Source: Escherichia phage PGN590
Direction: 5' to 3' (one strand)
DNA length: 49,043 nucleotides
Sequence record: NC_049830.1
Positions within the stretch are counted from its first letter, which is position 1, and the number at the start of each line of letters is the position of its first letter. Shown one piece after another: positions 1 through 49,043 of this stretch. Below the pieces are notes generated by a model. It ran no database searches. It was not told where the DNA came from and was given only the letters and a program-made list of their open reading frames with translations. Made by a program: the position numbers and the translations under genes.

Positions 1-122
1 ATGCCCTTCATAACTTCATCAACATACTTCCCGCGCTTTTCAACATCCGCCTTCATTGCCTCGCCGCACTTCTTAGCCTGGCGTTTTGCAGCGTTGAATT
101 GTGCCTCGTTCATTCCAAACAT
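1..122 (-). CDS. hypothetical protein, partial (N-terminus only; runs off window start)
   Basis: ATG at 120-122 overlapping TAA of upstream ORF (TAATG); open frame to position 1; MFGMNEAQFNAAKRQAKK... Confidence 0.3.
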   Translation of the reverse strand, partial: MFGMNEAQFNAAKRQAKKCGEAMKADVEKRGKYVDEVMKG

Positions 123-250
123 TACAGACCTCTACCCTTCCACAAGTTGTACATTTCGAAATAGTGCATTGCTGTTTCAGTATCGCCGCTATCTAATGCC
201 TCCTCCTGCTTCTGTGCGCACCATTGCGACGGTTTTATGTAGTTATCCAT
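122..250 (-). CDS. small hypothetical protein (42 aa), not in ORF track
   Basis: ATG 248-250, TAA 122-124; below 60-aa cutoff; sits in minus-strand gene array. Confidence 0.25.
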   Translation of the reverse strand: MDNYIKPSQWCAQKQEEALDSGDTETAMHYFEMYNLWKGRGL

Positions 251-320
251 TGAATCACCTTACCTTAAAAATGCCTCGTCAAAATGCGTCCTGTTCGCTG
301 TATGAGGCATTCAATTTTAA

Positions 321-635
321 TTAAAAATCGTCGAGCAACTCACGAAAGTTGTTAAGAGTTGCAACTTTGGCACAATCCCACTCCGTCGATCCTGCTTCTT
401 CCCACGGAGAACCAGGCCCGTGGTTTGTCATATCATCAATCAAGCAAGAGATCTCATCAATGACAACATCTTTTAAATGCTCGCGGTGCTCAATATCTTC
501 CACAGGCTCAAAAGCCTGAATTACACCACCCAAAACGCGTTGCTGTGCTTTAGCATCGTCGAGCGTGTCACAAATTGCTCTGCGCTCCTGCTTGTTTTCG
601 TTTGTCCCGATCTGGTAGTAGTGAATGAAAATCAT
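321..635 (-). CDS. hypothetical protein
   Basis: ORF track; ATG 633-635 overlaps stop of upstream gene (ATGA). Confidence 0.5.
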   Translation of the reverse strand: MIFIHYYQIGTNENKQERRAICDTLDDAKAQQRVLGGVIQAFEPVEDIEHREHLKDVVIDEISCLIDDMTNHGPGSPWEEAGSTEWDCAKVATLNNFRELLDDF

Positions 636-940
636 TTATATTTCTCCGCTACATGCTTTGCAACTGATTGTGCGTAATTGGCAAATGCCGACTCCACTCT
701 TTCATTCTTTCTCTTCCAGTTGTGAACCTTTAAAGCCGTGTATCCATTCTCAGCAAGCCATTTTGCAGTTTCTGCCGCGTCAGTTGGACGCGGTGAGAAT
801 TTTTGCTCAAGCTGAGTAAAAAGCTCTCTTGCAACCTCATGATCAATAATCATTTCATCAGTTGATCCGCAAAGTGCGCGAGAACCTACAGCACGCAGGA
901 GTTTCTTTGCTTGTTCTTCTGAAAGGTTAATCGTGATCAT
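632..940 (-). CDS. hypothetical protein
   Basis: ORF track, start moved to ATG 938-940 (MITINLSEEQ) overlapping upstream stop (ATGA). Confidence 0.5.
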   Translation of the reverse strand: MITINLSEEQAKKLLRAVGSRALCGSTDEMIIDHEVARELFTQLEQKFSPRPTDAAETAKWLAENGYTALKVHNWKRKNERVESAFANYAQSVAKHVAEKYK

Positions 941-1149
941 TCTTCTACTACCTCGCATTCGTCATGGTTTACGCCGATGTTATCACCGATTCGAATTTCT
1001 TCCGTGTTGCGGATTGCCAACACGCAGTAAGAACCATCGCGAAAGAATCCGTCAACATCCACAATGTCACCAACTTTAAACCCGCATTGCTCAAGGGTAA
1101 TGCTTCCGTCGTTGCGGTCAATGTCAACCCTGGTGATTCGAATTTTCAT
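937..1149 (-). CDS. hypothetical protein
   Basis: ATG 1147-1149 preceded by GAGGA RBS; downstream of repeat copy at 1207. Confidence 0.5.
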   Translation of the reverse strand: MKIRITRVDIDRNDGSITLEQCGFKVGDIVDVDGFFRDGSYCVLAIRNTEEIRIGDNIGVNHDECEVVEE

Positions 1150-1206
1150 TTTGATTTCCTCTGTTTCGCTTCAATGAGGACACTTTAACAAATGCCCTCG
1201 CGGAAG

Positions 1207-1226
1207 TTTTAACAAAAAGTGCTATT
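1207..1226 (-). promoter_or_regulatory. intergenic 20-bp repeat, promoter-like
   Basis: sense AATAGCACTTTTTGTTAAAA; overlaps TAA of 1225-1512; TAAAGT about 22 nt downstream. Confidence 0.55.
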
Positions 1227-1512
1227 AGCTCATATAATAAATTTCATCGCGCACAAAATCGTCAAAATCAGATTGCGTTAATGGTCGATCCTCTAATGCT
1301 GCCTGTTCAATCATTTCCACCAGGGCGCAATCCATAGCAAGGTAATGCGCATCAAGATCATACCATGAAGCCATTTGACGCGCCCAGGAGCGGCAATTCT
1401 TGAATCCGTAGCGTCGGATACAGTTTGCCGTGTGAAATGAGTCATTCCAACCACGCTCAAGCGCTGCCTTTTCGAATGCGTTAATCAACATTTTACGATT
1501 GCTTTTAGCCAT
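1225..1512 (-). CDS. hypothetical protein
   Basis: ATG 1510-1512 with GGAGG RBS; stop overlaps repeat motif. Confidence 0.55.
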   Translation of the reverse strand: MAKSNRKMLINAFEKAALERGWNDSFHTANCIRRYGFKNCRSWARQMASWYDLDAHYLAMDCALVEMIEQAALEDRPLTQSDFDDFVRDEIYYMS

Positions 1513-1555
1513 TTGATTCCTCCTTTTAGCGCCACCGAAGCGGCGCGATTAAACA

Positions 1556-1732
1556 TTATTTCTTTCCGGTCAGAATGTAGCGCTTGCCATTTTTAAATCC
1601 ATCGCCGTAGCCGTAATATGCGCCAGCCAGGAAGATAATCATTCCCCCGAATGACTCAACAATGCCGCTATACCCATAAGCCAAATGGGAACCAACGATA
1701 AGGGCAATAAAGGTGATAATTGCTCTTTTCAT
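1556..1732 (-). CDS. small membrane protein (2 predicted TM helices)
   Basis: ATG 1730-1732 overlaps upstream stop (ATGA); hydrophobic IITFIALIVG and GMIIFLAGAYYGY. Confidence 0.45.
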   Translation of the reverse strand: MKRAIITFIALIVGSHLAYGYSGIVESFGGMIIFLAGAYYGYGDGFKNGKRYILTGKK

Positions 1733-1992
1733 TCGTGATCCCATACGTCGCATTTTTTGACAACCAGCAAACGCAGCTTGTAAGGTCGGAACTTGTGCAA
1801 CTTTTTAGCGTATTCTCGCGCCTCACTGTAACTATTGAACTCCATAGCCCAAAAGCCTAAAGCATCATCCGTCAGATATTCCCAATCCCCACTAATAACG
1901 CGGCGGCGTTGCAGACAATAAATCTTGCATTCTGTGCAAGCAACGATCCGGTATTCAGGTTTGAAGATTCGTTTTAGTGCATTAAAAACCAT
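1729..1992 (-). CDS. hypothetical protein (CxxC pair)
   Basis: ATG 1990-1992 with GAGGG RBS; VACTECKIYC. Confidence 0.45.
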   Translation of the reverse strand: MVFNALKRIFKPEYRIVACTECKIYCLQRRRVISGDWEYLTDDALGFWAMEFNSYSEAREYAKKLHKFRPYKLRLLVVKKCDVWDHE

Positions 1993-2091
1993 AGTGCCGC
2001 CCTCACTGAATAAACAACTAAGAGAATAAAGAATAACACAATCATGATTTCATGAAAATTAAATGGAGGCTTTGGATTGGTTGCGTTGTTG

Positions 2092-2496
2092 TTATTTCCC
2101 AGCATTTCGCGCAATCCCTTTGTACATTCTGTAAAAATTACTGCCAGGATTTTTGAACTTGATCGCGTTTCGAGCAAGTCGGCGCATCCGTCGCGCATCG
2201 TATCGCGCTCGCTGAAATGGCATTTTCATTGTCTTAATATGGCAGCCGCGATGATCGCTGATTCGCTTAAGCTCAATCAAAACGCCTTGAGTTGCCACTA
2301 CGTAATAATGTTCAAATCCCAAACGGCGAGTTATGATATAGCCATTCTTGATGCGTGGTCGGTTAAACTCTTTGGTCGATCCGATATAGCGATCTGAAGC
2401 CGTTACAATCTCGCCTTTACGAATACCGCATATCTCACCACATACCCAGGTTACAACAAATTTTGTGCCTACGCGGATTTTTTGAAGTTCTAACAT
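2092..2496 (-). CDS. hypothetical protein, basic C-terminus (possible nucleic-acid binding)
   Basis: start set to ATG 2494-2496 (MLELQKIR) after GAGAGGG RBS; track start lies inside promoter-like TATAAT. Confidence 0.45.
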   Translation of the reverse strand: MLELQKIRVGTKFVVTWVCGEICGIRKGEIVTASDRYIGSTKEFNRPRIKNGYIITRRLGFEHYYVVATQGVLIELKRISDHRGCHIKTMKMPFQRARYDARRMRRLARNAIKFKNPGSNFYRMYKGIARNAGK

Positions 2497-2545
2497 GTTC
2501 AAGCCCTCTCGTTTATTGGTGTTTGCATTATAGCGAGGCATTGCG

Positions 2546-2570
2546 CCCCGCTTTTAGCAATTCGTGCTAT
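2546..2570 (-). promoter_or_regulatory. divergent repeat copy (AATAGCACGAATTGCTAAAAG), promoter-like
   Basis: overlaps TAG of kinase gene; GC hairpin then TATAAT (plus-strand 2526-2531). Confidence 0.45.
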
Positions 2571-3157
2571 TTGATCTTAACGTGTTTCCACTGGACAGTT
2601 TTGATGATCTCGTCAACTGTCTTTTCTGGATCGCCATCAGTCATTGTGAAGTCGTAATGTTTTATGCGGTGATGGTATCCGCTCAGGTCAATATAGTTTC
2701 GTGAATCGCCATCAAACGTGAAACCTTCGCGGTGCAGTCTGCAAATGTGAACTTCATGGCCTGCCTTAACGAGCGGCTTGATTTCTTCAGGAAATCCGCC
2801 ATCACTAATTACAACAGCCAAATCCCTGCACATCTCGTGTACTTGCTCAACCATGCGATTTCCGAAATATTGCTCGCCAAAAGCTGGCTTCATAATTTCT
2901 TCGCTAATCCAGATCATGAACTGGCGAGGCGACTTGCCTTGCAAGATTGCTTGAGGCTTTTCTTTCTGCTCGCGGTCGTTATACAGATCAATAAACTCGT
3001 CATATCGGTAAACGCCAAGCATGGAGAATGCAATATCAAACATAGGCTGTTTAAACGACGCTTTAACGGCTGCGTAACGATGACCTGTTAAGTATGCCGC
3101 AAGCGTATCCTTGCCAACTCCTGGCGGTCCGTTAAGGATTATAATGTCTCGCTTCAT
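2567..3157 (-). CDS. P-loop nucleotide/polynucleotide kinase-like protein
   Basis: Walker A LNGPPGVGKDT near N-terminus; GGAG RBS before ATG 3155-3157. Confidence 0.6.
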   Translation of the reverse strand: MKRDIIILNGPPGVGKDTLAAYLTGHRYAAVKASFKQPMFDIAFSMLGVYRYDEFIDLYNDREQKEKPQAILQGKSPRQFMIWISEEIMKPAFGEQYFGNRMVEQVHEMCRDLAVVISDGGFPEEIKPLVKAGHEVHICRLHREGFTFDGDSRNYIDLSGYHHRIKHYDFTMTDGDPEKTVDEIIKTVQWKHVKIK

Positions 3158-3351
3158 ATTAATTTTCTCCATATTGGATTGAATGTTTACCTGGACGCTG
3201 GCGCTTCTTGCGATAGCGTTGATTCGTCTCTTGGTGCTCGTGGTAGCTGTATCGCTTCTTTTTGGATACGATTTTCTCGAAGTTTCGCATCTTCATGATC
3301 TCATGTTGTTATCTCAACATAGCGCACTGCATGAATGCGCTATAGCAAGAA

Positions 3352-3537
3352 TCACCACTTAAATCCGCTTTCATCCCGCACAATCTGGTAAAGCGCCACC
3401 CAAAACCACACAAACCAGAAAATCAGAACAAGATGCTGATCTTTATCAGTGCAATCACACTCTTTAACCAATGCGCGGAAGATGAATAATCCTGAAATAT
3501 AAAAGAAAACCACTAAAAATACAAGTAACCAAATCAT
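3352..3537 (-). CDS. small membrane protein
   Basis: AAGGAGG RBS; two hydrophobic segments (LLVFLVVFFYISGLFIF, LIFWFVWFWVALY). Confidence 0.45.
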   Translation of the reverse strand: MIWLLVFLVVFFYISGLFIFRALVKECDCTDKDQHLVLIFWFVWFWVALYQIVRDESGFKW

Positions 3538-3611
3538 TTATTGCCTCCTTCAATTACCAGCGTGTAAAGCAGAACTGGATTTTGCATGTCGCGGCGGCGC
3601 GGCTCTAGTTG

Positions 3612-3797
3612 CTAATCTAGCCATGCACATTTACCGTTCGCCACAATATAACCCACCAGGTCACTAAGTTTTGATATACCGTCTCGACTAATCACGTTGT
3701 ATGCAACGTCTTCGCCGTCAATGGAATGGATAGCAAAGAAACTTGGCGCGCCGTCAATCTTGTCTACCGCTTTGAAAAACTCCACTTTATTAGCCAT
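3612..3797 (-). CDS. hypothetical protein
   Basis: ATG 3795-3797 preceded by conserved leader CATCGACAACAAACGAGGATTAAATC. Confidence 0.5.
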   Translation of the reverse strand: MANKVEFFKAVDKIDGAPSFFAIHSIDGEDVAYNVISRDGISKLSDLVGYIVANGKCAWLD

Positions 3798-3853
3798 GAT
3801 TTAATCCTCGTTTGTTGTCGATGGGCTTACTATACCGCAAGCCCGATAATCTG

Positions 3854-3873
3854 TTTTTGCAAAAAGTGCTATT
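3854..3873 (-). promoter_or_regulatory. intergenic repeat (variant TTGCAAAAA), promoter-like
   Basis: overlaps TAG of phosphatase gene; TATAGT 22 nt downstream, then conserved leader. Confidence 0.5.
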
Positions 3874-4582
3874 CAGCGTTAACAAAATCGCCGTCACTAT
3901 GATCGAATGACCAGGTACATCCAGAATCATCATGAACTATAAAGCTCTTGTCATGATAAGAAACAACGTCATAGGCTATTCCTCTAGTAAAGCTGGCATT
4001 GACCAAGCTGTCTTTGCTGCCGACGAATCTGGCGCGCTTCGTGATCTTGATGACCTCAACGCCGTGCGATTGGATGTGACTATGTGGCTTGTCGTATTCC
4101 GTGACCTGATAGGTTGTGATTCCCAGGCTGCGGAAGTGCTTAACCACGTTAGGCGAATCATCAAAAGCGCACACAATGTTTTCCAGTCCGATAGCGCGTA
4201 AGACTTCTTCTTTGATGATTGTGTCTTTGCGGTTATCTTCCTTGCGGCGCATGATTAACGCATCGTACTTGATGCCGCTTTCGTTAAGCCATTTGCAGGT
4301 GTCCGCCATTACTTCGTCGCTACGTCCGGTCAGGATAACAATGGCAAATCCTGACATCCATAATCCGTTAACCACTGCAACCGTGCTCTTAATCGGCGAA
4401 TCTCCAACAGCCGCCTTATTGAACTCAGACCAGCTTTCTGTAAGGTGCAAATCTTCTGTCGGAAGCAGGTGCAAGCGATGCGTTCCATCGGATAAAGTGC
4501 CGTCAAGATCAACAATAACAATCGGCTTGCTGGTGGAAAAATGGTATTTGCTGCCCCAAAGTTCAAATTCGTATTTTTTCAT
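3869..4582 (-). CDS. HAD-superfamily phosphatase (polynucleotide 3'-phosphatase-like)
   Basis: DxDxT motif VIVDLDGTLSDG near N-terminus; ATG 4580-4582. Confidence 0.6.
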   Translation of the reverse strand: MKKYEFELWGSKYHFSTSKPIVIVDLDGTLSDGTHRLHLLPTEDLHLTESWSEFNKAAVGDSPIKSTVAVVNGLWMSGFAIVILTGRSDEVMADTCKWLNESGIKYDALIMRRKEDNRKDTIIKEEVLRAIGLENIVCAFDDSPNVVKHFRSLGITTYQVTEYDKPHSHIQSHGVEVIKITKRARFVGSKDSLVNASFTRGIAYDVVSYHDKSFIVHDDSGCTWSFDHSDGDFVNAE

Positions 4583-4593
4583 TATCAAACCTA

Positions 4594-4815
4594 TCAATTA
4601 AAGTGGATTTGCTTGTATTCGATTTCATCTGCCAGATCATTTAACTTATCCGCCAGCTTGCGCACCTGGTCAATGGTGAGTATTGACCTAAAATCCGGCC
4701 TGCGCCCACCCTCAAACGTGCCATCAATAAACACGCGATCTCCGAACTTATATACTTCAAGTGAATCACCATGATTATCAATAAACTTGTGCTTGACGCG
4801 CTTATTTGTTTCCAT
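4594..4815 (-). CDS. hypothetical protein
   Basis: ATG 4813-4815 with GAGGAAG RBS. Confidence 0.5.
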   Translation of the reverse strand: METNKRVKHKFIDNHGDSLEVYKFGDRVFIDGTFEGGRRPDFRSILTIDQVRKLADKLNDLADEIEYKQIHFN

Positions 4816-5032
4816 CTTTCACTTCCTCAAATTCAGCAATTACCATAGCGTGCGCCATAACCTTAGTGCCTTCGCCTCCGTTCAGGAACATGCGATGCCC
4901 TTTACTATTGCTCACGTAAAATGATCCGGTTGATGATTTCATCTTTTGCGCCGTATAGATTTCGCCAGGCTTGAACATACCAGAGCAAGCATAGTTAACG
5001 GAAACGCATTTCATCTTCTTTTTAATGTACAT
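4802..5032 (-). CDS. hypothetical protein
   Basis: start moved to ATG 5030-5032 (AAGGA RBS); track start lies inside repeat motif. Confidence 0.45.
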   Translation of the reverse strand: MYIKKKMKCVSVNYACSGMFKPGEIYTAQKMKSSTGSFYVSNSKGHRMFLNGGEGTKVMAHAMVIAEFEEVKDGNK

Positions 5033-5086
5033 CGTTTTATATCCTTCATTGAAAGTGAGGCCATTATACCTGGCCCCACATTTGAG

Positions 5087-5106
5087 TTTTAACAAAAAGT
5101 GCTATT
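5087..5106 (-). promoter_or_regulatory. intergenic 20-bp repeat, promoter-like
   Basis: canonical copy; consensus TATAAT at plus-strand 5063-5068, 21 nt downstream. Confidence 0.6.
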
Positions 5107-5330
5107 TCTTAATACATAGCGTGTGAGTGTACGCATAAAACCTGTTGTTGCTCTTGATCTGCTCTCGTGCCTCAATGCAAGATTGCTGGCTATTCATTTC
5201 GATATGGTCAACGCCGCCATCAATCATAAGAATCAGTAAAATCCAAGTAGCCATCTCTCACCTCAATAAAAGATAAACAGGTAGGCAAACAATCCGATCC
5301 ATGCGGCGACGTGCGCCGCAGTGAACAAAC

Positions 5331-6212
5331 TCAAATCTTTACCTCCCACTTAACCATCGTTCCGCGCTTGATGCTGATCTCACCTGCAACAGTCCGGTTT
5401 TTAGAGCCGCCATAGTGAAGCAGGAGGATAACAACATCATCATGAATCTCGATAGTCTTTGGTTTCGCCGTTAATTCATACCAGATGCCGTCATCAAGCT
5501 GGACTCCTTTTAGCGTAGCTGCAAGTGGCATATCTTCAATGGCGCTCTGACTTACGAGGTTTCGCGCAACAATGCCATGCCCATTGATTGTTTGACTGTG
5601 AATCTGTTCACCAATACGTCGCGCGGCGTTATCTATAGCCTGAGCAATGTGTGACTTACCGCCACCGATTGGCGCATCTCCAAACAAGTGTTTTGTAATG
5701 TCTTCCACATAGTAAATCTTATCTTTTTCATTGTGCGGATTGTATTTATTATGACCATTAACAAAGAAATCCACCTTAAGCTCTGATTTCTGACCATCGC
5801 TATAAACGCCATTGTCGCGCGATGTGTAGCGAATCGTTGAATTACCAGCGGAGCGGAAAGTGATCGGATATTTGATATTATCCACGTCTAAGCACCACAA
5901 TTTTTTGTAGTCGCATGTATTCATCTTGATCATCGGAATCTCTGCGCGTTCCGGTGAGCGCACCGGTAACACCTGGCCCCTGTATGGCTTGTAGTGGAAA
6001 CATGTATATCCTGGCATTGCATAGCCGTAGTCTTTTCGCGAGTTATAGTGCTTGTTATGCACATCAATGAAGTACTCAATCTCCATTGATGAAACACCAG
6101 GCTTTCCGTATTCGTTAAACGTAGTGCATGTATTTTCATCGGTGAACATGAAGTGTCCGACCCCCTTTGATTGGAAGGTGATCGGGAATTTGATGTTAGC
6201 AAGTTTTAACAT
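5331..6212 (-). CDS. hypothetical protein with tandem duplicated N-terminal domain
   Basis: AGGAGA RBS; NIKFPITFQSKG...FIDVHNKHYN repeated as NIKYPITFRSAGN...FVNGHNKYNP; IGGGKSH Walker-A-like segment. Confidence 0.55.
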   Translation of the reverse strand: MLKLANIKFPITFQSKGVGHFMFTDENTCTTFNEYGKPGVSSMEIEYFIDVHNKHYNSRKDYGYAMPGYTCFHYKPYRGQVLPVRSPERAEIPMIKMNTCDYKKLWCLDVDNIKYPITFRSAGNSTIRYTSRDNGVYSDGQKSELKVDFFVNGHNKYNPHNEKDKIYYVEDITKHLFGDAPIGGGKSHIAQAIDNAARRIGEQIHSQTINGHGIVARNLVSQSAIEDMPLAATLKGVQLDDGIWYELTAKPKTIEIHDDVVILLLHYGGSKNRTVAGEISIKRGTMVKWEVKI

Positions 6213-6291
6213 GGTGCTTTCTCCTGATTGGTTTTGTGGGCGACGCCGTGCCGCCCTATGTTATTTATTATGCCTGGTTATCGTTTTTTAG

Positions 6292-6311
6292 TTTTAACAA
6301 AAAGTGCTATT
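6292..6311 (-). promoter_or_regulatory. intergenic 20-bp repeat, promoter-like
   Basis: abuts TAA of 6311-6496; CATAAT about 22 nt downstream. Confidence 0.55.
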
Positions 6312-6496
6312 TAGAATTTTACCTCTTCAACAAGCTCAACCATTTTATAACCTAGCAGATAAGAGTCACCGAACAACAAGATCCCCATAAATTCATCGCG
6401 GCTTATTGACTCTTTACCAACCGTTCTAAGCTCGCCATTGTGAATCACAGTATCGCTGATATTGATTTCTGATTTATGGACTAATTTCGTTTTCAT
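6311..6496 (-). CDS. hypothetical protein
   Basis: ORF track; ATG 6494-6496. Confidence 0.45.
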   Translation of the reverse strand: MKTKLVHKSEINISDTVIHNGELRTVGKESISRDEFMGILLFGDSYLLGYKMVELVEEVKF

Positions 6497-6511
6497 TTAT
6501 TCACCCGCTAA

Positions 6512-6697
6512 TTAAAAGAAAGCCACATAGTTTGCAATGCCTTTGGCGTCATCGTTTGGCATTGCTTTTACAGCCAGGTCATAACCTGCATCTACCTTCT
6601 GTTTTGCTGTTTCTTCGTTGTAGCCCCAGATAATCAGAATTTTAACTACGTTTTCTTTGTTCAGTACTTTAAGGTCTTTGGTGATGCGACGTGCCAT
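6512..6697 (-). CDS. hypothetical protein
   Basis: ATG 6695-6697 with GAGGAAA RBS. Confidence 0.5.
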   Translation of the reverse strand: MARRITKDLKVLNKENVVKILIIWGYNEETAKQKVDAGYDLAVKAMPNDDAKGIANYVAFF

Positions 6698-6754
6698 TTT
6701 GTTTTCCTCAATCTCGTTTCGATGAGGCTATTATGCCAGGCTTTGCGCCTGGCG

Positions 6755-6774
6755 TTTTAACAAAAAGTGCTATT
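6755..6774 (-). promoter_or_regulatory. intergenic 20-bp repeat, promoter-like
   Basis: overlaps TAG of lipoprotein gene; GC hairpin in spacer; CATAAT downstream. Confidence 0.55.
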
Positions 6775-7030
6775 TAATATCTGTTGTGACTTGTTGGTGC
6801 ATTACGTTTTTGCCGCTGTTGTATGTGCTATCCGTTGCGCCATTACAATTGGTGTAATAGATTGCTCGACCGTTGTCATAGAATCGGTACGCAGTGCATC
6901 CATCCACAGTAAACAGGCGACCGACTTTAAAATCTGACTCCACTCCTACGACAACCGTTGATTCCGATGCCTTCTCGCATCCGGTCAGGGTAGCAATTGC
7001 AATCAAAACTCCAATTAATGCCTTACTCAT
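6770..7030 (-). CDS. lipoprotein
   Basis: signal peptide plus lipobox LIAIATLTGC; four further Cys in mature part. Confidence 0.55.
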   Translation of the reverse strand: MSKALIGVLIAIATLTGCEKASESTVVVGVESDFKVGRLFTVDGCTAYRFYDNGRAIYYTNCNGATDSTYNSGKNVMHQQVTTDIK

Positions 7031-7508
7031 CCTCTTTCCCTCCAGCGAGTTTACGAATCATGTCCTGGTAGCGCCCTATAGCCTCACACGCTCCAGCAAG
7101 TTTGTCGCCTTCCATGTCTGTGATATTTGGCATTACGTTTACCAGGTGATTAAGAATTTTGCTTACCGCCTTCTCTGCGCGCTTTTCTGCGATCTCGTCG
7201 ATTTCTTCACCAGTCAAAACGCGAGGCTTGCTTTTGGCTTCGGTGAGCGTAAACACAAAGCCATCACCCTCATCAGTCACCTTTCGCTTAATGCTGATCA
7301 CTCCTTTTTGCTTTACTTCTGGCACACGGTTGACAACCTGGCGCATGTACGATGCCGTAATTGCTTCGCCGTTCTCCACATTAGCGCACAAAAAAAGTGC
7401 TGGCATGAATACATTATTACGCTCACCACTACCAATTGCCGCGCCCAAGTCGCGAAGCATATCGCAAAACTCACTACGCGACATGGTGATAATATTTTCT
7501 TCGCTCAT
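7023..7508 (-). CDS. hypothetical protein
   Basis: ORF track; first gene transcribed leftwards from control region. Confidence 0.5.
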   Translation of the reverse strand: MSEENIITMSRSEFCDMLRDLGAAIGSGERNNVFMPALFLCANVENGEAITASYMRQVVNRVPEVKQKGVISIKRKVTDEGDGFVFTLTEAKSKPRVLTGEEIDEIAEKRAEKAVSKILNHLVNVMPNITDMEGDKLAGACEAIGRYQDMIRKLAGGKEDE

Positions 7509-7829
7509 AGCATCTACTCCTTTTGTTGCGTTTAAACTGGATGCATTATTGCCTTGCCTCTCCTACATGTCAATATATTTTGTGTTTTAACAACAATTTT
7601 TGGCATGTGGCGCGTTTAAAGATAACAAAATGCTTCAGTTAAGTCATTGGTTTTTATGTTAAAAATGACCCTGTTGACTTGGTTGACGGAGGATTGCTTC
7701 ATACCCATATATATACATACAAAAATCACCACGCATCATCATTGATTAAAAAATATACAATCACACATACATATCACCACAAACAATACCAATCCACCAC
7801 ATACCCATAGAACAAGCACAACAGTAAAT

Positions 7830-7870
7830 AACAAATATAAATACATATATAACTAACTTATTGATTTTAT
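7830..7870. repeat. conserved block shared by both strand-switch control regions (copy 1)
   Basis: AACAAATATAAATACATATATAACTAACTTATTGATTTTAT; about 33/40 identical to 28024-28063; flanked by CA-rich tracts. Confidence 0.6.
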
Positions 7871-7922
7871 GGGTATATATATAAATTTTATTTTGTTCTT
7901 TTTGTTGATGAACGCCAATTCT

Positions 7923-7957
7923 GTTATCTCAAAGTGCGGAGGCTTATTTGAGATAAC
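7923..7957. repeat. perfect 11-bp inverted repeat with 13-nt loop
   Basis: GTTATCTCAAA ... TTTGAGATAAC in non-coding control region. Confidence 0.6.
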
Positions 7958-8107
7958 GCGGGGAACAGAAATAACAGTTGTGCGCGCCAGGATTGCAGGA
8001 AAGGATGCAAGAGGGCCACATTTCTCTATCCCCTCCACACAAAAAGTTAATCACTTGATTAAAATTGATCAAACTCAAAGTCTCACAATCCAGGTGATCG
8101 CGAATGA

Positions 8108-8150
8108 TTTATTCCTGTTATTCCTGATTAATGGAATAGATGGAATAATG
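8108..8150. promoter_or_regulatory. dyad-symmetric operator-like element
   Basis: TTATTCCTG TTATTCCTG attaat GGAATAGAT GGAATAATG; two direct 9-mers mirrored around ATTAAT, 12 bp upstream of promoter-like repeat. Confidence 0.5.
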
Positions 8151-8161
8151 ACCAGTCAGCA

Positions 8162-8180
8162 AATAGCACTTTTTGTTAAA
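8162..8180 (+). promoter_or_regulatory. intergenic repeat, promoter-like (first rightward promoter)
   Basis: TACATT 22 nt after TTGTTA; drives 8244 gene; dyad element just upstream. Confidence 0.55.
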
Positions 8181-8243
8181 CCTGAATTGCCATGATCGGG
8201 TACATTAGACACATCGAAACGAGATACCCATCAGGAGATAGCA

Positions 8244-8516
8244 ATGAACATCAGCAAAACCACTTTCAACTTTGCAAAGCGTCACGGTCTGGATCTGACT
8301 GTTGAAGATTTTGGCGATGTTCTGCAACTATGCATTTGGGAAGCGGATAACGATTGCGAGTGGCTTTGCTCTTATCGCATCAATTACCATTGCTTAACCT
8401 GGCACGGCAATATCTATCTGCCGCAAGAAGTGAAAGAGGAATTGCCAGCGACCATCAATAATGAAGTGTTTTTGCGCAAAGTCCTGAAGTTTATTGCTGA
8501 GGAGATCAAGAAATGA
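8244..8516 (+). CDS. hypothetical protein
   Basis: AGGAGA RBS; first rightward gene after promoter-like repeat at 8162. Confidence 0.5.
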   Translation: MNISKTTFNFAKRHGLDLTVEDFGDVLQLCIWEADNDCEWLCSYRINYHCLTWHGNIYLPQEVKEELPATINNEVFLRKVLKFIAEEIKK

Positions 8517-8758
8517 TTGATGAAGTGGATTTTGAACTTGCAGAGGCCCAGGTAAGGGCCAAAAAGATGGGATTGCGGATCCTGAAGAAAACAGTCGAGT
8601 TCCCGTCGATGCCGTTCGCATCGTTTCATAAAGTGACGGTATTCAGTAGAAAACGCGAGTGTAATGCGCTAATCCCTGTTGGTGATGATAAGCGCATGGC
8701 TAAATTCATTAACGAGTCCTGTGATGTTCTGATGGCCGTTAAACACGATCAACAATGA
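8513..8758 (+). CDS. hypothetical protein
   Basis: ATG overlaps upstream stop (ATGA). Confidence 0.5.
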   Translation: MIDEVDFELAEAQVRAKKMGLRILKKTVEFPSMPFASFHKVTVFSRKRECNALIPVGDDKRMAKFINESCDVLMAVKHDQQ

Positions 8759-8771
8759 AGGGGAAATAAAG

Positions 8772-9038
8772 ATGGCACGAATCAATGCACCTATTCCAGT
8801 AAAACGCAAAGCACGACTGCTTAACAATGGATGTTACGCCATGCGGCCTGCATTTAAGGATCGCACCTTTCCGGTTATCGTCAACGTGTTGTACGTAAGC
8901 CGTAGCGGGAATCTGGCCTTTGTTAGCGGTGAAGATCTGGCGGCGATTGGATTCTATGGCGGTATTTACAGCGAACCGCTCGGATTCTGGATTGTAAATC
9001 CGTCAACTGGAGAACGCGAAATCGAACTCCTGGACTAA
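8772..9038 (+). CDS. hypothetical protein
   Basis: GAAGGGGAAA RBS; stop overlaps repeat motif. Confidence 0.5.
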   Translation: MARINAPIPVKRKARLLNNGCYAMRPAFKDRTFPVIVNVLYVSRSGNLAFVSGEDLAAIGFYGGIYSEPLGFWIVNPSTGEREIELLD

Positions 9039-9056
9039 TAGCACTTTTTGTTAAAA
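9037..9056 (+). promoter_or_regulatory. intergenic 20-bp repeat, promoter-like
   Basis: overlaps TAA of 8772-9038; TACATT 22 nt downstream; conserved leader. Confidence 0.55.
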
Positions 9057-9114
9057 CTCAATCCTCGTGTTCCTGTACATTACACACATCAACAACGAAT
9101 GCGAGGATTTGAAA

Positions 9115-9267
9115 ATGGTTACTCTGATTACCTGGGAACACGAAAACAGCCAGCCGGAAGCGCGCGAGTTTGAAACTGTAGCGGCATGTTATAACCTTGC
9201 GAAAAATGGTGGCTTCTATAAGGCGCAAATCGTTAACGAATTTGGAGTTGTTGACTATGAGTTCTAA
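9115..9267 (+). CDS. small hypothetical protein (50 aa)
   Basis: start set to ATG 9115 after conserved leader and GAGGA RBS. Confidence 0.45.
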   Translation: MVTLITWEHENSQPEAREFETVAACYNLAKNGGFYKAQIVNEFGVVDYEF

Positions 9268-9547
9268 ATTTTACAGCTACACCGATACCGTGGATTTTGA
9301 GGGGATACAATTGCCCCTCCCTAATATATACCGCTATATCACGCGTGACGAACGCGGATATATTGAAGCGTGGCGCTCATATCCAGTGCGGGATCTTGAA
9401 TTTGGCGGCTTCCGCTCTCTTGAGGGTGAGTTGCCGATCTGCTTCGGTCATCAAAGCGGTGAAAATCTTCCGGTTGTTGCGCGGCAGTATCGCAGACACA
9501 AGATCACAAGAGCACTTATCTCTTTAACTGGATCTGTTGTTGAATAG
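9257..9547 (+). CDS. hypothetical protein
   Basis: ATG 9257 overlapping upstream gene end; stop TAG inside repeat motif. Confidence 0.45.
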   Translation: MSSKFYSYTDTVDFEGIQLPLPNIYRYITRDERGYIEAWRSYPVRDLEFGGFRSLEGELPICFGHQSGENLPVVARQYRRHKITRALISLTGSVVE

Positions 9548-9562
9548 CACTTTTTGTTAAAA
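9543..9562 (+). promoter_or_regulatory. intergenic 20-bp repeat, promoter-like
   Basis: overlaps TAG of 9257-9547; TATATT 22 nt downstream; conserved leader. Confidence 0.55.
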
Positions 9563-9618
9563 ACGGTATGCGCCTGAATGGTATATTACATCCATCAACA
9601 ACGAACGAGGATTTAAAA

Positions 9619-9813
9619 ATGGAAAATCAAGTTGATGTTAAAGTTTTACAGCGTGACACCACTCACGAGAAAGGAATCTTTAAGAAAGGCGCTATCATCA
9701 CAATTGATATTGAGGATATGGTTGCGTACCACTCAGGGCTAACTTGGAACGTTGTTAAACATGGCAATGCTTTCAAACTGCGTGGATTCAATACTATTAT
9801 GGAGGTTGTGTAA
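9619..9813 (+). CDS. small hypothetical protein
   Basis: ATG 9619 after conserved leader CATCAACAACGAACGAGGATTTAAAA. Confidence 0.45.
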   Translation: MENQVDVKVLQRDTTHEKGIFKKGAIITIDIEDMVAYHSGLTWNVVKHGNAFKLRGFNTIMEVV

Positions 9814-10094
9814 TGGCCTACAAAAACAGCGATTTTAAAAACTCAGCCGAAACAATCAATGCGGCGCTAATTAAACAACGCGCTTATAGATTCTGGCTTG
9901 ATTATCATAATCTAAGGAAAAAGATTGATAATCTTATCAAGAATGGTAACGCGTCATGTTCTAACATTACGGTTTGGCGCAATATGAACGCGCAGTACGG
10001 CAAGGGAAAAATCCGTTTATTTGGTGGATCTGTTGAAGCGTATGTGTTTAGCGGAACAAAAGTTGTAAGTTTTAACGTTGTTGGCATTAATTAG
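9813..10094 (+). CDS. hypothetical protein
   Basis: ATG overlaps upstream stop (TAATG). Confidence 0.45.
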   Translation: MAYKNSDFKNSAETINAALIKQRAYRFWLDYHNLRKKIDNLIKNGNASCSNITVWRNMNAQYGKGKIRLFGGSVEAYVFSGTKVVSFNVVGIN

Positions 10095-10195
10095 ATGAAG
10101 CTAATAATATTCCATAATGCCTGGATGGTAGCTGTTGCAAATGATCATTATGGCGGAGACGGCAAGCGAGCAAAGCGCCACAGCTATTTCAACTG

Positions 10196-10214
10196 ATAGC
10201 ACGAATTGCTAAAC
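10196..10214 (+). promoter_or_regulatory. divergent repeat copy (ATAGCACGAATTGCTAAAC), promoter-like
   Basis: CATAGT 22 nt after TTGCTA; upstream of 10269 gene. Confidence 0.45.
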
Positions 10215-10268
10215 AATATTTCTAAAACCTGGCATAGTTACAACACCAAATATAATGAGGATTGCATA

Positions 10269-10496
10269 ATGAAAGCTAAAGTAACTAACATCATGCACAC
10301 TGTTGATGCACATCACCGCGTGGCAGTGAAAATGGATAAATCTTGCGGAATCAACCAGTTAACAATAACAAGCGGTAAAGGTGTGTTTGTTGTTGGATCA
10401 CATCCAGGTAGTAAAATCCGCAAATATACTCGCGAAGAATTGATTAAACTGCTGGAAGAAAACAGCATGTTTATTGAAAGCTGGAAGGCTATCTAA
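10269..10496 (+). CDS. hypothetical protein
   Basis: ATG 10269 after GAGGATTGCATA; followed by hairpin 10506-10523. Confidence 0.45.
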   Translation: MKAKVTNIMHTVDAHHRVAVKMDKSCGINQLTITSGKGVFVVGSHPGSKIRKYTREELIKLLEENSMFIESWKAI

Positions 10497-10505
10497 TTAA
10501 TAAAC

Positions 10506-10526
10506 GGGAGGTTTTCGCCTCCCTTT
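10506..10526 (+). terminator. putative intrinsic terminator (weak U-tract)
   Basis: GGGAGG-ttttcg-CCTCCC then TTT. Confidence 0.4.
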
Positions 10527-10546
10527 AAATAAAGGCGATAATAACG

Positions 10547-10657
10547 ATGAAATTTCTTGATATTTTATTTGGTGTGATGATTGGCCTTGCTGGTCTTTTA
10601 GTTGTCACTGCTGGTCTTGCTATTATTCTGATTGTTATCAAGGAGTTTATGAAATGA
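10547..10657 (+). CDS. small hydrophobic peptide (36 aa, single TM), not in ORF track
   Basis: MKFLDILFGVMIGLAGLLVVTAGLAIILIVIKEFMK; stop overlaps next start (ATGAAATGA). Confidence 0.35.
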   Translation: MKFLDILFGVMIGLAGLLVVTAGLAIILIVIKEFMK

Positions 10658-10878
10658 GTCAGGATGGATTTTTTGAGAGACTGCAAAAAGCGGAAGATGC
10701 TGGACTGAATAAAGAGGCCGCTCTTGAAGTTGCATATAAGATCAGGACACTTGATGATGCGTTGGGTGAAATGGATATGGAACATGAATGCGGTGCTGCA
10801 TTTGCAGATCCAACGATGATTGTTAATGATTGCGGCTGCAATTTTGATCCTAACTGTCCGCGATGCTTTCCGTTTTGA
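10654..10878 (+). CDS. hypothetical Cys-rich protein
   Basis: C-terminal CGCNFDPNCPRC cluster; start coupled to upstream peptide. Confidence 0.45.
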   Translation: MSQDGFFERLQKAEDAGLNKEAALEVAYKIRTLDDALGEMDMEHECGAAFADPTMIVNDCGCNFDPNCPRCFPF

Positions 10879-10887
10879 GGTGATGAA

Positions 10888-11598
10888 ATGCATAAAGGTT
10901 TGATTTTCTCTTTGTTTGATGGATCTGGTAAAGCCGTTAAAGATTGGGCTGACGCTGGATATAAATGCATTTGCTTTAATTACGATGATGCTGATCACGG
11001 TGATTACCACTCAGTGCGCATAATCCACGACAATATTTTTTACGTTAATGTGTGGATTGATGAGCTATTCAAATATACCGCAAAACTTGAAAATTGGGGT
11101 AAGCCTGATTTTATTATGGCGTTCCCTCCATGCACTGACCTTGCAAATAGCGGATCTCGCCATTGGGCTAAAAAACGCATTGAGAATCCATCGTTCCAGG
11201 ATGAAGCCGCCGACACTTGCAAAATAGCGGCGCAAATTGCTGATTATTTCGGTGTTCCGTACATGATAGAGAATCCTGTAGGCAAGCTGTCAACGCTATG
11301 GCGCAAGCCTGATTATACGTTCCATCCGTGCGATTATGCTGGCTATCTGCCGGAAGATGATAAACATCCCGACTTTCCTGATATTATTCCGGCGCGGGAT
11401 AGGTACTTTAAGAAAACATGCCTTTGGACTGGAAACGGATTTGTTATTCCTCCTCGCGCAACAATCCTTCCTAAAGAGGGCGACAAGGATAATCCTGGTT
11501 GGGCCAAAACTGGCGGAAAATCATCTCGCACAAAGATGATCCGCTCCCTCACACCGCGCGGTTTTGCTCGCGCAGTATTTGAAGCAAACGCAAAATAG
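10888..11598 (+). CDS. DNA (cytosine-5) methyltransferase-like protein, compact
   Basis: motif I-like LFDGSGKA, PC motif AFPPCTDLANSGS, ENV-like MIENPVG; no obvious target-recognition domain. Confidence 0.5.
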   Translation: MHKGLIFSLFDGSGKAVKDWADAGYKCICFNYDDADHGDYHSVRIIHDNIFYVNVWIDELFKYTAKLENWGKPDFIMAFPPCTDLANSGSRHWAKKRIENPSFQDEAADTCKIAAQIADYFGVPYMIENPVGKLSTLWRKPDYTFHPCDYAGYLPEDDKHPDFPDIIPARDRYFKKTCLWTGNGFVIPPRATILPKEGDKDNPGWAKTGGKSSRTKMIRSLTPRGFARAVFEANAK

Positions 11599-11613
11599 CA
11601 CTTTTTGTTAAAA
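11594..11613 (+). promoter_or_regulatory. intergenic 20-bp repeat, promoter-like
   Basis: overlaps TAG of methyltransferase-like gene; CATAAT at 11633-11638. Confidence 0.55.
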
Positions 11614-11669
11614 GCTAGGTGTAAAAGCCTGGCATAATCACTTCACCGAAACGAAAGGAGAAATAAACG

Positions 11670-12056
11670 ATGAAAGTTATCTGCAATAAAACCAACGTTT
11701 TGATGAACGGTCGTTATAAAGCTGTATACGAAAAAATTGCTGGTAGCGATGATGTGATCGAGTTGGAACAATTCCAGGTAAAGAGCATTACAAAGGGTAG
11801 CAAGTGGCAAAATGCTGTTGAGTCTGACTATCGTAATATCAAGACAAAAACAATTAAATGCACATTTGTAGATCACAAGATCCCGTGCAAAAAGCATTTC
11901 AAAGAAGGAAAGCGCTACCAGATTGAGCAAGGCCGCGCTCTTGGCGCTGTTGCTGGTTATGTGTTTGATGAAGCTGGCGACCGCTGGACGCTATACCGCG
12001 AAGAAGTTGGGTTTTCCGCTGGTGGCTGTCATTTATTTGAGGCTATGTATAAGTGA
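11670..12056 (+). CDS. hypothetical protein
   Basis: AAAGGAG RBS; promoter-like repeat upstream. Confidence 0.5.
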   Translation: MKVICNKTNVLMNGRYKAVYEKIAGSDDVIELEQFQVKSITKGSKWQNAVESDYRNIKTKTIKCTFVDHKIPCKKHFKEGKRYQIEQGRALGAVAGYVFDEAGDRWTLYREEVGFSAGGCHLFEAMYK

Positions 12057-12274
12057 TCAAGGCTGAATATCGCTATAAGGTGACTCATTCAGCAACAAAA
12101 ACCTTCAAGCCTGGCGATATAGTCAGGCCAATAAAGAAAACGATGGTTGGATGGCTGATTGGTCTTTCTTACCACAAATCACTTTATTTTGATTTTGCTG
12201 ATTCCGTAACCGCGTATTGCCATAGCGCAAGGGAACCAGAAAAAATCTTAGTTAGCATAGAGCGGATCAAATAG
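12053..12274 (+). CDS. hypothetical protein
   Basis: GTG start overlapping upstream stop (GTGA); stop TAG inside repeat motif. Confidence 0.4.
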   Translation: MIKAEYRYKVTHSATKTFKPGDIVRPIKKTMVGWLIGLSYHKSLYFDFADSVTAYCHSAREPEKILVSIERIK

Positions 12275-12288
12275 CATTTTTTGTTAAA
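12270..12288 (+). promoter_or_regulatory. intergenic repeat (variant AATAGCATTTTTTGTTAAA), promoter-like
   Basis: overlaps TAG of 12053-12274; TATTAT at 12309-12314 inside a hairpin. Confidence 0.5.
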
Positions 12289-12343
12289 TGCGGGTAGCAT
12301 TGGTGCGGTATTATTGCCGCATCAAAAAAAGGAGTTATCATCA

Positions 12344-13927
12344 ATGAATTTTTCGTTTGAAACCAATAAACTAACACCAAAACAAATTATCGAATTAGCT
12401 GATGCACAAGGATTGTCTCCGGTGCGCGTGTCCATTCAGGCAAACGGATACCGTCAATCGTCCAGCTTTTGGGGTGAGGTTAATGATGTTAATAACGGAA
12501 ATGATCGCTACCCTGTAATTTCTCTTGGTAATGATGTTGATGTTGTTGGTAAGTTGGCGCGCAACATTGCTCGATCAGTTCAGTTCCCTGAATCATCGGC
12601 ATATATGCACTTTATAGGCTGCGTGTCTGCTGCAATGCTTGGACGCTTCACGGTTGAGTATCACGGAACGGATCAGCCGACCGCTCTTTATGTTGTCACA
12701 AGCCAGCCTCCTTCAACTGGTAAATCCGCCGTTAACAGCCTGGCACTTGCTCCAATGGTTGCAGAAGTGGAAAGAATTAACGATCAGCGAAAGAAGGAAA
12801 GAAAAAAGATTCAGGCAAAGTTGGCAGGTCTTGCAAAAGAGATGAAAAGCGAGCGCTCCGGCGCTGATATGGAATCTCTGTACCAGGAGAAAGAAGATCT
12901 GGAAGAAAAACTTGAAAAGATGTGTGACATTGTTTTCCCTGTGTCCGACACCACGCCGGAAGGACTTGCAAGAATCAACAATCGCCAGGGTAACTTTGCT
13001 GTGATTTCAGACGAGGCAACGAGTATTAACAGCCTTTTAGGTCTGACATATGCCAATAGCGAACGTAAAACCAACAGCGAACTTGTGCTGAAAGCATGGG
13101 ATCATGGTCATGTTTCTATAGCTCGTGCAAACGCTGACAACAATATGAGTTTTAAAGCTCTTGGCTGTATGGCTGTAATTGCCCAGGATGAAACAATCAA
13201 TGCCATCATGGATGCAGGATCGCGCGGTATCGGTGTAAGTGAGCGTTATTTGCTTGTACGCGAGGAATCATTTTTAGGCCGTAGAAAGTTTGTTGATGAT
13301 AACGGTGATTCTACTTATGAGCCTGTTGATGGAGAACTGAAAAGCCAATATTTCAAGCTGATCCATAACATCATGAGTGAATCAAACATCCAGCTTAAGA
13401 TCAGCAAATCAGCAATGCGAGTTCTTAACATGGCTCGTCAGGAGATGGAACCGCACCTTGCTGATGGAGGAAAATATTCGCATACAATGCTGCGCGGCGC
13501 TCTTGGCAAAATGGATAAGCAGGTGATCAGGATTGCTTCGGTTTTGCACACTATCCGAAACTGGTTTAATCCTGGCGGATACCCTCAAAAGTCGAAAGAG
13601 ATTGAGGTTGAAACCGTTCAGGAAGCATTGCTGATGTTTAGCGAGTTGAGCAAAACATACATTAGCGCCGCCAACGCTTCTGGCTATGCTGGTGATGATG
13701 CTGAAATGGGTAAACTAATCGAGATCATCACTCGACACGGCAAGGCTAATAAGGGGATCTTGAATGTGCGCGCAATATATGAGGCTGCACGAAAAGTTAA
13801 GCCGTTTATTGGCCAGGCTGGCGTAATGAAGCGTATGGAAACGCAACTGCTGCCGATGCTTGAAGAAAGAAATTATATTTGTGTGATTAATGGAGTTGTT
13901 TTTGTAAATCCAACATTGCTGGGGTAA
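12344..13927 (+). CDS. P-loop NTPase (SF3-helicase-like Walker A)
   Basis: AAGGAG RBS; Walker A VVTSQPPSTGKSA; Walker B-like FAVISDEA; coiled-coil insert between them. Confidence 0.5.
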   Translation: MNFSFETNKLTPKQIIELADAQGLSPVRVSIQANGYRQSSSFWGEVNDVNNGNDRYPVISLGNDVDVVGKLARNIARSVQFPESSAYMHFIGCVSAAMLGRFTVEYHGTDQPTALYVVTSQPPSTGKSAVNSLALAPMVAEVERINDQRKKERKKIQAKLAGLAKEMKSERSGADMESLYQEKEDLEEKLEKMCDIVFPVSDTTPEGLARINNRQGNFAVISDEATSINSLLGLTYANSERKTNSELVLKAWDHGHVSIARANADNNMSFKALGCMAVIAQDETINAIMDAGSRGIGVSERYLLVREESFLGRRKFVDDNGDSTYEPVDGELKSQYFKLIHNIMSESNIQLKISKSAMRVLNMARQEMEPHLADGGKYSHTMLRGALGKMDKQVIRIASVLHTIRNWFNPGGYPQKSKEIEVETVQEALLMFSELSKTYISAANASGYAGDDAEMGKLIEIITRHGKANKGILNVRAIYEAARKVKPFIGQAGVMKRMETQLLPMLEERNYICVINGVVFVNPTLLG

Positions 13928-13929
13928 TT

Positions 13930-14322
13930 ATGTTTCTTCTGGACCTGTATCGCTGGTGTGAGTCATTCGAATGGTTTACACGTCAACATATAGCGAAATT
14001 TATATTTCAGCATAGAGAATGTGAGCGGCTCGCAAGGGCCGCAGGATTTACACCGAGAATGTTTGCGACTGCCGTTTCAAAAGAGTTTTGCGCAAGAATG
14101 ATGACCGCTGGTTATCTTGATGGAGTTGATGGAAAGTTCTGGTGTAAGAAAGGATCCGCAAATCGCCCTTTCTCGTTTGAACTTTACAGCCTGGAAGGTA
14201 TGCAAAACGAATGGGTTAGGGATGTTTTAAGGATCGGAGAAATGAGCGATGAAGAATTGTTTGCGTCAAATGCTAATAGACAAAATATTGAAGTTCTGCG
14301 CCGTAAGTTCAATCTCACATGA
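13930..14322 (+). CDS. hypothetical protein
   Basis: ATG 13930 three nt after upstream stop. Confidence 0.5.
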   Translation: MFLLDLYRWCESFEWFTRQHIAKFIFQHRECERLARAAGFTPRMFATAVSKEFCARMMTAGYLDGVDGKFWCKKGSANRPFSFELYSLEGMQNEWVRDVLRIGEMSDEELFASNANRQNIEVLRRKFNLT

Positions 14323-14445
14323 AGACTTCATGTACGCAATGTTAACGCTAATTCATTCTGACATGCGAGCGTTTAACATATCAGAGCATAATTTGTGCGA
14401 TGATGACGGCGTTTTGTTGGTTACTGTAAAGCGCATTGAATAACA

Positions 14446-14475
14446 AAGGAGGCGTTAAGCCTCCTTTTTCTTTTC
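14446..14475 (+). terminator. intrinsic terminator ending rightward early operon
   Basis: AAGGAGGC-gttaa-GCCTCCTT then TTTCTTTTC; overlaps 3' end of convergent spanin gene. Confidence 0.6.
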
Positions 14476-14841
14476 TCTCCAGTAAAGACAAATCAGCACA
14501 ATTAACACAACCACGCATATGATTACTGGATCGTACCATCTGCCGTTATTGCCCTGCACAACCTGGATTTTATCAGCCTTGATGGTGTTAGCCTGAATGG
14601 TTGACGTAGTGAAATCCTTCTTGCTGGAAGTGTCAACCTTATCAACCGCAGATTCCTTTATTGTGGTTTCCTGTTTTGTGCTGGTGTCCTGCTTTGCGGT
14701 AACGCCAACGGTCTGCTTTACGTTCTCCGCTCCTGCCTGTGCTGTGATTTCCGGCTTACTACCGATTAATCCGGTCAGTGGAGTAACGCTTGAACATCCA
14801 GACAAAATAACAGCTATAGCGATTGCCGATAACTTTCTCAT
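14455..14841 (-). CDS. unimolecular spanin (lipoprotein with C-terminal TM)
   Basis: lipobox AVILSGC at N-terminus and hydrophobic VIICVVVLIVLICLYW at C-terminus; last gene of lysis cassette. Confidence 0.6.
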   Translation of the reverse strand: MRKLSAIAIAVILSGCSSVTPLTGLIGSKPEITAQAGAENVKQTVGVTAKQDTSTKQETTIKESAVDKVDTSSKKDFTTSTIQANTIKADKIQVVQGNNGRWYDPVIICVVVLIVLICLYWREKKKEA

Positions 14842-14843
14842 AA

Positions 14844-15332
14844 TTACAGATCCTTAATGCAATATTTAAATTCCACGGCGCGGCGGTTGCGCAGTCCTTT
14901 AGACGTTTCTTTCTTTCCTGTTTTTGGATTTGTGTATTTTGTCCATCGCCATAACTGATTGCACGCTTCCATATAACGACCGTTATTAATCAGCTTAAGC
15001 ATGGTTGAATTTCTGAAAGCACCAGTACCAGCATTGTATGTGAATGAATACATTGCCGCTCGCATTGTATCAGGAATCTCAACCTTCACACGTTTATCAA
15101 CTTCATCCTTTGCGATCTTGATATGCTTTTCCAGTAGCGCATCGCACTCTCTCTGTGTGTACGTTTTACCTGGTATTACGTCAGGTCCAGTTATTCCGGC
15201 GCAAACCGTCCATATTCCAGCAATATCTTTGTACGGTTTATGTTTTACTCCTTCTATTTCCTCCAGTAATGGAGAAGTAAGAGCAAGAGCAACGCCGAAA
15301 GCCGCAGCGGTCACTCTTTGTTTTATACTCAT
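14844..15332 (-). CDS. endolysin (lysozyme-like, SAR-type N-terminus)
   Basis: hydrophobic N-terminal [17 protein letters not shown] then E..D..T catalytic spacing ([16 protein letters not shown]). Confidence 0.7.
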
Positions 15333-15547
15333 TATTTACCTCTGATCTCAATAGCTTTCTTAATATCACCGCATTCAAGCGCGTCACGTAGCGCCTTACT
15401 ATCACGCCAACGAAGATAAGCGCCCCACATACCAAATGCAGCCATCAAAACTAAGCTGGCTATTGCGATAGTTGTTTGACCAGTTACCGCCCCAGTGATT
15501 GACGCGCCGCCAGTGCCTGAAGTTACAGCGTTTAAAAAATCTTTCAT
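15332..15547 (-). CDS. holin
   Basis: 71 aa, one TM ([19 protein letters not shown]), charged C-terminus; directly upstream of endolysin. Confidence 0.55.
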
Positions 15548-15620
15548 GATTAGATCTCCTGTAGATAAAAGTCAACAATTAATTGATTGTATCCTAACCA
15601 TTGAACGCACAAAAAGGAAT

Positions 15621-15650
15621 AAAAAAAGGGCGAAGCAAAATGCCTCGCCC
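15621..15650 (-). terminator. intrinsic terminator after phosphoesterase gene
   Basis: minus-strand hairpin GGGCGAGGC/GCTTCGCCC followed by seven U. Confidence 0.6.
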
Positions 15651-15693
15651 AATTAAATTTATGATTTATATTGGTATTTTAATTATTAAAAGT

Positions 15694-16809
15694 TCAATCA
15701 GCCATTTCCGGATAATGCATAAATCGCCCCACTTCTCCGTATTCTTTATCGTAAACAATAACAGCCGCACGGCGACGGGAACGCCATCCACCGCGCGCCG
15801 CATATGCATCTTTTGCCGCCATAGTGCTGTGCACTTCAACAATGCCCAGGCTTGTTTCAGTTACTGTCTGATGATGCCAGTGCCCTACGTGAGCATACAT
15901 CATTTTTGAATTTCCGAAGTCTTCGCGCCAGTCTGCCGCACACATCATGAGCAATGTTTCAGGCTTGCGTATAGTGTGCCCATGATGGTATGCCAGGAAT
16001 GTCTTGCCATATTGTGTGTGATGAACTACTCGCGGAGAAACATCAACATGCACTCGTGGCTCATTCTCATATGCTGCCGCCATTGCTGCGCGCAACCAGA
16101 TCATGCCGCTTTGGTCGTGGTTGCCCTCAATTATCTGAATCTCGACGTTTTTGTGTTTTGATAACAGCTTTGCTATTGCTCGACGCACTGACCGGATTGC
16201 AACGTAAACAAGTTTTGCGTATCGACTATCTTGATCCAATACGTGACCGCTTGCAGGTGTTACCGCTTCCAGTCCGTCGCTGTGAAGCATATCACCACCA
16301 ATCAGCAAGACAGCTTTTTCACTATCCGGCGCGCACTGTATGGAATAATCAATGAAATTATTCATTACGCGCTCTGCTGTTGCTGTATCCCAATTCTCGC
16401 CGCATTCATGCTTATGCGCCATTGCGCCCAGGTGCATATCAAAGATCGGATACAGTGATAACGTCTCGCTATAATCCTTTTGTGATTCCGGTTGCGGATC
16501 AAGTCGCGGAACTTCTTCGCTAAATGCATCCATAGCGGCCTGCATTAATGCTTCTAACTGTTCGCGGTCCTTGCTTGTCTTAATCCATGTCATAACCACA
16601 TTTCCATCTTTATCAATTAGCTTTGATTCTCCAGTAACACCAAAACCAGGTGATCCGATGGTTGTAACTTTACCTTGCTTTGCTAATCGTGCTGCGCGGC
16701 GCTCAATGCTTCGAACGTTCATACCATACTCATTAGCGATCTGCTTATATGTCTTTCCCTGCTTGCGCTCATTGATAAATTGTTCATCTGTTATTTTGAT
16801 TTGCTTCAT
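15694..16809 (-). CDS. HTH-domain calcineurin-like metallophosphoesterase
   Basis: N-terminal HTH (KTYKQIANEYGMNVRSIERR); DxH (FDMHLG), GDxxH (GGDMLHSDG), GNHD motifs; ATG 16807-16809 after AAGGAG. Confidence 0.6.
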   Translation of the reverse strand: MKQIKITDEQFINERKQGKTYKQIANEYGMNVRSIERRAARLAKQGKVTTIGSPGFGVTGESKLIDKDGNVVMTWIKTSKDREQLEALMQAAMDAFSEEVPRLDPQPESQKDYSETLSLYPIFDMHLGAMAHKHECGENWDTATAERVMNNFIDYSIQCAPDSEKAVLLIGGDMLHSDGLEAVTPASGHVLDQDSRYAKLVYVAIRSVRRAIAKLLSKHKNVEIQIIEGNHDQSGMIWLRAAMAAAYENEPRVHVDVSPRVVHHTQYGKTFLAYHHGHTIRKPETLLMMCAADWREDFGNSKMMYAHVGHWHHQTVTETSLGIVEVHSTMAAKDAYAARGGWRSRRRAAVIVYDKEYGEVGRFMHYPEMAD

Positions 16810-16907
16810 CAAAAATTCTCCTTATCTCATTATGACAACATACACAATAGAGATCGCCATCATAACAGGTAAGGGCAAAAGTAACAAACGCCACATGATA
16901 ATAATCC

Positions 16908-17150
16908 TCATTTGTAGTATTTGCGCGGCTCGCGAATTTTCGCCATAGCCTCTTTGAAATCAATCTTTGTTGGTATTGCTGGGACGCGATGCATCTTGCG
17001 CGGGCGTTCATTGAGAAAAGTCATTTTGTCGCCGCTTATAATGCTTATGTCAGCAATATCAAAATATTTTGCTATCCTGGCTATGTCTTCAGAGATACCG
17101 CATTCCTTTGCATGATCCCATACAGCCTGCCTACCTTGTTCAACCTTCAT
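16908..17150 (-). CDS. hypothetical protein
   Basis: start set to ATG 17148-17150 (MKVEQGRQ) overlapping stop of small upstream ORF. Confidence 0.45.
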   Translation of the reverse strand: MKVEQGRQAVWDHAKECGISEDIARIAKYFDIADISIISGDKMTFLNERPRKMHRVPAIPTKIDFKEAMAKIREPRKYYK

Positions 17151-17319
17151 GCTTATAATATGCCTCCGCAAATTCTAATGGGTAGTGACCATATGCAACG
17201 CGAAGTAGAATCATTGCCGCACCCCAATCAAGCTGCATATTGTTTTTAGTTCCACCTTTTACCGCCTCGCGTGAGGTTTGTTGCGCCTGGTCAAATGCTT
17301 TCTTGCTGTATACTACCAT
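17140..17319 (-). CDS. small hypothetical protein (59 aa), not in ORF track
   Basis: ATG 17317-17319 after GAGGAAATAAAA; downstream of promoter-like repeat at 17377. Confidence 0.4.
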   Translation of the reverse strand: MVVYSKKAFDQAQQTSREAVKGGTKNNMQLDWGAAMILLRVAYGHYPLEFAEAYYKHEG

Positions 17320-17376
17320 TTTTATTTCCTCATGTTTGTTTCGTTGAAATAATTATGCCCGACACAAAGCCGGGCG

Positions 17377-17396
17377 TTTTAACAAAAAGTGCTATT
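17377..17396 (-). promoter_or_regulatory. intergenic 20-bp repeat, promoter-like
   Basis: overlaps TAG of 17392-17631; GC hairpin in spacer; CATAAT downstream. Confidence 0.55.
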
Positions 17397-17631
17397 TTGA
17401 TGCTGATTCGTAAAACTCTTGCAAGTCTTTACCGATCTGCTCATGCCATTTTTCAAGCGGTAGTTTTCTTGTTTCCTCAAAGCTCATGTCAAGCGCGCTT
17501 GTAAATTCCCACGGGTCGCAACCTAACAGCGGTTTTATGAACTCGTTTTTATCAAGCGCTTCGCAAACCATAGCGCGAAATAGCAACCACTCTCCAGTTT
17601 CATTTAAATAAACGCTTCTTTCTTTCTGCAT
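17392..17631 (-). CDS. hypothetical protein
   Basis: start set to ATG 17629-17631 (MQKERSVY) with GGAG RBS, 4 nt after dam stop. Confidence 0.45.
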   Translation of the reverse strand: MQKERSVYLNETGEWLLFRAMVCEALDKNEFIKPLLGCDPWEFTSALDMSFEETRKLPLEKWHEQIGKDLQEFYESASK

Positions 17632-17635
17632 GATA

Positions 17636-18337
17636 TTAACTCCGCTTTCTTGCTCGACGCTCTGCCACTGACGGGCAAATGTCGCTGATCTTAACGTATC
17701 GCGTTTTCTGCTGCTCACCTTCTTTCAGTTCGCGCATGATGAAAATAACGCTGCCTTTGTTGTTTCCCTGCACTGGTTTACCTGTAAGCGCTGAAGTGAA
17801 CGCCAGGCGTCCGGTACGGGAATATTCTGTTCCGCGCTCCTGGTAAACTTCTCCAGTGATCCAGATTATTTCCGCTGCGTGCTGTTGCGCCTCATAAAAC
17901 CATCCTGTTGACGTGTCGCAAGGTAAAAGCATGTCGATCTGGTTGCCGTGCTCCATTTGCTCAATTGTTTTCTTAACAAACGGCGTGATATTGCTGTACG
18001 GTGGGTTAAGCCATATATGCTTGTTACTACCCCACCAACGCTTTAAGCAATTTGTCTCCTTGCTGTAGAATTTTTCACATACAGCATTTTCTTTGCTTGC
18101 CGCAGCGTCGATGTCATAATCACCGTATTCACTTTCCATCCATGCGACAAGCTCAGACGGCGTAGACCACAAATCTCGCACAACGTCCGGCGTATTGCTG
18201 CCGTTATAGCGGTTGCCAGTGACTTTATAATATTGATTTGGTTTAACAGCCTGGTAATAGCCTCCGGTAGCAAGAGCATTGCCAATGAATGTTTCTCGTT
18301 CGATTTGTTCAAATGTCACTTCGGTTTCTTTGATCAT
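17636..18337 (-). CDS. dam: DNA N6-adenine methyltransferase (phage Dam-like)
   Basis: catalytic NPPY motif (HIWLNPPYSNI). Confidence 0.8.
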   Translation of the reverse strand: MIKETEVTFEQIERETFIGNALATGGYYQAVKPNQYYKVTGNRYNGSNTPDVVRDLWSTPSELVAWMESEYGDYDIDAAASKENAVCEKFYSKETNCLKRWWGSNKHIWLNPPYSNITPFVKKTIEQMEHGNQIDMLLPCDTSTGWFYEAQQHAAEIIWITGEVYQERGTEYSRTGRLAFTSALTGKPVQGNNKGSVIFIMRELKEGEQQKTRYVKISDICPSVAERRARKRS

Positions 18338-18396
18338 TTCTTAATTACCTGTTGCTTGTTGAACTGGTGTTATTATGGCGCAATCCTTCGCGCCTG

Positions 18397-18416
18397 TTTT
18401 AACAAAAAGTGCTATT
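18397..18416 (-). promoter_or_regulatory. intergenic 20-bp repeat, promoter-like
   Basis: overlaps TAG of VRR-NUC gene; CATAAT downstream; upstream of dam. Confidence 0.55.
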
Positions 18417-18831
18417 TCATCATGTGTTCTACAGCGATCATGAATTGCTTATATCCGTATGTTACGGCAGCGTATCCGCCAAGCTCGCGCACGCGGCGTA
18501 AGAAGGCTTTTTGCTCCTTGCTGACTGGTGAAGCCTTACCCTTGCCAGACTTATTGACGCGCTTCATCTCAATAGCCGCGAAAGGGTAGCGGCCTTTTAA
18601 TCCAATCAGGATGATAAAATCACTTACTCCCTTAACGAGTCCGGCTTGCTGATCCATCATTGCGGTGGCGATCCCCTTGTCGCCCTCGTTTTTCGTATGC
18701 CATGCCAGCAATTCAGGATGAGCATAACTCAACCATTGAAACGCCCCGATCTGGTGTGATTCCTCTTTTAGCGTATCCGTCGGATCTCTTTCGTAAAACT
18801 CCAGATAATCGCCTTTATCAGTCATTGGCAT
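18412..18831 (-). CDS. VRR-NUC-type PD-(D/E)xK nuclease
   Basis: GVSDFIIL and AIEMK motifs (D ... E-x-K); adjacent to helicase. Confidence 0.55.
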   Translation of the reverse strand: MPMTDKGDYLEFYERDPTDTLKEESHQIGAFQWLSYAHPELLAWHTKNEGDKGIATAMMDQQAGLVKGVSDFIILIGLKGRYPFAAIEMKRVNKSGKGKASPVSKEQKAFLRRVRELGGYAAVTYGYKQFMIAVEHMMK

Positions 18832-20863
18832 AATTAAATTCCTTCTTGTATAAATTATCTTCGCCCTTGCTAGTCTTGCGGTGAGTCACACGCGATGGTG
18901 GCATGATGTGATTCACATATTGCATTATTTTTCGTGCATTACGATAGCTCGCCACCATGCCAGCAACACGGCGATCCGGTATGTGCTTAAGAGCAACGCT
19001 TCGCCATTTTGCGCGGCAAATTTGGCTCTCAGATTCAGGGAAAAATATCTCTCTCGCCCTGAAAGTGTCTATGCCATCGGAAAGCTCATAATTAAATATT
19101 ATCCCTTTCTGGTTTTTCGTCATGTCAACCGAGAAAGATTGCACCTTGAACCAGTCGTTTTTTGTGTAGTGCTTTCCGCTCAACTTCTCGTTAGGGTCAA
19201 TCAATGACATGTCGCAATGTCTGCATACCCTGGCCGCAATATCATTCTTCGTTCCGCAACCGCGATGAATAATCTTTTTAGTTCGAGGGTCAATCTGATC
19301 ATCACATGTCCTGAATTTAAAGAACCACTCACATCTGTTGCCGTTTTCGTCTACGTGCATACAACGACGAGCATAATAGCTGTTAAGAGTTCCGCAAATA
19401 GGGCACGGTTTCGGATCTTTACCGTTCCTGAATCGCTTCTGGTGCTGCGCCTGTTCCAGTATCGGATCAAAATAAAGTTCCCCTAGCTCGTCCATCGTTC
19501 CTGAAAAGTCCATAACGAGGTGATCATCTTTCTGGAATCCTTGCTCCTTATGCCACTTCTTAAGTAGTCGCATTCCGCGCCCCAAAAGCTGAATCAGCAA
19601 AGTTAGCGATCCAATCTTGCGCAGTATGACAGACGTATCCCAAAACGGAACGTTAACGCCAGTTGTTAGCGCCTGCACCTGGAAGATGTATTTTACCTTT
19701 CCCTCGTATGCTTCCTTTAACCACTCCTTGCGCTGGTTATCGCCAGTCTTACCAGTAATGATCCTGTAAGTAGTTCCAGGTGGCAATGCTGCCGCTGCCT
19801 CTTTGCAATGCCTTTCTCCCGCACATGTCACAAGTACACCGTTACGGTTTTTACAGATCTCGTGAACTTTAGCCATGATGCGCTTTGTCATGGTCGCTTC
19901 TTCGTGAATTTTTTGTTCCATCCTGCGAAGCGTTTTAGCGTCAAAGTCTGCGACGCCATCCTCGCTGGATGCCTCAAACTCTGAAAGGTCATACCCTAGA
20001 TCGCCAACGTCGCCAAAATTTGTTGGCACAACAGAACCGAATTTGATCAGGTAGTTGGTGTCAATATTAGTAACCTGTTCACGCCAGAATCCTTTCTGTT
20101 TTTTGTCTTCTACCAGGATCGGGACTACTCCGCGAAACTCCGAACCAGTCATACCAAAGATGCGCAGTTCATGACCATATGCTTTCCTGCAACGTCGCAT
20201 CATTTCCATGATAATGACAGTGTATTGCGTGCGGCCTGTTCCCTCCATTGGTAAGCCATCCTCACCAATCAGGAACTCTGTATTTCTGTTCCTGCTGCCC
20301 TTTGTTATGTCATAATCTGGATTTGGTACTTTTTCGCCTTTCTTCGTTGTCATTTGTAAAAATGATTCGTCTTTCTCTATGGCGTCGGCAAGGTCTTCCC
20401 AATCCACCTGGTGACACTCGTCAATCCCGATAACGTGCGGAACATAGTCGCCAAGCGCTTTAAACAGTCCATTAACTACAGTGCCCTCAGAACCAACAAC
20501 AATCGGAAAGTATGCGCTTTTTGTCTTCAGTCCTGCGCAATAGATGGAGTTCGGCACGCCAAGATTTGTTATCTCTTCAGAATCCTGATCCACAATCTCA
20601 GCCTGGCGAGCAAGGACCATCATTTTTAATCCAATTTTCCGGCACTGGTGAGCAACCATTGCAAACATCAATGTTTTGCCAGCCGATACGGACGCTTTAA
20701 CAAAGAATGGATGCTCATAATTTTTCATACGCTTTGCGATCTCAGCGTATGCAACGCACTGGTAAGGGTAAGGCACAATCTCGCCAACAGTGAATCGCTC
20801 CTGAATGGATTTAATTACCGCTTCACCAAGTGCTGATATTTGCTTTTCAATGTTTGGAATCAT
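18818..20863 (-). CDS. SF2 DNA helicase (DEAH-box) with C-terminal zinc-ribbon region
   Basis: Walker A SAGKT, DExH IGIDECHQ; C-terminal Cys clusters; start set to ATG 20861-20863 (AAAGG RBS). Confidence 0.8.
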   Translation of the reverse strand: MIPNIEKQISALGEAVIKSIQERFTVGEIVPYPYQCVAYAEIAKRMKNYEHPFFVKASVSAGKTLMFAMVAHQCRKIGLKMMVLARQAEIVDQDSEEITNLGVPNSIYCAGLKTKSAYFPIVVGSEGTVVNGLFKALGDYVPHVIGIDECHQVDWEDLADAIEKDESFLQMTTKKGEKVPNPDYDITKGSRNRNTEFLIGEDGLPMEGTGRTQYTVIIMEMMRRCRKAYGHELRIFGMTGSEFRGVVPILVEDKKQKGFWREQVTNIDTNYLIKFGSVVPTNFGDVGDLGYDLSEFEASSEDGVADFDAKTLRRMEQKIHEEATMTKRIMAKVHEICKNRNGVLVTCAGERHCKEAAAALPPGTTYRIITGKTGDNQRKEWLKEAYEGKVKYIFQVQALTTGVNVPFWDTSVILRKIGSLTLLIQLLGRGMRLLKKWHKEQGFQKDDHLVMDFSGTMDELGELYFDPILEQAQHQKRFRNGKDPKPCPICGTLNSYYARRCMHVDENGNRCEWFFKFRTCDDQIDPRTKKIIHRGCGTKNDIAARVCRHCDMSLIDPNEKLSGKHYTKNDWFKVQSFSVDMTKNQKGIIFNYELSDGIDTFRAREIFFPESESQICRAKWRSVALKHIPDRRVAGMVASYRNARKIMQYVNHIMPPSRVTHRKTSKGEDNLYKKEFNYAND

Positions 20864-20921
20864 TCTAAAACCTTTGAGTAATGCCATTTGGCGTGTATAA
20901 TACACAATCATTAAATCATCG

Positions 20922-20940
20922 TTTAACAAAAAATGCTATT
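20922..20940 (-). promoter_or_regulatory. intergenic repeat (variant), promoter-like, helicase side of divergent region
   Basis: sense AATAGCATTTTTTGTTAAA; TATTAT (plus-strand 20897-20902) downstream. Confidence 0.5.
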
Positions 20941-20952
20941 GGAGAATGAATA

Positions 20953-21426
20953 ATGAAAGAAAAGCGGATCGCGGTATCAACTGGCAAAATTGACAAACGC
21001 ACAATCAATGGCAATAACGGAACTCGACGTGGTAAAGATAAGAAAAAGCGCAAGCGCCCTACAGGATACTATGTTTTAAAAGATGAAGTGCGCGCAGGAC
21101 TAAAAGCACGGCTTGACATTCTTATTGAGTATTACGGAAGCGTGTCAGCAATGGCAAAGCGTCTTAACGTTAGCCAGCAAACTGTAAATCAGTGGCGTGT
21201 TCGAGGTATGATTTCAGCCGCTGGCGCTCAAAAGGTGCATAACGATTACAAGAAATATGGTTGTCAAGGCTATCGCGCTTCATTCTGCCGTCCAGATCTA
21301 CGATTTGATTCCAATGGCAAACCGCTCACAAAGAGATGTGATAAGCGTGAAATGTTGCGAGTAGTAAGAATGTCAGATTATGAACCTGGCGGATTCCTGT
21401 ATAAACCTGAAAGCACTAATTGCTAA
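20953..21426 (+). CDS. HTH DNA-binding protein (putative regulator)
   Basis: basic N-terminus, HTH-like SVSAMAKRLNVSQQTVNQW. Confidence 0.45.
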   Translation: MKEKRIAVSTGKIDKRTINGNNGTRRGKDKKKRKRPTGYYVLKDEVRAGLKARLDILIEYYGSVSAMAKRLNVSQQTVNQWRVRGMISAAGAQKVHNDYKKYGCQGYRASFCRPDLRFDSNGKPLTKRCDKREMLRVVRMSDYEPGGFLYKPESTNC

Positions 21427-21481
21427 AAACAATGCCTGGCATGATGTTATCATCTGTCAGGCTTTTTTGTTTGAGGTGTAT

Positions 21482-22414
21482 ATGAATAACGAAAACTTTA
21501 TGGTTTATCAAAAGGAAGATGTACTCCCATATATGCAAGGATTGTGGCGTGATGCGCTACAAAGTATTTGCGGTCTTCCAAATGAAGTTTTTAACGGCAA
21601 GCATCAATCTTGCCCACACTGCGGCGGAAAGGATCGCTTCAGATGGACGGATAAACTTGGCGATAAAAAAGGCGATGGCGGTGCGATCTGCAACGTGTGC
21701 GGTAATGATACCGGAATTGGTTGGATCATGAAGCTAACCGGAGAGCCTTACAGCGAAGTGATCAACATTTTGGGCAGATTTCTTGGAAAAGTTCCTCAGG
21801 ACTATAGAATAAAGGCAAATAAGCGAGTATCTCGTGATTCTGGTTATTCGTTTGGTAAACAGGCAAGTCATGAATGCTGCGAGCGCGTTATGTCAAAAAC
21901 ACTAAAATTTGATCGAACGCCGTTAAGCACATATGAAGGAATATACCCACCTGAAGATGGTCATTATGATTGCGGCGTAAAAGATGGTAGATACATTCAC
22001 GCGCTACCTTGTCACCTGGTACACTCAGATGAGATTGATGATGAAATGTGCAATGTGCTTTTCATTGATGAAGAAGGTAAACAATCTTTTCTAGCAAAGG
22101 ACTACACGCGCGGGTCGGTAGTGAGAACAGGAAGCACCGATAAGACTATCTATCTTTGCGTTGACTGGATTGATGCGCAACACATCCATCTTGCAACTGG
22201 TCAAGAGGTTTGGTCATGTTTTGATGCAACTAACATTGAGATTGTGGCTTACAGGTATAAAGGCAACAGAAGAATGCGAGTTGTCTGTAAGAGTACAGAC
22301 CGTGACACAATCATTGCTGCTGAGGAAAGAGGTATTGAAATTATGATTCCGATTAATGATAATTACAGGCAAGGGATAGAGAGGAAAGTTTACAAACCTG
22401 AATCTCTTCTCTAA
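21482..22414 (+). CDS. DNA primase (zinc-ribbon type)
   Basis: GAGGTG RBS; CPHCGG...CNVCG zinc ribbon near N-terminus; strong terminator follows. Confidence 0.6.
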   Translation: MNNENFMVYQKEDVLPYMQGLWRDALQSICGLPNEVFNGKHQSCPHCGGKDRFRWTDKLGDKKGDGGAICNVCGNDTGIGWIMKLTGEPYSEVINILGRFLGKVPQDYRIKANKRVSRDSGYSFGKQASHECCERVMSKTLKFDRTPLSTYEGIYPPEDGHYDCGVKDGRYIHALPCHLVHSDEIDDEMCNVLFIDEEGKQSFLAKDYTRGSVVRTGSTDKTIYLCVDWIDAQHIHLATGQEVWSCFDATNIEIVAYRYKGNRRMRVVCKSTDRDTIIAAEERGIEIMIPINDNYRQGIERKVYKPESLL

Positions 22415-22431
22415 ATGTCACTGCTATTTTA

Positions 22432-22455
22432 CCCCGCATTGCGGGGTTTTTTTTT
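22432..22455 (+). terminator. intrinsic terminator after primase
   Basis: CCCCGC-att-GCGGGG followed by nine T. Confidence 0.8.
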
Positions 22456-22512
22456 GCCTTAGCAAATGCTATTATCTGCATTGACATTAACATGCAACAT
22501 GGGAGAAAACGC

Positions 22513-24738
22513 ATGGCAATTTACAGAACCGGACAAGCGTCAATGGACGCTCAAGGTTATATTACTGGATACGACACGAAATGGCGAGAGCAACTAACGC
22601 TCATTCGCCCTGGTGCAACAATCTTTTTCATTGATGCGCCATTTCAAGCGGCTGTGATCAGTGAAGTTATCAGCGATACACAAATCCGCGCCATCACAAC
22701 TGGAGGCGCTGAAATTGGGCGAAGCAATTACATTATTTTGCTGCATGACTCAATCACGGTTGACGGCCTGGCGCAAGATGTTGCGGAAACTCTGCGTTAC
22801 TATCAAAGCAAAGAAACTCAGATCGAGGAAGCTATTGAATTTTTCAAAAACTTTGACCTAAAACAGTTGCAAGATCTGGCTAATCAGGTTAAGGGTGATG
22901 CAGAGAAAACAGCCAATGATCGTGCTGCTACTGAACAACTGAAAAACGACACTCAACAGATAAAGGATTCTGCTGTTGCTGAAACAAACCAGATTAAAGC
23001 AGACACTAACGCAATCAAGGAGCAAACGCAACAGATTAAAGATTCTGCGATAACGGAAGTTAATTCCGCACGCGATCAAGGTGTTTTAGCTGTAAACCAG
23101 ACTAAAGATCAGGCTGTTTCAGAAATGAATCAGATAAAGGGTGATGTTTCGAATCTGAAAAACGAAGCTATTTCAGCAAGGGATTCAGCCCAGCAATACA
23201 TGACTGGCGCTCAATCTGCAAATAGCGCCGCTGAAACTGCAAAGCATGGTGCTGAAACTGCGCGTGATGAAGCTCGCCAATGGGCGCAACAGGTACAGCC
23301 TGAAAATCTGCTGCATAAAGATCAAAACCTTAATGATCTGGAAAATAAAGACCTTGCAAGGGAAGTATTGAAGGTTGACCGATTTAATCAGGTCGATGGT
23401 GAAACGCTTATTCGGTCGCCAGATAAGATCAAATACCTTACAGTTCGTAACGATGGTTGGGGTTACTGGGATACCGAATTGCAACGTTTTATTCCTCTTT
23501 CAATTTATGCCGGAGGTACTGGATCTAATAGTGAAGCTGGAGCAAGAAAGAACATTAATGCTGCTGTTGGGAATAGGGCTGTTTCAATTGCTGACAATAC
23601 TGATATTCTCAGTTTTTTTATAAACAATCCAGAAGGCGGATATTATTCTTCTGGTGGCGGCGTTGTAGGTTATCCGGAAGTCGCCGCTTGGTGGATGTAT
23701 AATTTACATGTTCACGGAAAGACTAGTGATGAAAGTAAATTGCTATATGGTCTTCTTTCAGCAACAGCTAACTCTGGTAACAAATGGGAAAATGTTTGCG
23801 ATAACGGTAACTGGCGTGGTTGGAAAAGAGTTTTTAGAAGCGATAACGTAATTGAACTTACTGGTGAAAAAGGAGCTACTCTTGGTGAATACTCAATAGC
23901 AATTGGAGATAATGATACAGGTTTTAAATGGGGTGGTGACGGAATATTGCATGTTTTTTGTAATGCTGGGAGTGTTGCATCATTTTCTCCTCAAAACATT
24001 CGTTTTGATGGTAGTTTAACCATATATCCTGTTGATGATAATGCAATTAGGGTTGCTGGCGTTAGGTCAGGCGGTGGAAGTGCCATGATTGCCGGTCAAA
24101 TTGGGGGAGGCTCTTTTGCTGGTTGGCGTGATCGTGGTTGTGGGTTGCTTTGTGAGATTACAGGAAAAGACGCAGCCTTTAACGTATTCAAGGTTGTTCA
24201 TTGGGGTGATGATTGGATTGCTGGAATGGATGCCATTAACTTTTCTGGTGGCGGCGCTGAAACTCACCTTTATGTAAAGGGAGGTGAATTCATTTTCAAT
24301 AGCAGTGGAAATGCTACTTGTAGCCAATGGATTTCTACGTCAGACATAAGGATGAAAGCGCAACTAAAAGAGATTGAAACGGCATCCGACAAAATTGATT
24401 ATCTAACTGGTTATACTTACTACAAGCGCAATAATCTTATAGAAGATGAAAACAGCGTTTATAGCATTGAGGCTGGATTGATCGCTCAAGATGTTGAAAG
24501 GGTTTTGCCGGAAGCTGTTCACTCTTTAAACAATGATGAGGGATTAGATCCAAAAGGTGAGTCAATCAAAGGAATTAACTATAATGGAGTTGTGGCTCTT
24601 TTGGTTAACGCATTCAAAGAGCAAAAGGCAAAAGTTGACAAGCAACAAGAGGAGATCGAAAAACTTAAATCTGAAATTGCAGATCTCAAAGAGGCGGTGG
24701 CTGCGTTACTCGACAAGCCAACAACGCTGGAAAATTAA
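22513..24738 (+). CDS. tail fibre protein with C-terminal intramolecular chaperone (peptidase S74-like) domain
   Basis: coiled-coil heptad repeats (QIKDSA..), Gly-rich beta region, C-terminal SDIRMKAQL...YTYYKRN chaperone signature. Confidence 0.7.
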   Translation: MAIYRTGQASMDAQGYITGYDTKWREQLTLIRPGATIFFIDAPFQAAVISEVISDTQIRAITTGGAEIGRSNYIILLHDSITVDGLAQDVAETLRYYQSKETQIEEAIEFFKNFDLKQLQDLANQVKGDAEKTANDRAATEQLKNDTQQIKDSAVAETNQIKADTNAIKEQTQQIKDSAITEVNSARDQGVLAVNQTKDQAVSEMNQIKGDVSNLKNEAISARDSAQQYMTGAQSANSAAETAKHGAETARDEARQWAQQVQPENLLHKDQNLNDLENKDLAREVLKVDRFNQVDGETLIRSPDKIKYLTVRNDGWGYWDTELQRFIPLSIYAGGTGSNSEAGARKNINAAVGNRAVSIADNTDILSFFINNPEGGYYSSGGGVVGYPEVAAWWMYNLHVHGKTSDESKLLYGLLSATANSGNKWENVCDNGNWRGWKRVFRSDNVIELTGEKGATLGEYSIAIGDNDTGFKWGGDGILHVFCNAGSVASFSPQNIRFDGSLTIYPVDDNAIRVAGVRSGGGSAMIAGQIGGGSFAGWRDRGCGLLCEITGKDAAFNVFKVVHWGDDWIAGMDAINFSGGGAETHLYVKGGEFIFNSSGNATCSQWISTSDIRMKAQLKEIETASDKIDYLTGYTYYKRNNLIEDENSVYSIEAGLIAQDVERVLPEAVHSLNNDEGLDPKGESIKGINYNGVVALLVNAFKEQKAKVDKQQEEIEKLKSEIADLKEAVAALLDKPTTLEN

Positions 24739-24754
24739 CAAAAAATAATCACAA

Positions 24755-24781
24755 GGCGCGGCTACGGTTGCGCCTTTTTTT
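24755..24781 (+). terminator. intrinsic terminator after tail fibre gene
   Basis: GGCGC..GCGCC hairpin followed by seven T. Confidence 0.75.
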
Positions 24782-25099
24782 GTCTTTATGCCATTTGCTG
24801 ACATATCGCTTACAAATATTTTATATCTATTCCTGGTAATTTGGCGCACACCATTTGTCGTACCATAAATATTGCAAACTTTTTTAATTTTTTAACGTCA
24901 AAGAGAGCACACACAATATCTGATTAAGGTCAATCACCAATATCAATTATGAAATCGGCAATGTCAGGTTTTAACGGGCTTGGAAGTATGAGCGGAATGT
25001 TGTCAATAATGACCAATGGAAAACTTAATGCTCATCAAACTGAACTTGCAAAGCGAATTGCTGTTAAGGTTATTGCCGTTCTTGTGATGGATGAAAGTG

Positions 25100-25120
25100 G
25101 AAAAGGGGCGCAATGCCCCT
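25100..25120 (-). terminator. putative terminator after ssb
   Basis: hairpin AGGGGC/GCCCCT with four U on minus strand. Confidence 0.4.
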
Positions 25121-25127
25121 TTGTTGA

Positions 25128-25580
25128 TCAGAAAGGAATGTCATCGTCAAAGTCCATAGGAGGCTGATTGCTTTGTCTTGGCTGTTGCGGTTGTTGCGGT
25201 TGATTCTGTTGTTGTGGTTGGCCCCATCCCCCTTGCGTTCGCTGCTGATATTGTTGATGGCTTTCCCCGCGCTGACTGAAGATAAGATTTGCAAATCCAC
25301 CAGGCATCAAACTTGAATACATCTTTCCGTTGTGTTCTCGCGTTTCAATGCGCAGAGTGTCACAAGAAACAGAAATAACCTTGCCAACCTGGAACGCCTC
25401 AGCATACCAACCATTAAGTCCGTCAGTTTTCGCATTAAAAAAGAAACTGTAGTTTGTATATTGCCAGTTTCCATCTTTATCTTTGTATCGCTCTGAAAGT
25501 TCAACCACATAAAGTGTGCTGCCGTTAGGCATTTGCTTTACTCGCGGCTCTTTTCGGATCTCACCAGTAATAATATGCAT
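25128..25580 (-). CDS. ssb: single-stranded DNA-binding protein
   Basis: OB-fold-like N-terminus, Gln/Pro-rich linker, acidic tail DFDDDIPF. Confidence 0.85.
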   Translation of the reverse strand: MHIITGEIRKEPRVKQMPNGSTLYVVELSERYKDKDGNWQYTNYSFFFNAKTDGLNGWYAEAFQVGKVISVSCDTLRIETREHNGKMYSSLMPGGFANLIFSQRGESHQQYQQRTQGGWGQPQQQNQPQQPQQPRQSNQPPMDFDDDIPF

Positions 25581-25624
25581 TATTTATTCTCCTGTAAGAA
25601 AGGGGCGCAAGCGCCCCATGTCAA

Positions 25625-26281
25625 TTATTCAAAATCAGTGATACTTTGTGATTTTACTTGCTCGTCGTTTTTTGTGTCAACGTCTTGAGCGGCGAGATTT
25701 TGCTTTGGTTGCGCTGGATTAAATCCTCGTGCTTTTCCGATCTCAAGCTCTGCTTTGCGTTTTTCGTAATGCTCTTTAATTACCTGCTTGCTTGCCGGAT
25801 CGCTTGCCTTCCATGCTGATTTGAGCACTTCTTGTAATTCGTTTACGCTTTCACATTTCTCAATGTCACGCTTCCAGTCATTTGCAGATTTAACGGCAAT
25901 CTGTGCGTCATCGTCTGCCTGGCTTAATCCAAATGCGGCTGCTGCTGCATAACGACGAGCATATGTGAATGCAGATCCGACGCCTTGAGGATCGTTTTTA
26001 ACTATTGGTAATTCAGCATAGAATTTAACCCACTGACCGGAAACATGCAGGACTGTAGTTTCAACCTTGATTCGGTTAGGTTGTTCGCTTTCAATCATAT
26101 CCTGCATCAACATTAGCTCGTTATCGTTGAGTGCTGGAGTGATTGCATCAAGTACGGCATCAAGTGTTGCGTAACGGTTTTTAAGGTGCGTGTTTTGCTT
26201 ATCCTTCTTCACCTTTACAAACAAACTGCGCGCCTTATGCAGTGCTGGCAAAACCTTGTCGAATTGCTCTGATAGTTTCAT
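25625..26281 (-). CDS. Erf-family single-strand annealing protein
   Basis: [23 protein letters not shown] resembles Erf core as recalled from P22 Erf. Confidence 0.65.
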
Positions 26282-26326
26282 GATTAATTCCCGTAATTAA
26301 TGGCGGCTTTCGCCGCCTTATTGCTG

Positions 26327-26605
26327 TTAGTGCTTTGCCTCTTCTTTGGTGTGTAATTTAATCAGATTTTCCATCATGCGATCAGAACTTTCTTTTACAG
26401 CCTTGATTGCTTCATCGTTTTCTTCGCTCATTGTTGCAATAAGTACGACGTTATCGACCGCATCAATTACTTTTCTGATGTACTCCATTTCTTCTTCGCC
26501 TGCAGTTGGATCAAGTGGCGCCACAAAGTCACGAAGCAACATAGCCATGCCAGTTGCAAAATTGTTGATATGAACTGCCACCTCTGACACTTGCTTGTTT
26601 TCCAT
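26327..26605 (-). CDS. hypothetical protein
   Basis: GAGGAAATAAA RBS; between exonuclease and Erf. Confidence 0.45.
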   Translation of the reverse strand: MENKQVSEVAVHINNFATGMAMLLRDFVAPLDPTAGEEEMEYIRKVIDAVDNVVLIATMSEENDEAIKAVKESSDRMMENLIKLHTKEEAKH

Positions 26606-26686
26606 ATTTATTTCCTCACGCTTGTTGTTAACTTATGCGGTGAATTATAACACCGCATTTTTCATTTGTTTAGCTATTTGTGCTGT

Positions 26687-27748
26687 TTAAATAAGATATT
26701 GCTTAAACTGGCGGCGCACCCAATCAGGAGTATCAAGGCAAACCTCAGGCTCACCGTTTGAATACGAAGGCCAAACGTCATGTTGCTGGCACATGGCAAA
26801 CTGGTTAATCACGCTCGTGTACTGAATGCGCCCGATCTTCAACTGCTCGCTATTCATGCGGAAAGCCAACGGCAAATAAGGCTCTTTCTTCTCTTGGGCT
26901 AACAGTCGCACAACTATAGGTCGCTTTTCTTCTGGATATGCTTTCCTGAATAAATCACATTGCAACGCCATTTTCAAATAATATCCGTGATTGTAAGCCA
27001 GGCGCATAAACTCAACCGGATTAGCGCTCATTGTGGTTTTGTAGTCTGTGATCACAATGGCCTCTGGATAAATAATATCTCTGCAAATAGGCTGGCCTTT
27101 TTCATCGTAACCATCAATCAGCGTTGCGGTGACGTTCTTTGTTACGTCAACGTGATCGCATCGAACTTTGACTTTTACGCCGTTAATTTCACCGAATAGC
27201 GATAATTCACGTTGTGCTGTCTTGCTATTCATACATGCGTTATGTTCAGGTATGGATTCAAGAACCTGGCGCATTGCCACGCACGCATCGTAATCTTTAG
27301 CCTCGATTAACTGAACCCCATCGGCCCTGGCTTGACTTTCTGCGATCATCTCAATCAACCACATAACGTTAAGGTCTTCTCCGCAATCAACCATCATTTT
27401 GATAAGATCTGGATAAGTCTTTCCGGTTGTACCTTTCAGGCCAAATGATTTCAGTTTTGCAGCCAGCGCCGTTTGGCTAGTTATCAGATCCTTAAAGTCT
27501 TCTGTCGCTGGCGCACGGCGATAGTTTTTTTCGAAAAGCTCCTTGCTTTCAAAGTTGGTATGCGACTGCGTACCGAAAACTAGCGCTTTGCTCTTATCAT
27601 CACGAGGCTTGAACTTCCACGCCGCCGGGCATGTGCTGTAAATCTCTGCCAGGCTTGATCCGCTAACATAATCAGCCGTCCACGCTTCTGGATCGTGATA
27701 AAGCTCGTTGCTCATTTCTTCGCTGGTGTACGCCATAAACTTATTCAT
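26687..27748 (-). CDS. RecB-family PD-(D/E)xK exonuclease
   Basis: ITDYKTT motif typical of RecB/Cas4-type nuclease domains; partner position to Erf. Confidence 0.65.
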   Translation of the reverse strand: MNKFMAYTSEEMSNELYHDPEAWTADYVSGSSLAEIYSTCPAAWKFKPRDDKSKALVFGTQSHTNFESKELFEKNYRRAPATEDFKDLITSQTALAAKLKSFGLKGTTGKTYPDLIKMMVDCGEDLNVMWLIEMIAESQARADGVQLIEAKDYDACVAMRQVLESIPEHNACMNSKTAQRELSLFGEINGVKVKVRCDHVDVTKNVTATLIDGYDEKGQPICRDIIYPEAIVITDYKTTMSANPVEFMRLAYNHGYYLKMALQCDLFRKAYPEEKRPIVVRLLAQEKKEPYLPLAFRMNSEQLKIGRIQYTSVINQFAMCQQHDVWPSYSNGEPEVCLDTPDWVRRQFKQYLI

Positions 27749-28023
27749 GATTTGCCCTCATTGGTTGGTATGTCTGCATTGTAGCTATTTGATGCGTTTA
27801 GTCAATAGTTATTTTGTTTTTTCTGTTCTAACAACGTTCTCACCAACTTTGGTAACAAAACTTACATGTAAGAGATTGATAAATATCAGTGTTGTCTTTT
27901 TGTTCTCTTGTTCATCCATTTGCGCCGGATATAGATATATAGACACACAAACACTAACACATACACAACCAAATAAAAATTACCAGACACACAAAATCAC
28001 ACAAAACATAGATAACAAGAAAA

Positions 28024-28063
28024 AACAAATATAAATATATACACTACTAACTCATTGATTTAT
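28024..28063. repeat. conserved block shared by both strand-switch control regions (copy 2)
   Basis: AACAAATATAAATATATACACTACTAACTCATTGATTTAT; flanked by CA-rich and TATATA tracts. Confidence 0.6.
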
Positions 28064-28172
28064 ATATATGTATATATACTTATCTGTATGTATAGCGCTC
28101 TATTACTGTTCACTTTTTGAGCTAAATTTAAGCCTCCGCAGATTTGAGAACGAAGGAAAACAAAAAGAACAG

Positions 28173-28191
28173 AATAGCACTTTTTGCTAAA
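28173..28191 (+). promoter_or_regulatory. intergenic repeat (variant TTGCTAAA), promoter-like
   Basis: in control region 2; TATAGT at 28211-28216; drives lipoprotein gene. Confidence 0.5.
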
Positions 28192-28247
28192 CGCACGCCG
28201 CAAGATCGTGTATAGTTGCAACTAACAATAACTAAGGAGAAAACAAG

Positions 28248-28475
28248 ATGAAAAAATTAATCGCCGTTTTGATTGCAGCCGTAACCCTGACTGGTTGCGC
28301 AAATATGCCTAAGCGTGAATGCACGGCTATTTATGAAAATAGCGGTATGCAGTATTCAGTTGCTATTTTTGGAGTAAAACGAGTTGGCGACCGCACTCTT
28401 GTTAAGGCTGGCTATCCGTTTAATTTTCAGTGGGTAAGCATTGATAACTTTAAAAACGCTGATTGCAGTATGTAA
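28248..28475 (+). CDS. small lipoprotein, Cor/Llp-like superinfection-exclusion candidate
   Basis: AAGGAGA RBS; lipobox AAVTLTGC; 75 aa with two distal Cys; adjacent to tail genes. Confidence 0.5.
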   Translation: MKKLIAVLIAAVTLTGCANMPKRECTAIYENSGMQYSVAIFGVKRVGDRTLVKAGYPFNFQWVSIDNFKNADCSM

Positions 28476-28485
28476 ATAAAAATAA

Positions 28486-28506
28486 AGGGGCAAAAGCCCC
28501 TTTTTC
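28486..28506. terminator. bidirectional intrinsic terminator between convergent genes
   Basis: AGGGGC-aaaa-GCCCCT flanked by A-run upstream and T-run downstream. Confidence 0.7.
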
Positions 28507-28507
28507 A

Positions 28508-29179
28508 TTAGTCGTAAATATCAGTCTTAATGGCTGTTATTGCATTGCCATTATTTGTATACCCAACAACAGATCCGGTTGCATTATTACCGCTTGCTGC
28601 TGATATTCTTGTTGTTGACCCGTTAAACCTAGCGCCTGTGTATGCAGTAATAGAAATCACCTGTGGTTGACCTTGAACAAAAAATCTAATTAGCGTAGAA
28701 CCCAATATTCCAGGTGATACTGCATAACTTCCTGATAACGTTTCATCTATATTTATACCACCATTAACTCCAGGTGCCCCAACGGTCACAAGATCTGTTA
28801 AAACCTTTGATTCATTTGTTAATATACACGTACCTCCTTCATCCCAAATTGCCATTCCATATTTTGGTAATGGCTGAGGGAATCTTGCAAAAACATAAGC
28901 TGTTAAAGTGTGTGATTGACCAAATGGATTGCTTGAGCTAACAACTATACTGTCTCCATTTCTTCTTGATCCAACTGTTGTTGGTTGTGCTGTGTAAGTT
29001 GTTTTCAAAAATGCTATTGCCGGATAACTTGAACTGATTGGAATATTAGTTGATGCTGATTGAAAAACTCCGTTAGCGGAAGATGATACATTTACTTTTT
29101 TATATAATACAAAAGGCGTTGAATTTGGCGTAACAAATGGATTACCGTTATTAAGATTTAATAAAGCACCGTAACTCAT
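28508..29179 (-). CDS. tail fibre-associated protein
   Basis: GGAG RBS; Ser/Gly/Thr/Asn-rich; downstream of J-like gene. Confidence 0.45.
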   Translation of the reverse strand: MSYGALLNLNNGNPFVTPNSTPFVLYKKVNVSSSANGVFQSASTNIPISSSYPAIAFLKTTYTAQPTTVGSRRNGDSIVVSSSNPFGQSHTLTAYVFARFPQPLPKYGMAIWDEGGTCILTNESKVLTDLVTVGAPGVNGGINIDETLSGSYAVSPGILGSTLIRFFVQGQPQVISITAYTGARFNGSTTRISAASGNNATGSVVGYTNNGNAITAIKTDIYD

Positions 29180-29180
29180 A

Positions 29181-29486
29181 TTAAGATTTCTCCACAAAAA
29201 CTACCAATTCACAAGCAGACGCAGCATAATTTCCAGGCCCAACGTTACTTGCAGGTGAAACTTTTATTGTATTTCCTGATGCTACTATATTCCTCCCCAC
29301 GCCAACATCACCTTGATCAAGAGCAATTGCGAATCCGACTTTCATCCCGCTTGGTATTGTAAAGGACCAAGATCCACTTGTTTGGCCTTGACTTAAAGAA
29401 ATGATGCCAACAACTGAAACAGGCTTGATCCCATAGTTATTATAATTACCGTTTGCATCCCACGTTGAAATCCCATACTCAGCCAT
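29181..29486 (-). CDS. tail-associated protein
   Basis: GGAGG RBS before ATG 29484-29486; between J-like gene and next tail gene. Confidence 0.45.
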   Translation of the reverse strand: MAEYGISTWDANGNYNNYGIKPVSVVGIISLSQGQTSGSWSFTIPSGMKVGFAIALDQGDVGVGRNIVASGNTIKVSPASNVGPGNYAASACELVVFVEKS

Positions 29487-29529
29487 TATTAAACCTCCAT
29501 AAATGCGGGGCAATCGCCCCGCTTTGATT

Positions 29530-32500
29530 TTACCACGCACCAGTCAGCCTACCAATCTGAACACGCAAAACGCCGTTTGCATCCCTAACGCTGATCGTTT
29601 CGTTTGTCATTTTCATGGCTCCCTCTCCAGGAGTAGAACCATAATTTTCAAACGTGCCGTTTTTATCCAGCCTCCATCCTGCTTGATTCCAAACGTAATT
29701 GTTTGATTGGATGAAGTTACCGATCATGGCGTTTGTGATTGATCCGTTTTTCACTAACAGGCTGTTAATGAAAACTTGGTTATTTTCAACCACAAAAGGC
29801 AATGTATACGACCCTCCGGTCGAACTTGTCATGATAGCGAACCTGTTCGCATCAAACAAAATCTGCGAAATAAGGCCGGATGAACCCTGCGAAAGCTGCA
29901 TTACCATTCCTGCGCTGTACTGCTGCCCGTTGTAGGTCAGTCCCAATTTCATTGCGTACTGTGCGCCAACTCCATTAACACCAGCCCATGAATCAAGTTT
30001 TTCTGTCAGCGCTGATTCAACATCTCCAAACTTCGCTGTTAATGCCGTATCAGCCGAAACGCGCGCCTCTGTTTCGCTTGCAATCGCTTCCTCAACCCGC
30101 GTTAGTTGCCCCTGAATATCATCACCAATCTGTGATTTCAATTCCTCAATGGCTGTTGCTCGCGTTTCCGATTCTGTTGCAATTGCCTGATCAAGCCTTG
30201 TTACTTCGCTAGTTATTTCCTCGTCAAATTCAGCCTTGAGTTGCGTCATTGCGGTAACGCGCGCCTCAGTTTCATCTGCGATCAACTGTATTGATTGCCT
30301 GAATTCGGCTTTGCGTTTTCCGTTTTCCTTCCTCATAATCCTAACGTCTGCATCATTCGCCAATGCGTTTTGAATGATGCTTTGTGCCTGATCCTTGATT
30401 TTGTTTGCGCTATCAATGGCATTCTCTTTCAGATCCTTTCCTGCTTCGGTATCAAAAATCTTATCAAGAATATCGCCTAAAACAGCCTCCACATCATCTG
30501 AAGCCATGCCTCTAACAAAATCAGTCCAGCCGGAAACGTTGCCGATTCTGTCAACGCTGCGGATTCTATACCATACAACATGACCAGCCGGAAGCGTGCC
30601 GTGCCAATATTCATATTGTGGGTATGGTATCAGCGTTAACAGGCTTGAGTTTTCAGCCGTTCCATCAGGCGATTGATGAAGCTCAATGTATGCCGTGTCT
30701 CCGCTGCCTTCTGGCATTCCCCACTTAACACGAATGCCAAACACCTCATTGTCGGATGCAGTTAAGTTAACTGGCGCGCCTGGCTCTCCTACCTTACCAG
30801 TCAGTGAAGCTGTCACAATTCTGGACCATGGAGACGTAGAACCGGAAGCAGAAACAGATCTTACCCTTACCTGGTAGTTTCCTGAATAAATACCTTCAAC
30901 CTCAATTTCTTTGTTTGCAGTCTGTGGTGTATTCAGCCAGTTGCCATCACCTTTTCGCCACTGCATTTCATACAGCGATGCGTAAGGTACTTTATCCCAC
31001 GACACAACCATTGTTTCAACGCTTGCACCCTGGACAATTCGCGAGTATGAGGATATTTGCACGTTTTCCGGTGCTGCCATTGTGTCAGGCTGGACAATTG
31101 AAGTCGGCCTGTCATCAATGTTTACTCCGTAATCAATCTCGTCGTATTTGTTCGGATCATATTCAACAGCTGTGATGGAGTATGTAAATTCATCATCATC
31201 ATCACCTTTGCCGATACTCGTTACAACGTATTGCTGCAATGCAATATCAGTGCGGTCGATTGCAAAAACCGTGTCAGGTTTAACCTCAAATCCAAACCCA
31301 ATGTTTAGCTCAATGGTTTTTCCGTCACCGCTTACCTTTGAGATTGTGCGCTTAACTGGCTTTCCATCCGGCTTGTTGATGATAATGAAATCACCTGGTC
31401 GTGCGTCAATCTTAAACGGAGCGAACACTTGCAAGCCGGAAACTTCCATCACGCGCCCTGATAGGTTTAATTTAAGGTTGCTGCTGTGAAAATTGTCAGC
31501 AATAGCAATCACATCACCTATTGATGGGATCATGCCTTCAAGTCCAGTAGCAAAGTTTACCGTAGTGCTGCGCAAGTTGGTTTTTAGTATCCATCGACCG
31601 CGCCGATTAGCCTCACTTCTGCGTGTACATCCGATCGCTGTTATGCTTGTAGGATTGTATCCAAAGCGCAATGATGCCTCGGTGTCGAATACGCCCTCTA
31701 CGTCCTGTTGATACATGTTTTGTTCGTCATCGAACGTCACGTTGCACTGCGTGTACATGCTCTTTTCGCTTGCTGTTGTGTACTGAAAATCACCATCAAC
31801 AACGTTGTCATTGGTGAAGATGTACGATGGATCGCGCGGCTTATCAATGACGATTGACAAGCTCTCCCCATTCCAAAAGCTCATGCCTCGGAAGATTGAG
31901 CAAATATCACGAATAAGCTGATAAGCCTCAATCTGGCTTTGAATCACAACGTCGCATAGATAACGCGGCTCTGTACCGCCTTTTCCATCCGGCACTTTCT
32001 GATCGCAGTATTGCGCCGCTTCGTAAAGACTCCATTTGTCAACCTGCACACCAAGTTCTCGCTGATCTAATCCGTATCGCTGGTTTGTGATAATGTCATA
32101 AAGAACCCACGCCGGATTGTTCGACCACGCTTTCTTGAAAGTACCATCCCATGAACCGTGATACTCTCGCATTACCGGATCGTAATTGCTCGGAACATTA
32201 ATCAACTTCCATTTCTTCTTGATTGAAATGTTAGGGATCTGGTTAGGGAATAACTCACTGTCAAATTCAACATATACAAGACCAGTCAGAGGATAACGGA
32301 ATTTTGCATCAATAACCTCAGCGTAACTTTGTAGCTTAATCAGATCGGTAACGCGAGAAGATGTGCTGTCTGCCGTAACCCTTCTAACCCTAAGCAATAC
32401 GCGATCATTAAATGCCGGAAGGTCAATCCTTCGGCTTCTGTCGTAACCGGAACGCGTTTTACCTTCGATGGTGTCTAGTAATACTTCTTTGTAAGAGTCT

Positions 32501-32955
32501 CCGTCAACAGCCATATCAACAGCATAAGTAACCTTAACGCCTACAAGATCGCCGTTATCCTCTTGCTTAATGCCTGTTGGCATTAGCATTTTGATTCTGA
32601 TAGCCGATAATGTTTTGTTGGTCACAGAAATTACATAAGGATTTGATGTAGTAATGTCACGCGCCAGCGTCACTTCGCTTGATGTGTCAGTAAACCCCTG
32701 AATGTAATCTTGCGTCTGTGTTCCAGGTCGAAATTCAGCTTTCACACCCTGGTAGTTAACAGTTCCATCATCTGCAATTACCGGAACATCATCAAGATAC
32801 AGATCGCGAAGTGTAAAATCTGGATCGCACTCGCCATCGGAAACGGCAAGAAGGATTTTGATTTTGTTGATTGAGATCAGGTTATCTTCCATCTCTTTCG
32901 GAACATAAGGTTTTGATGATCCGCCCTTACTTCCCGTTATCATATTTTCAGCCAT
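29530..32955 (-). CDS. central tail fibre / tip attachment protein (lambda J-like)
   Basis: block YHGSWDGTFKKAWSNNPAWVLYD...QYCDQKVPDGKGGTEPRY matches lambda J as recalled; coiled-coil C-terminal region. Confidence 0.9.
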   Translation of the reverse strand: MAENMITGSKGGSSKPYVPKEMEDNLISINKIKILLAVSDGECDPDFTLRDLYLDDVPVIADDGTVNYQGVKAEFRPGTQTQDYIQGFTDTSSEVTLARDITTSNPYVISVTNKTLSAIRIKMLMPTGIKQEDNGDLVGVKVTYAVDMAVDGDSYKEVLLDTIEGKTRSGYDRSRRIDLPAFNDRVLLRVRRVTADSTSSRVTDLIKLQSYAEVIDAKFRYPLTGLVYVEFDSELFPNQIPNISIKKKWKLINVPSNYDPVMREYHGSWDGTFKKAWSNNPAWVLYDIITNQRYGLDQRELGVQVDKWSLYEAAQYCDQKVPDGKGGTEPRYLCDVVIQSQIEAYQLIRDICSIFRGMSFWNGESLSIVIDKPRDPSYIFTNDNVVDGDFQYTTASEKSMYTQCNVTFDDEQNMYQQDVEGVFDTEASLRFGYNPTSITAIGCTRRSEANRRGRWILKTNLRSTTVNFATGLEGMIPSIGDVIAIADNFHSSNLKLNLSGRVMEVSGLQVFAPFKIDARPGDFIIINKPDGKPVKRTISKVSGDGKTIELNIGFGFEVKPDTVFAIDRTDIALQQYVVTSIGKGDDDDEFTYSITAVEYDPNKYDEIDYGVNIDDRPTSIVQPDTMAAPENVQISSYSRIVQGASVETMVVSWDKVPYASLYEMQWRKGDGNWLNTPQTANKEIEVEGIYSGNYQVRVRSVSASGSTSPWSRIVTASLTGKVGEPGAPVNLTASDNEVFGIRVKWGMPEGSGDTAYIELHQSPDGTAENSSLLTLIPYPQYEYWHGTLPAGHVVWYRIRSVDRIGNVSGWTDFVRGMASDDVEAVLGDILDKIFDTEAGKDLKENAIDSANKIKDQAQSIIQNALANDADVRIMRKENGKRKAEFRQSIQLIADETEARVTAMTQLKAEFDEEITSEVTRLDQAIATESETRATAIEELKSQIGDDIQGQLTRVEEAIASETEARVSADTALTAKFGDVESALTEKLDSWAGVNGVGAQYAMKLGLTYNGQQYSAGMVMQLSQGSSGLISQILFDANRFAIMTSSTGGSYTLPFVVENNQVFINSLLVKNGSITNAMIGNFIQSNNYVWNQAGWRLDKNGTFENYGSTPGEGAMKMTNETISVRDANGVLRVQIGRLTGAW

Positions 32956-33000
32956 GCTTTTTCACCTTTTGTGCTATTTGATTTGTTGAATTATACGGGC

Positions 33001-33027
33001 AAAAAAAAAGCCGCGCAACGCGCGACT
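33001..33027 (-). terminator. intrinsic terminator between I-like and J-like genes
   Basis: GC-rich stem followed by nine U on minus strand; RBS and J start follow. Confidence 0.55.
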
Positions 33028-33035
33028 CTTTTATA

Positions 33036-33632
33036 TTAAGCCTTATCCTCTGCATAACTCCCAGCCGACCATATAGCTCCGCCGACGGTCCTTTGACCGT
33101 ATGGCAATGGTATTGGGTATCCTGCCGCCGTTGTGTTAACTGCACCGCCAAAAGCGTAAGACGGCTTATTCTCTGCTGATTGGGATGATAACCGCGACCC
33201 GCCTTGCTGTGGTGAAATCATTTGCATTACACCACCCAGCACCATAGCACCACCCATCATGAAAGCAGACGATGCAAAAGCGCCCATCAAAGCAAGTGAG
33301 GAGCCGCCAGTGAAAAATGCAGTAGCCATAATAACCGCGCCAAGAACAACCTGAAACAACCCGCCAGACTTTGAACCTGTTGGGATTGGAATAATCCTCA
33401 CTTCCTTTGCACATTGCCACGCTTTTTCATCGTTCTGCCCTACATTCTTACCGTCAACAAATACAGCGTAACGCATTCTCGATCCCACTTCGCTTTGCAT
33501 GTAGTCCTTGAATCCTTCCACCTGCGAAGATAGTGCGCGTATTGCTTCGGGGTATGAATCAACAGCCAGCTTATGAAATACTCCAAATCTTCGGCCTAAA
33601 GATCCAGATAATTTAATTACCTTCAAAGTCAT
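33036..33632 (-). CDS. tail assembly protein (lambda I-like)
   Basis: PEAIRALSSQ and GSKSGGLFQVVLGAV with Gly/Ala-rich hydrophobic C-terminal half, as in lambda I. Confidence 0.7.
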   Translation of the reverse strand: MTLKVIKLSGSLGRRFGVFHKLAVDSYPEAIRALSSQVEGFKDYMQSEVGSRMRYAVFVDGKNVGQNDEKAWQCAKEVRIIPIPTGSKSGGLFQVVLGAVIMATAFFTGGSSLALMGAFASSAFMMGGAMVLGGVMQMISPQQGGSRLSSQSAENKPSYAFGGAVNTTAAGYPIPLPYGQRTVGGAIWSAGSYAEDKA

Positions 33633-34344
33633 ATTTTAGATCCTTATGTCTACAAACCATTTTTGCATGTTCCTGATACCATCCAGAATACAGATCAACC
33701 CTTGACAACTTGCCAAAGGCATGATGAAGCAACTGATTGTTGCCAAGATAAATGCCTGCATGATTCCACACTGGCGCGGAAAGCTGAAAGATAACCATAT
33801 CACCAGGTTTTGGCGGCTCTCCTGTTTCAATAAAACCCTCTTTCAGATAATTTTCTTGATAAAGATTTTCACCGTGCTCAGGCTTCCACCATTCATATGG
33901 TTTCCTGAAGTCATTCAGGATAACGCCATGTTGCTTATGCCATGCCATAATAAGCCCCCAGCAATCATACGCCCCAAGCGACCATGGGCGACCAATCAGA
34001 GGACGAGATTCAGGCTCAATGATTCTCATATCACCTTCGGGCCATGACACAATAACCCATGAAACACCCATTTCATCACACATGCATGTATCATGGGCGC
34101 TTGGAATTGTACTCGCCCCGTCTCCAGTGTGGCTATGCACAACAGCAATAAGCTCGCCACTTTCGCACGCTTCAACGTATTCAATTGCGTCCATCTCAAA
34201 ATGATTTTCAGGATCATCATGTACGTTGGTTATGCGGCGGTATTTTTGCACGCGTGATTTTTGAGTGATAACACCGCACGCCTCGCGCGGGTATTCATCT
34301 TTTACGTGCTGCATTATTTCAAGTTTTATTTTTGCACTAATCAT
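33613..34344 (-). CDS. tail assembly protein (lambda K-like, MPN/JAMM plus NlpC/P60)
   Basis: VHSHTGDG (JAMM-like) and AYDCWGL (NlpC/P60 Cys); ATG 34342-34344 overlaps L stop. Confidence 0.75.
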   Translation of the reverse strand: MISAKIKLEIMQHVKDEYPREACGVITQKSRVQKYRRITNVHDDPENHFEMDAIEYVEACESGELIAVVHSHTGDGASTIPSAHDTCMCDEMGVSWVIVSWPEGDMRIIEPESRPLIGRPWSLGAYDCWGLIMAWHKQHGVILNDFRKPYEWWKPEHGENLYQENYLKEGFIETGEPPKPGDMVIFQLSAPVWNHAGIYLGNNQLLHHAFGKLSRVDLYSGWYQEHAKMVCRHKDLKYDFEGN

Positions 34345-35105
34345 CACTGATTTCTCCTTAACAGGCTTGCTACTGGCGCACCGCCAAAATCAAGCTGCTG
34401 ATCTGCACCAAAACGAAGTTTGCACGCTGTTACAGTTCCGGCGCAAAAGTCTTGAGATGGATCGGTTACAGGATTGTTGTCTTTGTCAAACATTCGCGAT
34501 CCATTGTATCCGCAACCATTTCCGCTTCGATACCATCCACGCTGCGCCCAATAACAAACGCTTTGAGTTATTCGCGGAGGAATCATTATTCCATCCATAT
34601 CATAAGGCGATGTCAGATCAAACTTTGCCATCATTCTATTGTAATGGCTTGGGCGCTCAATGTAATAAACCAGCTTTCTTGAAGCGCCATCTTTAATGCT
34701 GCCATCTTTACCCATTAATTCTGCTGGCGTGATCCAGATTGTAACCTTAGCTTGCATCATGCCGTTAAAGTTGCGAATCATCGCGCTCACCTGGCTGTCA
34801 AGGTTTGACAGTATCAATTGTGGCTTATCAGCCTTTCCGTTGCTTGTGAAGTTGATACCTGATATTCCGAACGGGCGCGCGCCGTAAACCTCACCACGGA
34901 ATGTAATCTCTTTCGGCGGAAGAACTCCAGTTTCTCGCGCCTGCAATAATTCTTCCGCAGTGTATGAGATGTTCTCATTGTGTATGCGGTAAATGTTTGC
35001 GCCAAACTTTGTTCCGTCAATTTCAATTAGCGTGATAATCTCGCCAGGGTAAAGGCTTTGCAGACAATTTTCAAGATCCGCGCGACCTGTTGTTTCATTA
35101 GCCAT
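34344..35105 (-). CDS. minor tail protein (lambda L-like)
   Basis: AAGGAGG RBS; N-terminal MANETTGRADLENCLQSLYPGEIITLIEIDG; C-terminal Cys cluster. Confidence 0.7.
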   Translation of the reverse strand: MANETTGRADLENCLQSLYPGEIITLIEIDGTKFGANIYRIHNENISYTAEELLQARETGVLPPKEITFRGEVYGARPFGISGINFTSNGKADKPQLILSNLDSQVSAMIRNFNGMMQAKVTIWITPAELMGKDGSIKDGASRKLVYYIERPSHYNRMMAKFDLTSPYDMDGIMIPPRITQSVCYWAQRGWYRSGNGCGYNGSRMFDKDNNPVTDPSQDFCAGTVTACKLRFGADQQLDFGGAPVASLLRRNQ

Positions 35106-35139
35106 AACTGCACCTCCTTTCGTACATTGTATCATCAAT

Positions 35140-35162
35140 AAAAAAGCCGCACAAAGGCGGCT
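35140..35162 (-). terminator. intrinsic terminator between M-like and L-like genes
   Basis: minus-strand AGCCGCC/GGCGGCT hairpin plus six U, then AAGGAGG RBS. Confidence 0.6.
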
Positions 35163-35166
35163 TGAA

Positions 35167-35523
35167 TTATTGCATTGATGTAAATTGCTCAATAAATGTT
35201 GCTTTCACTTCCTGAACGGTTGCTGATATTGGAGTTAATCCAACGCTACCAGATTTTACCCTGAACAGACCAGGTTGACCATCAGGCATAAACCATAAAA
35301 ACGGCTTCAGCCTGTGCCCATTCAGGAAGTCAACAACGTCTCTGTAATCCTTGCCAACATAGACAATAGAAAACTCCCTGCGTACCGTGTTAAACCCTCC
35401 TGAAGCAACCTGCGTGTAACCATTGCCAAATGAGATTTCCCTGTCGTTATTTGATGTGGTCATAGTGCCGCCGCCTCCTTGCGTTTGCGTGCACCATTTG
35501 AATTGCTCAAGTTTCACTATCAC
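35167..35523 (-). CDS. minor tail protein (lambda M-like)
   Basis: KLEQFKW...[13 protein letters not shown] parallels lambda M N-terminus; GTG start overlapping tape-measure stop. Confidence 0.65.
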
Positions 35524-38192
35524 CCCCGCTTAGACATAACAAATTCGTAAACTTCCCCACCCTGCGTACAGGAACGCTTAATCATATCAGTGAAAATCAT
35601 TTTTACACCAGTCTCCAACCCTTTCGGATCGCTTCCGTTGTTAATATCAACGCTGATCCCGCCAATATTAAGATTTGTTGCTCCAGATGAAACGCCGCCG
35701 CCAGTGTATGAAGTTCCGCCAACAACGCCGCCATTTGCATAACCGCGCATCATTTTGTAAAGGTTTCCAACTCCGATCCGCTTCGTGGCCTCCTTCGTCA
35801 TGACAAACTCGCCTTTATGGACAACACCTGCTGGCTCATACTTCCCGCCGTCGCCAGTGTATCCACCAGTTGCAAACCCAACATTTTTAAGAAGGCTCCC
35901 AATCGTCCAAGTGTCACCGCCAATCGCACCAGATATGGCATTAAAGATAACCATCTTTGTGATCATCTGAATAATCATTTGGATGATTGACGTTGCGAAG
36001 CTCTTAAAATTTGCCTTACCTGTTGCAAGGAATGTAGCCATTTGATTGGTTAGACCATTGAGCGCCTCGCTTGCAATATCTTGCACGTTGCCGTACATAT
36101 CCATTGCATCTTGTCCGTAAACCTCCCAAGCGTTTTTTGCTCCTGCAATCCAGTTATTTCTAAGCTGATCTTCAGTGGCGTAATACTCCTTCAGCTTTGC
36201 TTCCATCTGCTGATAAATTTCATCGTCGATACTACCTCCGCCAGCAACATAATCAGTTCGCAACTTCTTCAACTCAAGCTCTCGCTGGATTTGCAGATCT
36301 GTAGCTCCAGACTGTCGCAAGTTCATAGCGTCAATAGCATCTGATGTTTGCTGAATGAATTTAAGCCCTTCCTGGTATTGCTTGTTCTTTCTCTGTTGCA
36401 AAACAATCTGATCGCCTATCTCTGCCTTTTCTTTTGCCATAGCAATAACTGCTTTTTGCTCGTTTAGTAACGCCTGTTCCGCTTTTGTCAGCTTGCGTTT
36501 GCTTTGCGCTTCCTCAAGGATCTGGATCTGCTTTTCAATACTCCACAAAGATTGCCTCTGGCGTGAAATAACATCATTTACAGTTCGGTGCTCTTTCAGC
36601 GTTTCAAGTTGCGCCTTGAGAACATATAGCTCCTTATCAAGCTGCTCTGTTGGTGCTTTTACAACTCCACCAACTTTCTCCTTTTGCTGCTGCGCCTTTT
36701 TCGCCTCTTCAAGCTCTTTTCGCCTGAACTCCACGTTCTCAGCTGCTCGTTTTTTCAACTCTTCGTCTGCTGTCCTTGCTACGTTCTTCTGATCCTCTAT
36801 GGCTTTGTTTAAAGCCTCTTGCGCCGCTCGCACTCTGTTTAATGAAAGGTTTTCCCTGTCTATGCGTGCTGCTCGTTCCGCCATATCCTTATTCGCATCT
36901 TTTACGATCTTTCCTATATCCTCATAGGTGTTCTTCGCAAATTGCAGCATTGGATTCACATAACCAAGCTCTTTCCCCAACAGCCCGCCTGACGGTGAAG
37001 CATAATCACGTTTTGCTTTTAAGACCGCATACCATGAATCGCCAAGCTCAAGAACTTTGTTTTTGTGATCGGCAATTTCATTGTTAAGACTTACAAAACT
37101 TGATGCTTTTTTGTATTCGTTTACTTTTGCCTTTGCTTCGTCATAGGTAAATCCAACATCGACGAGTTTTTGTATGGCCTCGCTTGCTCCATCCTTAGTG
37201 CTTATGTAAGCCTTTGCCAGATTATCGGCGCTCTCACCTGTCTTGTCAGATAGCGCCTGGATTCCCGTTGCAATCCGCTCCGCAAACTCACCAGAAAGAC
37301 CAGTAGCCTCCTGAACGGTTTTTGTGATCTCCTTCAGTTGCGCATTTGCTTTGTATGCATTATATGCAGCATAACCAAGAGCACCAGTCAGCGCCGTCAT
37401 TCCTACACTTAACGGCGTGACAAATGTCATTAGTGCTTTGAACGTATTCGCAACACCACCGAATGAGTCCTTGATCTGTCCACCCTGCTGGATTGCGACC
37501 ATCCACACTGGCATTCCTGAAGCAAGAGAAGTAACAACGTCAGTGATCTGCATTGGTAATTGCGCCATTGCTTGCTTATACTGCCCCATAGAAACGCCAA
37601 GTTTTGAGGCTTGTTTTTCCTGCTCCTTCATTTTTGCAATAAATGGCGCTGCCTCTGCACTAACTCCAAGTTGTGCAGCTCTCATTTCAACAAGTTCTGA
37701 TTTTGTCTTTTCTGCTGCGTCTGCTTGTGCCTGTAATGCCGCAATGAACTTTCTGGCCTCAGCCTCTGCCCTGGCTTTATTCTTTGCTTCCTCAAGCGCC
37801 GCTCGGCCTTCTTCTGTTAGCGCCTTTTTCGTTGCGATCAGCTTGTTTTGCTGCGTCTCAAGAATTGAACCTAATTCAAAGAATGTATCATCCGGTACAA
37901 TTCCTTTTTTCCATAGTGCATCAAGCTGTGTCGCAGCCTGGCGCAACTTATCCATCTTGCTGGCTGTTGGATCTATTGCCGACTGAATTGCTTTAAATTC
38001 TTGCTTCTGCTTTGCCAATTCCTCAGCCAGTTGTTTGGCTCTTTGTCTTGCAACAACCTCTGAATCAACAAAACCCTCAACGCTTCCCTTTGCGTCGTCG
38101 TTTGCCTTCTTGAATTGCTGCAAAGACTTTACAGCATTGTTGAGTTGAGAAACGTCAACCCCAAGCGTCAAGCCTGCGTATTGTTCTGACAT
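35520..38192 (-). CDS. tail tape measure protein
   Basis: 890 aa, long alpha-helical/coiled-coil, Gly-rich C-terminal segment; sits between chaperone genes and M-like gene. Confidence 0.85.
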
Positions 38193-38211
38193 TATTAATC
38201 CTCCAGGTAAT

Positions 38212-38233
38212 AAAAAAGCGCCCGTAGGCGCTT
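38212..38233 (-). terminator. terminator-like hairpin between chaperone and tape measure genes
   Basis: AAGCGCC-cgta-GGCGCTT plus six U; overlaps T stop; GGAGG RBS follows. Confidence 0.55.
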
Positions 38234-38860
38234 ATTTTGAATGCATCATTTCAAGTGCTTTTTGCTCCATGATTCGCAAGTCGTTTAGCGCCATCTCGCG
38301 ATCCTCAACCTTGTAAATCTCAAAAAGCATAGGCAAGACATTATAATCAAATCCGTAAGCACCACCGCCTGAACATCTCCATTGCGTTTGCATTGCGCAA
38401 AATATATCCCATGATTGCATCATGCTTTCATCAAATATAACCTCTGGCGGATCTTCTCCTTCATAGTCTGCCCTTGTAAGGCCAACAGCCTCAAGCTCTG
38501 CATCTGTCGGCGGTTTCTGATAAAACAGGTAAACCGCCCTTTTTAGTTTTTTACTCGCTGCCCCGCAAGCGCTTTCATGTATGCGCTAGTTAATCCGATT
38601 GCTGTTGCTGGGTAGTAATCAAGAAGCCGTTTAATATTTTCTTCGTTAAATTCATCATCAAGATTCCAACCAGAAGCAAGGAAGGTGATCATTTCAACAT
38701 CGCTCATTGGAGTATCTGACGTGTAGCGCTCGTGAATCTCACTTGTTTTGCGGTGGCGAACTGTGAAGATAATTGTTTGATCTTCTCCGTTAGGCATTGC
38801 AAATTCCACTGGTAATTTAAAGTCAGGAAGCGGCCCAATCGTCAATTTCATTTTTGACAT
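38232..38860 (-). CDS. tail assembly chaperone frameshift fusion (G-T-like) via -1 slip
   Basis: -1 frame from slippery site 38546-38552 is open through ORF 38232-38423; checked codon by codon. Confidence 0.55.
38543..38860 (-). CDS. tail assembly chaperone (lambda G-like)
   Basis: 105 aa acidic protein upstream of tape measure; ends ..QRVKN with slippery A_AAA_AAC. Confidence 0.65.
   Translation of the reverse strand: MSKMKLTIGPLPDFKLPVEFAMPNGEDQTIIFTVRHRKTSEIHERYTSDTPMSDVEMITFLASGWNLDDEFNEENIKRLLDYYPATAIGLTSAYMKALAGQRVKN
38546..38552 (-). other. -1 programmed ribosomal frameshift slippery site (A_AAA_AAC)
   Basis: last two sense codons of G-like gene; -1 frame open into downstream ORF. 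Confidence 0.55.
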
Positions 38861-38873
38861 TTCTTTCTCCTTG

Positions 38874-38892
38874 ATAGCACTTTTTGTTAAAA
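38874..38892 (+). promoter_or_regulatory. repeat copy oriented antisense to the late genes
   Basis: ATAGCACTTTTTGTTAAAA on plus strand between major tail and G genes; TATCAT 22 nt downstream. Confidence 0.4.
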
Positions 38893-38931
38893 GAATTGAT
38901 TATGAATCGTGTATCATGATTGTACAGTAAC

Positions 38932-38954
38932 AAAAAAAGGGGCGCAACGCCCCT
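38932..38954 (-). terminator. intrinsic terminator after major tail gene
   Basis: AGGGGCG-caa-CGCCCCT plus seven U on minus strand. Confidence 0.75.
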
Positions 38955-38959
38955 TGTGA

Positions 38960-39622
38960 TTATGCTACTTGAGAAGGTAGGAAGGTGAATCGACCTTTCA
39001 GGGATACAGAAAGGGAAACAGTTTCCATTTCGTTAACGGTCGTTTGTGGGATCTCGTTAAACGAAAGCACACCAGCCCAGCAACGCATCTCTTTTGCTTT
39101 TGGTACATACATGCGAAGAGCGGTTACTTCTCCTGATTCATCTGCTGAACGCAATAGCGGATAGATCGCGTTATCGTATTCGTGCGCAAAAGTGTAGGTA
39201 AGAGAAACGGCGCTCTTATATGTAGGTAACTGCTGTTCTTGATCGTCTGCCAAACACTGATAAGTGTAGTATTGCTGTTCGCCGCCGTCCTGCGACAAAT
39301 CTTGAACGCAAGGAATCTCAGTCCATGCATCAATTTTTGCAAAAGATGCAGTACCGCCAGACGGGAAAACGTTCTGATCAGTAGTATCTACACCTTCAAG
39401 AGTCACGCTTGTTTCTTCGCCGTTAGCCTTTACACGCATAACACGATCAATCAGCTTACCCCAAGAAGACGCAGTGATGATAACATAATCACCTTTCTTG
39501 TACGAAGTGCCGCCAGATGCAACGGTGAATACAGGATCTTTAGCGTTTGATACTGCCGTTGCTTGGATTTCGCTGCCGCGATTGCTCTCAACGAAAATTT
39601 GCGATCCATTTGGTAAATGCAT
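38960..39622 (-). CDS. major tail protein
   Basis: AAAGGAG RBS; position immediately upstream of chaperone genes; strong terminator after stop. Confidence 0.6.
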   Translation of the reverse strand: MHLPNGSQIFVESNRGSEIQATAVSNAKDPVFTVASGGTSYKKGDYVIITASSWGKLIDRVMRVKANGEETSVTLEGVDTTDQNVFPSGGTASFAKIDAWTEIPCVQDLSQDGGEQQYYTYQCLADDQEQQLPTYKSAVSLTYTFAHEYDNAIYPLLRSADESGEVTALRMYVPKAKEMRCWAGVLSFNEIPQTTVNEMETVSLSVSLKGRFTFLPSQVA

Positions 39623-39626
39623 AATT

Positions 39627-40025
39627 TTACTCCTTTGTTTCAATTCGAACATAAAATCTTACAGGGAGAAGCCAACCGCTTTCACTCTTGAGCGGCTTGT
39701 GAACTCTTGCACCCTCATATATATAACCATGCTCCAACATTTTACCATCGTAAAAGAATTGCGCAATCTCTTTAGCGAGAACGCGCGGCCTGTCAGTTCC
39801 GTAACCTGGTGGAAACACAATGCCAACCTGAATCATTCCGATATAGGAAACGCATTTTCGATCCAATGACAAGTATTCTGTATCAACTTCGGCATAGTCA
39901 AACTTCAACCACGGCGAACCGTCACCAGGTGGCGTAAACTCTACGTTTTCATAAGCGATCTTGAATCTGCTCTCGTATTCAGTCGCCAGCGCCTTACGCG
40001 CTGATAGCATTAATTCATAGTGCAT
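39627..40025 (-). CDS. tail terminator/completion protein (by position)
   Basis: synteny between head-tail joining genes and major tail gene. Confidence 0.45.
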   Translation of the reverse strand: MHYELMLSARKALATEYESRFKIAYENVEFTPPGDGSPWLKFDYAEVDTEYLSLDRKCVSYIGMIQVGIVFPPGYGTDRPRVLAKEIAQFFYDGKMLEHGYIYEGARVHKPLKSESGWLLPVRFYVRIETKE

Positions 40026-40458
40026 TTTTAGCCCTCGACTCTTTTATTGCTTCAGCCATATAAGATCTCAACTTAACCGCGACAATCCCAAGCACACCCG
40101 CTGGCGCTTGTTTTGAATGACCGTACTCAAGCGCGTTAGCGTAAATAAGCATATTTGAAAAATAAATGGCCCTTACTGCGCCGCCACCTCTCAATATTGC
40201 GTATATGGCGCGCTTGCCTTCCGCTATCGTTTTGTCGCCGTGCTTATCGTACTGATTAAGCGCATACAATGGCGGCTTGTTTGCTGTTACCTGCCAGTTT
40301 GCACGGTAACGACCAGTATCTACCGGAGAACGCTTAACCAAATCTGTGTGTACTTTTTCGGCGAACAACTCCACGCAATCTTTTAGTCCACTATCAACGG
40401 CGTTTATCCACGCATCAATGTTGCCGTGAAATTCCCTTATCGTGTAGTTTTTAGCCAT
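40015..40458 (-). CDS. tail completion protein (HK97 gp10-like motif)
   Basis: RSPVDTGRYRANW resembles the VDTG..R signature of HK97 gp10-type tail components. Confidence 0.5.
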   Translation of the reverse strand: MAKNYTIREFHGNIDAWINAVDSGLKDCVELFAEKVHTDLVKRSPVDTGRYRANWQVTANKPPLYALNQYDKHGDKTIAEGKRAIYAILRGGGAVRAIYFSNMLIYANALEYGHSKQAPAGVLGIVAVKLRSYMAEAIKESRAKNAL

Positions 40459-40822
40459 GTACGGAAATCCTTCTCAAAATAGGCCGATAAGCAACAGTGA
40501 CATTAGTTTGTCTGATTGGTCTTGCTTCAACTACAACATATAATTCACCATCAACATCAATATGATACCCGTTCTTAATTTCAACTTTATTGTTAAAAAC
40601 TCCCAACTTATCGGTTACTCGTATTGTCTCTCCGTCAACCTCGCGGAATTTTGGGGAGCGAATTAAACCTTTAATCATTACACTGATCTCTGGCTTTTCT
40701 ACTTCTTCGCCTCCGATGATTTCAACGCTTCCACGCTGCGTTATGCACTTAAACTCACCGTTGTCATCACTGAAGAAGTTTATTCCTTCAGTTGCCATTC
40801 TTGCGATCTCGTTATAGTTCAT
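40451..40822 (-). CDS. head-tail adaptor/closure protein (by position)
   Basis: ATG 40820-40822 with GGAG RBS overlapping upstream stop. Confidence 0.4.
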
Positions 40823-41235
40823 TTGCAACGTCTCCGAAATCCAGTCACAAGGCCAAATCCACCGCCTTTCTTACGATTTAGCGTTTCATACATTTTTCCC
40901 CAGGGAGTTTGTCTAATCTCTTTTCCGCCAGAGTCGCCTGACACTCGATCAAAAGTCTGGCTAAATTCACCAGTCAGGGAAAATGATGCAACTCGCCGCG
41001 AGTAACTTTCTACGCTTTCCCCTTCTTGCTTCATTGCTCCGTCAAGCGTCATAAGGTGCAACGTATAAAGAGCAACCGCTTTGGGATATGATTCTTTAAA
41101 CCGCTTCTTGCAAACAAATTCCTTTGCAAGATCAATCCATGCCGCCATTAAATCTGGATCAATCTGCTTCATCGGTGGCGCCAATTTCACGATTTGCTGC
41201 GTGATTTCTGCGTCAGTGAAAAATTCATCAACCAT
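40819..41235 (-). CDS. head-tail connector protein (by position)
   Basis: GGAGGAA RBS; synteny downstream of capsid gene. Confidence 0.4.
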
Positions 41236-41282
41236 TGTGTTTCCTCCAGATATGACAAAGGGCGCTTATAGCGCCCTCTTTA

Positions 41283-41555
41283 TTAATAGATGCCGCCGTC
41301 TTCAAGTTCGGCTTTGCTCTTGCCCTCTCGCGGGTCTTTTTTACGTTTGCTTGCTGCGCTCTGTTTGATTTCTTCGTTCAATGCGGAGTTATCTTTAACC
41401 TCCAGATCGCCTTTTGCAATTAGATATTCAAACGCGCTTGTTTTCAATTTTGATTCTTCTACGTCAAACTCTTTTCCTGGGTGATAATGCTCACCATCAA
41501 CAATGATAAGGCACACGCCGGAAACCTTTAGCGTTACAGTTTTTTCTTTAGCCAT
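41283..41555 (-). CDS. hypothetical head-associated protein
   Basis: GGAGG RBS directly after terminator hairpin 41577-41598. Confidence 0.4.
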   Translation of the reverse strand: MAKEKTVTLKVSGVCLIIVDGEHYHPGKEFDVEESKLKTSAFEYLIAKGDLEVKDNSALNEEIKQSAASKRKKDPREGKSKAELEDGGIY

Positions 41556-41570
41556 TTCATAACCTCCAAT

Positions 41571-41598
41571 AAAAAAGGGAATCCAGTTAAGGATTCCC
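41571..41598 (-). terminator. intrinsic terminator after major capsid gene
   Basis: GGGAATCC-agttaa-GGATTCCC plus six U; GGAGG RBS follows. Confidence 0.7.
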
Positions 41599-41611
41599 CA
41601 ATGCTATACGA

Positions 41612-42586
41612 TTAACCTGTTTTTTTCAAGCCAGTAATAAGCACTAGCGTAAACGGACGGTAAATCGTCAGGCCAGTGCATTTTGAAGTGCACGGAACTT
41701 TGAAATGCAGATCTTTTGGTTGCGCCGGAAGCATGTTAAATGCTTCTGGAATTTCGATAGACATGTTCATCGGGTCTTTCTCATATACCAGGCAACCTTT
41801 CGTTCCAGTGCCATCAATATCCTCAAGCTCTGCGATTGAGTCGAAGGTTATTCCGCTGTTTTGTTTCTGGAAGTATTCCAGATAACTTTCAGTGGTGTTT
41901 TCCATTCGAACAGAAAGAACCTTGCGCATAGACGGCGGAATCAGGATATTGGTTGCGCGGTGCTGACCATTGGTGATGGTCTGAATGGTTTCAATAGCCT
42001 TTTCCAGTTCATCAGATGCTGCCTGCGGGAACTTAGTGTTTTCATCAGCACTTAACCAGCCAGTTGACACGATCTTTGTCAGGTTAGGATGTTCAAACAC
42101 CGAAAGAATCTTATGCGGCTTTGAACCCTTAAACACCAGGCGGTTAACTTCCTGATCATGAGCGTTTTGCGCTGCGTTTGCCTTGCGAGTCGAAAGGCTC
42201 TTACCAGTGCGCTGACCAGCCTTGATTTCGTCAATGGAGATCAAGAACGCGTTACCCAGGCGGAACACCTTGCCAAACTCGCTTGACATTAAAGCGTCAA
42301 CAGTTGGCAGATCGTCGGTGTAATCAGCGATAATTTTTGCGTAACCAACCCTGTCAAACATCTGATATTCAAAAGTCTTATCAGTATCAGAAAGCTCATT
42401 AGTTACAGGGAACACACGAAGCGCTGAACCTGCCGGATACTCTTTCTCGTAAGCAGTTGAGCGGATCTTGTGAAGCTCTTGCGCCGTCCAGATACCCATA
42501 TCAGAAGCATCACCCTTAACGCCGCGAGTAGCCAGATAGCTAGAAACAATATCCGCATCTAGCTGATCAAATTTTTCTTTTTCCAT
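41612..42586 (-). CDS. major capsid protein
   Basis: 324 aa; GGAGGAAGAA RBS; position between scaffold/decoration genes and head-tail genes. Confidence 0.8.
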   Translation of the reverse strand: MEKEKFDQLDADIVSSYLATRGVKGDASDMGIWTAQELHKIRSTAYEKEYPAGSALRVFPVTNELSDTDKTFEYQMFDRVGYAKIIADYTDDLPTVDALMSSEFGKVFRLGNAFLISIDEIKAGQRTGKSLSTRKANAAQNAHDQEVNRLVFKGSKPHKILSVFEHPNLTKIVSTGWLSADENTKFPQAASDELEKAIETIQTITNGQHRATNILIPPSMRKVLSVRMENTTESYLEYFQKQNSGITFDSIAELEDIDGTGTKGCLVYEKDPMNMSIEIPEAFNMLPAQPKDLHFKVPCTSKCTGLTIYRPFTLVLITGLKKTG

Positions 42587-42632
42587 TTTCTTCCTCCATA
42601 TATAAAGGTCGTTAGTATGTAACGGACCAATG

Positions 42633-42650
42633 ATAGCATTTTTTGTTAAA
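42633..42650 (+). promoter_or_regulatory. repeat copy oriented antisense to the late genes
   Basis: ATAGCATTTTTTGTTAAA on plus strand upstream of capsid gene; weak TATGAG 22 nt downstream. Confidence 0.35.
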
Positions 42651-42669
42651 CGTGCAACCTAATTTTGTG

Positions 42670-43104
42670 TTATGAGTCAATGCTTACCCCGACAATATAT
42701 GAATCATGATCAACCTTTACATGTTCGCCAGTAAAGATCCAACCGCTCAGTAAGTCGCCTTCACTGTATGCCGCATCTCCATCTTGCGTTACAAATACTT
42801 TATCTCCATATTCTGGCGCTTCGCTCTCAGAAGTTAAGCACCAAACAATACCTCGACTAACAACACTAATTGGATCACCATCCTCATATATGCACGAGTC
42901 CAGCGGCCTTACTGCCACGCCAATAACAAGATCCCCATTAATACTGGCTATTTTGTATCCATTTGTTATATGTGATAGTCGAACAATCTTACCTGGCGCA
43001 ATAAATTCATCTCCGCACACGAAAGATCCGTTAATCACCATTATTGAAGAATCGACCATGCACCCTGGCGACTCAACGCCAACAATGACTGAATAATCAC
43101 TCAT
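42670..43104 (-). CDS. head structural/decoration-like protein (paralogue of 43151-43663)
   Basis: start set to ATG 43102-43104 (MSDYSV, GGAG RBS); shares GxVWxL...DGxxxxxSGxIxxxWIxTG pattern with neighbour. Confidence 0.45.
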   Translation of the reverse strand: MSDYSVIVGVESPGCMVDSSIMVINGSFVCGDEFIAPGKIVRLSHITNGYKIASINGDLVIGVAVRPLDSCIYEDGDPISVVSRGIVWCLTSESEAPEYGDKVFVTQDGDAAYSEGDLLSGWIFTGEHVKVDHDSYIVGVSIDS

Positions 43105-43120
43105 GAGAAACTCCAAATAT

Positions 43121-43143
43121 AAAAAAGGCGCTCAGTGAGCGCC
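43121..43143 (-). terminator. intrinsic terminator between paralogous head genes
   Basis: GGCGCTC-agt-GAGCGCC plus six U; GGAG RBS follows. Confidence 0.7.
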
Positions 43144-43150
43144 ATATTTA

Positions 43151-43663
43151 TTAACCTGCTGAAACTGCCGGAACTTTTTGCACCTGAACCTCTACCAGCT
43201 TCAAGCCTTGAAACTCGGTGAAATCACCAGTCGCGATCCAGTTGGTTTCGATAGTGCCAGACGCGGTGTCAACCTGACCATCATCAGAAAGTTTGATTGT
43301 AGCGCCGAACGCTGGCGCGGAAGCGTCTTTAGCCAACATCCAAACACGCCCCTCAGTCATTACGTTGATTCCGCTGCCAGATTCATAAATCATTCTACCG
43401 TCAGCCGAAGTCGTCTGGAAGTGGGATCGAATTGCAACACCGTAAGCCTTGCCGCTTGCCGCCATCGGCTTAATTAGCTTATTGCCCATAGCATCAACGC
43501 CGCCATGCTGGACTGCAACACCAACAAAAATGTTTTTGTTCTGGTTGCCTGCCGCATTCTCAAGAACACAAGCGCCATCAATATTATAAGCTGAAGTATC
43601 AGAAACCTGACCAGGTAACGCACGAGACATTACAGCAAAATAACTTGCTCCAATTGTAGCCAT
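43151..43663 (-). CDS. head structural/decoration-like protein (paralogue of 42670-43104)
   Basis: NVMTEGRVWMLA...LSDDGQVDTASGTIETNWIATGDF parallels neighbour. Confidence 0.45.
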   Translation of the reverse strand: MATIGASYFAVMSRALPGQVSDTSAYNIDGACVLENAAGNQNKNIFVGVAVQHGGVDAMGNKLIKPMAASGKAYGVAIRSHFQTTSADGRMIYESGSGINVMTEGRVWMLAKDASAPAFGATIKLSDDGQVDTASGTIETNWIATGDFTEFQGLKLVEVQVQKVPAVSAG

Positions 43664-43675
43664 GTTTATTTCTCC

Positions 43676-44788
43676 TTATTTAAGTTTTTTCAAACGCGCA
43701 GTCGGATCAAGGGAGTCGGTTTTTTCACTCTTGCCAGATTCGAAAGAATCGCCCTTGACAGATTTACGCTGCGCCGCCATTTTATCAGACTGCTTCGCAA
43801 GGTCAAAAGCTGTTTCAATATATGCATCGGCTTTTTCTGAAATATCAGCGCCAGTGACTTCTTTGACGTAAGCAACCTTGATCGCTTTAGCGTCCAAGCC
43901 GTCACACTTGATGCCAATTTCAGTTGCATCTGCAACCAGCTTGGCATGTTCTTCTGCGTCAGTCTTTGCCTTCTTAACAGCTTCTGCAATCTGCGCCGGA
44001 ATGCCATCGACTTTAGTTTTCAGGGCGTCGCGCTCTGCCTCAAGGCCATCAGCTTTTTCGGTTGCAGCTTTTGCATCTGCCTTTAACGCCTCAATATGAT
44101 CAGCAACGGCCTTTGGAACATCAAATTCTACCGCGCCATCAAGTTTGATTTTTACTGTCATTTCCTCATCTCCTTTGTCATTTGGAACCTCGTCACTATA
44201 CGGAAAATCCTGTTCGCTATCAAGATTTAATTTGGCAATGCCAGCACGACCACGAAAGACAAGTGCAATGTGATTAACGCGGATATTCGTCTGAATGGCG
44301 TCAAATTTAACCCAATCAGGAGAATCAGGCTTCCAGTCTTCCTTTAGGTCTTCCTCAAACAAGTAATCACCGGTTTTATTATTACCCCAGCCTGGCTTGT
44401 CAATATCAACCGATGTGTAACCAACTGAAATTTCCGCTGTGTCTTTCTTTTTTGCGCTCTCAATTGCTCGCTTTGAGTAAATGCTTAACGGAACTTCAAC
44501 GCCAATCCCATTTGGAACACCAGCGCCAGCGCATGAACCAACAACAACCTGATCCGCATTATCTGGCGTTACTGTGACGTGACCGATAGTGATCGGCTTG
44601 CCTGCGAACGTAGCAAGCGAATCAGCCTTAAACACCTCTGAGGCTGGTCGGAACTCTCGTCTTATTCCGTATGGTGTGCGGTACTCCTGCAAACCAATTC
44701 GCGCCACAATTGGGCGATCCACTAAAAAACCATTATCATCAAAATGCGCCTTAACCTGAACGCTATCAAATCTTTGTTTTGCCTTCAT
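43676..44788 (-). CDS. prohead scaffolding protein (possible N-terminal protease-like domain)
   Basis: C-terminal Ala/Lys/Glu/Asp-rich coiled coil; position between head morphogenesis and capsid genes. Confidence 0.5.
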   Translation of the reverse strand: MKAKQRFDSVQVKAHFDDNGFLVDRPIVARIGLQEYRTPYGIRREFRPASEVFKADSLATFAGKPITIGHVTVTPDNADQVVVGSCAGAGVPNGIGVEVPLSIYSKRAIESAKKKDTAEISVGYTSVDIDKPGWGNNKTGDYLFEEDLKEDWKPDSPDWVKFDAIQTNIRVNHIALVFRGRAGIAKLNLDSEQDFPYSDEVPNDKGDEEMTVKIKLDGAVEFDVPKAVADHIEALKADAKAATEKADGLEAERDALKTKVDGIPAQIAEAVKKAKTDAEEHAKLVADATEIGIKCDGLDAKAIKVAYVKEVTGADISEKADAYIETAFDLAKQSDKMAAQRKSVKGDSFESGKSEKTDSLDPTARLKKLK

Positions 44789-44791
44789 TAA

Positions 44792-45556
44792 TTACTCTCC
44801 TTTATTATTCCAATCTGGAATCGCCCAGCAACGGCAACCCCACGGCTCACCAGGGAAATCATGAATTGCATCAAGCGCTATTCTTTTACCTTCCCATAAC
44901 ACATGCTGCAATCGCTCTCTATCATCTAACATCCCATGCCAGAAATAATGAGTCACCTTAGCATCATAAAGGCGCTGGCGCATCAGGCGACTATTCCACG
45001 CTCCGATAATGTTTTCTGATCTCGTTTTACCCCAAGAGCTATAAACAGCAAATCTCTTTTCTGCAAGATCATTAACCTGTTTATCATTGCTTCCGCGAAA
45101 GTTTGCATTGCGAATGTTTGTTGACCAGTCAGACACAATATTTGTGAATAGCTTCCTTAGCGATGATTCTGTAAGGCCGTGCCATTGACCGTAAAGCGTC
45201 TTATACCACTCCTCGTTAGCGTTAGCGCCAACCGCGATCAAAACAATTACCGCCGTATTATCCTTTCCGCCTGTTGACTTGGCAACATTTATGAACTGCT
45301 TCGCATTGAACTTATAGATGGTCAACGCGATTGCAGGAAGAGTGGAAACAATGCCAGCTATAAGGTCAGTTGCCAGGCTGTTAATTTCATCTTCTGCGCT
45401 GTTGATCTCATTATCTGTTGCGTCAAACTTCATCGCTTTTGTTCGCTTGCGCATGAGAATTACAAGATCTCTGATTGCCTCCTGAATTGAGCGGCTAAGT
45501 TGCCGCTCGCTTGCTTCAGGAAAGCGCCATTGTTTAACGACGCCCTTCACTTTCAT
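44792..45556 (-). CDS. head morphogenesis protein (Mu F / SPP1 gp7-like)
   Basis: C-terminal HYFWHGMLDDRE...GEPWGCRCWAIPDW; directly downstream of portal. Confidence 0.65.
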   Translation of the reverse strand: MKVKGVVKQWRFPEASERQLSRSIQEAIRDLVILMRKRTKAMKFDATDNEINSAEDEINSLATDLIAGIVSTLPAIALTIYKFNAKQFINVAKSTGGKDNTAVIVLIAVGANANEEWYKTLYGQWHGLTESSLRKLFTNIVSDWSTNIRNANFRGSNDKQVNDLAEKRFAVYSSWGKTRSENIIGAWNSRLMRQRLYDAKVTHYFWHGMLDDRERLQHVLWEGKRIALDAIHDFPGEPWGCRCWAIPDWNNKGE

Positions 45557-46836
45557 TACTCATTCCCCTGTGTGCCTGGCTCCGGCTCCGTTGGATCCGG
45601 CAGCTTGATTTTATTAGTGTCCTTTAGTTTAACGCTTGGGGCGATTGCTCGCAACGTGTCTCGCGCTTCTTCAACATCAAGGAACTGACCATCAATAGCC
45701 TTGCTGATTGAGTCGATATTCTTATTCAGAATTTCAGCCTGATCCTTATCGCTAGGTACGTTCAAAGGTGAAAACTTAACACTCCACTCCTGCTCACTAA
45801 TGATGAACGGCAATAGAAATTCAAGGATTGGCTTGTAATCCTCGACGCGTTTTCGTTCAATCAGCTTATAGAATGTTTCAAGCGCCGTGTTTTGGCTTGC
45901 GCTAACGCCGCCAACGTTTTTATTTTTCAGGATGATTTCATGAATACCTGAAAGGGAAACGATGCGATCCATTTTCTTTTCCAGAAAAGAATCAACGCCG
46001 CTAATGTCAGAGTTAAGAACATCATATTCTTCATCTTCTGCATCAATACCAATTGCCTTGCCTACTCCGCCCTCATCGTCAACCTGCGCAAGTCTCAGGC
46101 GTGCCGCGCTAACACCTTCCTCATCATCGCACAAGTCAGCGAGTCCTTTAGCCTTCCATACCGCCTGTTGCTTCCGCCGCAATAATTGCGTTGCTAATGT
46201 TTCACAATAGTTATAATCAACAATAGCCTCAACAAGTCGCTTGTTAAGAACTGACTCACCCCAGCCATCATTGCTGCGTCGCTTTGCGTTAGGTATCCGC
46301 TCACCATCGATAATGCAAACTCGCGTGTAGTGAACTTGGTATTCCGGCAAGTCTCCACCAGGCGTTACAGTGTAAAGCACTGGCTCACCATAGCGAACCT
46401 TGCGGGGATTAGTTTCGCGCGCTTCAACGCGAATCTGATAACGATCATAAACGCGCACATCTTCCAGGATAGCTCCAGGCTTTACAGGTGATTTGAGCGC
46501 TCGCCCATCCTGAACAAGAGCAATGATTGCAGATCCACCAAACAAACGCGACCAACAAAGCGCATCAATAATTTTTGCATTGAGTCGCTTCTCATCCCAC
46601 AAAGAACGGAATGCTGCCTCGTCTGCCACGCCGTCAATAGTAAAGCCAGGGGAAACCATTTCCTCTGGTACTACGTCAATAACCCTTTTTGCCAGGCCAT
46701 CTTTTTCGTAAAAGTCAGCAAGCGTCTTGTATGGCATTGATTGCATGTAGAATGGTTGCTCTGCTCGCGATTTGCAATTCTCGCCTTTAAAGATCTCATT
46801 ATAGCCGTCAGCCTTAACGATTCGTGATTTACTCAT
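45556..46836 (-). CDS. portal protein
   Basis: 426 aa; position between large terminase and head morphogenesis gene. Confidence 0.75.
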   Translation of the reverse strand: MSKSRIVKADGYNEIFKGENCKSRAEQPFYMQSMPYKTLADFYEKDGLAKRVIDVVPEEMVSPGFTIDGVADEAAFRSLWDEKRLNAKIIDALCWSRLFGGSAIIALVQDGRALKSPVKPGAILEDVRVYDRYQIRVEARETNPRKVRYGEPVLYTVTPGGDLPEYQVHYTRVCIIDGERIPNAKRRSNDGWGESVLNKRLVEAIVDYNYCETLATQLLRRKQQAVWKAKGLADLCDDEEGVSAARLRLAQVDDEGGVGKAIGIDAEDEEYDVLNSDISGVDSFLEKKMDRIVSLSGIHEIILKNKNVGGVSASQNTALETFYKLIERKRVEDYKPILEFLLPFIISEQEWSVKFSPLNVPSDKDQAEILNKNIDSISKAIDGQFLDVEEARDTLRAIAPSVKLKDTNKIKLPDPTEPEPGTQGNE

Positions 46837-46851
46837 TATCTTTCCTCCAAT

Positions 46852-46874
46852 AAAAAAGGCTGGATTTACCAGCC
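46852..46874 (-). terminator. intrinsic terminator between terminase large subunit and portal
   Basis: GGCTGG-attta-CCAGCC plus six U; GGAGG RBS and portal ATG follow. Confidence 0.65.
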
Positions 46875-46904
46875 TTTGATTATATATTGGTTTGTCGATT
46901 CGTG

Positions 46905-48473
46905 CTATTTGTTCCGCAAACCTGCCAATTTTTTCATTCTTCCTACCGGATCATCTGCCATGTTCATTTCAATGTTAACCGCATCAATGATGTTATCAAC
47001 AATATCATCATGAGGATGCGAATCATCGAATGTGAACGCCGCAACTTCAGCGAGTATCTCAGCCAGCATAGGATGATATTCTGGAAGTGCCACGCGTCCG
47101 GCGCGCATTACTGGCGCTGCGTCCATTGCTCGCGTAACCTTATCTTTATCTCGCTGAACAGGATTGATCTTGATCATAATTTTTTTCGCTGCGCTCTGAA
47201 TCAAGCCAGTGCCAGATGACTTATCTTCAACATGAATCCTTCGCAACGTTCCGCATTCTTTATTGCGCTTCCAGCACTGATTAACAAATGCAACAAAATT
47301 CGTCTCAAGGTCAGGCGCTTCCCATTTTCCGCGAACACCATCAATGAAGTAAACGCGATCTTTATACATCCCCCAATAACAGATCACGGAGTAGTCGTTA
47401 AGCTCACCTGTTTTCTGCGCGGTATCAACCGTGATAAATGTATATTCAAAGCGATCCGGTTTTGGTAGCGTGCATTTCTCGCTGCTGCCGTAATACTGAA
47501 ACCACTCCGTTTTAAACACGTTACCGCCAAGCGCAACAGGCTGTTGCTGATACTGACTAGCGAACGTGTACGGATCAGCATTTCGAAGTGCAAGTAATTC
47601 CTCCGCGCTTTCCTTAGCAGGCCAGAATGAATAATGAGCAACACCATCAATCATTACTGGCTTACTGGATAAAACATCGCGATCAAATTCAGGCTTTAAC
47701 CAATCAGGAAGCGTTTCGCGATATTCCTTAGTAACGAGCGCCGGAATGCTAACTACTTTAAACTGGATGCCGCCCATGCCGCCGTTTGTCATGAACCATG
47801 TTGAATCATTGACGTGTAGACGTTGCTGGACCATTACAATCGGCGTTGTGTCCTTCATTCGACGTGATCGCACCGTGTTCTTTAGGCGCATGTGTCCGGC
47901 TTCGCGCTTCACCTTAGAAAGCATATCGTCCGGTTTGTCTGGATCATCAAGAACCAGCATACCAGTAAATCCATCGTCCATGTAGCCGCCACGCAGACCA
48001 GTAACCTGACCACCGATAGAACGCGAGTTAACTTGTAACTTAACCTTGCCGCCATCGGTTACAATCAAATCCTTTGCGCTCGCCTTTGCCAGCTTTCCTG
48101 GCCATAGCTCCTGCCATTCTGGAGAGCCAATAATCTCCTTAATTCGGTTGCTATTCTGCTGGACAAGGCCATCACTAAACGAAAGATTAAGATTTCGCAC
48201 CTTCTTACTTTTCAATGACGCATAAGGTGACATGTGGATCGAGAATATCTCTGTTTTACCACTGCCTGGTGTTATGTTGAAAATTACATTCTGTGACTCG
48301 CCTTTGATGATTTTTTCAACTTCGCTGCATAGGTAACTGAAATGCCAGTTTCCTAAGAACCTTTGCCCCTGGAGAAGTTGAAACCAAATGCGGATCATCT
48401 TTTCGAATGAATATTCGCTCATTTCCTTAATGGCGCGTTTTTGCGCCGCTGTTAAGTCTTCCCAAATCAGCAT
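46905..48473 (-). CDS. terminase large subunit
   Basis: N-terminal ATPase (P-loop ITPGSGKTE, Walker B MLVLDDPD) and C-terminal nuclease-like domain. Confidence 0.85.
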   Translation of the reverse strand: MLIWEDLTAAQKRAIKEMSEYSFEKMIRIWFQLLQGQRFLGNWHFSYLCSEVEKIIKGESQNVIFNITPGSGKTEIFSIHMSPYASLKSKKVRNLNLSFSDGLVQQNSNRIKEIIGSPEWQELWPGKLAKASAKDLIVTDGGKVKLQVNSRSIGGQVTGLRGGYMDDGFTGMLVLDDPDKPDDMLSKVKREAGHMRLKNTVRSRRMKDTTPIVMVQQRLHVNDSTWFMTNGGMGGIQFKVVSIPALVTKEYRETLPDWLKPEFDRDVLSSKPVMIDGVAHYSFWPAKESAEELLALRNADPYTFASQYQQQPVALGGNVFKTEWFQYYGSSEKCTLPKPDRFEYTFITVDTAQKTGELNDYSVICYWGMYKDRVYFIDGVRGKWEAPDLETNFVAFVNQCWKRNKECGTLRRIHVEDKSSGTGLIQSAAKKIMIKINPVQRDKDKVTRAMDAAPVMRAGRVALPEYHPMLAEILAEVAAFTFDDSHPHDDIVDNIIDAVNIEMNMADDPVGRMKKLAGLRNK

Positions 48474-48994
48474 TATATCTTCTCCAGAATGTCAATTACC
48501 GCCTCTTTGACTTCCTCCGCCGTTACAGCGTCAACGCTGGCGCTTGTGTTATTCTCAATGGTAACGGTAGCTGGCTTTTCAATGCCGATCTCCTTACCAA
48601 TGAATCCGGCGTTAACAATATTGTTTGCGGCAAGCTGGAATTTTTGCTCATAAACAACGCCGTCGATAAAGTCCATAACCTCGCTGAATCCTGGCTCACG
48701 TCGCCATTTTTCAAGTACGGAAGCAGAAAGGCCAGCGAATAATCGGAATCCGTTTAAGGTGAACACTCGCGGCTTGTGAATCTTGCTTTCGTATACATTA
48801 CCCTGAAAGGATGCCGTTTCTGCAGCCTGTATATGATTTTCCTCGGCCCACGTAAAGTAACGAACAGCAAGATCAAATGCCTGTTCCGGCGTGTATTTGT
48901 GCGCCTTTGTCATTTTTGCTATATCGCCATATTGCTTATTATATAGTTTTTTAAAATTGCAAGCCTTTACTGCTGGCTCAACGTTTTTAGCCAT
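48473..48994 (-). CDS. terminase small subunit
   Basis: start set to ATG 48992-48994 (MAKNVEP) after AAAGGAGGG; stop overlaps TerL start. Confidence 0.6.
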   Translation of the reverse strand: MAKNVEPAVKACNFKKLYNKQYGDIAKMTKAHKYTPEQAFDLAVRYFTWAEENHIQAAETASFQGNVYESKIHKPRVFTLNGFRLFAGLSASVLEKWRREPGFSEVMDFIDGVVYEQKFQLAANNIVNAGFIGKEIGIEKPATVTIENNTSASVDAVTAEEVKEAVIDILEKI

Positions 48995-49043
48995 AATGCG
49001 CCCTCCTTTATAACAAAGCATCATTATAGACAAATTGCAGGCA

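What the first reader, a model, noticed from the sequence alone, without database searches (positions are those of the whole stretch)
33001..46874. Late structural operon punctuated by seven hairpin plus U-tract terminators, each directly followed by an RBS
On the coding (minus) strand, GC hairpins followed by 6-9 U occur between TerL and portal (46852-46874), between the two paralogous head genes (43121-43143), after capsid (41571-41598), after major tail (38932-38954), between chaperone and tape measure (38212-38233), between M-like and L-like genes (35140-35162) and between I-like and J-like genes (33001-33027). Each is followed within about 10-30 nt by a Shine-Dalgarno sequence and start codon. 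This implies graded readthrough or attenuation, 3' stabilisers of upstream segments, or a requirement for antitermination; it could set structural protein stoichiometry.
Basis: seen in the sequence. Interest (0 to 1): 0.5.

Follow-up and report, generated by a model that had tools for sequence, protein, structure and literature searches.

The report
Conserved terminators partition T1-like late genes
The seven hairpin-plus-U-tract signals are real transcription terminators found at the same gene junctions across T1-like phages; the T1 record already annotates five of them, and most are paired with promoter-like sequences, so the structural region looks like a chain of short transcription units, not one leaky operon.

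Summary
The window is a T1-like siphophage (Drexlerviridae), about 97% identical to phages slyngel, herni and pSf-1.

**Observation.** All seven hairpin/U-tract sites exist on the coding (minus) strand, in non-coding gaps. A strict scan finds 8 such sites in the late region, against 0.67±0.83 in shuffles.

**Conservation.** In 92 related loci the same junctions carry a terminator in 67-99% of cases. Each junction has 19-38 different stem sequences, and compensatory changes were shown formally for one junction.

**Prior knowledge.** GenBank records of T1 and MM01 already annotate terminators at these junctions. The TLS paper cites T1's late region as modules flanked by rho-independent terminators.

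"Directly followed by an RBS" holds for four sites only.
- Three sites (tail tube|chaperone, M|L, I|J) carry a promoter-like TTGnnn-17-TAnnnT. Its -35 lies in the hairpin loop and its -10 just after the U tract.
- Two tight sites (TerL|portal, capsid|next gene) have a -10 abutting the hairpin, so their own transcripts would start inside the stem.
- Chaperone|tape-measure has no promoter-like element, and the cement-gene junction has none in this window. These two fit pure attenuation.

No 5'/3' end mapping for any T1-like phage was found. Ordinary and largely known; modest interest.

The parts
46849..46877 (-). Terminator between TerL and portal. Hairpin AAAGGCTGG-TAAAT-CCAGCCTTT (46855-46877) with U tract to 46849. 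SD GGAGG at 46844-46848, portal ATG at 46836.
   Evidence: Present in 55/82 related loci and tight in 42/42 distinct contexts.
46879..46884 (-). TATAAT -10-like hexamer ending 1 nt upstream of the TerL|portal hairpin. Predicted start is about 46872, inside the 5' arm.
   Evidence: A TAnnnT hexamer abuts the hairpin in 41/42 distinct contexts, 23 of them TATAAT. Residual hairpin is -3.8 kcal/mol against -13.5 for the full hairpin.
43115..43143 (-). Terminator between the two paralogous cement (decoration) genes. Hairpin GGCGCTC-ACT-GAGCGCC (43127-43143) with U tract. SD at 43111-43114, ATG at 43104.
   Evidence: A terminator follows the first cement gene in 77/86 loci. Annotated in T1 at 14237-14269.
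42630..42657 (-). Promoter-like TTGCAC-16-TATCAT upstream of the major capsid gene (ATG 42586). Its spacer and -10 are the reverse complement of the family's ATAGCAC direct repeat.
   Evidence: TTGnnn-16/17-TATnnT occurs in 80/81 distinct family contexts.
41568..41599 (-). Terminator after the major capsid gene. Hairpin GGGGAATCC-TTAACT-GGATTCCCT (41576-41599) with U tract. SD at 41563-41567, ATG at 41555.
   Evidence: Present in 89/90 loci with 38 distinct hairpins. Annotated in T1 and MM01.
41601..41629 (-). Promoter-like TTGAAA-17-TAGCAT ending 1 nt upstream of the capsid terminator hairpin. Predicted start is about 41594, inside the 5' arm.
   Evidence: All 42 tight family contexts have an abutting -10, and 39 of them have TTG 16-18 nt upstream, against 6/28 long contexts. 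Residual hairpin is -3.1 against -15.0 kcal/mol.
41258..41278 (-). Strong hairpin (-14.9 kcal/mol) between orf46-like and connector genes, with no U tract in this phage.
   Evidence: Most relatives carry a canonical terminator here.
38929..38955 (-). Terminator after the tail tube gene. Hairpin AAGGGGCG-TTG-CGCCCCTT (38937-38955) with U7.
   Evidence: Present in 80/81 loci. Annotated in MM01.
38919..38947 (-). Promoter-like TTGCGC(38942-38947)-17-TACAAT(38919-38924) straddling that terminator. The -35 is in the loop and 3' arm, the U tract is the spacer. Predicted start is about 38912, chaperone ATG at 38860.
   Evidence: The same geometry occurs in 58/65 distinct contexts, against 0/44 at chaperone|tape-measure.
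38208..38233 (-). Terminator between the chaperone (G/GT) and tape measure genes. Hairpin AAGCGCC-TACG-GGCGCTT (38216-38233), which overlaps the TAA stop, with U6. SD at 38200-38204, ATG at 38192. No promoter-like element.
   Evidence: Present in 65/67 loci and tight in 44/44. Covariation: 97% of cells paired, 5/7 pairs compensatory, 0/500 shuffles.
35137..35163 (-). Terminator between the M-like and L-like genes. Hairpin AAGCCGC-CTTTGT-GCGGCTT (35144-35163) with U6.
   Evidence: Present in 76/77 loci. Annotated in T1 and MM01.
35126..35154 (-). Promoter-like TTGTGC(35149-35154)-17-TACAAT(35126-35131) with an extended TG (TGATACAAT). Predicted start is about 35119. SD at 35113-35118, L ATG at 35105.
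   Evidence: A good -10 lies within 16 nt after the hairpin in 49/58 contexts.
33001..33032 (-). Terminator between the I-like and J-like genes. Core hairpin GTCGCGCG-TTG-CGCGGC, extended by A/U pairs (33004-33032), with U9.
   Evidence: Present in 70/73 loci. Annotated in T1.
32990..33018 (-). Promoter-like TTGCGC(33013-33018)-17-TATAAT(32990-32995) straddling the I|J terminator. Predicted start is about 32983, J ATG at 32955.
   Evidence: A -10 matching at least 5/6 follows the hairpin in 54/54 distinct contexts. Exact TTG-16..18-(T/C)AnnnT occurs in 35/54.
29505..29522 (-). Hairpin GCGGGGC-GATT-GCCCCGC between J and the next gene, followed by AUUUAU rather than a full U tract.
   Evidence: T1 has an annotated terminator at this junction.
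28474..28503 (-). Terminator that ends the structural block. Hairpin AAAGGGGC-TTTT-GCCCCTTT with AUUUUUAUUU. It faces a convergent plus-strand gene.
   Evidence: T1 has an equivalent at 29602-29624.

Best explanation
The seven sites are genuine Rho-independent terminators read by the host RNA polymerase. They are orthologous to terminators at the same junctions in T1 and MM01, where most are already annotated.

Together with an eighth terminator at 28474-28503 they cut the structural region into short transcription units. Most are physically interlocked with sigma-70-type promoters, in two fixed geometries.

(a) At tail tube|chaperone, M|L and I|J, the -35 (TTG) sits in the hairpin loop, the U tract forms the 17-nt spacer, and the -10 follows directly. 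Polymerase coming from upstream is released and a new transcript starts about 10 nt later.

(b) At TerL|portal and capsid|orf46, where the RBS follows the U tract at once, a -10 (with TTG 17 nt upstream at the capsid site) ends 0-2 nt before the hairpin. The new transcript would begin inside the 5' arm and could not form the terminator.

The capsid gene has its own promoter upstream. Chaperone|tape-measure has no promoter-like element, and in this window neither does the junction between the two cement genes. There, downstream genes depend on readthrough, which fits the low copy number of the tape measure.

Shown here: the sequence features, their positions and their conservation. Inferred: termination, promoter activity, start sites and the effect on stoichiometry.
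For: - The terminator features exist and exceed chance: 8 strict sites against 0.67±0.83 in shuffles, all intergenic and on the sense strand.
- They are conserved by position in 92 loci whose capsid proteins are 48-98% identical: 67%, 90%, 99%, 99%, 97%, 99% and 96% at the seven junctions, with 19-38 different hairpin sequences each.
- Formal covariation at chaperone|tape-measure: 97% of cells paired, 5 of 7 pairs with changes on both sides, 0/500 shuffles reaching the observed score.
- Geometry (a): TTG-in-hairpin-16..18-(T/C)AnnnT occurs in 58/65, 25/58 and 35/54 distinct contexts, and a good -10 within 16 nt after the hairpin in 49/65, 49/58 and 54/54. At the four tight junctions the TTG pattern occurs in 0/42, 0/62, 0/70 and 0/44.
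- Geometry (b): an abutting -10 occurs in 41/42 TerL|portal contexts and in 42/42 tight capsid contexts, 39 of the latter with TTG 16-18 nt upstream. It occurs in 6/28 long capsid contexts and 0/44 chaperone|tape-measure contexts.
- The TTG falls on different codons of the capsid C-terminus in this phage and in T1 but keeps the 17-nt spacing.
- With a start 7 nt after the -10, the residual hairpin averages -3.1 and -1.4 kcal/mol, against -14.4 and -14.5 for the full hairpins.
- A capsid promoter TTGnnn-16-TATnnT occurs in 80/81 contexts.
- Prior annotation and description: (PMC11447400, citing the T1 genome paper).
Against: - There are no experimental 5' or 3' ends for any T1-like phage in the searched library.
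- Most -35 elements match the consensus in only 3-4 of 6 positions, and TerL|portal has no convincing -35. The tool's own promoter scan found fewer promoter-like sites in the region than in shuffles.
- Stop codons and AT-rich spacers raise the background of TAnnnT hexamers. An abutting -10 is seen in 15-44% of contexts at junctions where no such promoter is proposed.
- Geometry (b) at TerL|portal depends on the exact start. A start 5 nt after the -10 would keep a -11.3 kcal/mol hairpin.
- The loci are phylogenetically related, so the counts are not independent.
- The authors of the TLS paper, using stricter promoter criteria, could not confirm transcriptons in TLS.
Confidence: 0.6

Rival explanations
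1. One long late transcript with graded readthrough. A single upstream late promoter drives the whole block, and each leaky terminator lowers the polymerase flux to downstream genes and leaves a stabilising 3' hairpin.
For: - Four sites leave no room for a downstream promoter: the RBS begins 0-3 nt after the U tract, and the start codon lies 18-23 nt from the hairpin end.
- Chaperone|tape-measure has neither promoter geometry in 44/44 contexts.
- Sequential readthrough of phage terminators has been measured in LUZ7 and is cited for T7 (PMC9163698).
Against: - Conserved promoter-like elements in fixed register with five of the seven hairpins, plus a capsid promoter.
- The most abundant protein, the capsid, lies downstream of two or three terminators. 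That is the wrong order for a purely decreasing gradient.
Confidence: 0.22
2. Phage-induced antitermination. A phage factor makes the host polymerase terminator-resistant late in infection, as lambda Q does. The terminators would then act as a temporal gate, not as stoichiometry setters.
For: - The hairpins have 7-9 core pairs, 5-6 of them G-C, and 6-9 U, so they look efficient. They stand in front of essential genes.
- Time-dependent terminator readthrough is reported in LUZ7.
Against: - No Q/N-like protein is annotated in the curated T1 record.
- None was found among the 10 early or regulatory ORFs scanned against PHROGs.
- Conserved internal promoters make antitermination unnecessary for most modules.
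- The protein scan was partial, so absence is weak evidence.
Confidence: 0.08
3. The hairpins act mainly as RNA stabilisers or processing signals, protecting the 3' ends of upstream segments, with little real termination.
For: Strong hairpins persist without a U tract at 41258-41278 and 29505-29522, and at TerL|portal in Webervirus.
Against: - U tracts are retained at the seven sites in 67-99% of loci while the stem sequence turns over.
- The stems are too short (7-10 bp) for RNase III (established knowledge, not tested here).
- This role is not exclusive of termination.
Confidence: 0.07
4. DNA-level elements: inverted repeats that bind a protein or promote recombination at module boundaries.
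For: Relatives carry extra ORFs or HNH genes inserted exactly at these junctions.
Against: - The stems vary in sequence and keep pairing through compensatory changes.
- The T tract is strand-asymmetric and always on the coding strand.
- The hairpins share no sequence motif.
Confidence: 0.03

Closest known systems
Rho-independent terminators of the coliphage T1 late region ('transcriptons'; GenBank AY216660; T1 genome paper PMID 14972552 as quoted in PMC11447400)
   Same: The structural genes are in the same order and belong to the same family. The T1 record annotates terminators at cement|Ig-cement, after the capsid, chaperone|tape-measure, M|L and I|J, plus after J and at the end of the block. 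T1 also has unannotated hairpin and T-tract sites at TerL|portal and after the tail tube gene.
   Different: Stem sequences differ. T1 has two further terminators that are absent or decayed here: one before the capsid gene, and one at orf46|connector. The T1 paper itself could not be read, so what it says about promoter geometry is known only second-hand.
ARNold-predicted terminators annotated in Escherichia phage vB_EcoS_MM01 (MK373793, Rogunavirinae)
   Same: Terminators are annotated after TerL, after the cement gene, before and after the capsid, after the tail tube, before the tape measure and after M.
   Different: The capsid is only 48% identical. The hairpins mostly have UUCG-type loops. 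After the tail tube, a direct-repeat-type promoter and an extra ORF follow the terminator, in place of the TTG-in-loop promoter.
Leaky terminators with sequential readthrough in phage operons (LUZ7 by ONT-cappable-seq, PMC9163698; T7 as cited there)
   Same: Intrinsic terminators between structural genes that would tune transcript levels. This is the likely mode at chaperone|tape-measure.
   Different: Those cases are measured and these are only predicted. LUZ7 and T7 use phage polymerases, whereas no RNA polymerase or sigma gene was found in the related phage TLS, which its authors therefore expect to rely on the host enzyme.
Lambda late operon with Q antitermination
   Same: Lambda-like tail genes (tape measure, M, L, K, I, J) in the same order, with terminators inside a late gene block.
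   Different: Lambda uses one late promoter plus Q. Here there are several conserved promoter-like elements, and no Q homologue was found. The lambda facts are recalled from memory, not tested here.

Membership tests
Intrinsic (Rho-independent) terminator | GC-rich stem-loop (stem of at least 5-6 bp, loop of 3-8 nt) | tested here: met
   Seven of seven sites have stems of 7-13 bp with 5-6 G-C pairs and fold at -10.4 to -16.4 kcal/mol.
Intrinsic (Rho-independent) terminator | Run of U directly 3' of the stem on the transcribed strand | tested here: met
   Six to nine consecutive T at all seven sites, on the minus strand only.
Intrinsic (Rho-independent) terminator | Placed after a stop codon in non-coding sequence, more often than chance | tested here: met
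   Eight of eight strict sites are intergenic. Shuffles give 0.67±0.83.
Intrinsic (Rho-independent) terminator | Structure conserved through compensatory substitutions | tested here: met
   There are 19-38 distinct hairpins per junction. At chaperone|tape-measure 97% of cells pair and 5/7 pairs are compensatory, with 0/500 shuffles reaching that. The formal test was run on this one junction only.
Intrinsic (Rho-independent) terminator | Releases E. coli RNA polymerase in vitro or in vivo | not testable with these tools
   No Term-seq or 3' mapping for T1-like phages was found.
T1-family late-region terminators (orthologues of those annotated in AY216660 and MK373793) | Same gene junction in a syntenic structural module | tested here: met
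   Five of seven are annotated in T1 and all seven are detectable in the T1 sequence. MM01 also annotates TerL|portal and tail tube|chaperone.
Sigma-70 promoter (for the interlocked elements) | -10 TAnnnT with a TTG-type -35 at 16-18 nt, conserved in position | tested here: met
   Window: TTGCGC-17-TACAAT, TTGTGC-17-TACAAT, TTGCGC-17-TATAAT, TTGAAA-17-TAGCAT and TTGCAC-16-TATCAT. TerL|portal has only the -10.
Sigma-70 promoter (for the interlocked elements) | Mapped primary 5' end or promoter activity | not testable with these tools
   No data were found. Predicted starts are about 46872, 42623, 41594, 38912, 35119 and 32983.
Lambda-type Q/N antiterminated late operon | Phage-encoded antiterminator and a single late promoter | tested here: inconclusive
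   None in the curated T1 annotation and none in 10 ORFs scanned against PHROGs. Most early ORFs were not scanned. Several internal promoter-like sites argue against a single promoter.
Regulated attenuator (leader peptide, riboswitch, T-box) | Alternative antiterminator structure or a known RNA family upstream of the terminator | tested here: not met
   Rfam gives 0 matches in the window at gathering threshold. The hairpins start 3-27 nt after, or in one case overlap, the upstream stop codon, which leaves no leader.

The most novel reading that the evidence does not exclude
The terminators and promoters of T1-like late genes are interlocked modules with two conserved registers. In one, the -35 lies in the terminator loop and the U tract serves as the promoter spacer. 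In the other, the -10 abuts the hairpin, so the module's own transcript starts inside the 5' arm and cannot form the terminator that stops upstream polymerases. This would be a compact 'insulate and restart' design that sets each structural module's mRNA level independently. One promoter-less attenuator would be kept in 97% of assessable loci to hold the tape measure below its chaperone. I found no description of these registers in the searched library.
Probability: 0.4. Interest if true: 0.5.

Novelty: already known. Interest (0 to 1): 0.25.

Why it matters
It explains how a lytic phase that appears to rely on the host polymerase could give very different amounts of capsid, tail tube, tape measure and fibre proteins from one co-oriented gene block.

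It also offers short, natural terminator-promoter cassettes that could be tested as insulators in E. coli.

The basic fact is already in the T1 literature and in GenBank annotation. The added value is the family-wide evidence and the fixed terminator/promoter geometry, both of which await 5'/3' end mapping.

Tried and rejected
- My first RNAfold-based terminator finder was too permissive and returned many long floppy hairpins. I replaced it with a strict stem, loop and T-tract rule.
- I first read the reverse-oriented ATAGCAC repeats in the gaps before the capsid gene and after the tail tube gene as antisense promoters. In relatives the antisense -10s are poor. The capsid-gap copy is instead the spacer and -10 of a conserved sense promoter, so I dropped the antisense reading for that site. 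It stays open for 38874-38892.
- A promoter inside the chaperone frameshift ORF (TTGCCT-17-TAAAAT in 8 of 12 loci) is absent from this window and is probably protein-coding conservation.
- The T1 genome paper (PMID 14972552) is not held.
- Literature searches for T1-like transcriptomes, and for promoters starting inside terminator stems, found nothing.
- Rfam gave no match.
- A PHROGs scan of 10 early ORFs found a transcriptional regulator (20953-21426) but no antiterminator.
- MAFFT alignment of the TerL|portal hairpins (A3) was too shifted for a pair count, so formal covariation was run only on chaperone|tape-measure.

Full report
**What the window is.** The 14-kb region of the finding is 96-97% identical to Salmonella phage slyngel, Escherichia phages herni and vojen, and Shigella phage pSf-1. 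It matches several hundred other T1-like siphophages at lower identity. The structural genes lie on the minus strand.

**Checking the observation.** The tool's terminator scan recovers all seven sites on the minus strand. RNAfold gives simple hairpins of about -10 to -17 kcal/mol, each followed by 6-9 U.

Every site lies between a stop codon and the next start. At the chaperone|tape-measure site the TAA stop forms the base of the stem.

I applied a strict rule: a perfect stem of at least 6 pairs with at least 4 G-C pairs, a loop of 3-8 nt, and at least 5 T in 7. The sense strand of 28.4-49 kb then holds 8 sites, all intergenic. One hundred dinucleotide shuffles give 0.67±0.83, with a maximum of 3. 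The eighth site, 28474-28503, ends the block. Two further strong hairpins, 41258-41278 and 29505-29522, lack a U tract.

There the start codon is 18-23 nt from the hairpin end. At M|L, I|J and tail tube|chaperone it is 38, 48 and 76 nt away.

**Already annotated elsewhere.** The curated GenBank record of T1 (AY216660) marks rho-independent terminators at these junctions of its late region:
- cement|Ig-cement
- before the capsid gene
- after the capsid gene
- after orf46
- chaperone|tape-measure
- M|L
- I|J
- after J
- at the end of the block

The record of phage MM01, a different subfamily, also marks terminators after TerL and after the tail tube gene.

[quoted passage not shown] It reports 21 intergenic terminators in TLS (PMC11447400). 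Other T1-like genome papers count 8-21 terminators (PMC4070988, PMC7718038). The phenomenon is therefore known at the level of sequence prediction. I found no transcript-end mapping for any member of the family.

**Conservation.** I collected 11 annotated relatives spanning Tunavirus, Tlsvirus, Webervirus, Nouzillyvirus, Braunvirinae and Rogunavirinae. I added 80 IMG/VR loci found with a capsid alignment. Junctions were located by tblastn and scanned with the same rule. A terminator is present at:

| Junction | Loci with terminator |
|---|---|
| TerL\|portal | 55/82 |
| after the first cement gene | 77/86 |
| after the capsid gene | 89/90 |
| after the tail tube gene | 80/81 |
| chaperone\|tape-measure | 65/67 |
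| M\|L | 76/77 |
| I\|J | 70/73 |

Each junction has 19-38 different hairpin sequences. On an alignment of the 19 distinct chaperone|tape-measure hairpins, 97% of cells pair and 5 of 7 pairs show changes on both sides. No shuffle of 500, and no slid register, approaches this. So the stem-loop and the U tract are under selection, not a particular sequence. That fits an RNA terminator and argues against a protein-binding DNA repeat.

**Promoter-like elements locked to the hairpins.** The three sites with longer downstream spacers share one geometry in this window:
- TTGCGC-17-TACAAT (38947 to 38919)
- TTGTGC-17-TACAAT, with an extended TG (35154 to 35126)
- TTGCGC-17-TATAAT (33018 to 32990)

In each, the TTG lies in the hairpin loop, the U tract is the spacer, and the -10 follows at once. 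Across distinct family contexts the results are:

| Junction | TTG-in-hairpin pattern | Good -10 within 16 nt after the hairpin |
|---|---|---|
| tail tube\|chaperone | 58/65 | 49/65 |
| M\|L | 25/58 | 49/58 |
| I\|J | 35/54 | 54/54 |

At all four tight junctions the TTG pattern occurs in 0 contexts. They serve as an internal control.

Two of the tight junctions show a second geometry, a TAnnnT hexamer ending 0-2 nt before the hairpin.
- At TerL|portal it occurs in 41/42 contexts, and 23 of these are TATAAT.
- Among capsid|orf46 contexts with a tight spacer it occurs in 42/42, and 39 of these also have TTG 16-18 nt upstream.
- It occurs in only 6/28 capsid contexts with a long spacer, and in 0/44 at chaperone|tape-measure.

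In this phage and in T1 the TTG falls on different codons of the capsid C-terminus but keeps the 17-nt spacing.

A start 7 nt after such a -10 lies inside the 5' arm. The residual hairpin then averages -3.1 kcal/mol at TerL|portal and -1.4 at capsid|orf46, against -14.4 and -14.5 for the full hairpins. Such transcripts would not be stopped by the terminator they start in.

The gap before the capsid gene carries TTGCAC-16-TATCAT (42657 to 42630). A TTGnnn-16/17-TATnnT element is present there in 80/81 distinct contexts.

**Most likely mechanism.** The late region is best read as a chain of short units:
- TerS-TerL
- portal to first cement gene
- second cement gene
- capsid
- orf46 to tail tube
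- chaperone, with tape measure and M by readthrough
- L-K-I
- J
- the last two genes

Each unit ends in an intrinsic terminator. Most begin at a host-type promoter interlocked with the previous terminator. Chaperone|tape-measure has no promoter-like element, and in this window neither does the cement|cement junction.

Everything about activity is inference. The -35 elements are weak, TerL|portal has none worth the name, AT-rich spacers inflate the background of -10-like hexamers, and the loci are related. The TLS authors, using strict promoter criteria, could not confirm transcriptons in TLS.

**Rivals.**
- Pure graded readthrough of one transcript is contradicted by the conserved promoter registers. 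The capsid gene also lies behind two or three terminators.
- Antitermination cannot be excluded. No Q/N-like protein appears in the T1 annotation or among the ten ORFs I scanned.
- A stabiliser-only role is compatible with the U-less hairpins but not with the conserved U tracts.
- No Rfam family matches.

**Verdict.** The feature is already known for this phage family, and the interlocked geometry is a modest, testable refinement.

Noticed in passing
window, 22 sites, e.g. 1207-1225(-), 5087-5105(-), 9038-9056(+), 11595-11613(+), 17377-17395(-), 18397-18415(-): The direct repeat ATAGCACnnnTTGnTAAAA occurs 22 times with up to 3 mismatches, against 2.7±1.7 in shuffles. In the early and middle regions it sits, in most copies, exactly 18 nt upstream of a TATAAT-like -10 in the direction of the downstream gene. 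This looks like a phage-specific promoter class. It is the 21-nt repeat whose function the TLS paper left open.
   Followed up: partly
window 17357-17375, 18377-18394, and the spacers after the repeats at 2552-2570, 6755-6773, 11595-11613 and 26668-26686: Many of these repeat promoters have a GC-rich inverted repeat, different in each copy, filling the 18-nt spacer between the repeat and the -10. They are hairpins without U tracts embedded in promoters. Their purpose is unclear (some were flagged as terminator-like).
   Followed up: no
window 42633-42651 (+ strand copy) within 42630-42657: Read on the coding strand, a reverse-oriented copy of the repeat forms the spacer and -10 of the promoter-like element upstream of the capsid gene. 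The reverse-complement repeat is present in 68/81 distinct family contexts. One motif used in two registers suggests a DNA-binding regulator that treats the capsid promoter differently from early promoters.
   Followed up: partly
window 32959-32977(-) and 38874-38892(+): A repeat variant, ATAGCACAAAAGGTGAAAA, overlaps the Shine-Dalgarno of gene J and is conserved in T1 and four other relatives. A perfect reverse copy abuts the SD of the chaperone gene. In this phage it also has a plausible antisense -10 (TATCAT, 18 nt away) pointing into the tail tube gene.
   Followed up: partly
L007 6680-7192; L009 5599-5931; L010 2962-3315; L009-L011 after the tail tube gene; L011 19195-19719: Relatives carry extra genes inserted exactly at the terminator junctions. 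These include homing/HNH endonucleases, a small virion protein and a membrane-like ORF. Those at TerL|portal and after the tail tube gene have their own repeat-type promoter. The junctions look like moron-style insertion hot spots.
   Followed up: no
window 41258-41278 and 29505-29522: Two strong hairpins (about -15 kcal/mol) sit at junctions where T1 and most relatives have canonical terminators, but here they lack the U tract. They may be decayed terminators or stabiliser-only hairpins.
   Followed up: partly
L007 8790-8830, L008 10040-10080 (Webervirus TerL|portal): Klebsiella Webervirus phages keep CATAAT plus a GC hairpin (GTGGGCTTAACGGCCCAC) at TerL|portal but have no U tract. The promoter-hairpin pairing thus survives where the terminator function seems lost.
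   Followed up: no

Follow-up and report, generated by a model that had tools for sequence, protein, structure and literature searches.

Escherichia phage PGN590 (NC_049830.1; 49,043 nt, the whole of which is the window analysed here) is a T1-like phage (Hanrivervirus) in which a repeat of the form ATAGCAC-N3-TTG-N-TAAA fits the consensus of the marbox, the site of the regulators MarA, SoxS, Rob and RamA. We consider it somewhat probable that the promoters carrying this repeat are marbox class II promoters, that the two copies reversed among the structural genes exert negative control on two late promoters, and that the copy at the tail genes also gives rise to a non-coding antisense RNA. This reading rests on sequences, geometry and conservation, from which we infer the binding protein, the transcription start sites, and in which direction and at what time regulation acts; all predicted transcription starts were derived only from the positions of the hexamers.

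Distribution and identity of the repeat

With a looser consensus (ATAGCACNNNTTGNTAAA, ≤2 mismatches), 21 copies of the repeat were found in the 49-kb window, and the 19-mer form matched 16 times (≤3 mismatches) against 0.07 expected from shuffles. Only the copies at 38874–38891(+) and 42633–42650(+) run against the flanking genes. Both lack the same-strand ribosome-binding site and ATG that follow 60–95 nt downstream of all 14 other close 19-mer copies. The initial annotation had placed two copies, starting at 38874 and 42633, in plus-strand sense opposite to their neighbours, and this was confirmed by the minus-strand genes on either side (38543–38860 and 38960–39652 at the tail site; 41612–42586 and 42670–43116 at the capsid site). 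These copies are real and not due to chance: across Drexlerviridae, T1 included, both recur at the same position and in the same orientation, the tail-site one at 30 of 57 related loci and the capsid-site one, found in Klebsiella-type phages as well, at 40 of 57.

The same element was published in 2024 as the 21-nt direct repeats of phage TLS (aaATAGCACnnnTTGnTAAAA), with 21 copies about 76 nt before start codons and T, A and G subtypes, and it was noted in T1, Rtp and Rogue1 too (PMC11447400). According to the text of that paper the repeats point the same way as transcription; its Table S1 places DR7 ahead of the major head gene on the negative strand. Neither a marbox identity nor reversed copies were discussed there.

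The published marbox consensus is asymmetric (GCAHWWWWTGYYAAA, AYnGCACnnWnnRYYAAAYn; PMC6900184). The window contains 16 exact matches to GCAHWWWWTGYYAAA, compared with 0.18 expected, and 15 matches to a longer form (AYNGCACNNWNNRYYAAA), compared with 0.07 expected; both reversed copies fit the consensus. At 15 of 18 positions, the copy at 28174 agrees with the E. coli mar marbox, the sequence of which was verified. Variation in the phage motif is confined to positions at which the marbox is degenerate (T/A at position 10, T/C at position 14). The identity of the repeat with the consensus marbox was absent from the initial annotation.

A class II promoter responds positively to its activator, with a start some 7 nt past the -10. 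Class II marboxes lie in forward orientation and are centred between -36 and -55, that of micF near -41 (PMC12052159; PMC8811837). Salmonella class II promoters are likewise devoid of a -35, with a mean -35 match of 1.9 (PMC10268841). In the phages, 37 of 41 copies (window and TLS together) have the AAA of the repeat 19–20 nt ahead of (T/C)AnnnT; in E. coli micF, the sequence of which was read directly, AAA lies 20 nt before TAGAAT. The forward marbox is thereby centred at about -40.5 relative to the predicted start, and the repeat spans about -50 to -33, over the -35 position. At this position, the window and TLS copies match TTGACA at a mean of 1.92 of 6 bases, so that no -35 can be recognised, while the -10 hexamers are canonical (TATAAT, CATAAT, TATAGT, TACATT and similar). 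The repeat is the upstream element of the predicted PGN590 promoters. On the plus strand, the reversed tail-site copy shows the class II geometry, whereas the capsid-site copy, lacking a -10 on that strand, does not. Compared with host class II promoters such as micF, the PGN590 promoters share the exact consensus, the forward orientation, the AAA-to-(-10) distance, the missing -35 and the normal -10. They differ in residing in a virulent phage, in being dense (16 exact sites in 49 kb) and near-perfect instead of degenerate, and in that one complete copy is antisense inside an operon.

It appears highly improbable that the repeat is instead an A/T-rich UP-like element contacted by the polymerase alpha subunit or a stoperator-like silencer, with the reversed copies as orientation-independent enhancers or leftovers. 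These options were raised by the TLS authors (PMC11447400), and the T subtype (CTTTTTGTTAAA) is indeed T/A-rich. However, an UP element is A/T-rich and occupies roughly -59 to -38, ahead of a -35; the repeat lies over the -35 position in promoters that have no -35, its best-kept block is an invariant GCAC, and the GAA and AAA subtypes interrupt the T tract. Furthermore, stoperators sit within transcribed regions, whereas the repeat keeps its fixed spacing of 19–20 nt to the -10, and a reversed copy within the spacer of a promoter cannot serve as the UP element of that promoter.

Other identities were rejected. Sigma-54 promoters, to which the motif bears a superficial likeness, possess GG and GC elements 10 bp apart and start about 12 nt after GC. 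Compared with TGGCAC-N5-TTGC, the phage TAGCAC-N3-TTG has AG for GG, its spacing is 2 bp too short, and a sigma-70 -10 follows some 20 nt after the motif. TTGnTA as a displaced -35 was dismissed because the spacer would be 21–22 nt, and hand comparison with consensus sequences gave no fit to an IHF, Fis, CRP or FNR site.

The tail site

The features of the tail site are as follows, P(G) being the name given here to the promoter for the chaperone and tape-measure genes.

38543–38860, minus strand: gene of the G-like tape-measure chaperone, located downstream of this site (annotation of relatives)
38874–38891, plus strand: tail-site marbox ATAGCACTTTTTGTTAAA, antisense to the late genes and abutting the chaperone ribosome-binding site on the other strand
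38892–38911, plus strand: 20-nt spacer from the marbox to the antisense -10, conserved in length and not in sequence (information profile, alignment)
38912–38917, plus strand: antisense -10 TATCAT, predicted start A at ~38924
38919–38924, minus strand: -10 TACAAT of P(G), a gene-sense sigma-70 promoter, predicted start ~38912
38937–38955, minus strand: intrinsic terminator of the major tail gene, AAGGGGCG TTG CGCCCCTT, then TTTTTGTTAC
38942–38947, minus strand: -35 TTGCGC of P(G), located in the terminator hairpin (loop and 3′ arm)
38960–39652, minus strand: major tail protein gene, to the 3′ end of which the antisense RNA would be complementary

All 28 of 28 distinct relatives have the antisense TAnnnT exactly 20 nt past AAA, the spacing seen in micF, with middle bases that vary (TAGGAT, TACGAT, TAGAGT, TAGCAT and others); on these grounds, there is good support for the prediction of a complete promoter in antisense direction at the tail-site copy. 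An alternative assignment of this copy as a gene-sense extended -10 promoter (TGCTATCAA) was rejected after a hand check of the alignment, in which its last base is unconserved and no -35 lies at the expected spacing; it also overlaps the ribosome-binding site.

On the opposite strand, the P(G) pattern TTGnnn-17-TAnAAT is present in 26 of 27 distinct relatives and is also found in lineages lacking the tail-site marbox. The 17-nt spacing is kept despite lineage-dependent differences in hairpin sequence. The terminator in which the P(G) -35 is embedded (38937–38955) folds with -19.5 kcal/mol in gene sense and -15.9 kcal/mol in antisense. This second gene-sense promoter, with its -10 beside the antisense -10, did not figure in the initial annotation.

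Overlapping and mutually exclusive promoter pairs are known as bidirectional promoters with a common -10 region, usually described as an 18-bp arrangement. The tail site resembles them in having two -10 hexamers on opposite strands (38912–38917 and 38924–38919) only 1 bp apart, and an open complex could therefore be formed by one polymerase only. In contrast to the 18-bp pairs, the hexamers are "crossed", with predicted starts that lie about 12 bp apart and diverge. The pair is also unusual in its partners, one of them predicted to depend on a marbox and the other having its -35 in the loop of a terminator.

No conserved ORF follows the antisense start in eight lineages, and no known RNA family reached the Rfam gathering scores in the window, the tail-site antisense RNA included. 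The tail-site module is absent from TLS, from Klebsiella-type phages and from a few close relatives. It is therefore dispensable, which counts against the favoured reading as a whole.

The capsid site

The reversed copy upstream of the capsid gene has a different setting:

41612–42586, minus strand: major capsid protein gene, predicted to be transcribed from the promoter with the reversed marbox
42607–42628, minus strand: hairpin GGTCCGTTA...TAACGACC, then TTTATATAT, starting 2 nt past the capsid -10
42630–42635, minus strand: capsid promoter -10 TATCAT, preceded by TGC (extended -10)
42633–42650, plus strand: capsid-site marbox ATAGCATTTTTTGTTAAA, reversed relative to the capsid gene, at about -10 to -27 of the capsid promoter
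42652–42657, minus strand: capsid promoter -35 TTGCAC
42670–43116, minus strand: cement protein gene

The minus-strand arrangement of TTGCAC (42657–42652), 16 nt and TATCAT (42635–42630), which the initial annotation had pointed out as sigma-70-like, is present in the window and holds as TTGnnn-16-TATnnT in 36 of 37 relatives. The -35 varies between TTGCAC, TTGACG (T1), TTGACC and TTGCTG, always 16 nt from the -10. As a control, sense copies of the repeat have no comparable -35 at the equivalent position, and the last base of the capsid -10, a T, occurs in only 6 of 38 of them. The predicted capsid start (~42623) falls inside the 5′ arm of the hairpin, which is re-formed by different sequences in other lineages. 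Both the capsid promoter and P(G) escaped a simple promoter scan of the window, since their -35 hexamers (TTGCAC and TTGCGC) reach a score of only 3 of 6; at these two sites, the T1 GenBank record annotates terminators and no promoters.

The reversed marbox forms the spacer and the upstream half of the -10 of the capsid promoter, with TAT of the -10 being the reverse complement of the first three marbox bases. In TLS, the capsid-site copy is present at 15025–15042 and there is no copy at the tail site. Common descent alone might in principle explain why the spacer of the capsid promoter is conserved. Klebsiella-type phages carry the GAA subtype (GCACGAATTGCTAAA) in the same place, and this exchange of subtype argues for recognition of the motif and not for inheritance of a spacer. 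The position of the marbox is that of a putative operator. For pbpG, a marbox over the promoter spacer is reported to lead to repression by MarA, SoxS and Rob (PMC12052159). The capsid-site marbox resembles it, as far as the text description of pbpG goes, in overlapping the promoter spacer, and additionally covers the extended -10 and the -10. It differs in that the presumed target is a strong late viral promoter.

The initial annotation had offered two options for both copies, either as promoters of antisense RNA across the capsid and tail genes or as an element working in both orientations. The two sites differ, and this was borne out in part: an antisense promoter is probable at the tail site and improbable at the capsid site, where an antisense TAnnnT, and thus a would-be -10 ending in T, occurs in just 2 of 37 relatives. 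Since a conserved -10 on its own strand is missing, transcription of antisense RNA across the capsid region from this copy is unlikely. We likewise give little credence to the main idea of the initial annotation, in which both copies are plain antisense promoters and yield regulatory RNAs directed at the mRNAs of the tail and capsid region. In its favour, all features of the sense promoters recur at the tail-site copy, and the capsid-site copy of the window does carry TGt-TATGAG at the right spacing. Yet the conserved TTA in that would-be -10 stretch is the reverse complement of the stop codon of the upstream gene, and conservation at the capsid site falls on the -35 and -10 in gene sense. The tail-site RNA has neither a conserved ORF nor an Rfam match, the module is missing in many relatives, and the antisense RNA would not overlap the mRNA from P(G) because the predicted starts diverge.

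Possible readers of the sites and proposed control of the late promoters

A marbox is the site of a single MarA-family monomer with two HTH motifs. MarA-family regulators have been described for enteric bacteria (PMC12052159). Enterobacteriaceae account for all named hosts, except in a few records filed under Campylobacter, Streptococcus and Vibrio. No homologue of MarA or AraC came to light in the phage itself: as tblastn queries against the window, MarA and SoxS reached a best E of 1, and HTH_18 and AraC were absent from the Pfam hits of 40 phage proteins. An activator site in place of the -35 is also found in T4 middle promoters (MotA box) and in the Mor-dependent promoters of Mu, which share with the PGN590 promoters the sigma-70 -10, the lack of a -35 and an asymmetric protein site upstream. 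However, their activators are phage-encoded, T4 also needing AsiA, while in PGN590 none was detected and the site fits the consensus of a host regulator.

We regard it as unlikely that the same architecture is read by a phage-encoded protein, with the likeness to the marbox arising from convergence or mimicry. The reader could then be a protein of unrecognised fold or the Cro/YdaS-like HTH protein encoded at 20953–21426. The latter (157 aa) matches Pfam YdaS_toxin with E 5e-7, just below the family cut-off, and P22_Cro with E 1e-5, and its gene is located where TLS has one annotated as "transcriptional regulator". Two further points favour such a reader and count against host regulators. Unstressed E. 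coli contains scarce MarA and SoxS and holds Rob in inactive aggregates (PMC12052159), yet nearly every early gene is predicted to depend on the element. The paper on the Keio-collection screen of the T1-like phage LL5 makes no mention of rob, marA or soxS, although their three-way redundancy could hide them in such a screen. Despite the scarcity of active host regulators, T1-like phages grow well on laboratory strains, a further point against the favoured marbox reading. In the searched literature, we found neither a link of the marbox, Rob or SoxS to T1-like phages nor binding, transcription-start, RNA-seq or expression data for any of them. Against a phage-encoded reader, no protein of MarA/AraC type was found in the window, and a single-HTH Cro-like protein would be expected on a palindrome and not on an 18-bp asymmetric bipartite site. 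A factor made after infection leaves the initial transcription unexplained if it is required by nearly all early promoters, and the fit to the marbox extends to its pattern of degeneracy and to the micF spacing.

Under the favoured marbox reading, the reversed copies would put the element over two ordinary sigma-70 promoters of structural genes. At the tail site, the marbox promoter would fire antisense from a predicted start near 38924 and would melt the same dozen base pairs as P(G), so that a polymerase recruited to it should exclude P(G). The resulting non-coding RNA would read through the complement of the major-tail terminator, head-on to late transcription. At the capsid site, where no antisense promoter appears to be retained, a marbox protein would compete with sigma-70 and may thus act as a repressor, by analogy with pbpG. 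Possibly, the late promoters are held down as long as the marbox promoters are active, and are freed when the factor decays or is titrated on replicating phage DNA.

A broader proposal, which we put forward only tentatively and consider rather less probable, is that T1-like phages have wired nearly their whole transcription programme to host MarA/SoxS/Rob/RamA, with early and middle genes switched on through consensus class II marboxes and the capsid and tail-chaperone promoters repressed by the same host protein through the reversed ones. If so, one host factor would set both the early-on and the late-off states, and release would come from titration by about 20 sites per genome copy or from decay of unstable activators after host shut-off.

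The function of the 21-base repeat is among the open questions on T1-like phages in the 2024 TLS paper, where a stoperator, an enhancer or an UP element was considered (PMC11447400), and the class II marbox reading would make this question experimentally simple. The reversed copies are the informative exceptions, as they bring the element onto late promoters of the ordinary kind, in one case at an operator-like position and in the other as a competing antisense promoter. This suggests a possible way to time the structural genes in a phage without a recognisable sigma factor or late activator. If host stress regulators do drive these promoters, phage development would be responsive to bile, oxidants and antibiotics, with bile salts, salicylate, oxidants and some antibiotics modulating infection. 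This would concern a very common family of enterobacterial phages and would bear on phage therapy and laboratory contamination.

Repeat family and proposed marbox identity

Judging by its sequence, PGN590 belongs to the T1-like siphoviruses (Drexlerviridae, Hanrivervirus), since the 5.5-kb stretch around the finding shares 96–97% identity with the Escherichia phages vojen, herni and KarlJaspers and with Shigella phage pSf-1. Its late structural genes occupy the minus strand from ~49.0 kb down to 28.5 kb. The initial annotation had placed two antisense copies of a repeat in this block, and both were recovered in a repeat scan:

38874–38891 (+), ATAGCACTTTTTGTTAAA, tail-site copy, between the major tail gene and the G-like chaperone gene
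42633–42650 (+), ATAGCATTTTTTGTTAAA, capsid-site copy, between the cement protein gene and the capsid gene

The 19-mer has 16 matches in the window at ≤3 mismatches versus 0.07 expected, and the looser consensus ATAGCACNNNTTGNTAAA has 21 copies at ≤2 mismatches. Each of the 14 other close copies of the 19-mer has, downstream on its own strand, a −10-like hexamer at 19–20 nt and a ribosome-binding site with an ATG at 60–95 nt. Only the tail-site and capsid-site copies have their sense strand opposed to the flanking genes, in agreement with the orientation claimed for them.

The repeat family has been published before: the 2024 re-annotation of phage TLS gives this 21-nt repeat as aaATAGCACnnnTTGnTAAAA, with subtypes T, A and G. 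It counts 21 copies, of which 18 are intergenic, and places them ~76 nt upstream of start codons (PMC11447400). Similar repeats were described in T1, Rtp and Rogue1, and the function, listed as an open question, was guessed to be that of a stoperator, an enhancer site or an UP element (PMC11447400). According to the text of that paper, every repeat is oriented with transcription; its Table S1 nevertheless assigns DR7 (15044..15024) to the negative strand, immediately upstream of the major head gene, which is on the plus strand (PMC11447400). Our own scan of TLS found a single reversed copy (L060, the TLS locus, 15025–15042), which is DR7. What appears to be new is the identification of the repeat as a consensus class II marbox, together with the family-wide conservation of both reversed copies and their position on two predicted late sigma-70 promoters.

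A marbox is the DNA site bound by the host regulators MarA, SoxS, Rob and RamA. Its ChIP-seq-derived consensus, GCAHWWWWTGYYAAA (PMC6900184), has 16 exact matches in the window versus 0.18 expected, and the longer form AYNGCACNNWNNRYYAAA has 15 versus 0.07. In all subtypes, the phage motif varies only at the degenerate marbox positions, namely 10 (T/A, W) and 14 (T/C, Y), and the copy at 28174 is identical at 15 of 18 positions to the mar operator marbox, the sequence of which was verified in E. coli genomes. Class II marbox sites are forward and lie near −41, overlapping the −35 position (PMC10268841; PMC12052159; PMC8811837). Similarly, 37 of 41 copies in the window and TLS have 19–20 nt between AAA and the −10, much like the E. 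coli micF promoter, which when read directly (ACAGCACTGAATGTCAAAAC) has 20 nt from AAA to TAGAAT. At the −35 position the phage copies match TTGACA with a mean of 1.92; Salmonella class II promoters have a mean match of 1.9, with no −35 and a canonical −10 (PMC10268841). At the sequence level, the repeat thus has both marbox sequence and class II geometry.

Other copies occupy distinct contexts. A forward A-subtype copy, ATAGCACAAAAGGTGAAA (32960–32977, −), overlies the ribosome-binding site of the J-like gene for the large tail fibre, at 5 nt from the ATG, and no −10 follows it; it is kept in TLS (L060 24908–24925). Many marbox promoters, those of the copies at 6756, 8163, 9038, 9544, 11595 and 17378, have a conserved leader, CATCGAAACGAG or CATCAACAACGA, right after the −10, which may be a shared 5′-UTR element. 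The copy AAAGCACTAATTGCTAAA (21410–21427, +), within the last codons of a gene for a 157-aa Cro/YdaS-like HTH protein, appears to drive the primase gene. Elsewhere, two long non-coding regions, 7509–8243 (between divergent gene blocks) and 27749–28247, have in common a stretch (at 7757–7867 and 27951–28061) that is first C/A-rich and then A/T-rich, with 79% identity over ~200 nt; it may serve as an origin or hold a group of immediate-early signals. The small early ORF at 9568–9813 (+) matches Pfam PF25180, "Phage antiviral trigger protein Gp54" (E 4e-36).

Predicted antisense promoter and P(G) at the tail site

To assess conservation, 57 loci around major tail protein homologues were fetched, and repeat copies were classed by position alone. 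A reversed copy just after the major tail gene was found in 30 of the 57 loci (28 distinct sequences), and one upstream of the capsid gene in 40 (37 distinct sequences). T1 carries both. The tail site lacks a marbox in three loci of related phages (L006, L008 and L032), in the Klebsiella-type phages and in TLS; several lineages do without the tail module.

The initial annotation had offered, as one of two options, that both copies are antisense promoters, and at the tail site this reading is well supported. TAnnnT occurs exactly 20 nt after AAA in all 28 distinct tail-site sequences, while its middle bases vary (TAGGAT, TACGAT, TAGAGT, TAGCAT, TATCAT and others) and the sequence of the 20-nt spacer shows little conservation. 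This fixed distance amid variable sequence marks the hexamer as a working −10, and the copy as a conserved, complete predicted promoter of the phage's usual type, in antisense. Its predicted start is a conserved A at ~38924 (+). The RNA would cross the complement of the major-tail terminator hairpin (38939–38953) and continue, in antisense, into the major tail gene. Its length is uncertain because the T run after the hairpin on this strand is poor in T1 and moderate in the window. Neither a conserved ORF nor an Rfam family match was found for this RNA. The hairpins at 41259–41277 and 43127–43143 score as terminators on both strands and could bound any antisense transcription over the head-tail joining genes.

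The same DNA contains P(G), a predicted gene-sense sigma-70 promoter for the chaperone and tape-measure genes:

38947–38942 (−), TTGCGC, −35 of P(G), in the loop of the major-tail terminator
38924–38919 (−), TACAAT, −10 of P(G), 17 nt after the −35

TTGnnn-17-TAnAAT is present in 26 of 27 distinct sequences despite differing hairpin sequences, and the hexamers also occur in lineages with no marbox at this site (L006, L008, L032, Klebsiella-type phages and TLS). The terminator–promoter overlap (window 38919–38955, −) recurs throughout the family, whether the reversed marbox is there or not; it lies at ~6690–6740 in L006, L008, L032, L035, L044 and L053, and at 18710–18760 in TLS (L060). With the P(G) start predicted at ~38912, the antisense and P(G) −10 hexamers lie on opposite strands, 1 bp apart, and each predicted start is the first base of the other promoter's hexamer. 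Since both promoters would melt the same DNA, the two predicted promoters cannot be occupied simultaneously; their RNAs would diverge without overlap. In effect, the marbox module inserts ~45 nt between P(G) and the ribosome-binding site of the chaperone gene, and would add a competing, marbox-dependent promoter beside P(G).

A marbox sequence within the predicted capsid promoter

At the capsid site an antisense promoter is unlikely: only 2 of 37 sequences have T as the last base of the hexamer at the −10 position on the strand of the repeat, and this stretch consists in part of the stop codon of the upstream gene in reverse complement. The minus-strand TTGCAC, 16 nt, TATCAT arrangement of the initial annotation is indeed present, and gene-sense TTGnnn, 16 nt, TATnnT occurs in 36 of 37 capsid-site sequences:

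Window, gene-sense (−), TTGCAC...TATCAT
T1, gene-sense, TTGACG...TATTAT
Klebsiella-type phages, gene-sense, TTGACC...TATTCT

The reversed marbox constitutes the entire spacer, the extended −10 TG and the opening three bases of the −10 hexamer. As a control, the sense copies lack any such −35, and T is not conserved at their equivalent −10 position. The capsid copy is hence embedded in a conserved, predicted gene-sense promoter, without an antisense −10. The copies, their orientation and the minus-strand hexamers stand as first described; the interpretation of the copies as antisense promoters is supported in part.

Klebsiella-type phages (54% protein identity) carry the capsid-site copy only, as a different marbox subtype (GAA), which argues that the motif itself, beyond an inherited spacer, is under selection here. 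Because the marbox supplies the spacer, the TG and half of the −10, a bound protein would occupy ~−10 to −27 of the capsid promoter. Likewise, the marbox of pbpG, a gene that MarA, SoxS and Rob repress, overlaps the promoter spacer (PMC12052159).

Within 42607–42635 (−), a hairpin with a T run behind it begins 2 nt after the −10 of the capsid promoter, and its 5′ arm contains the predicted start (~42623). The full terminator hairpin is expected in transcripts from the upstream cement-protein gene and not in promoter-initiated RNAs. Other lineages keep this hairpin with differing sequences, e.g., AAGCCGTG...CACGGCTT then TTTTTT in T1.

Possible readers of the repeat

No MarA- or AraC-type protein was detectable in the phage (best tblastn E = 1), and no such domain had a Pfam match among the 40 phage proteins scanned. 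As a less likely alternative to a host regulator, the site may be read by a phage-encoded protein, for which the Cro/YdaS-like HTH protein at 20953–21426 (+) is a candidate. The position of this protein corresponds to that of a TLS gene annotated as "transcriptional regulator". Unstressed cells contain little MarA and SoxS, and their Rob is sequestered (PMC12052159). The literature searched held no link of marboxes, Rob or SoxS to T1-like phages, and a Keio-collection screen paper on the T1-like phage LL5 makes no mention of marA, soxS or rob.

In the preferred reading, a MarA-family host protein would bind all repeat copies, activate the sense promoters and repress the capsid promoter by competition with sigma-70. 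At the tail site, it would draw polymerase away from P(G) and into making a non-coding antisense transcript, which would also meet late transcription head-on at the terminator. More speculatively, structural-gene expression would be delayed until the factor decays or replicating phage DNA titrates it.
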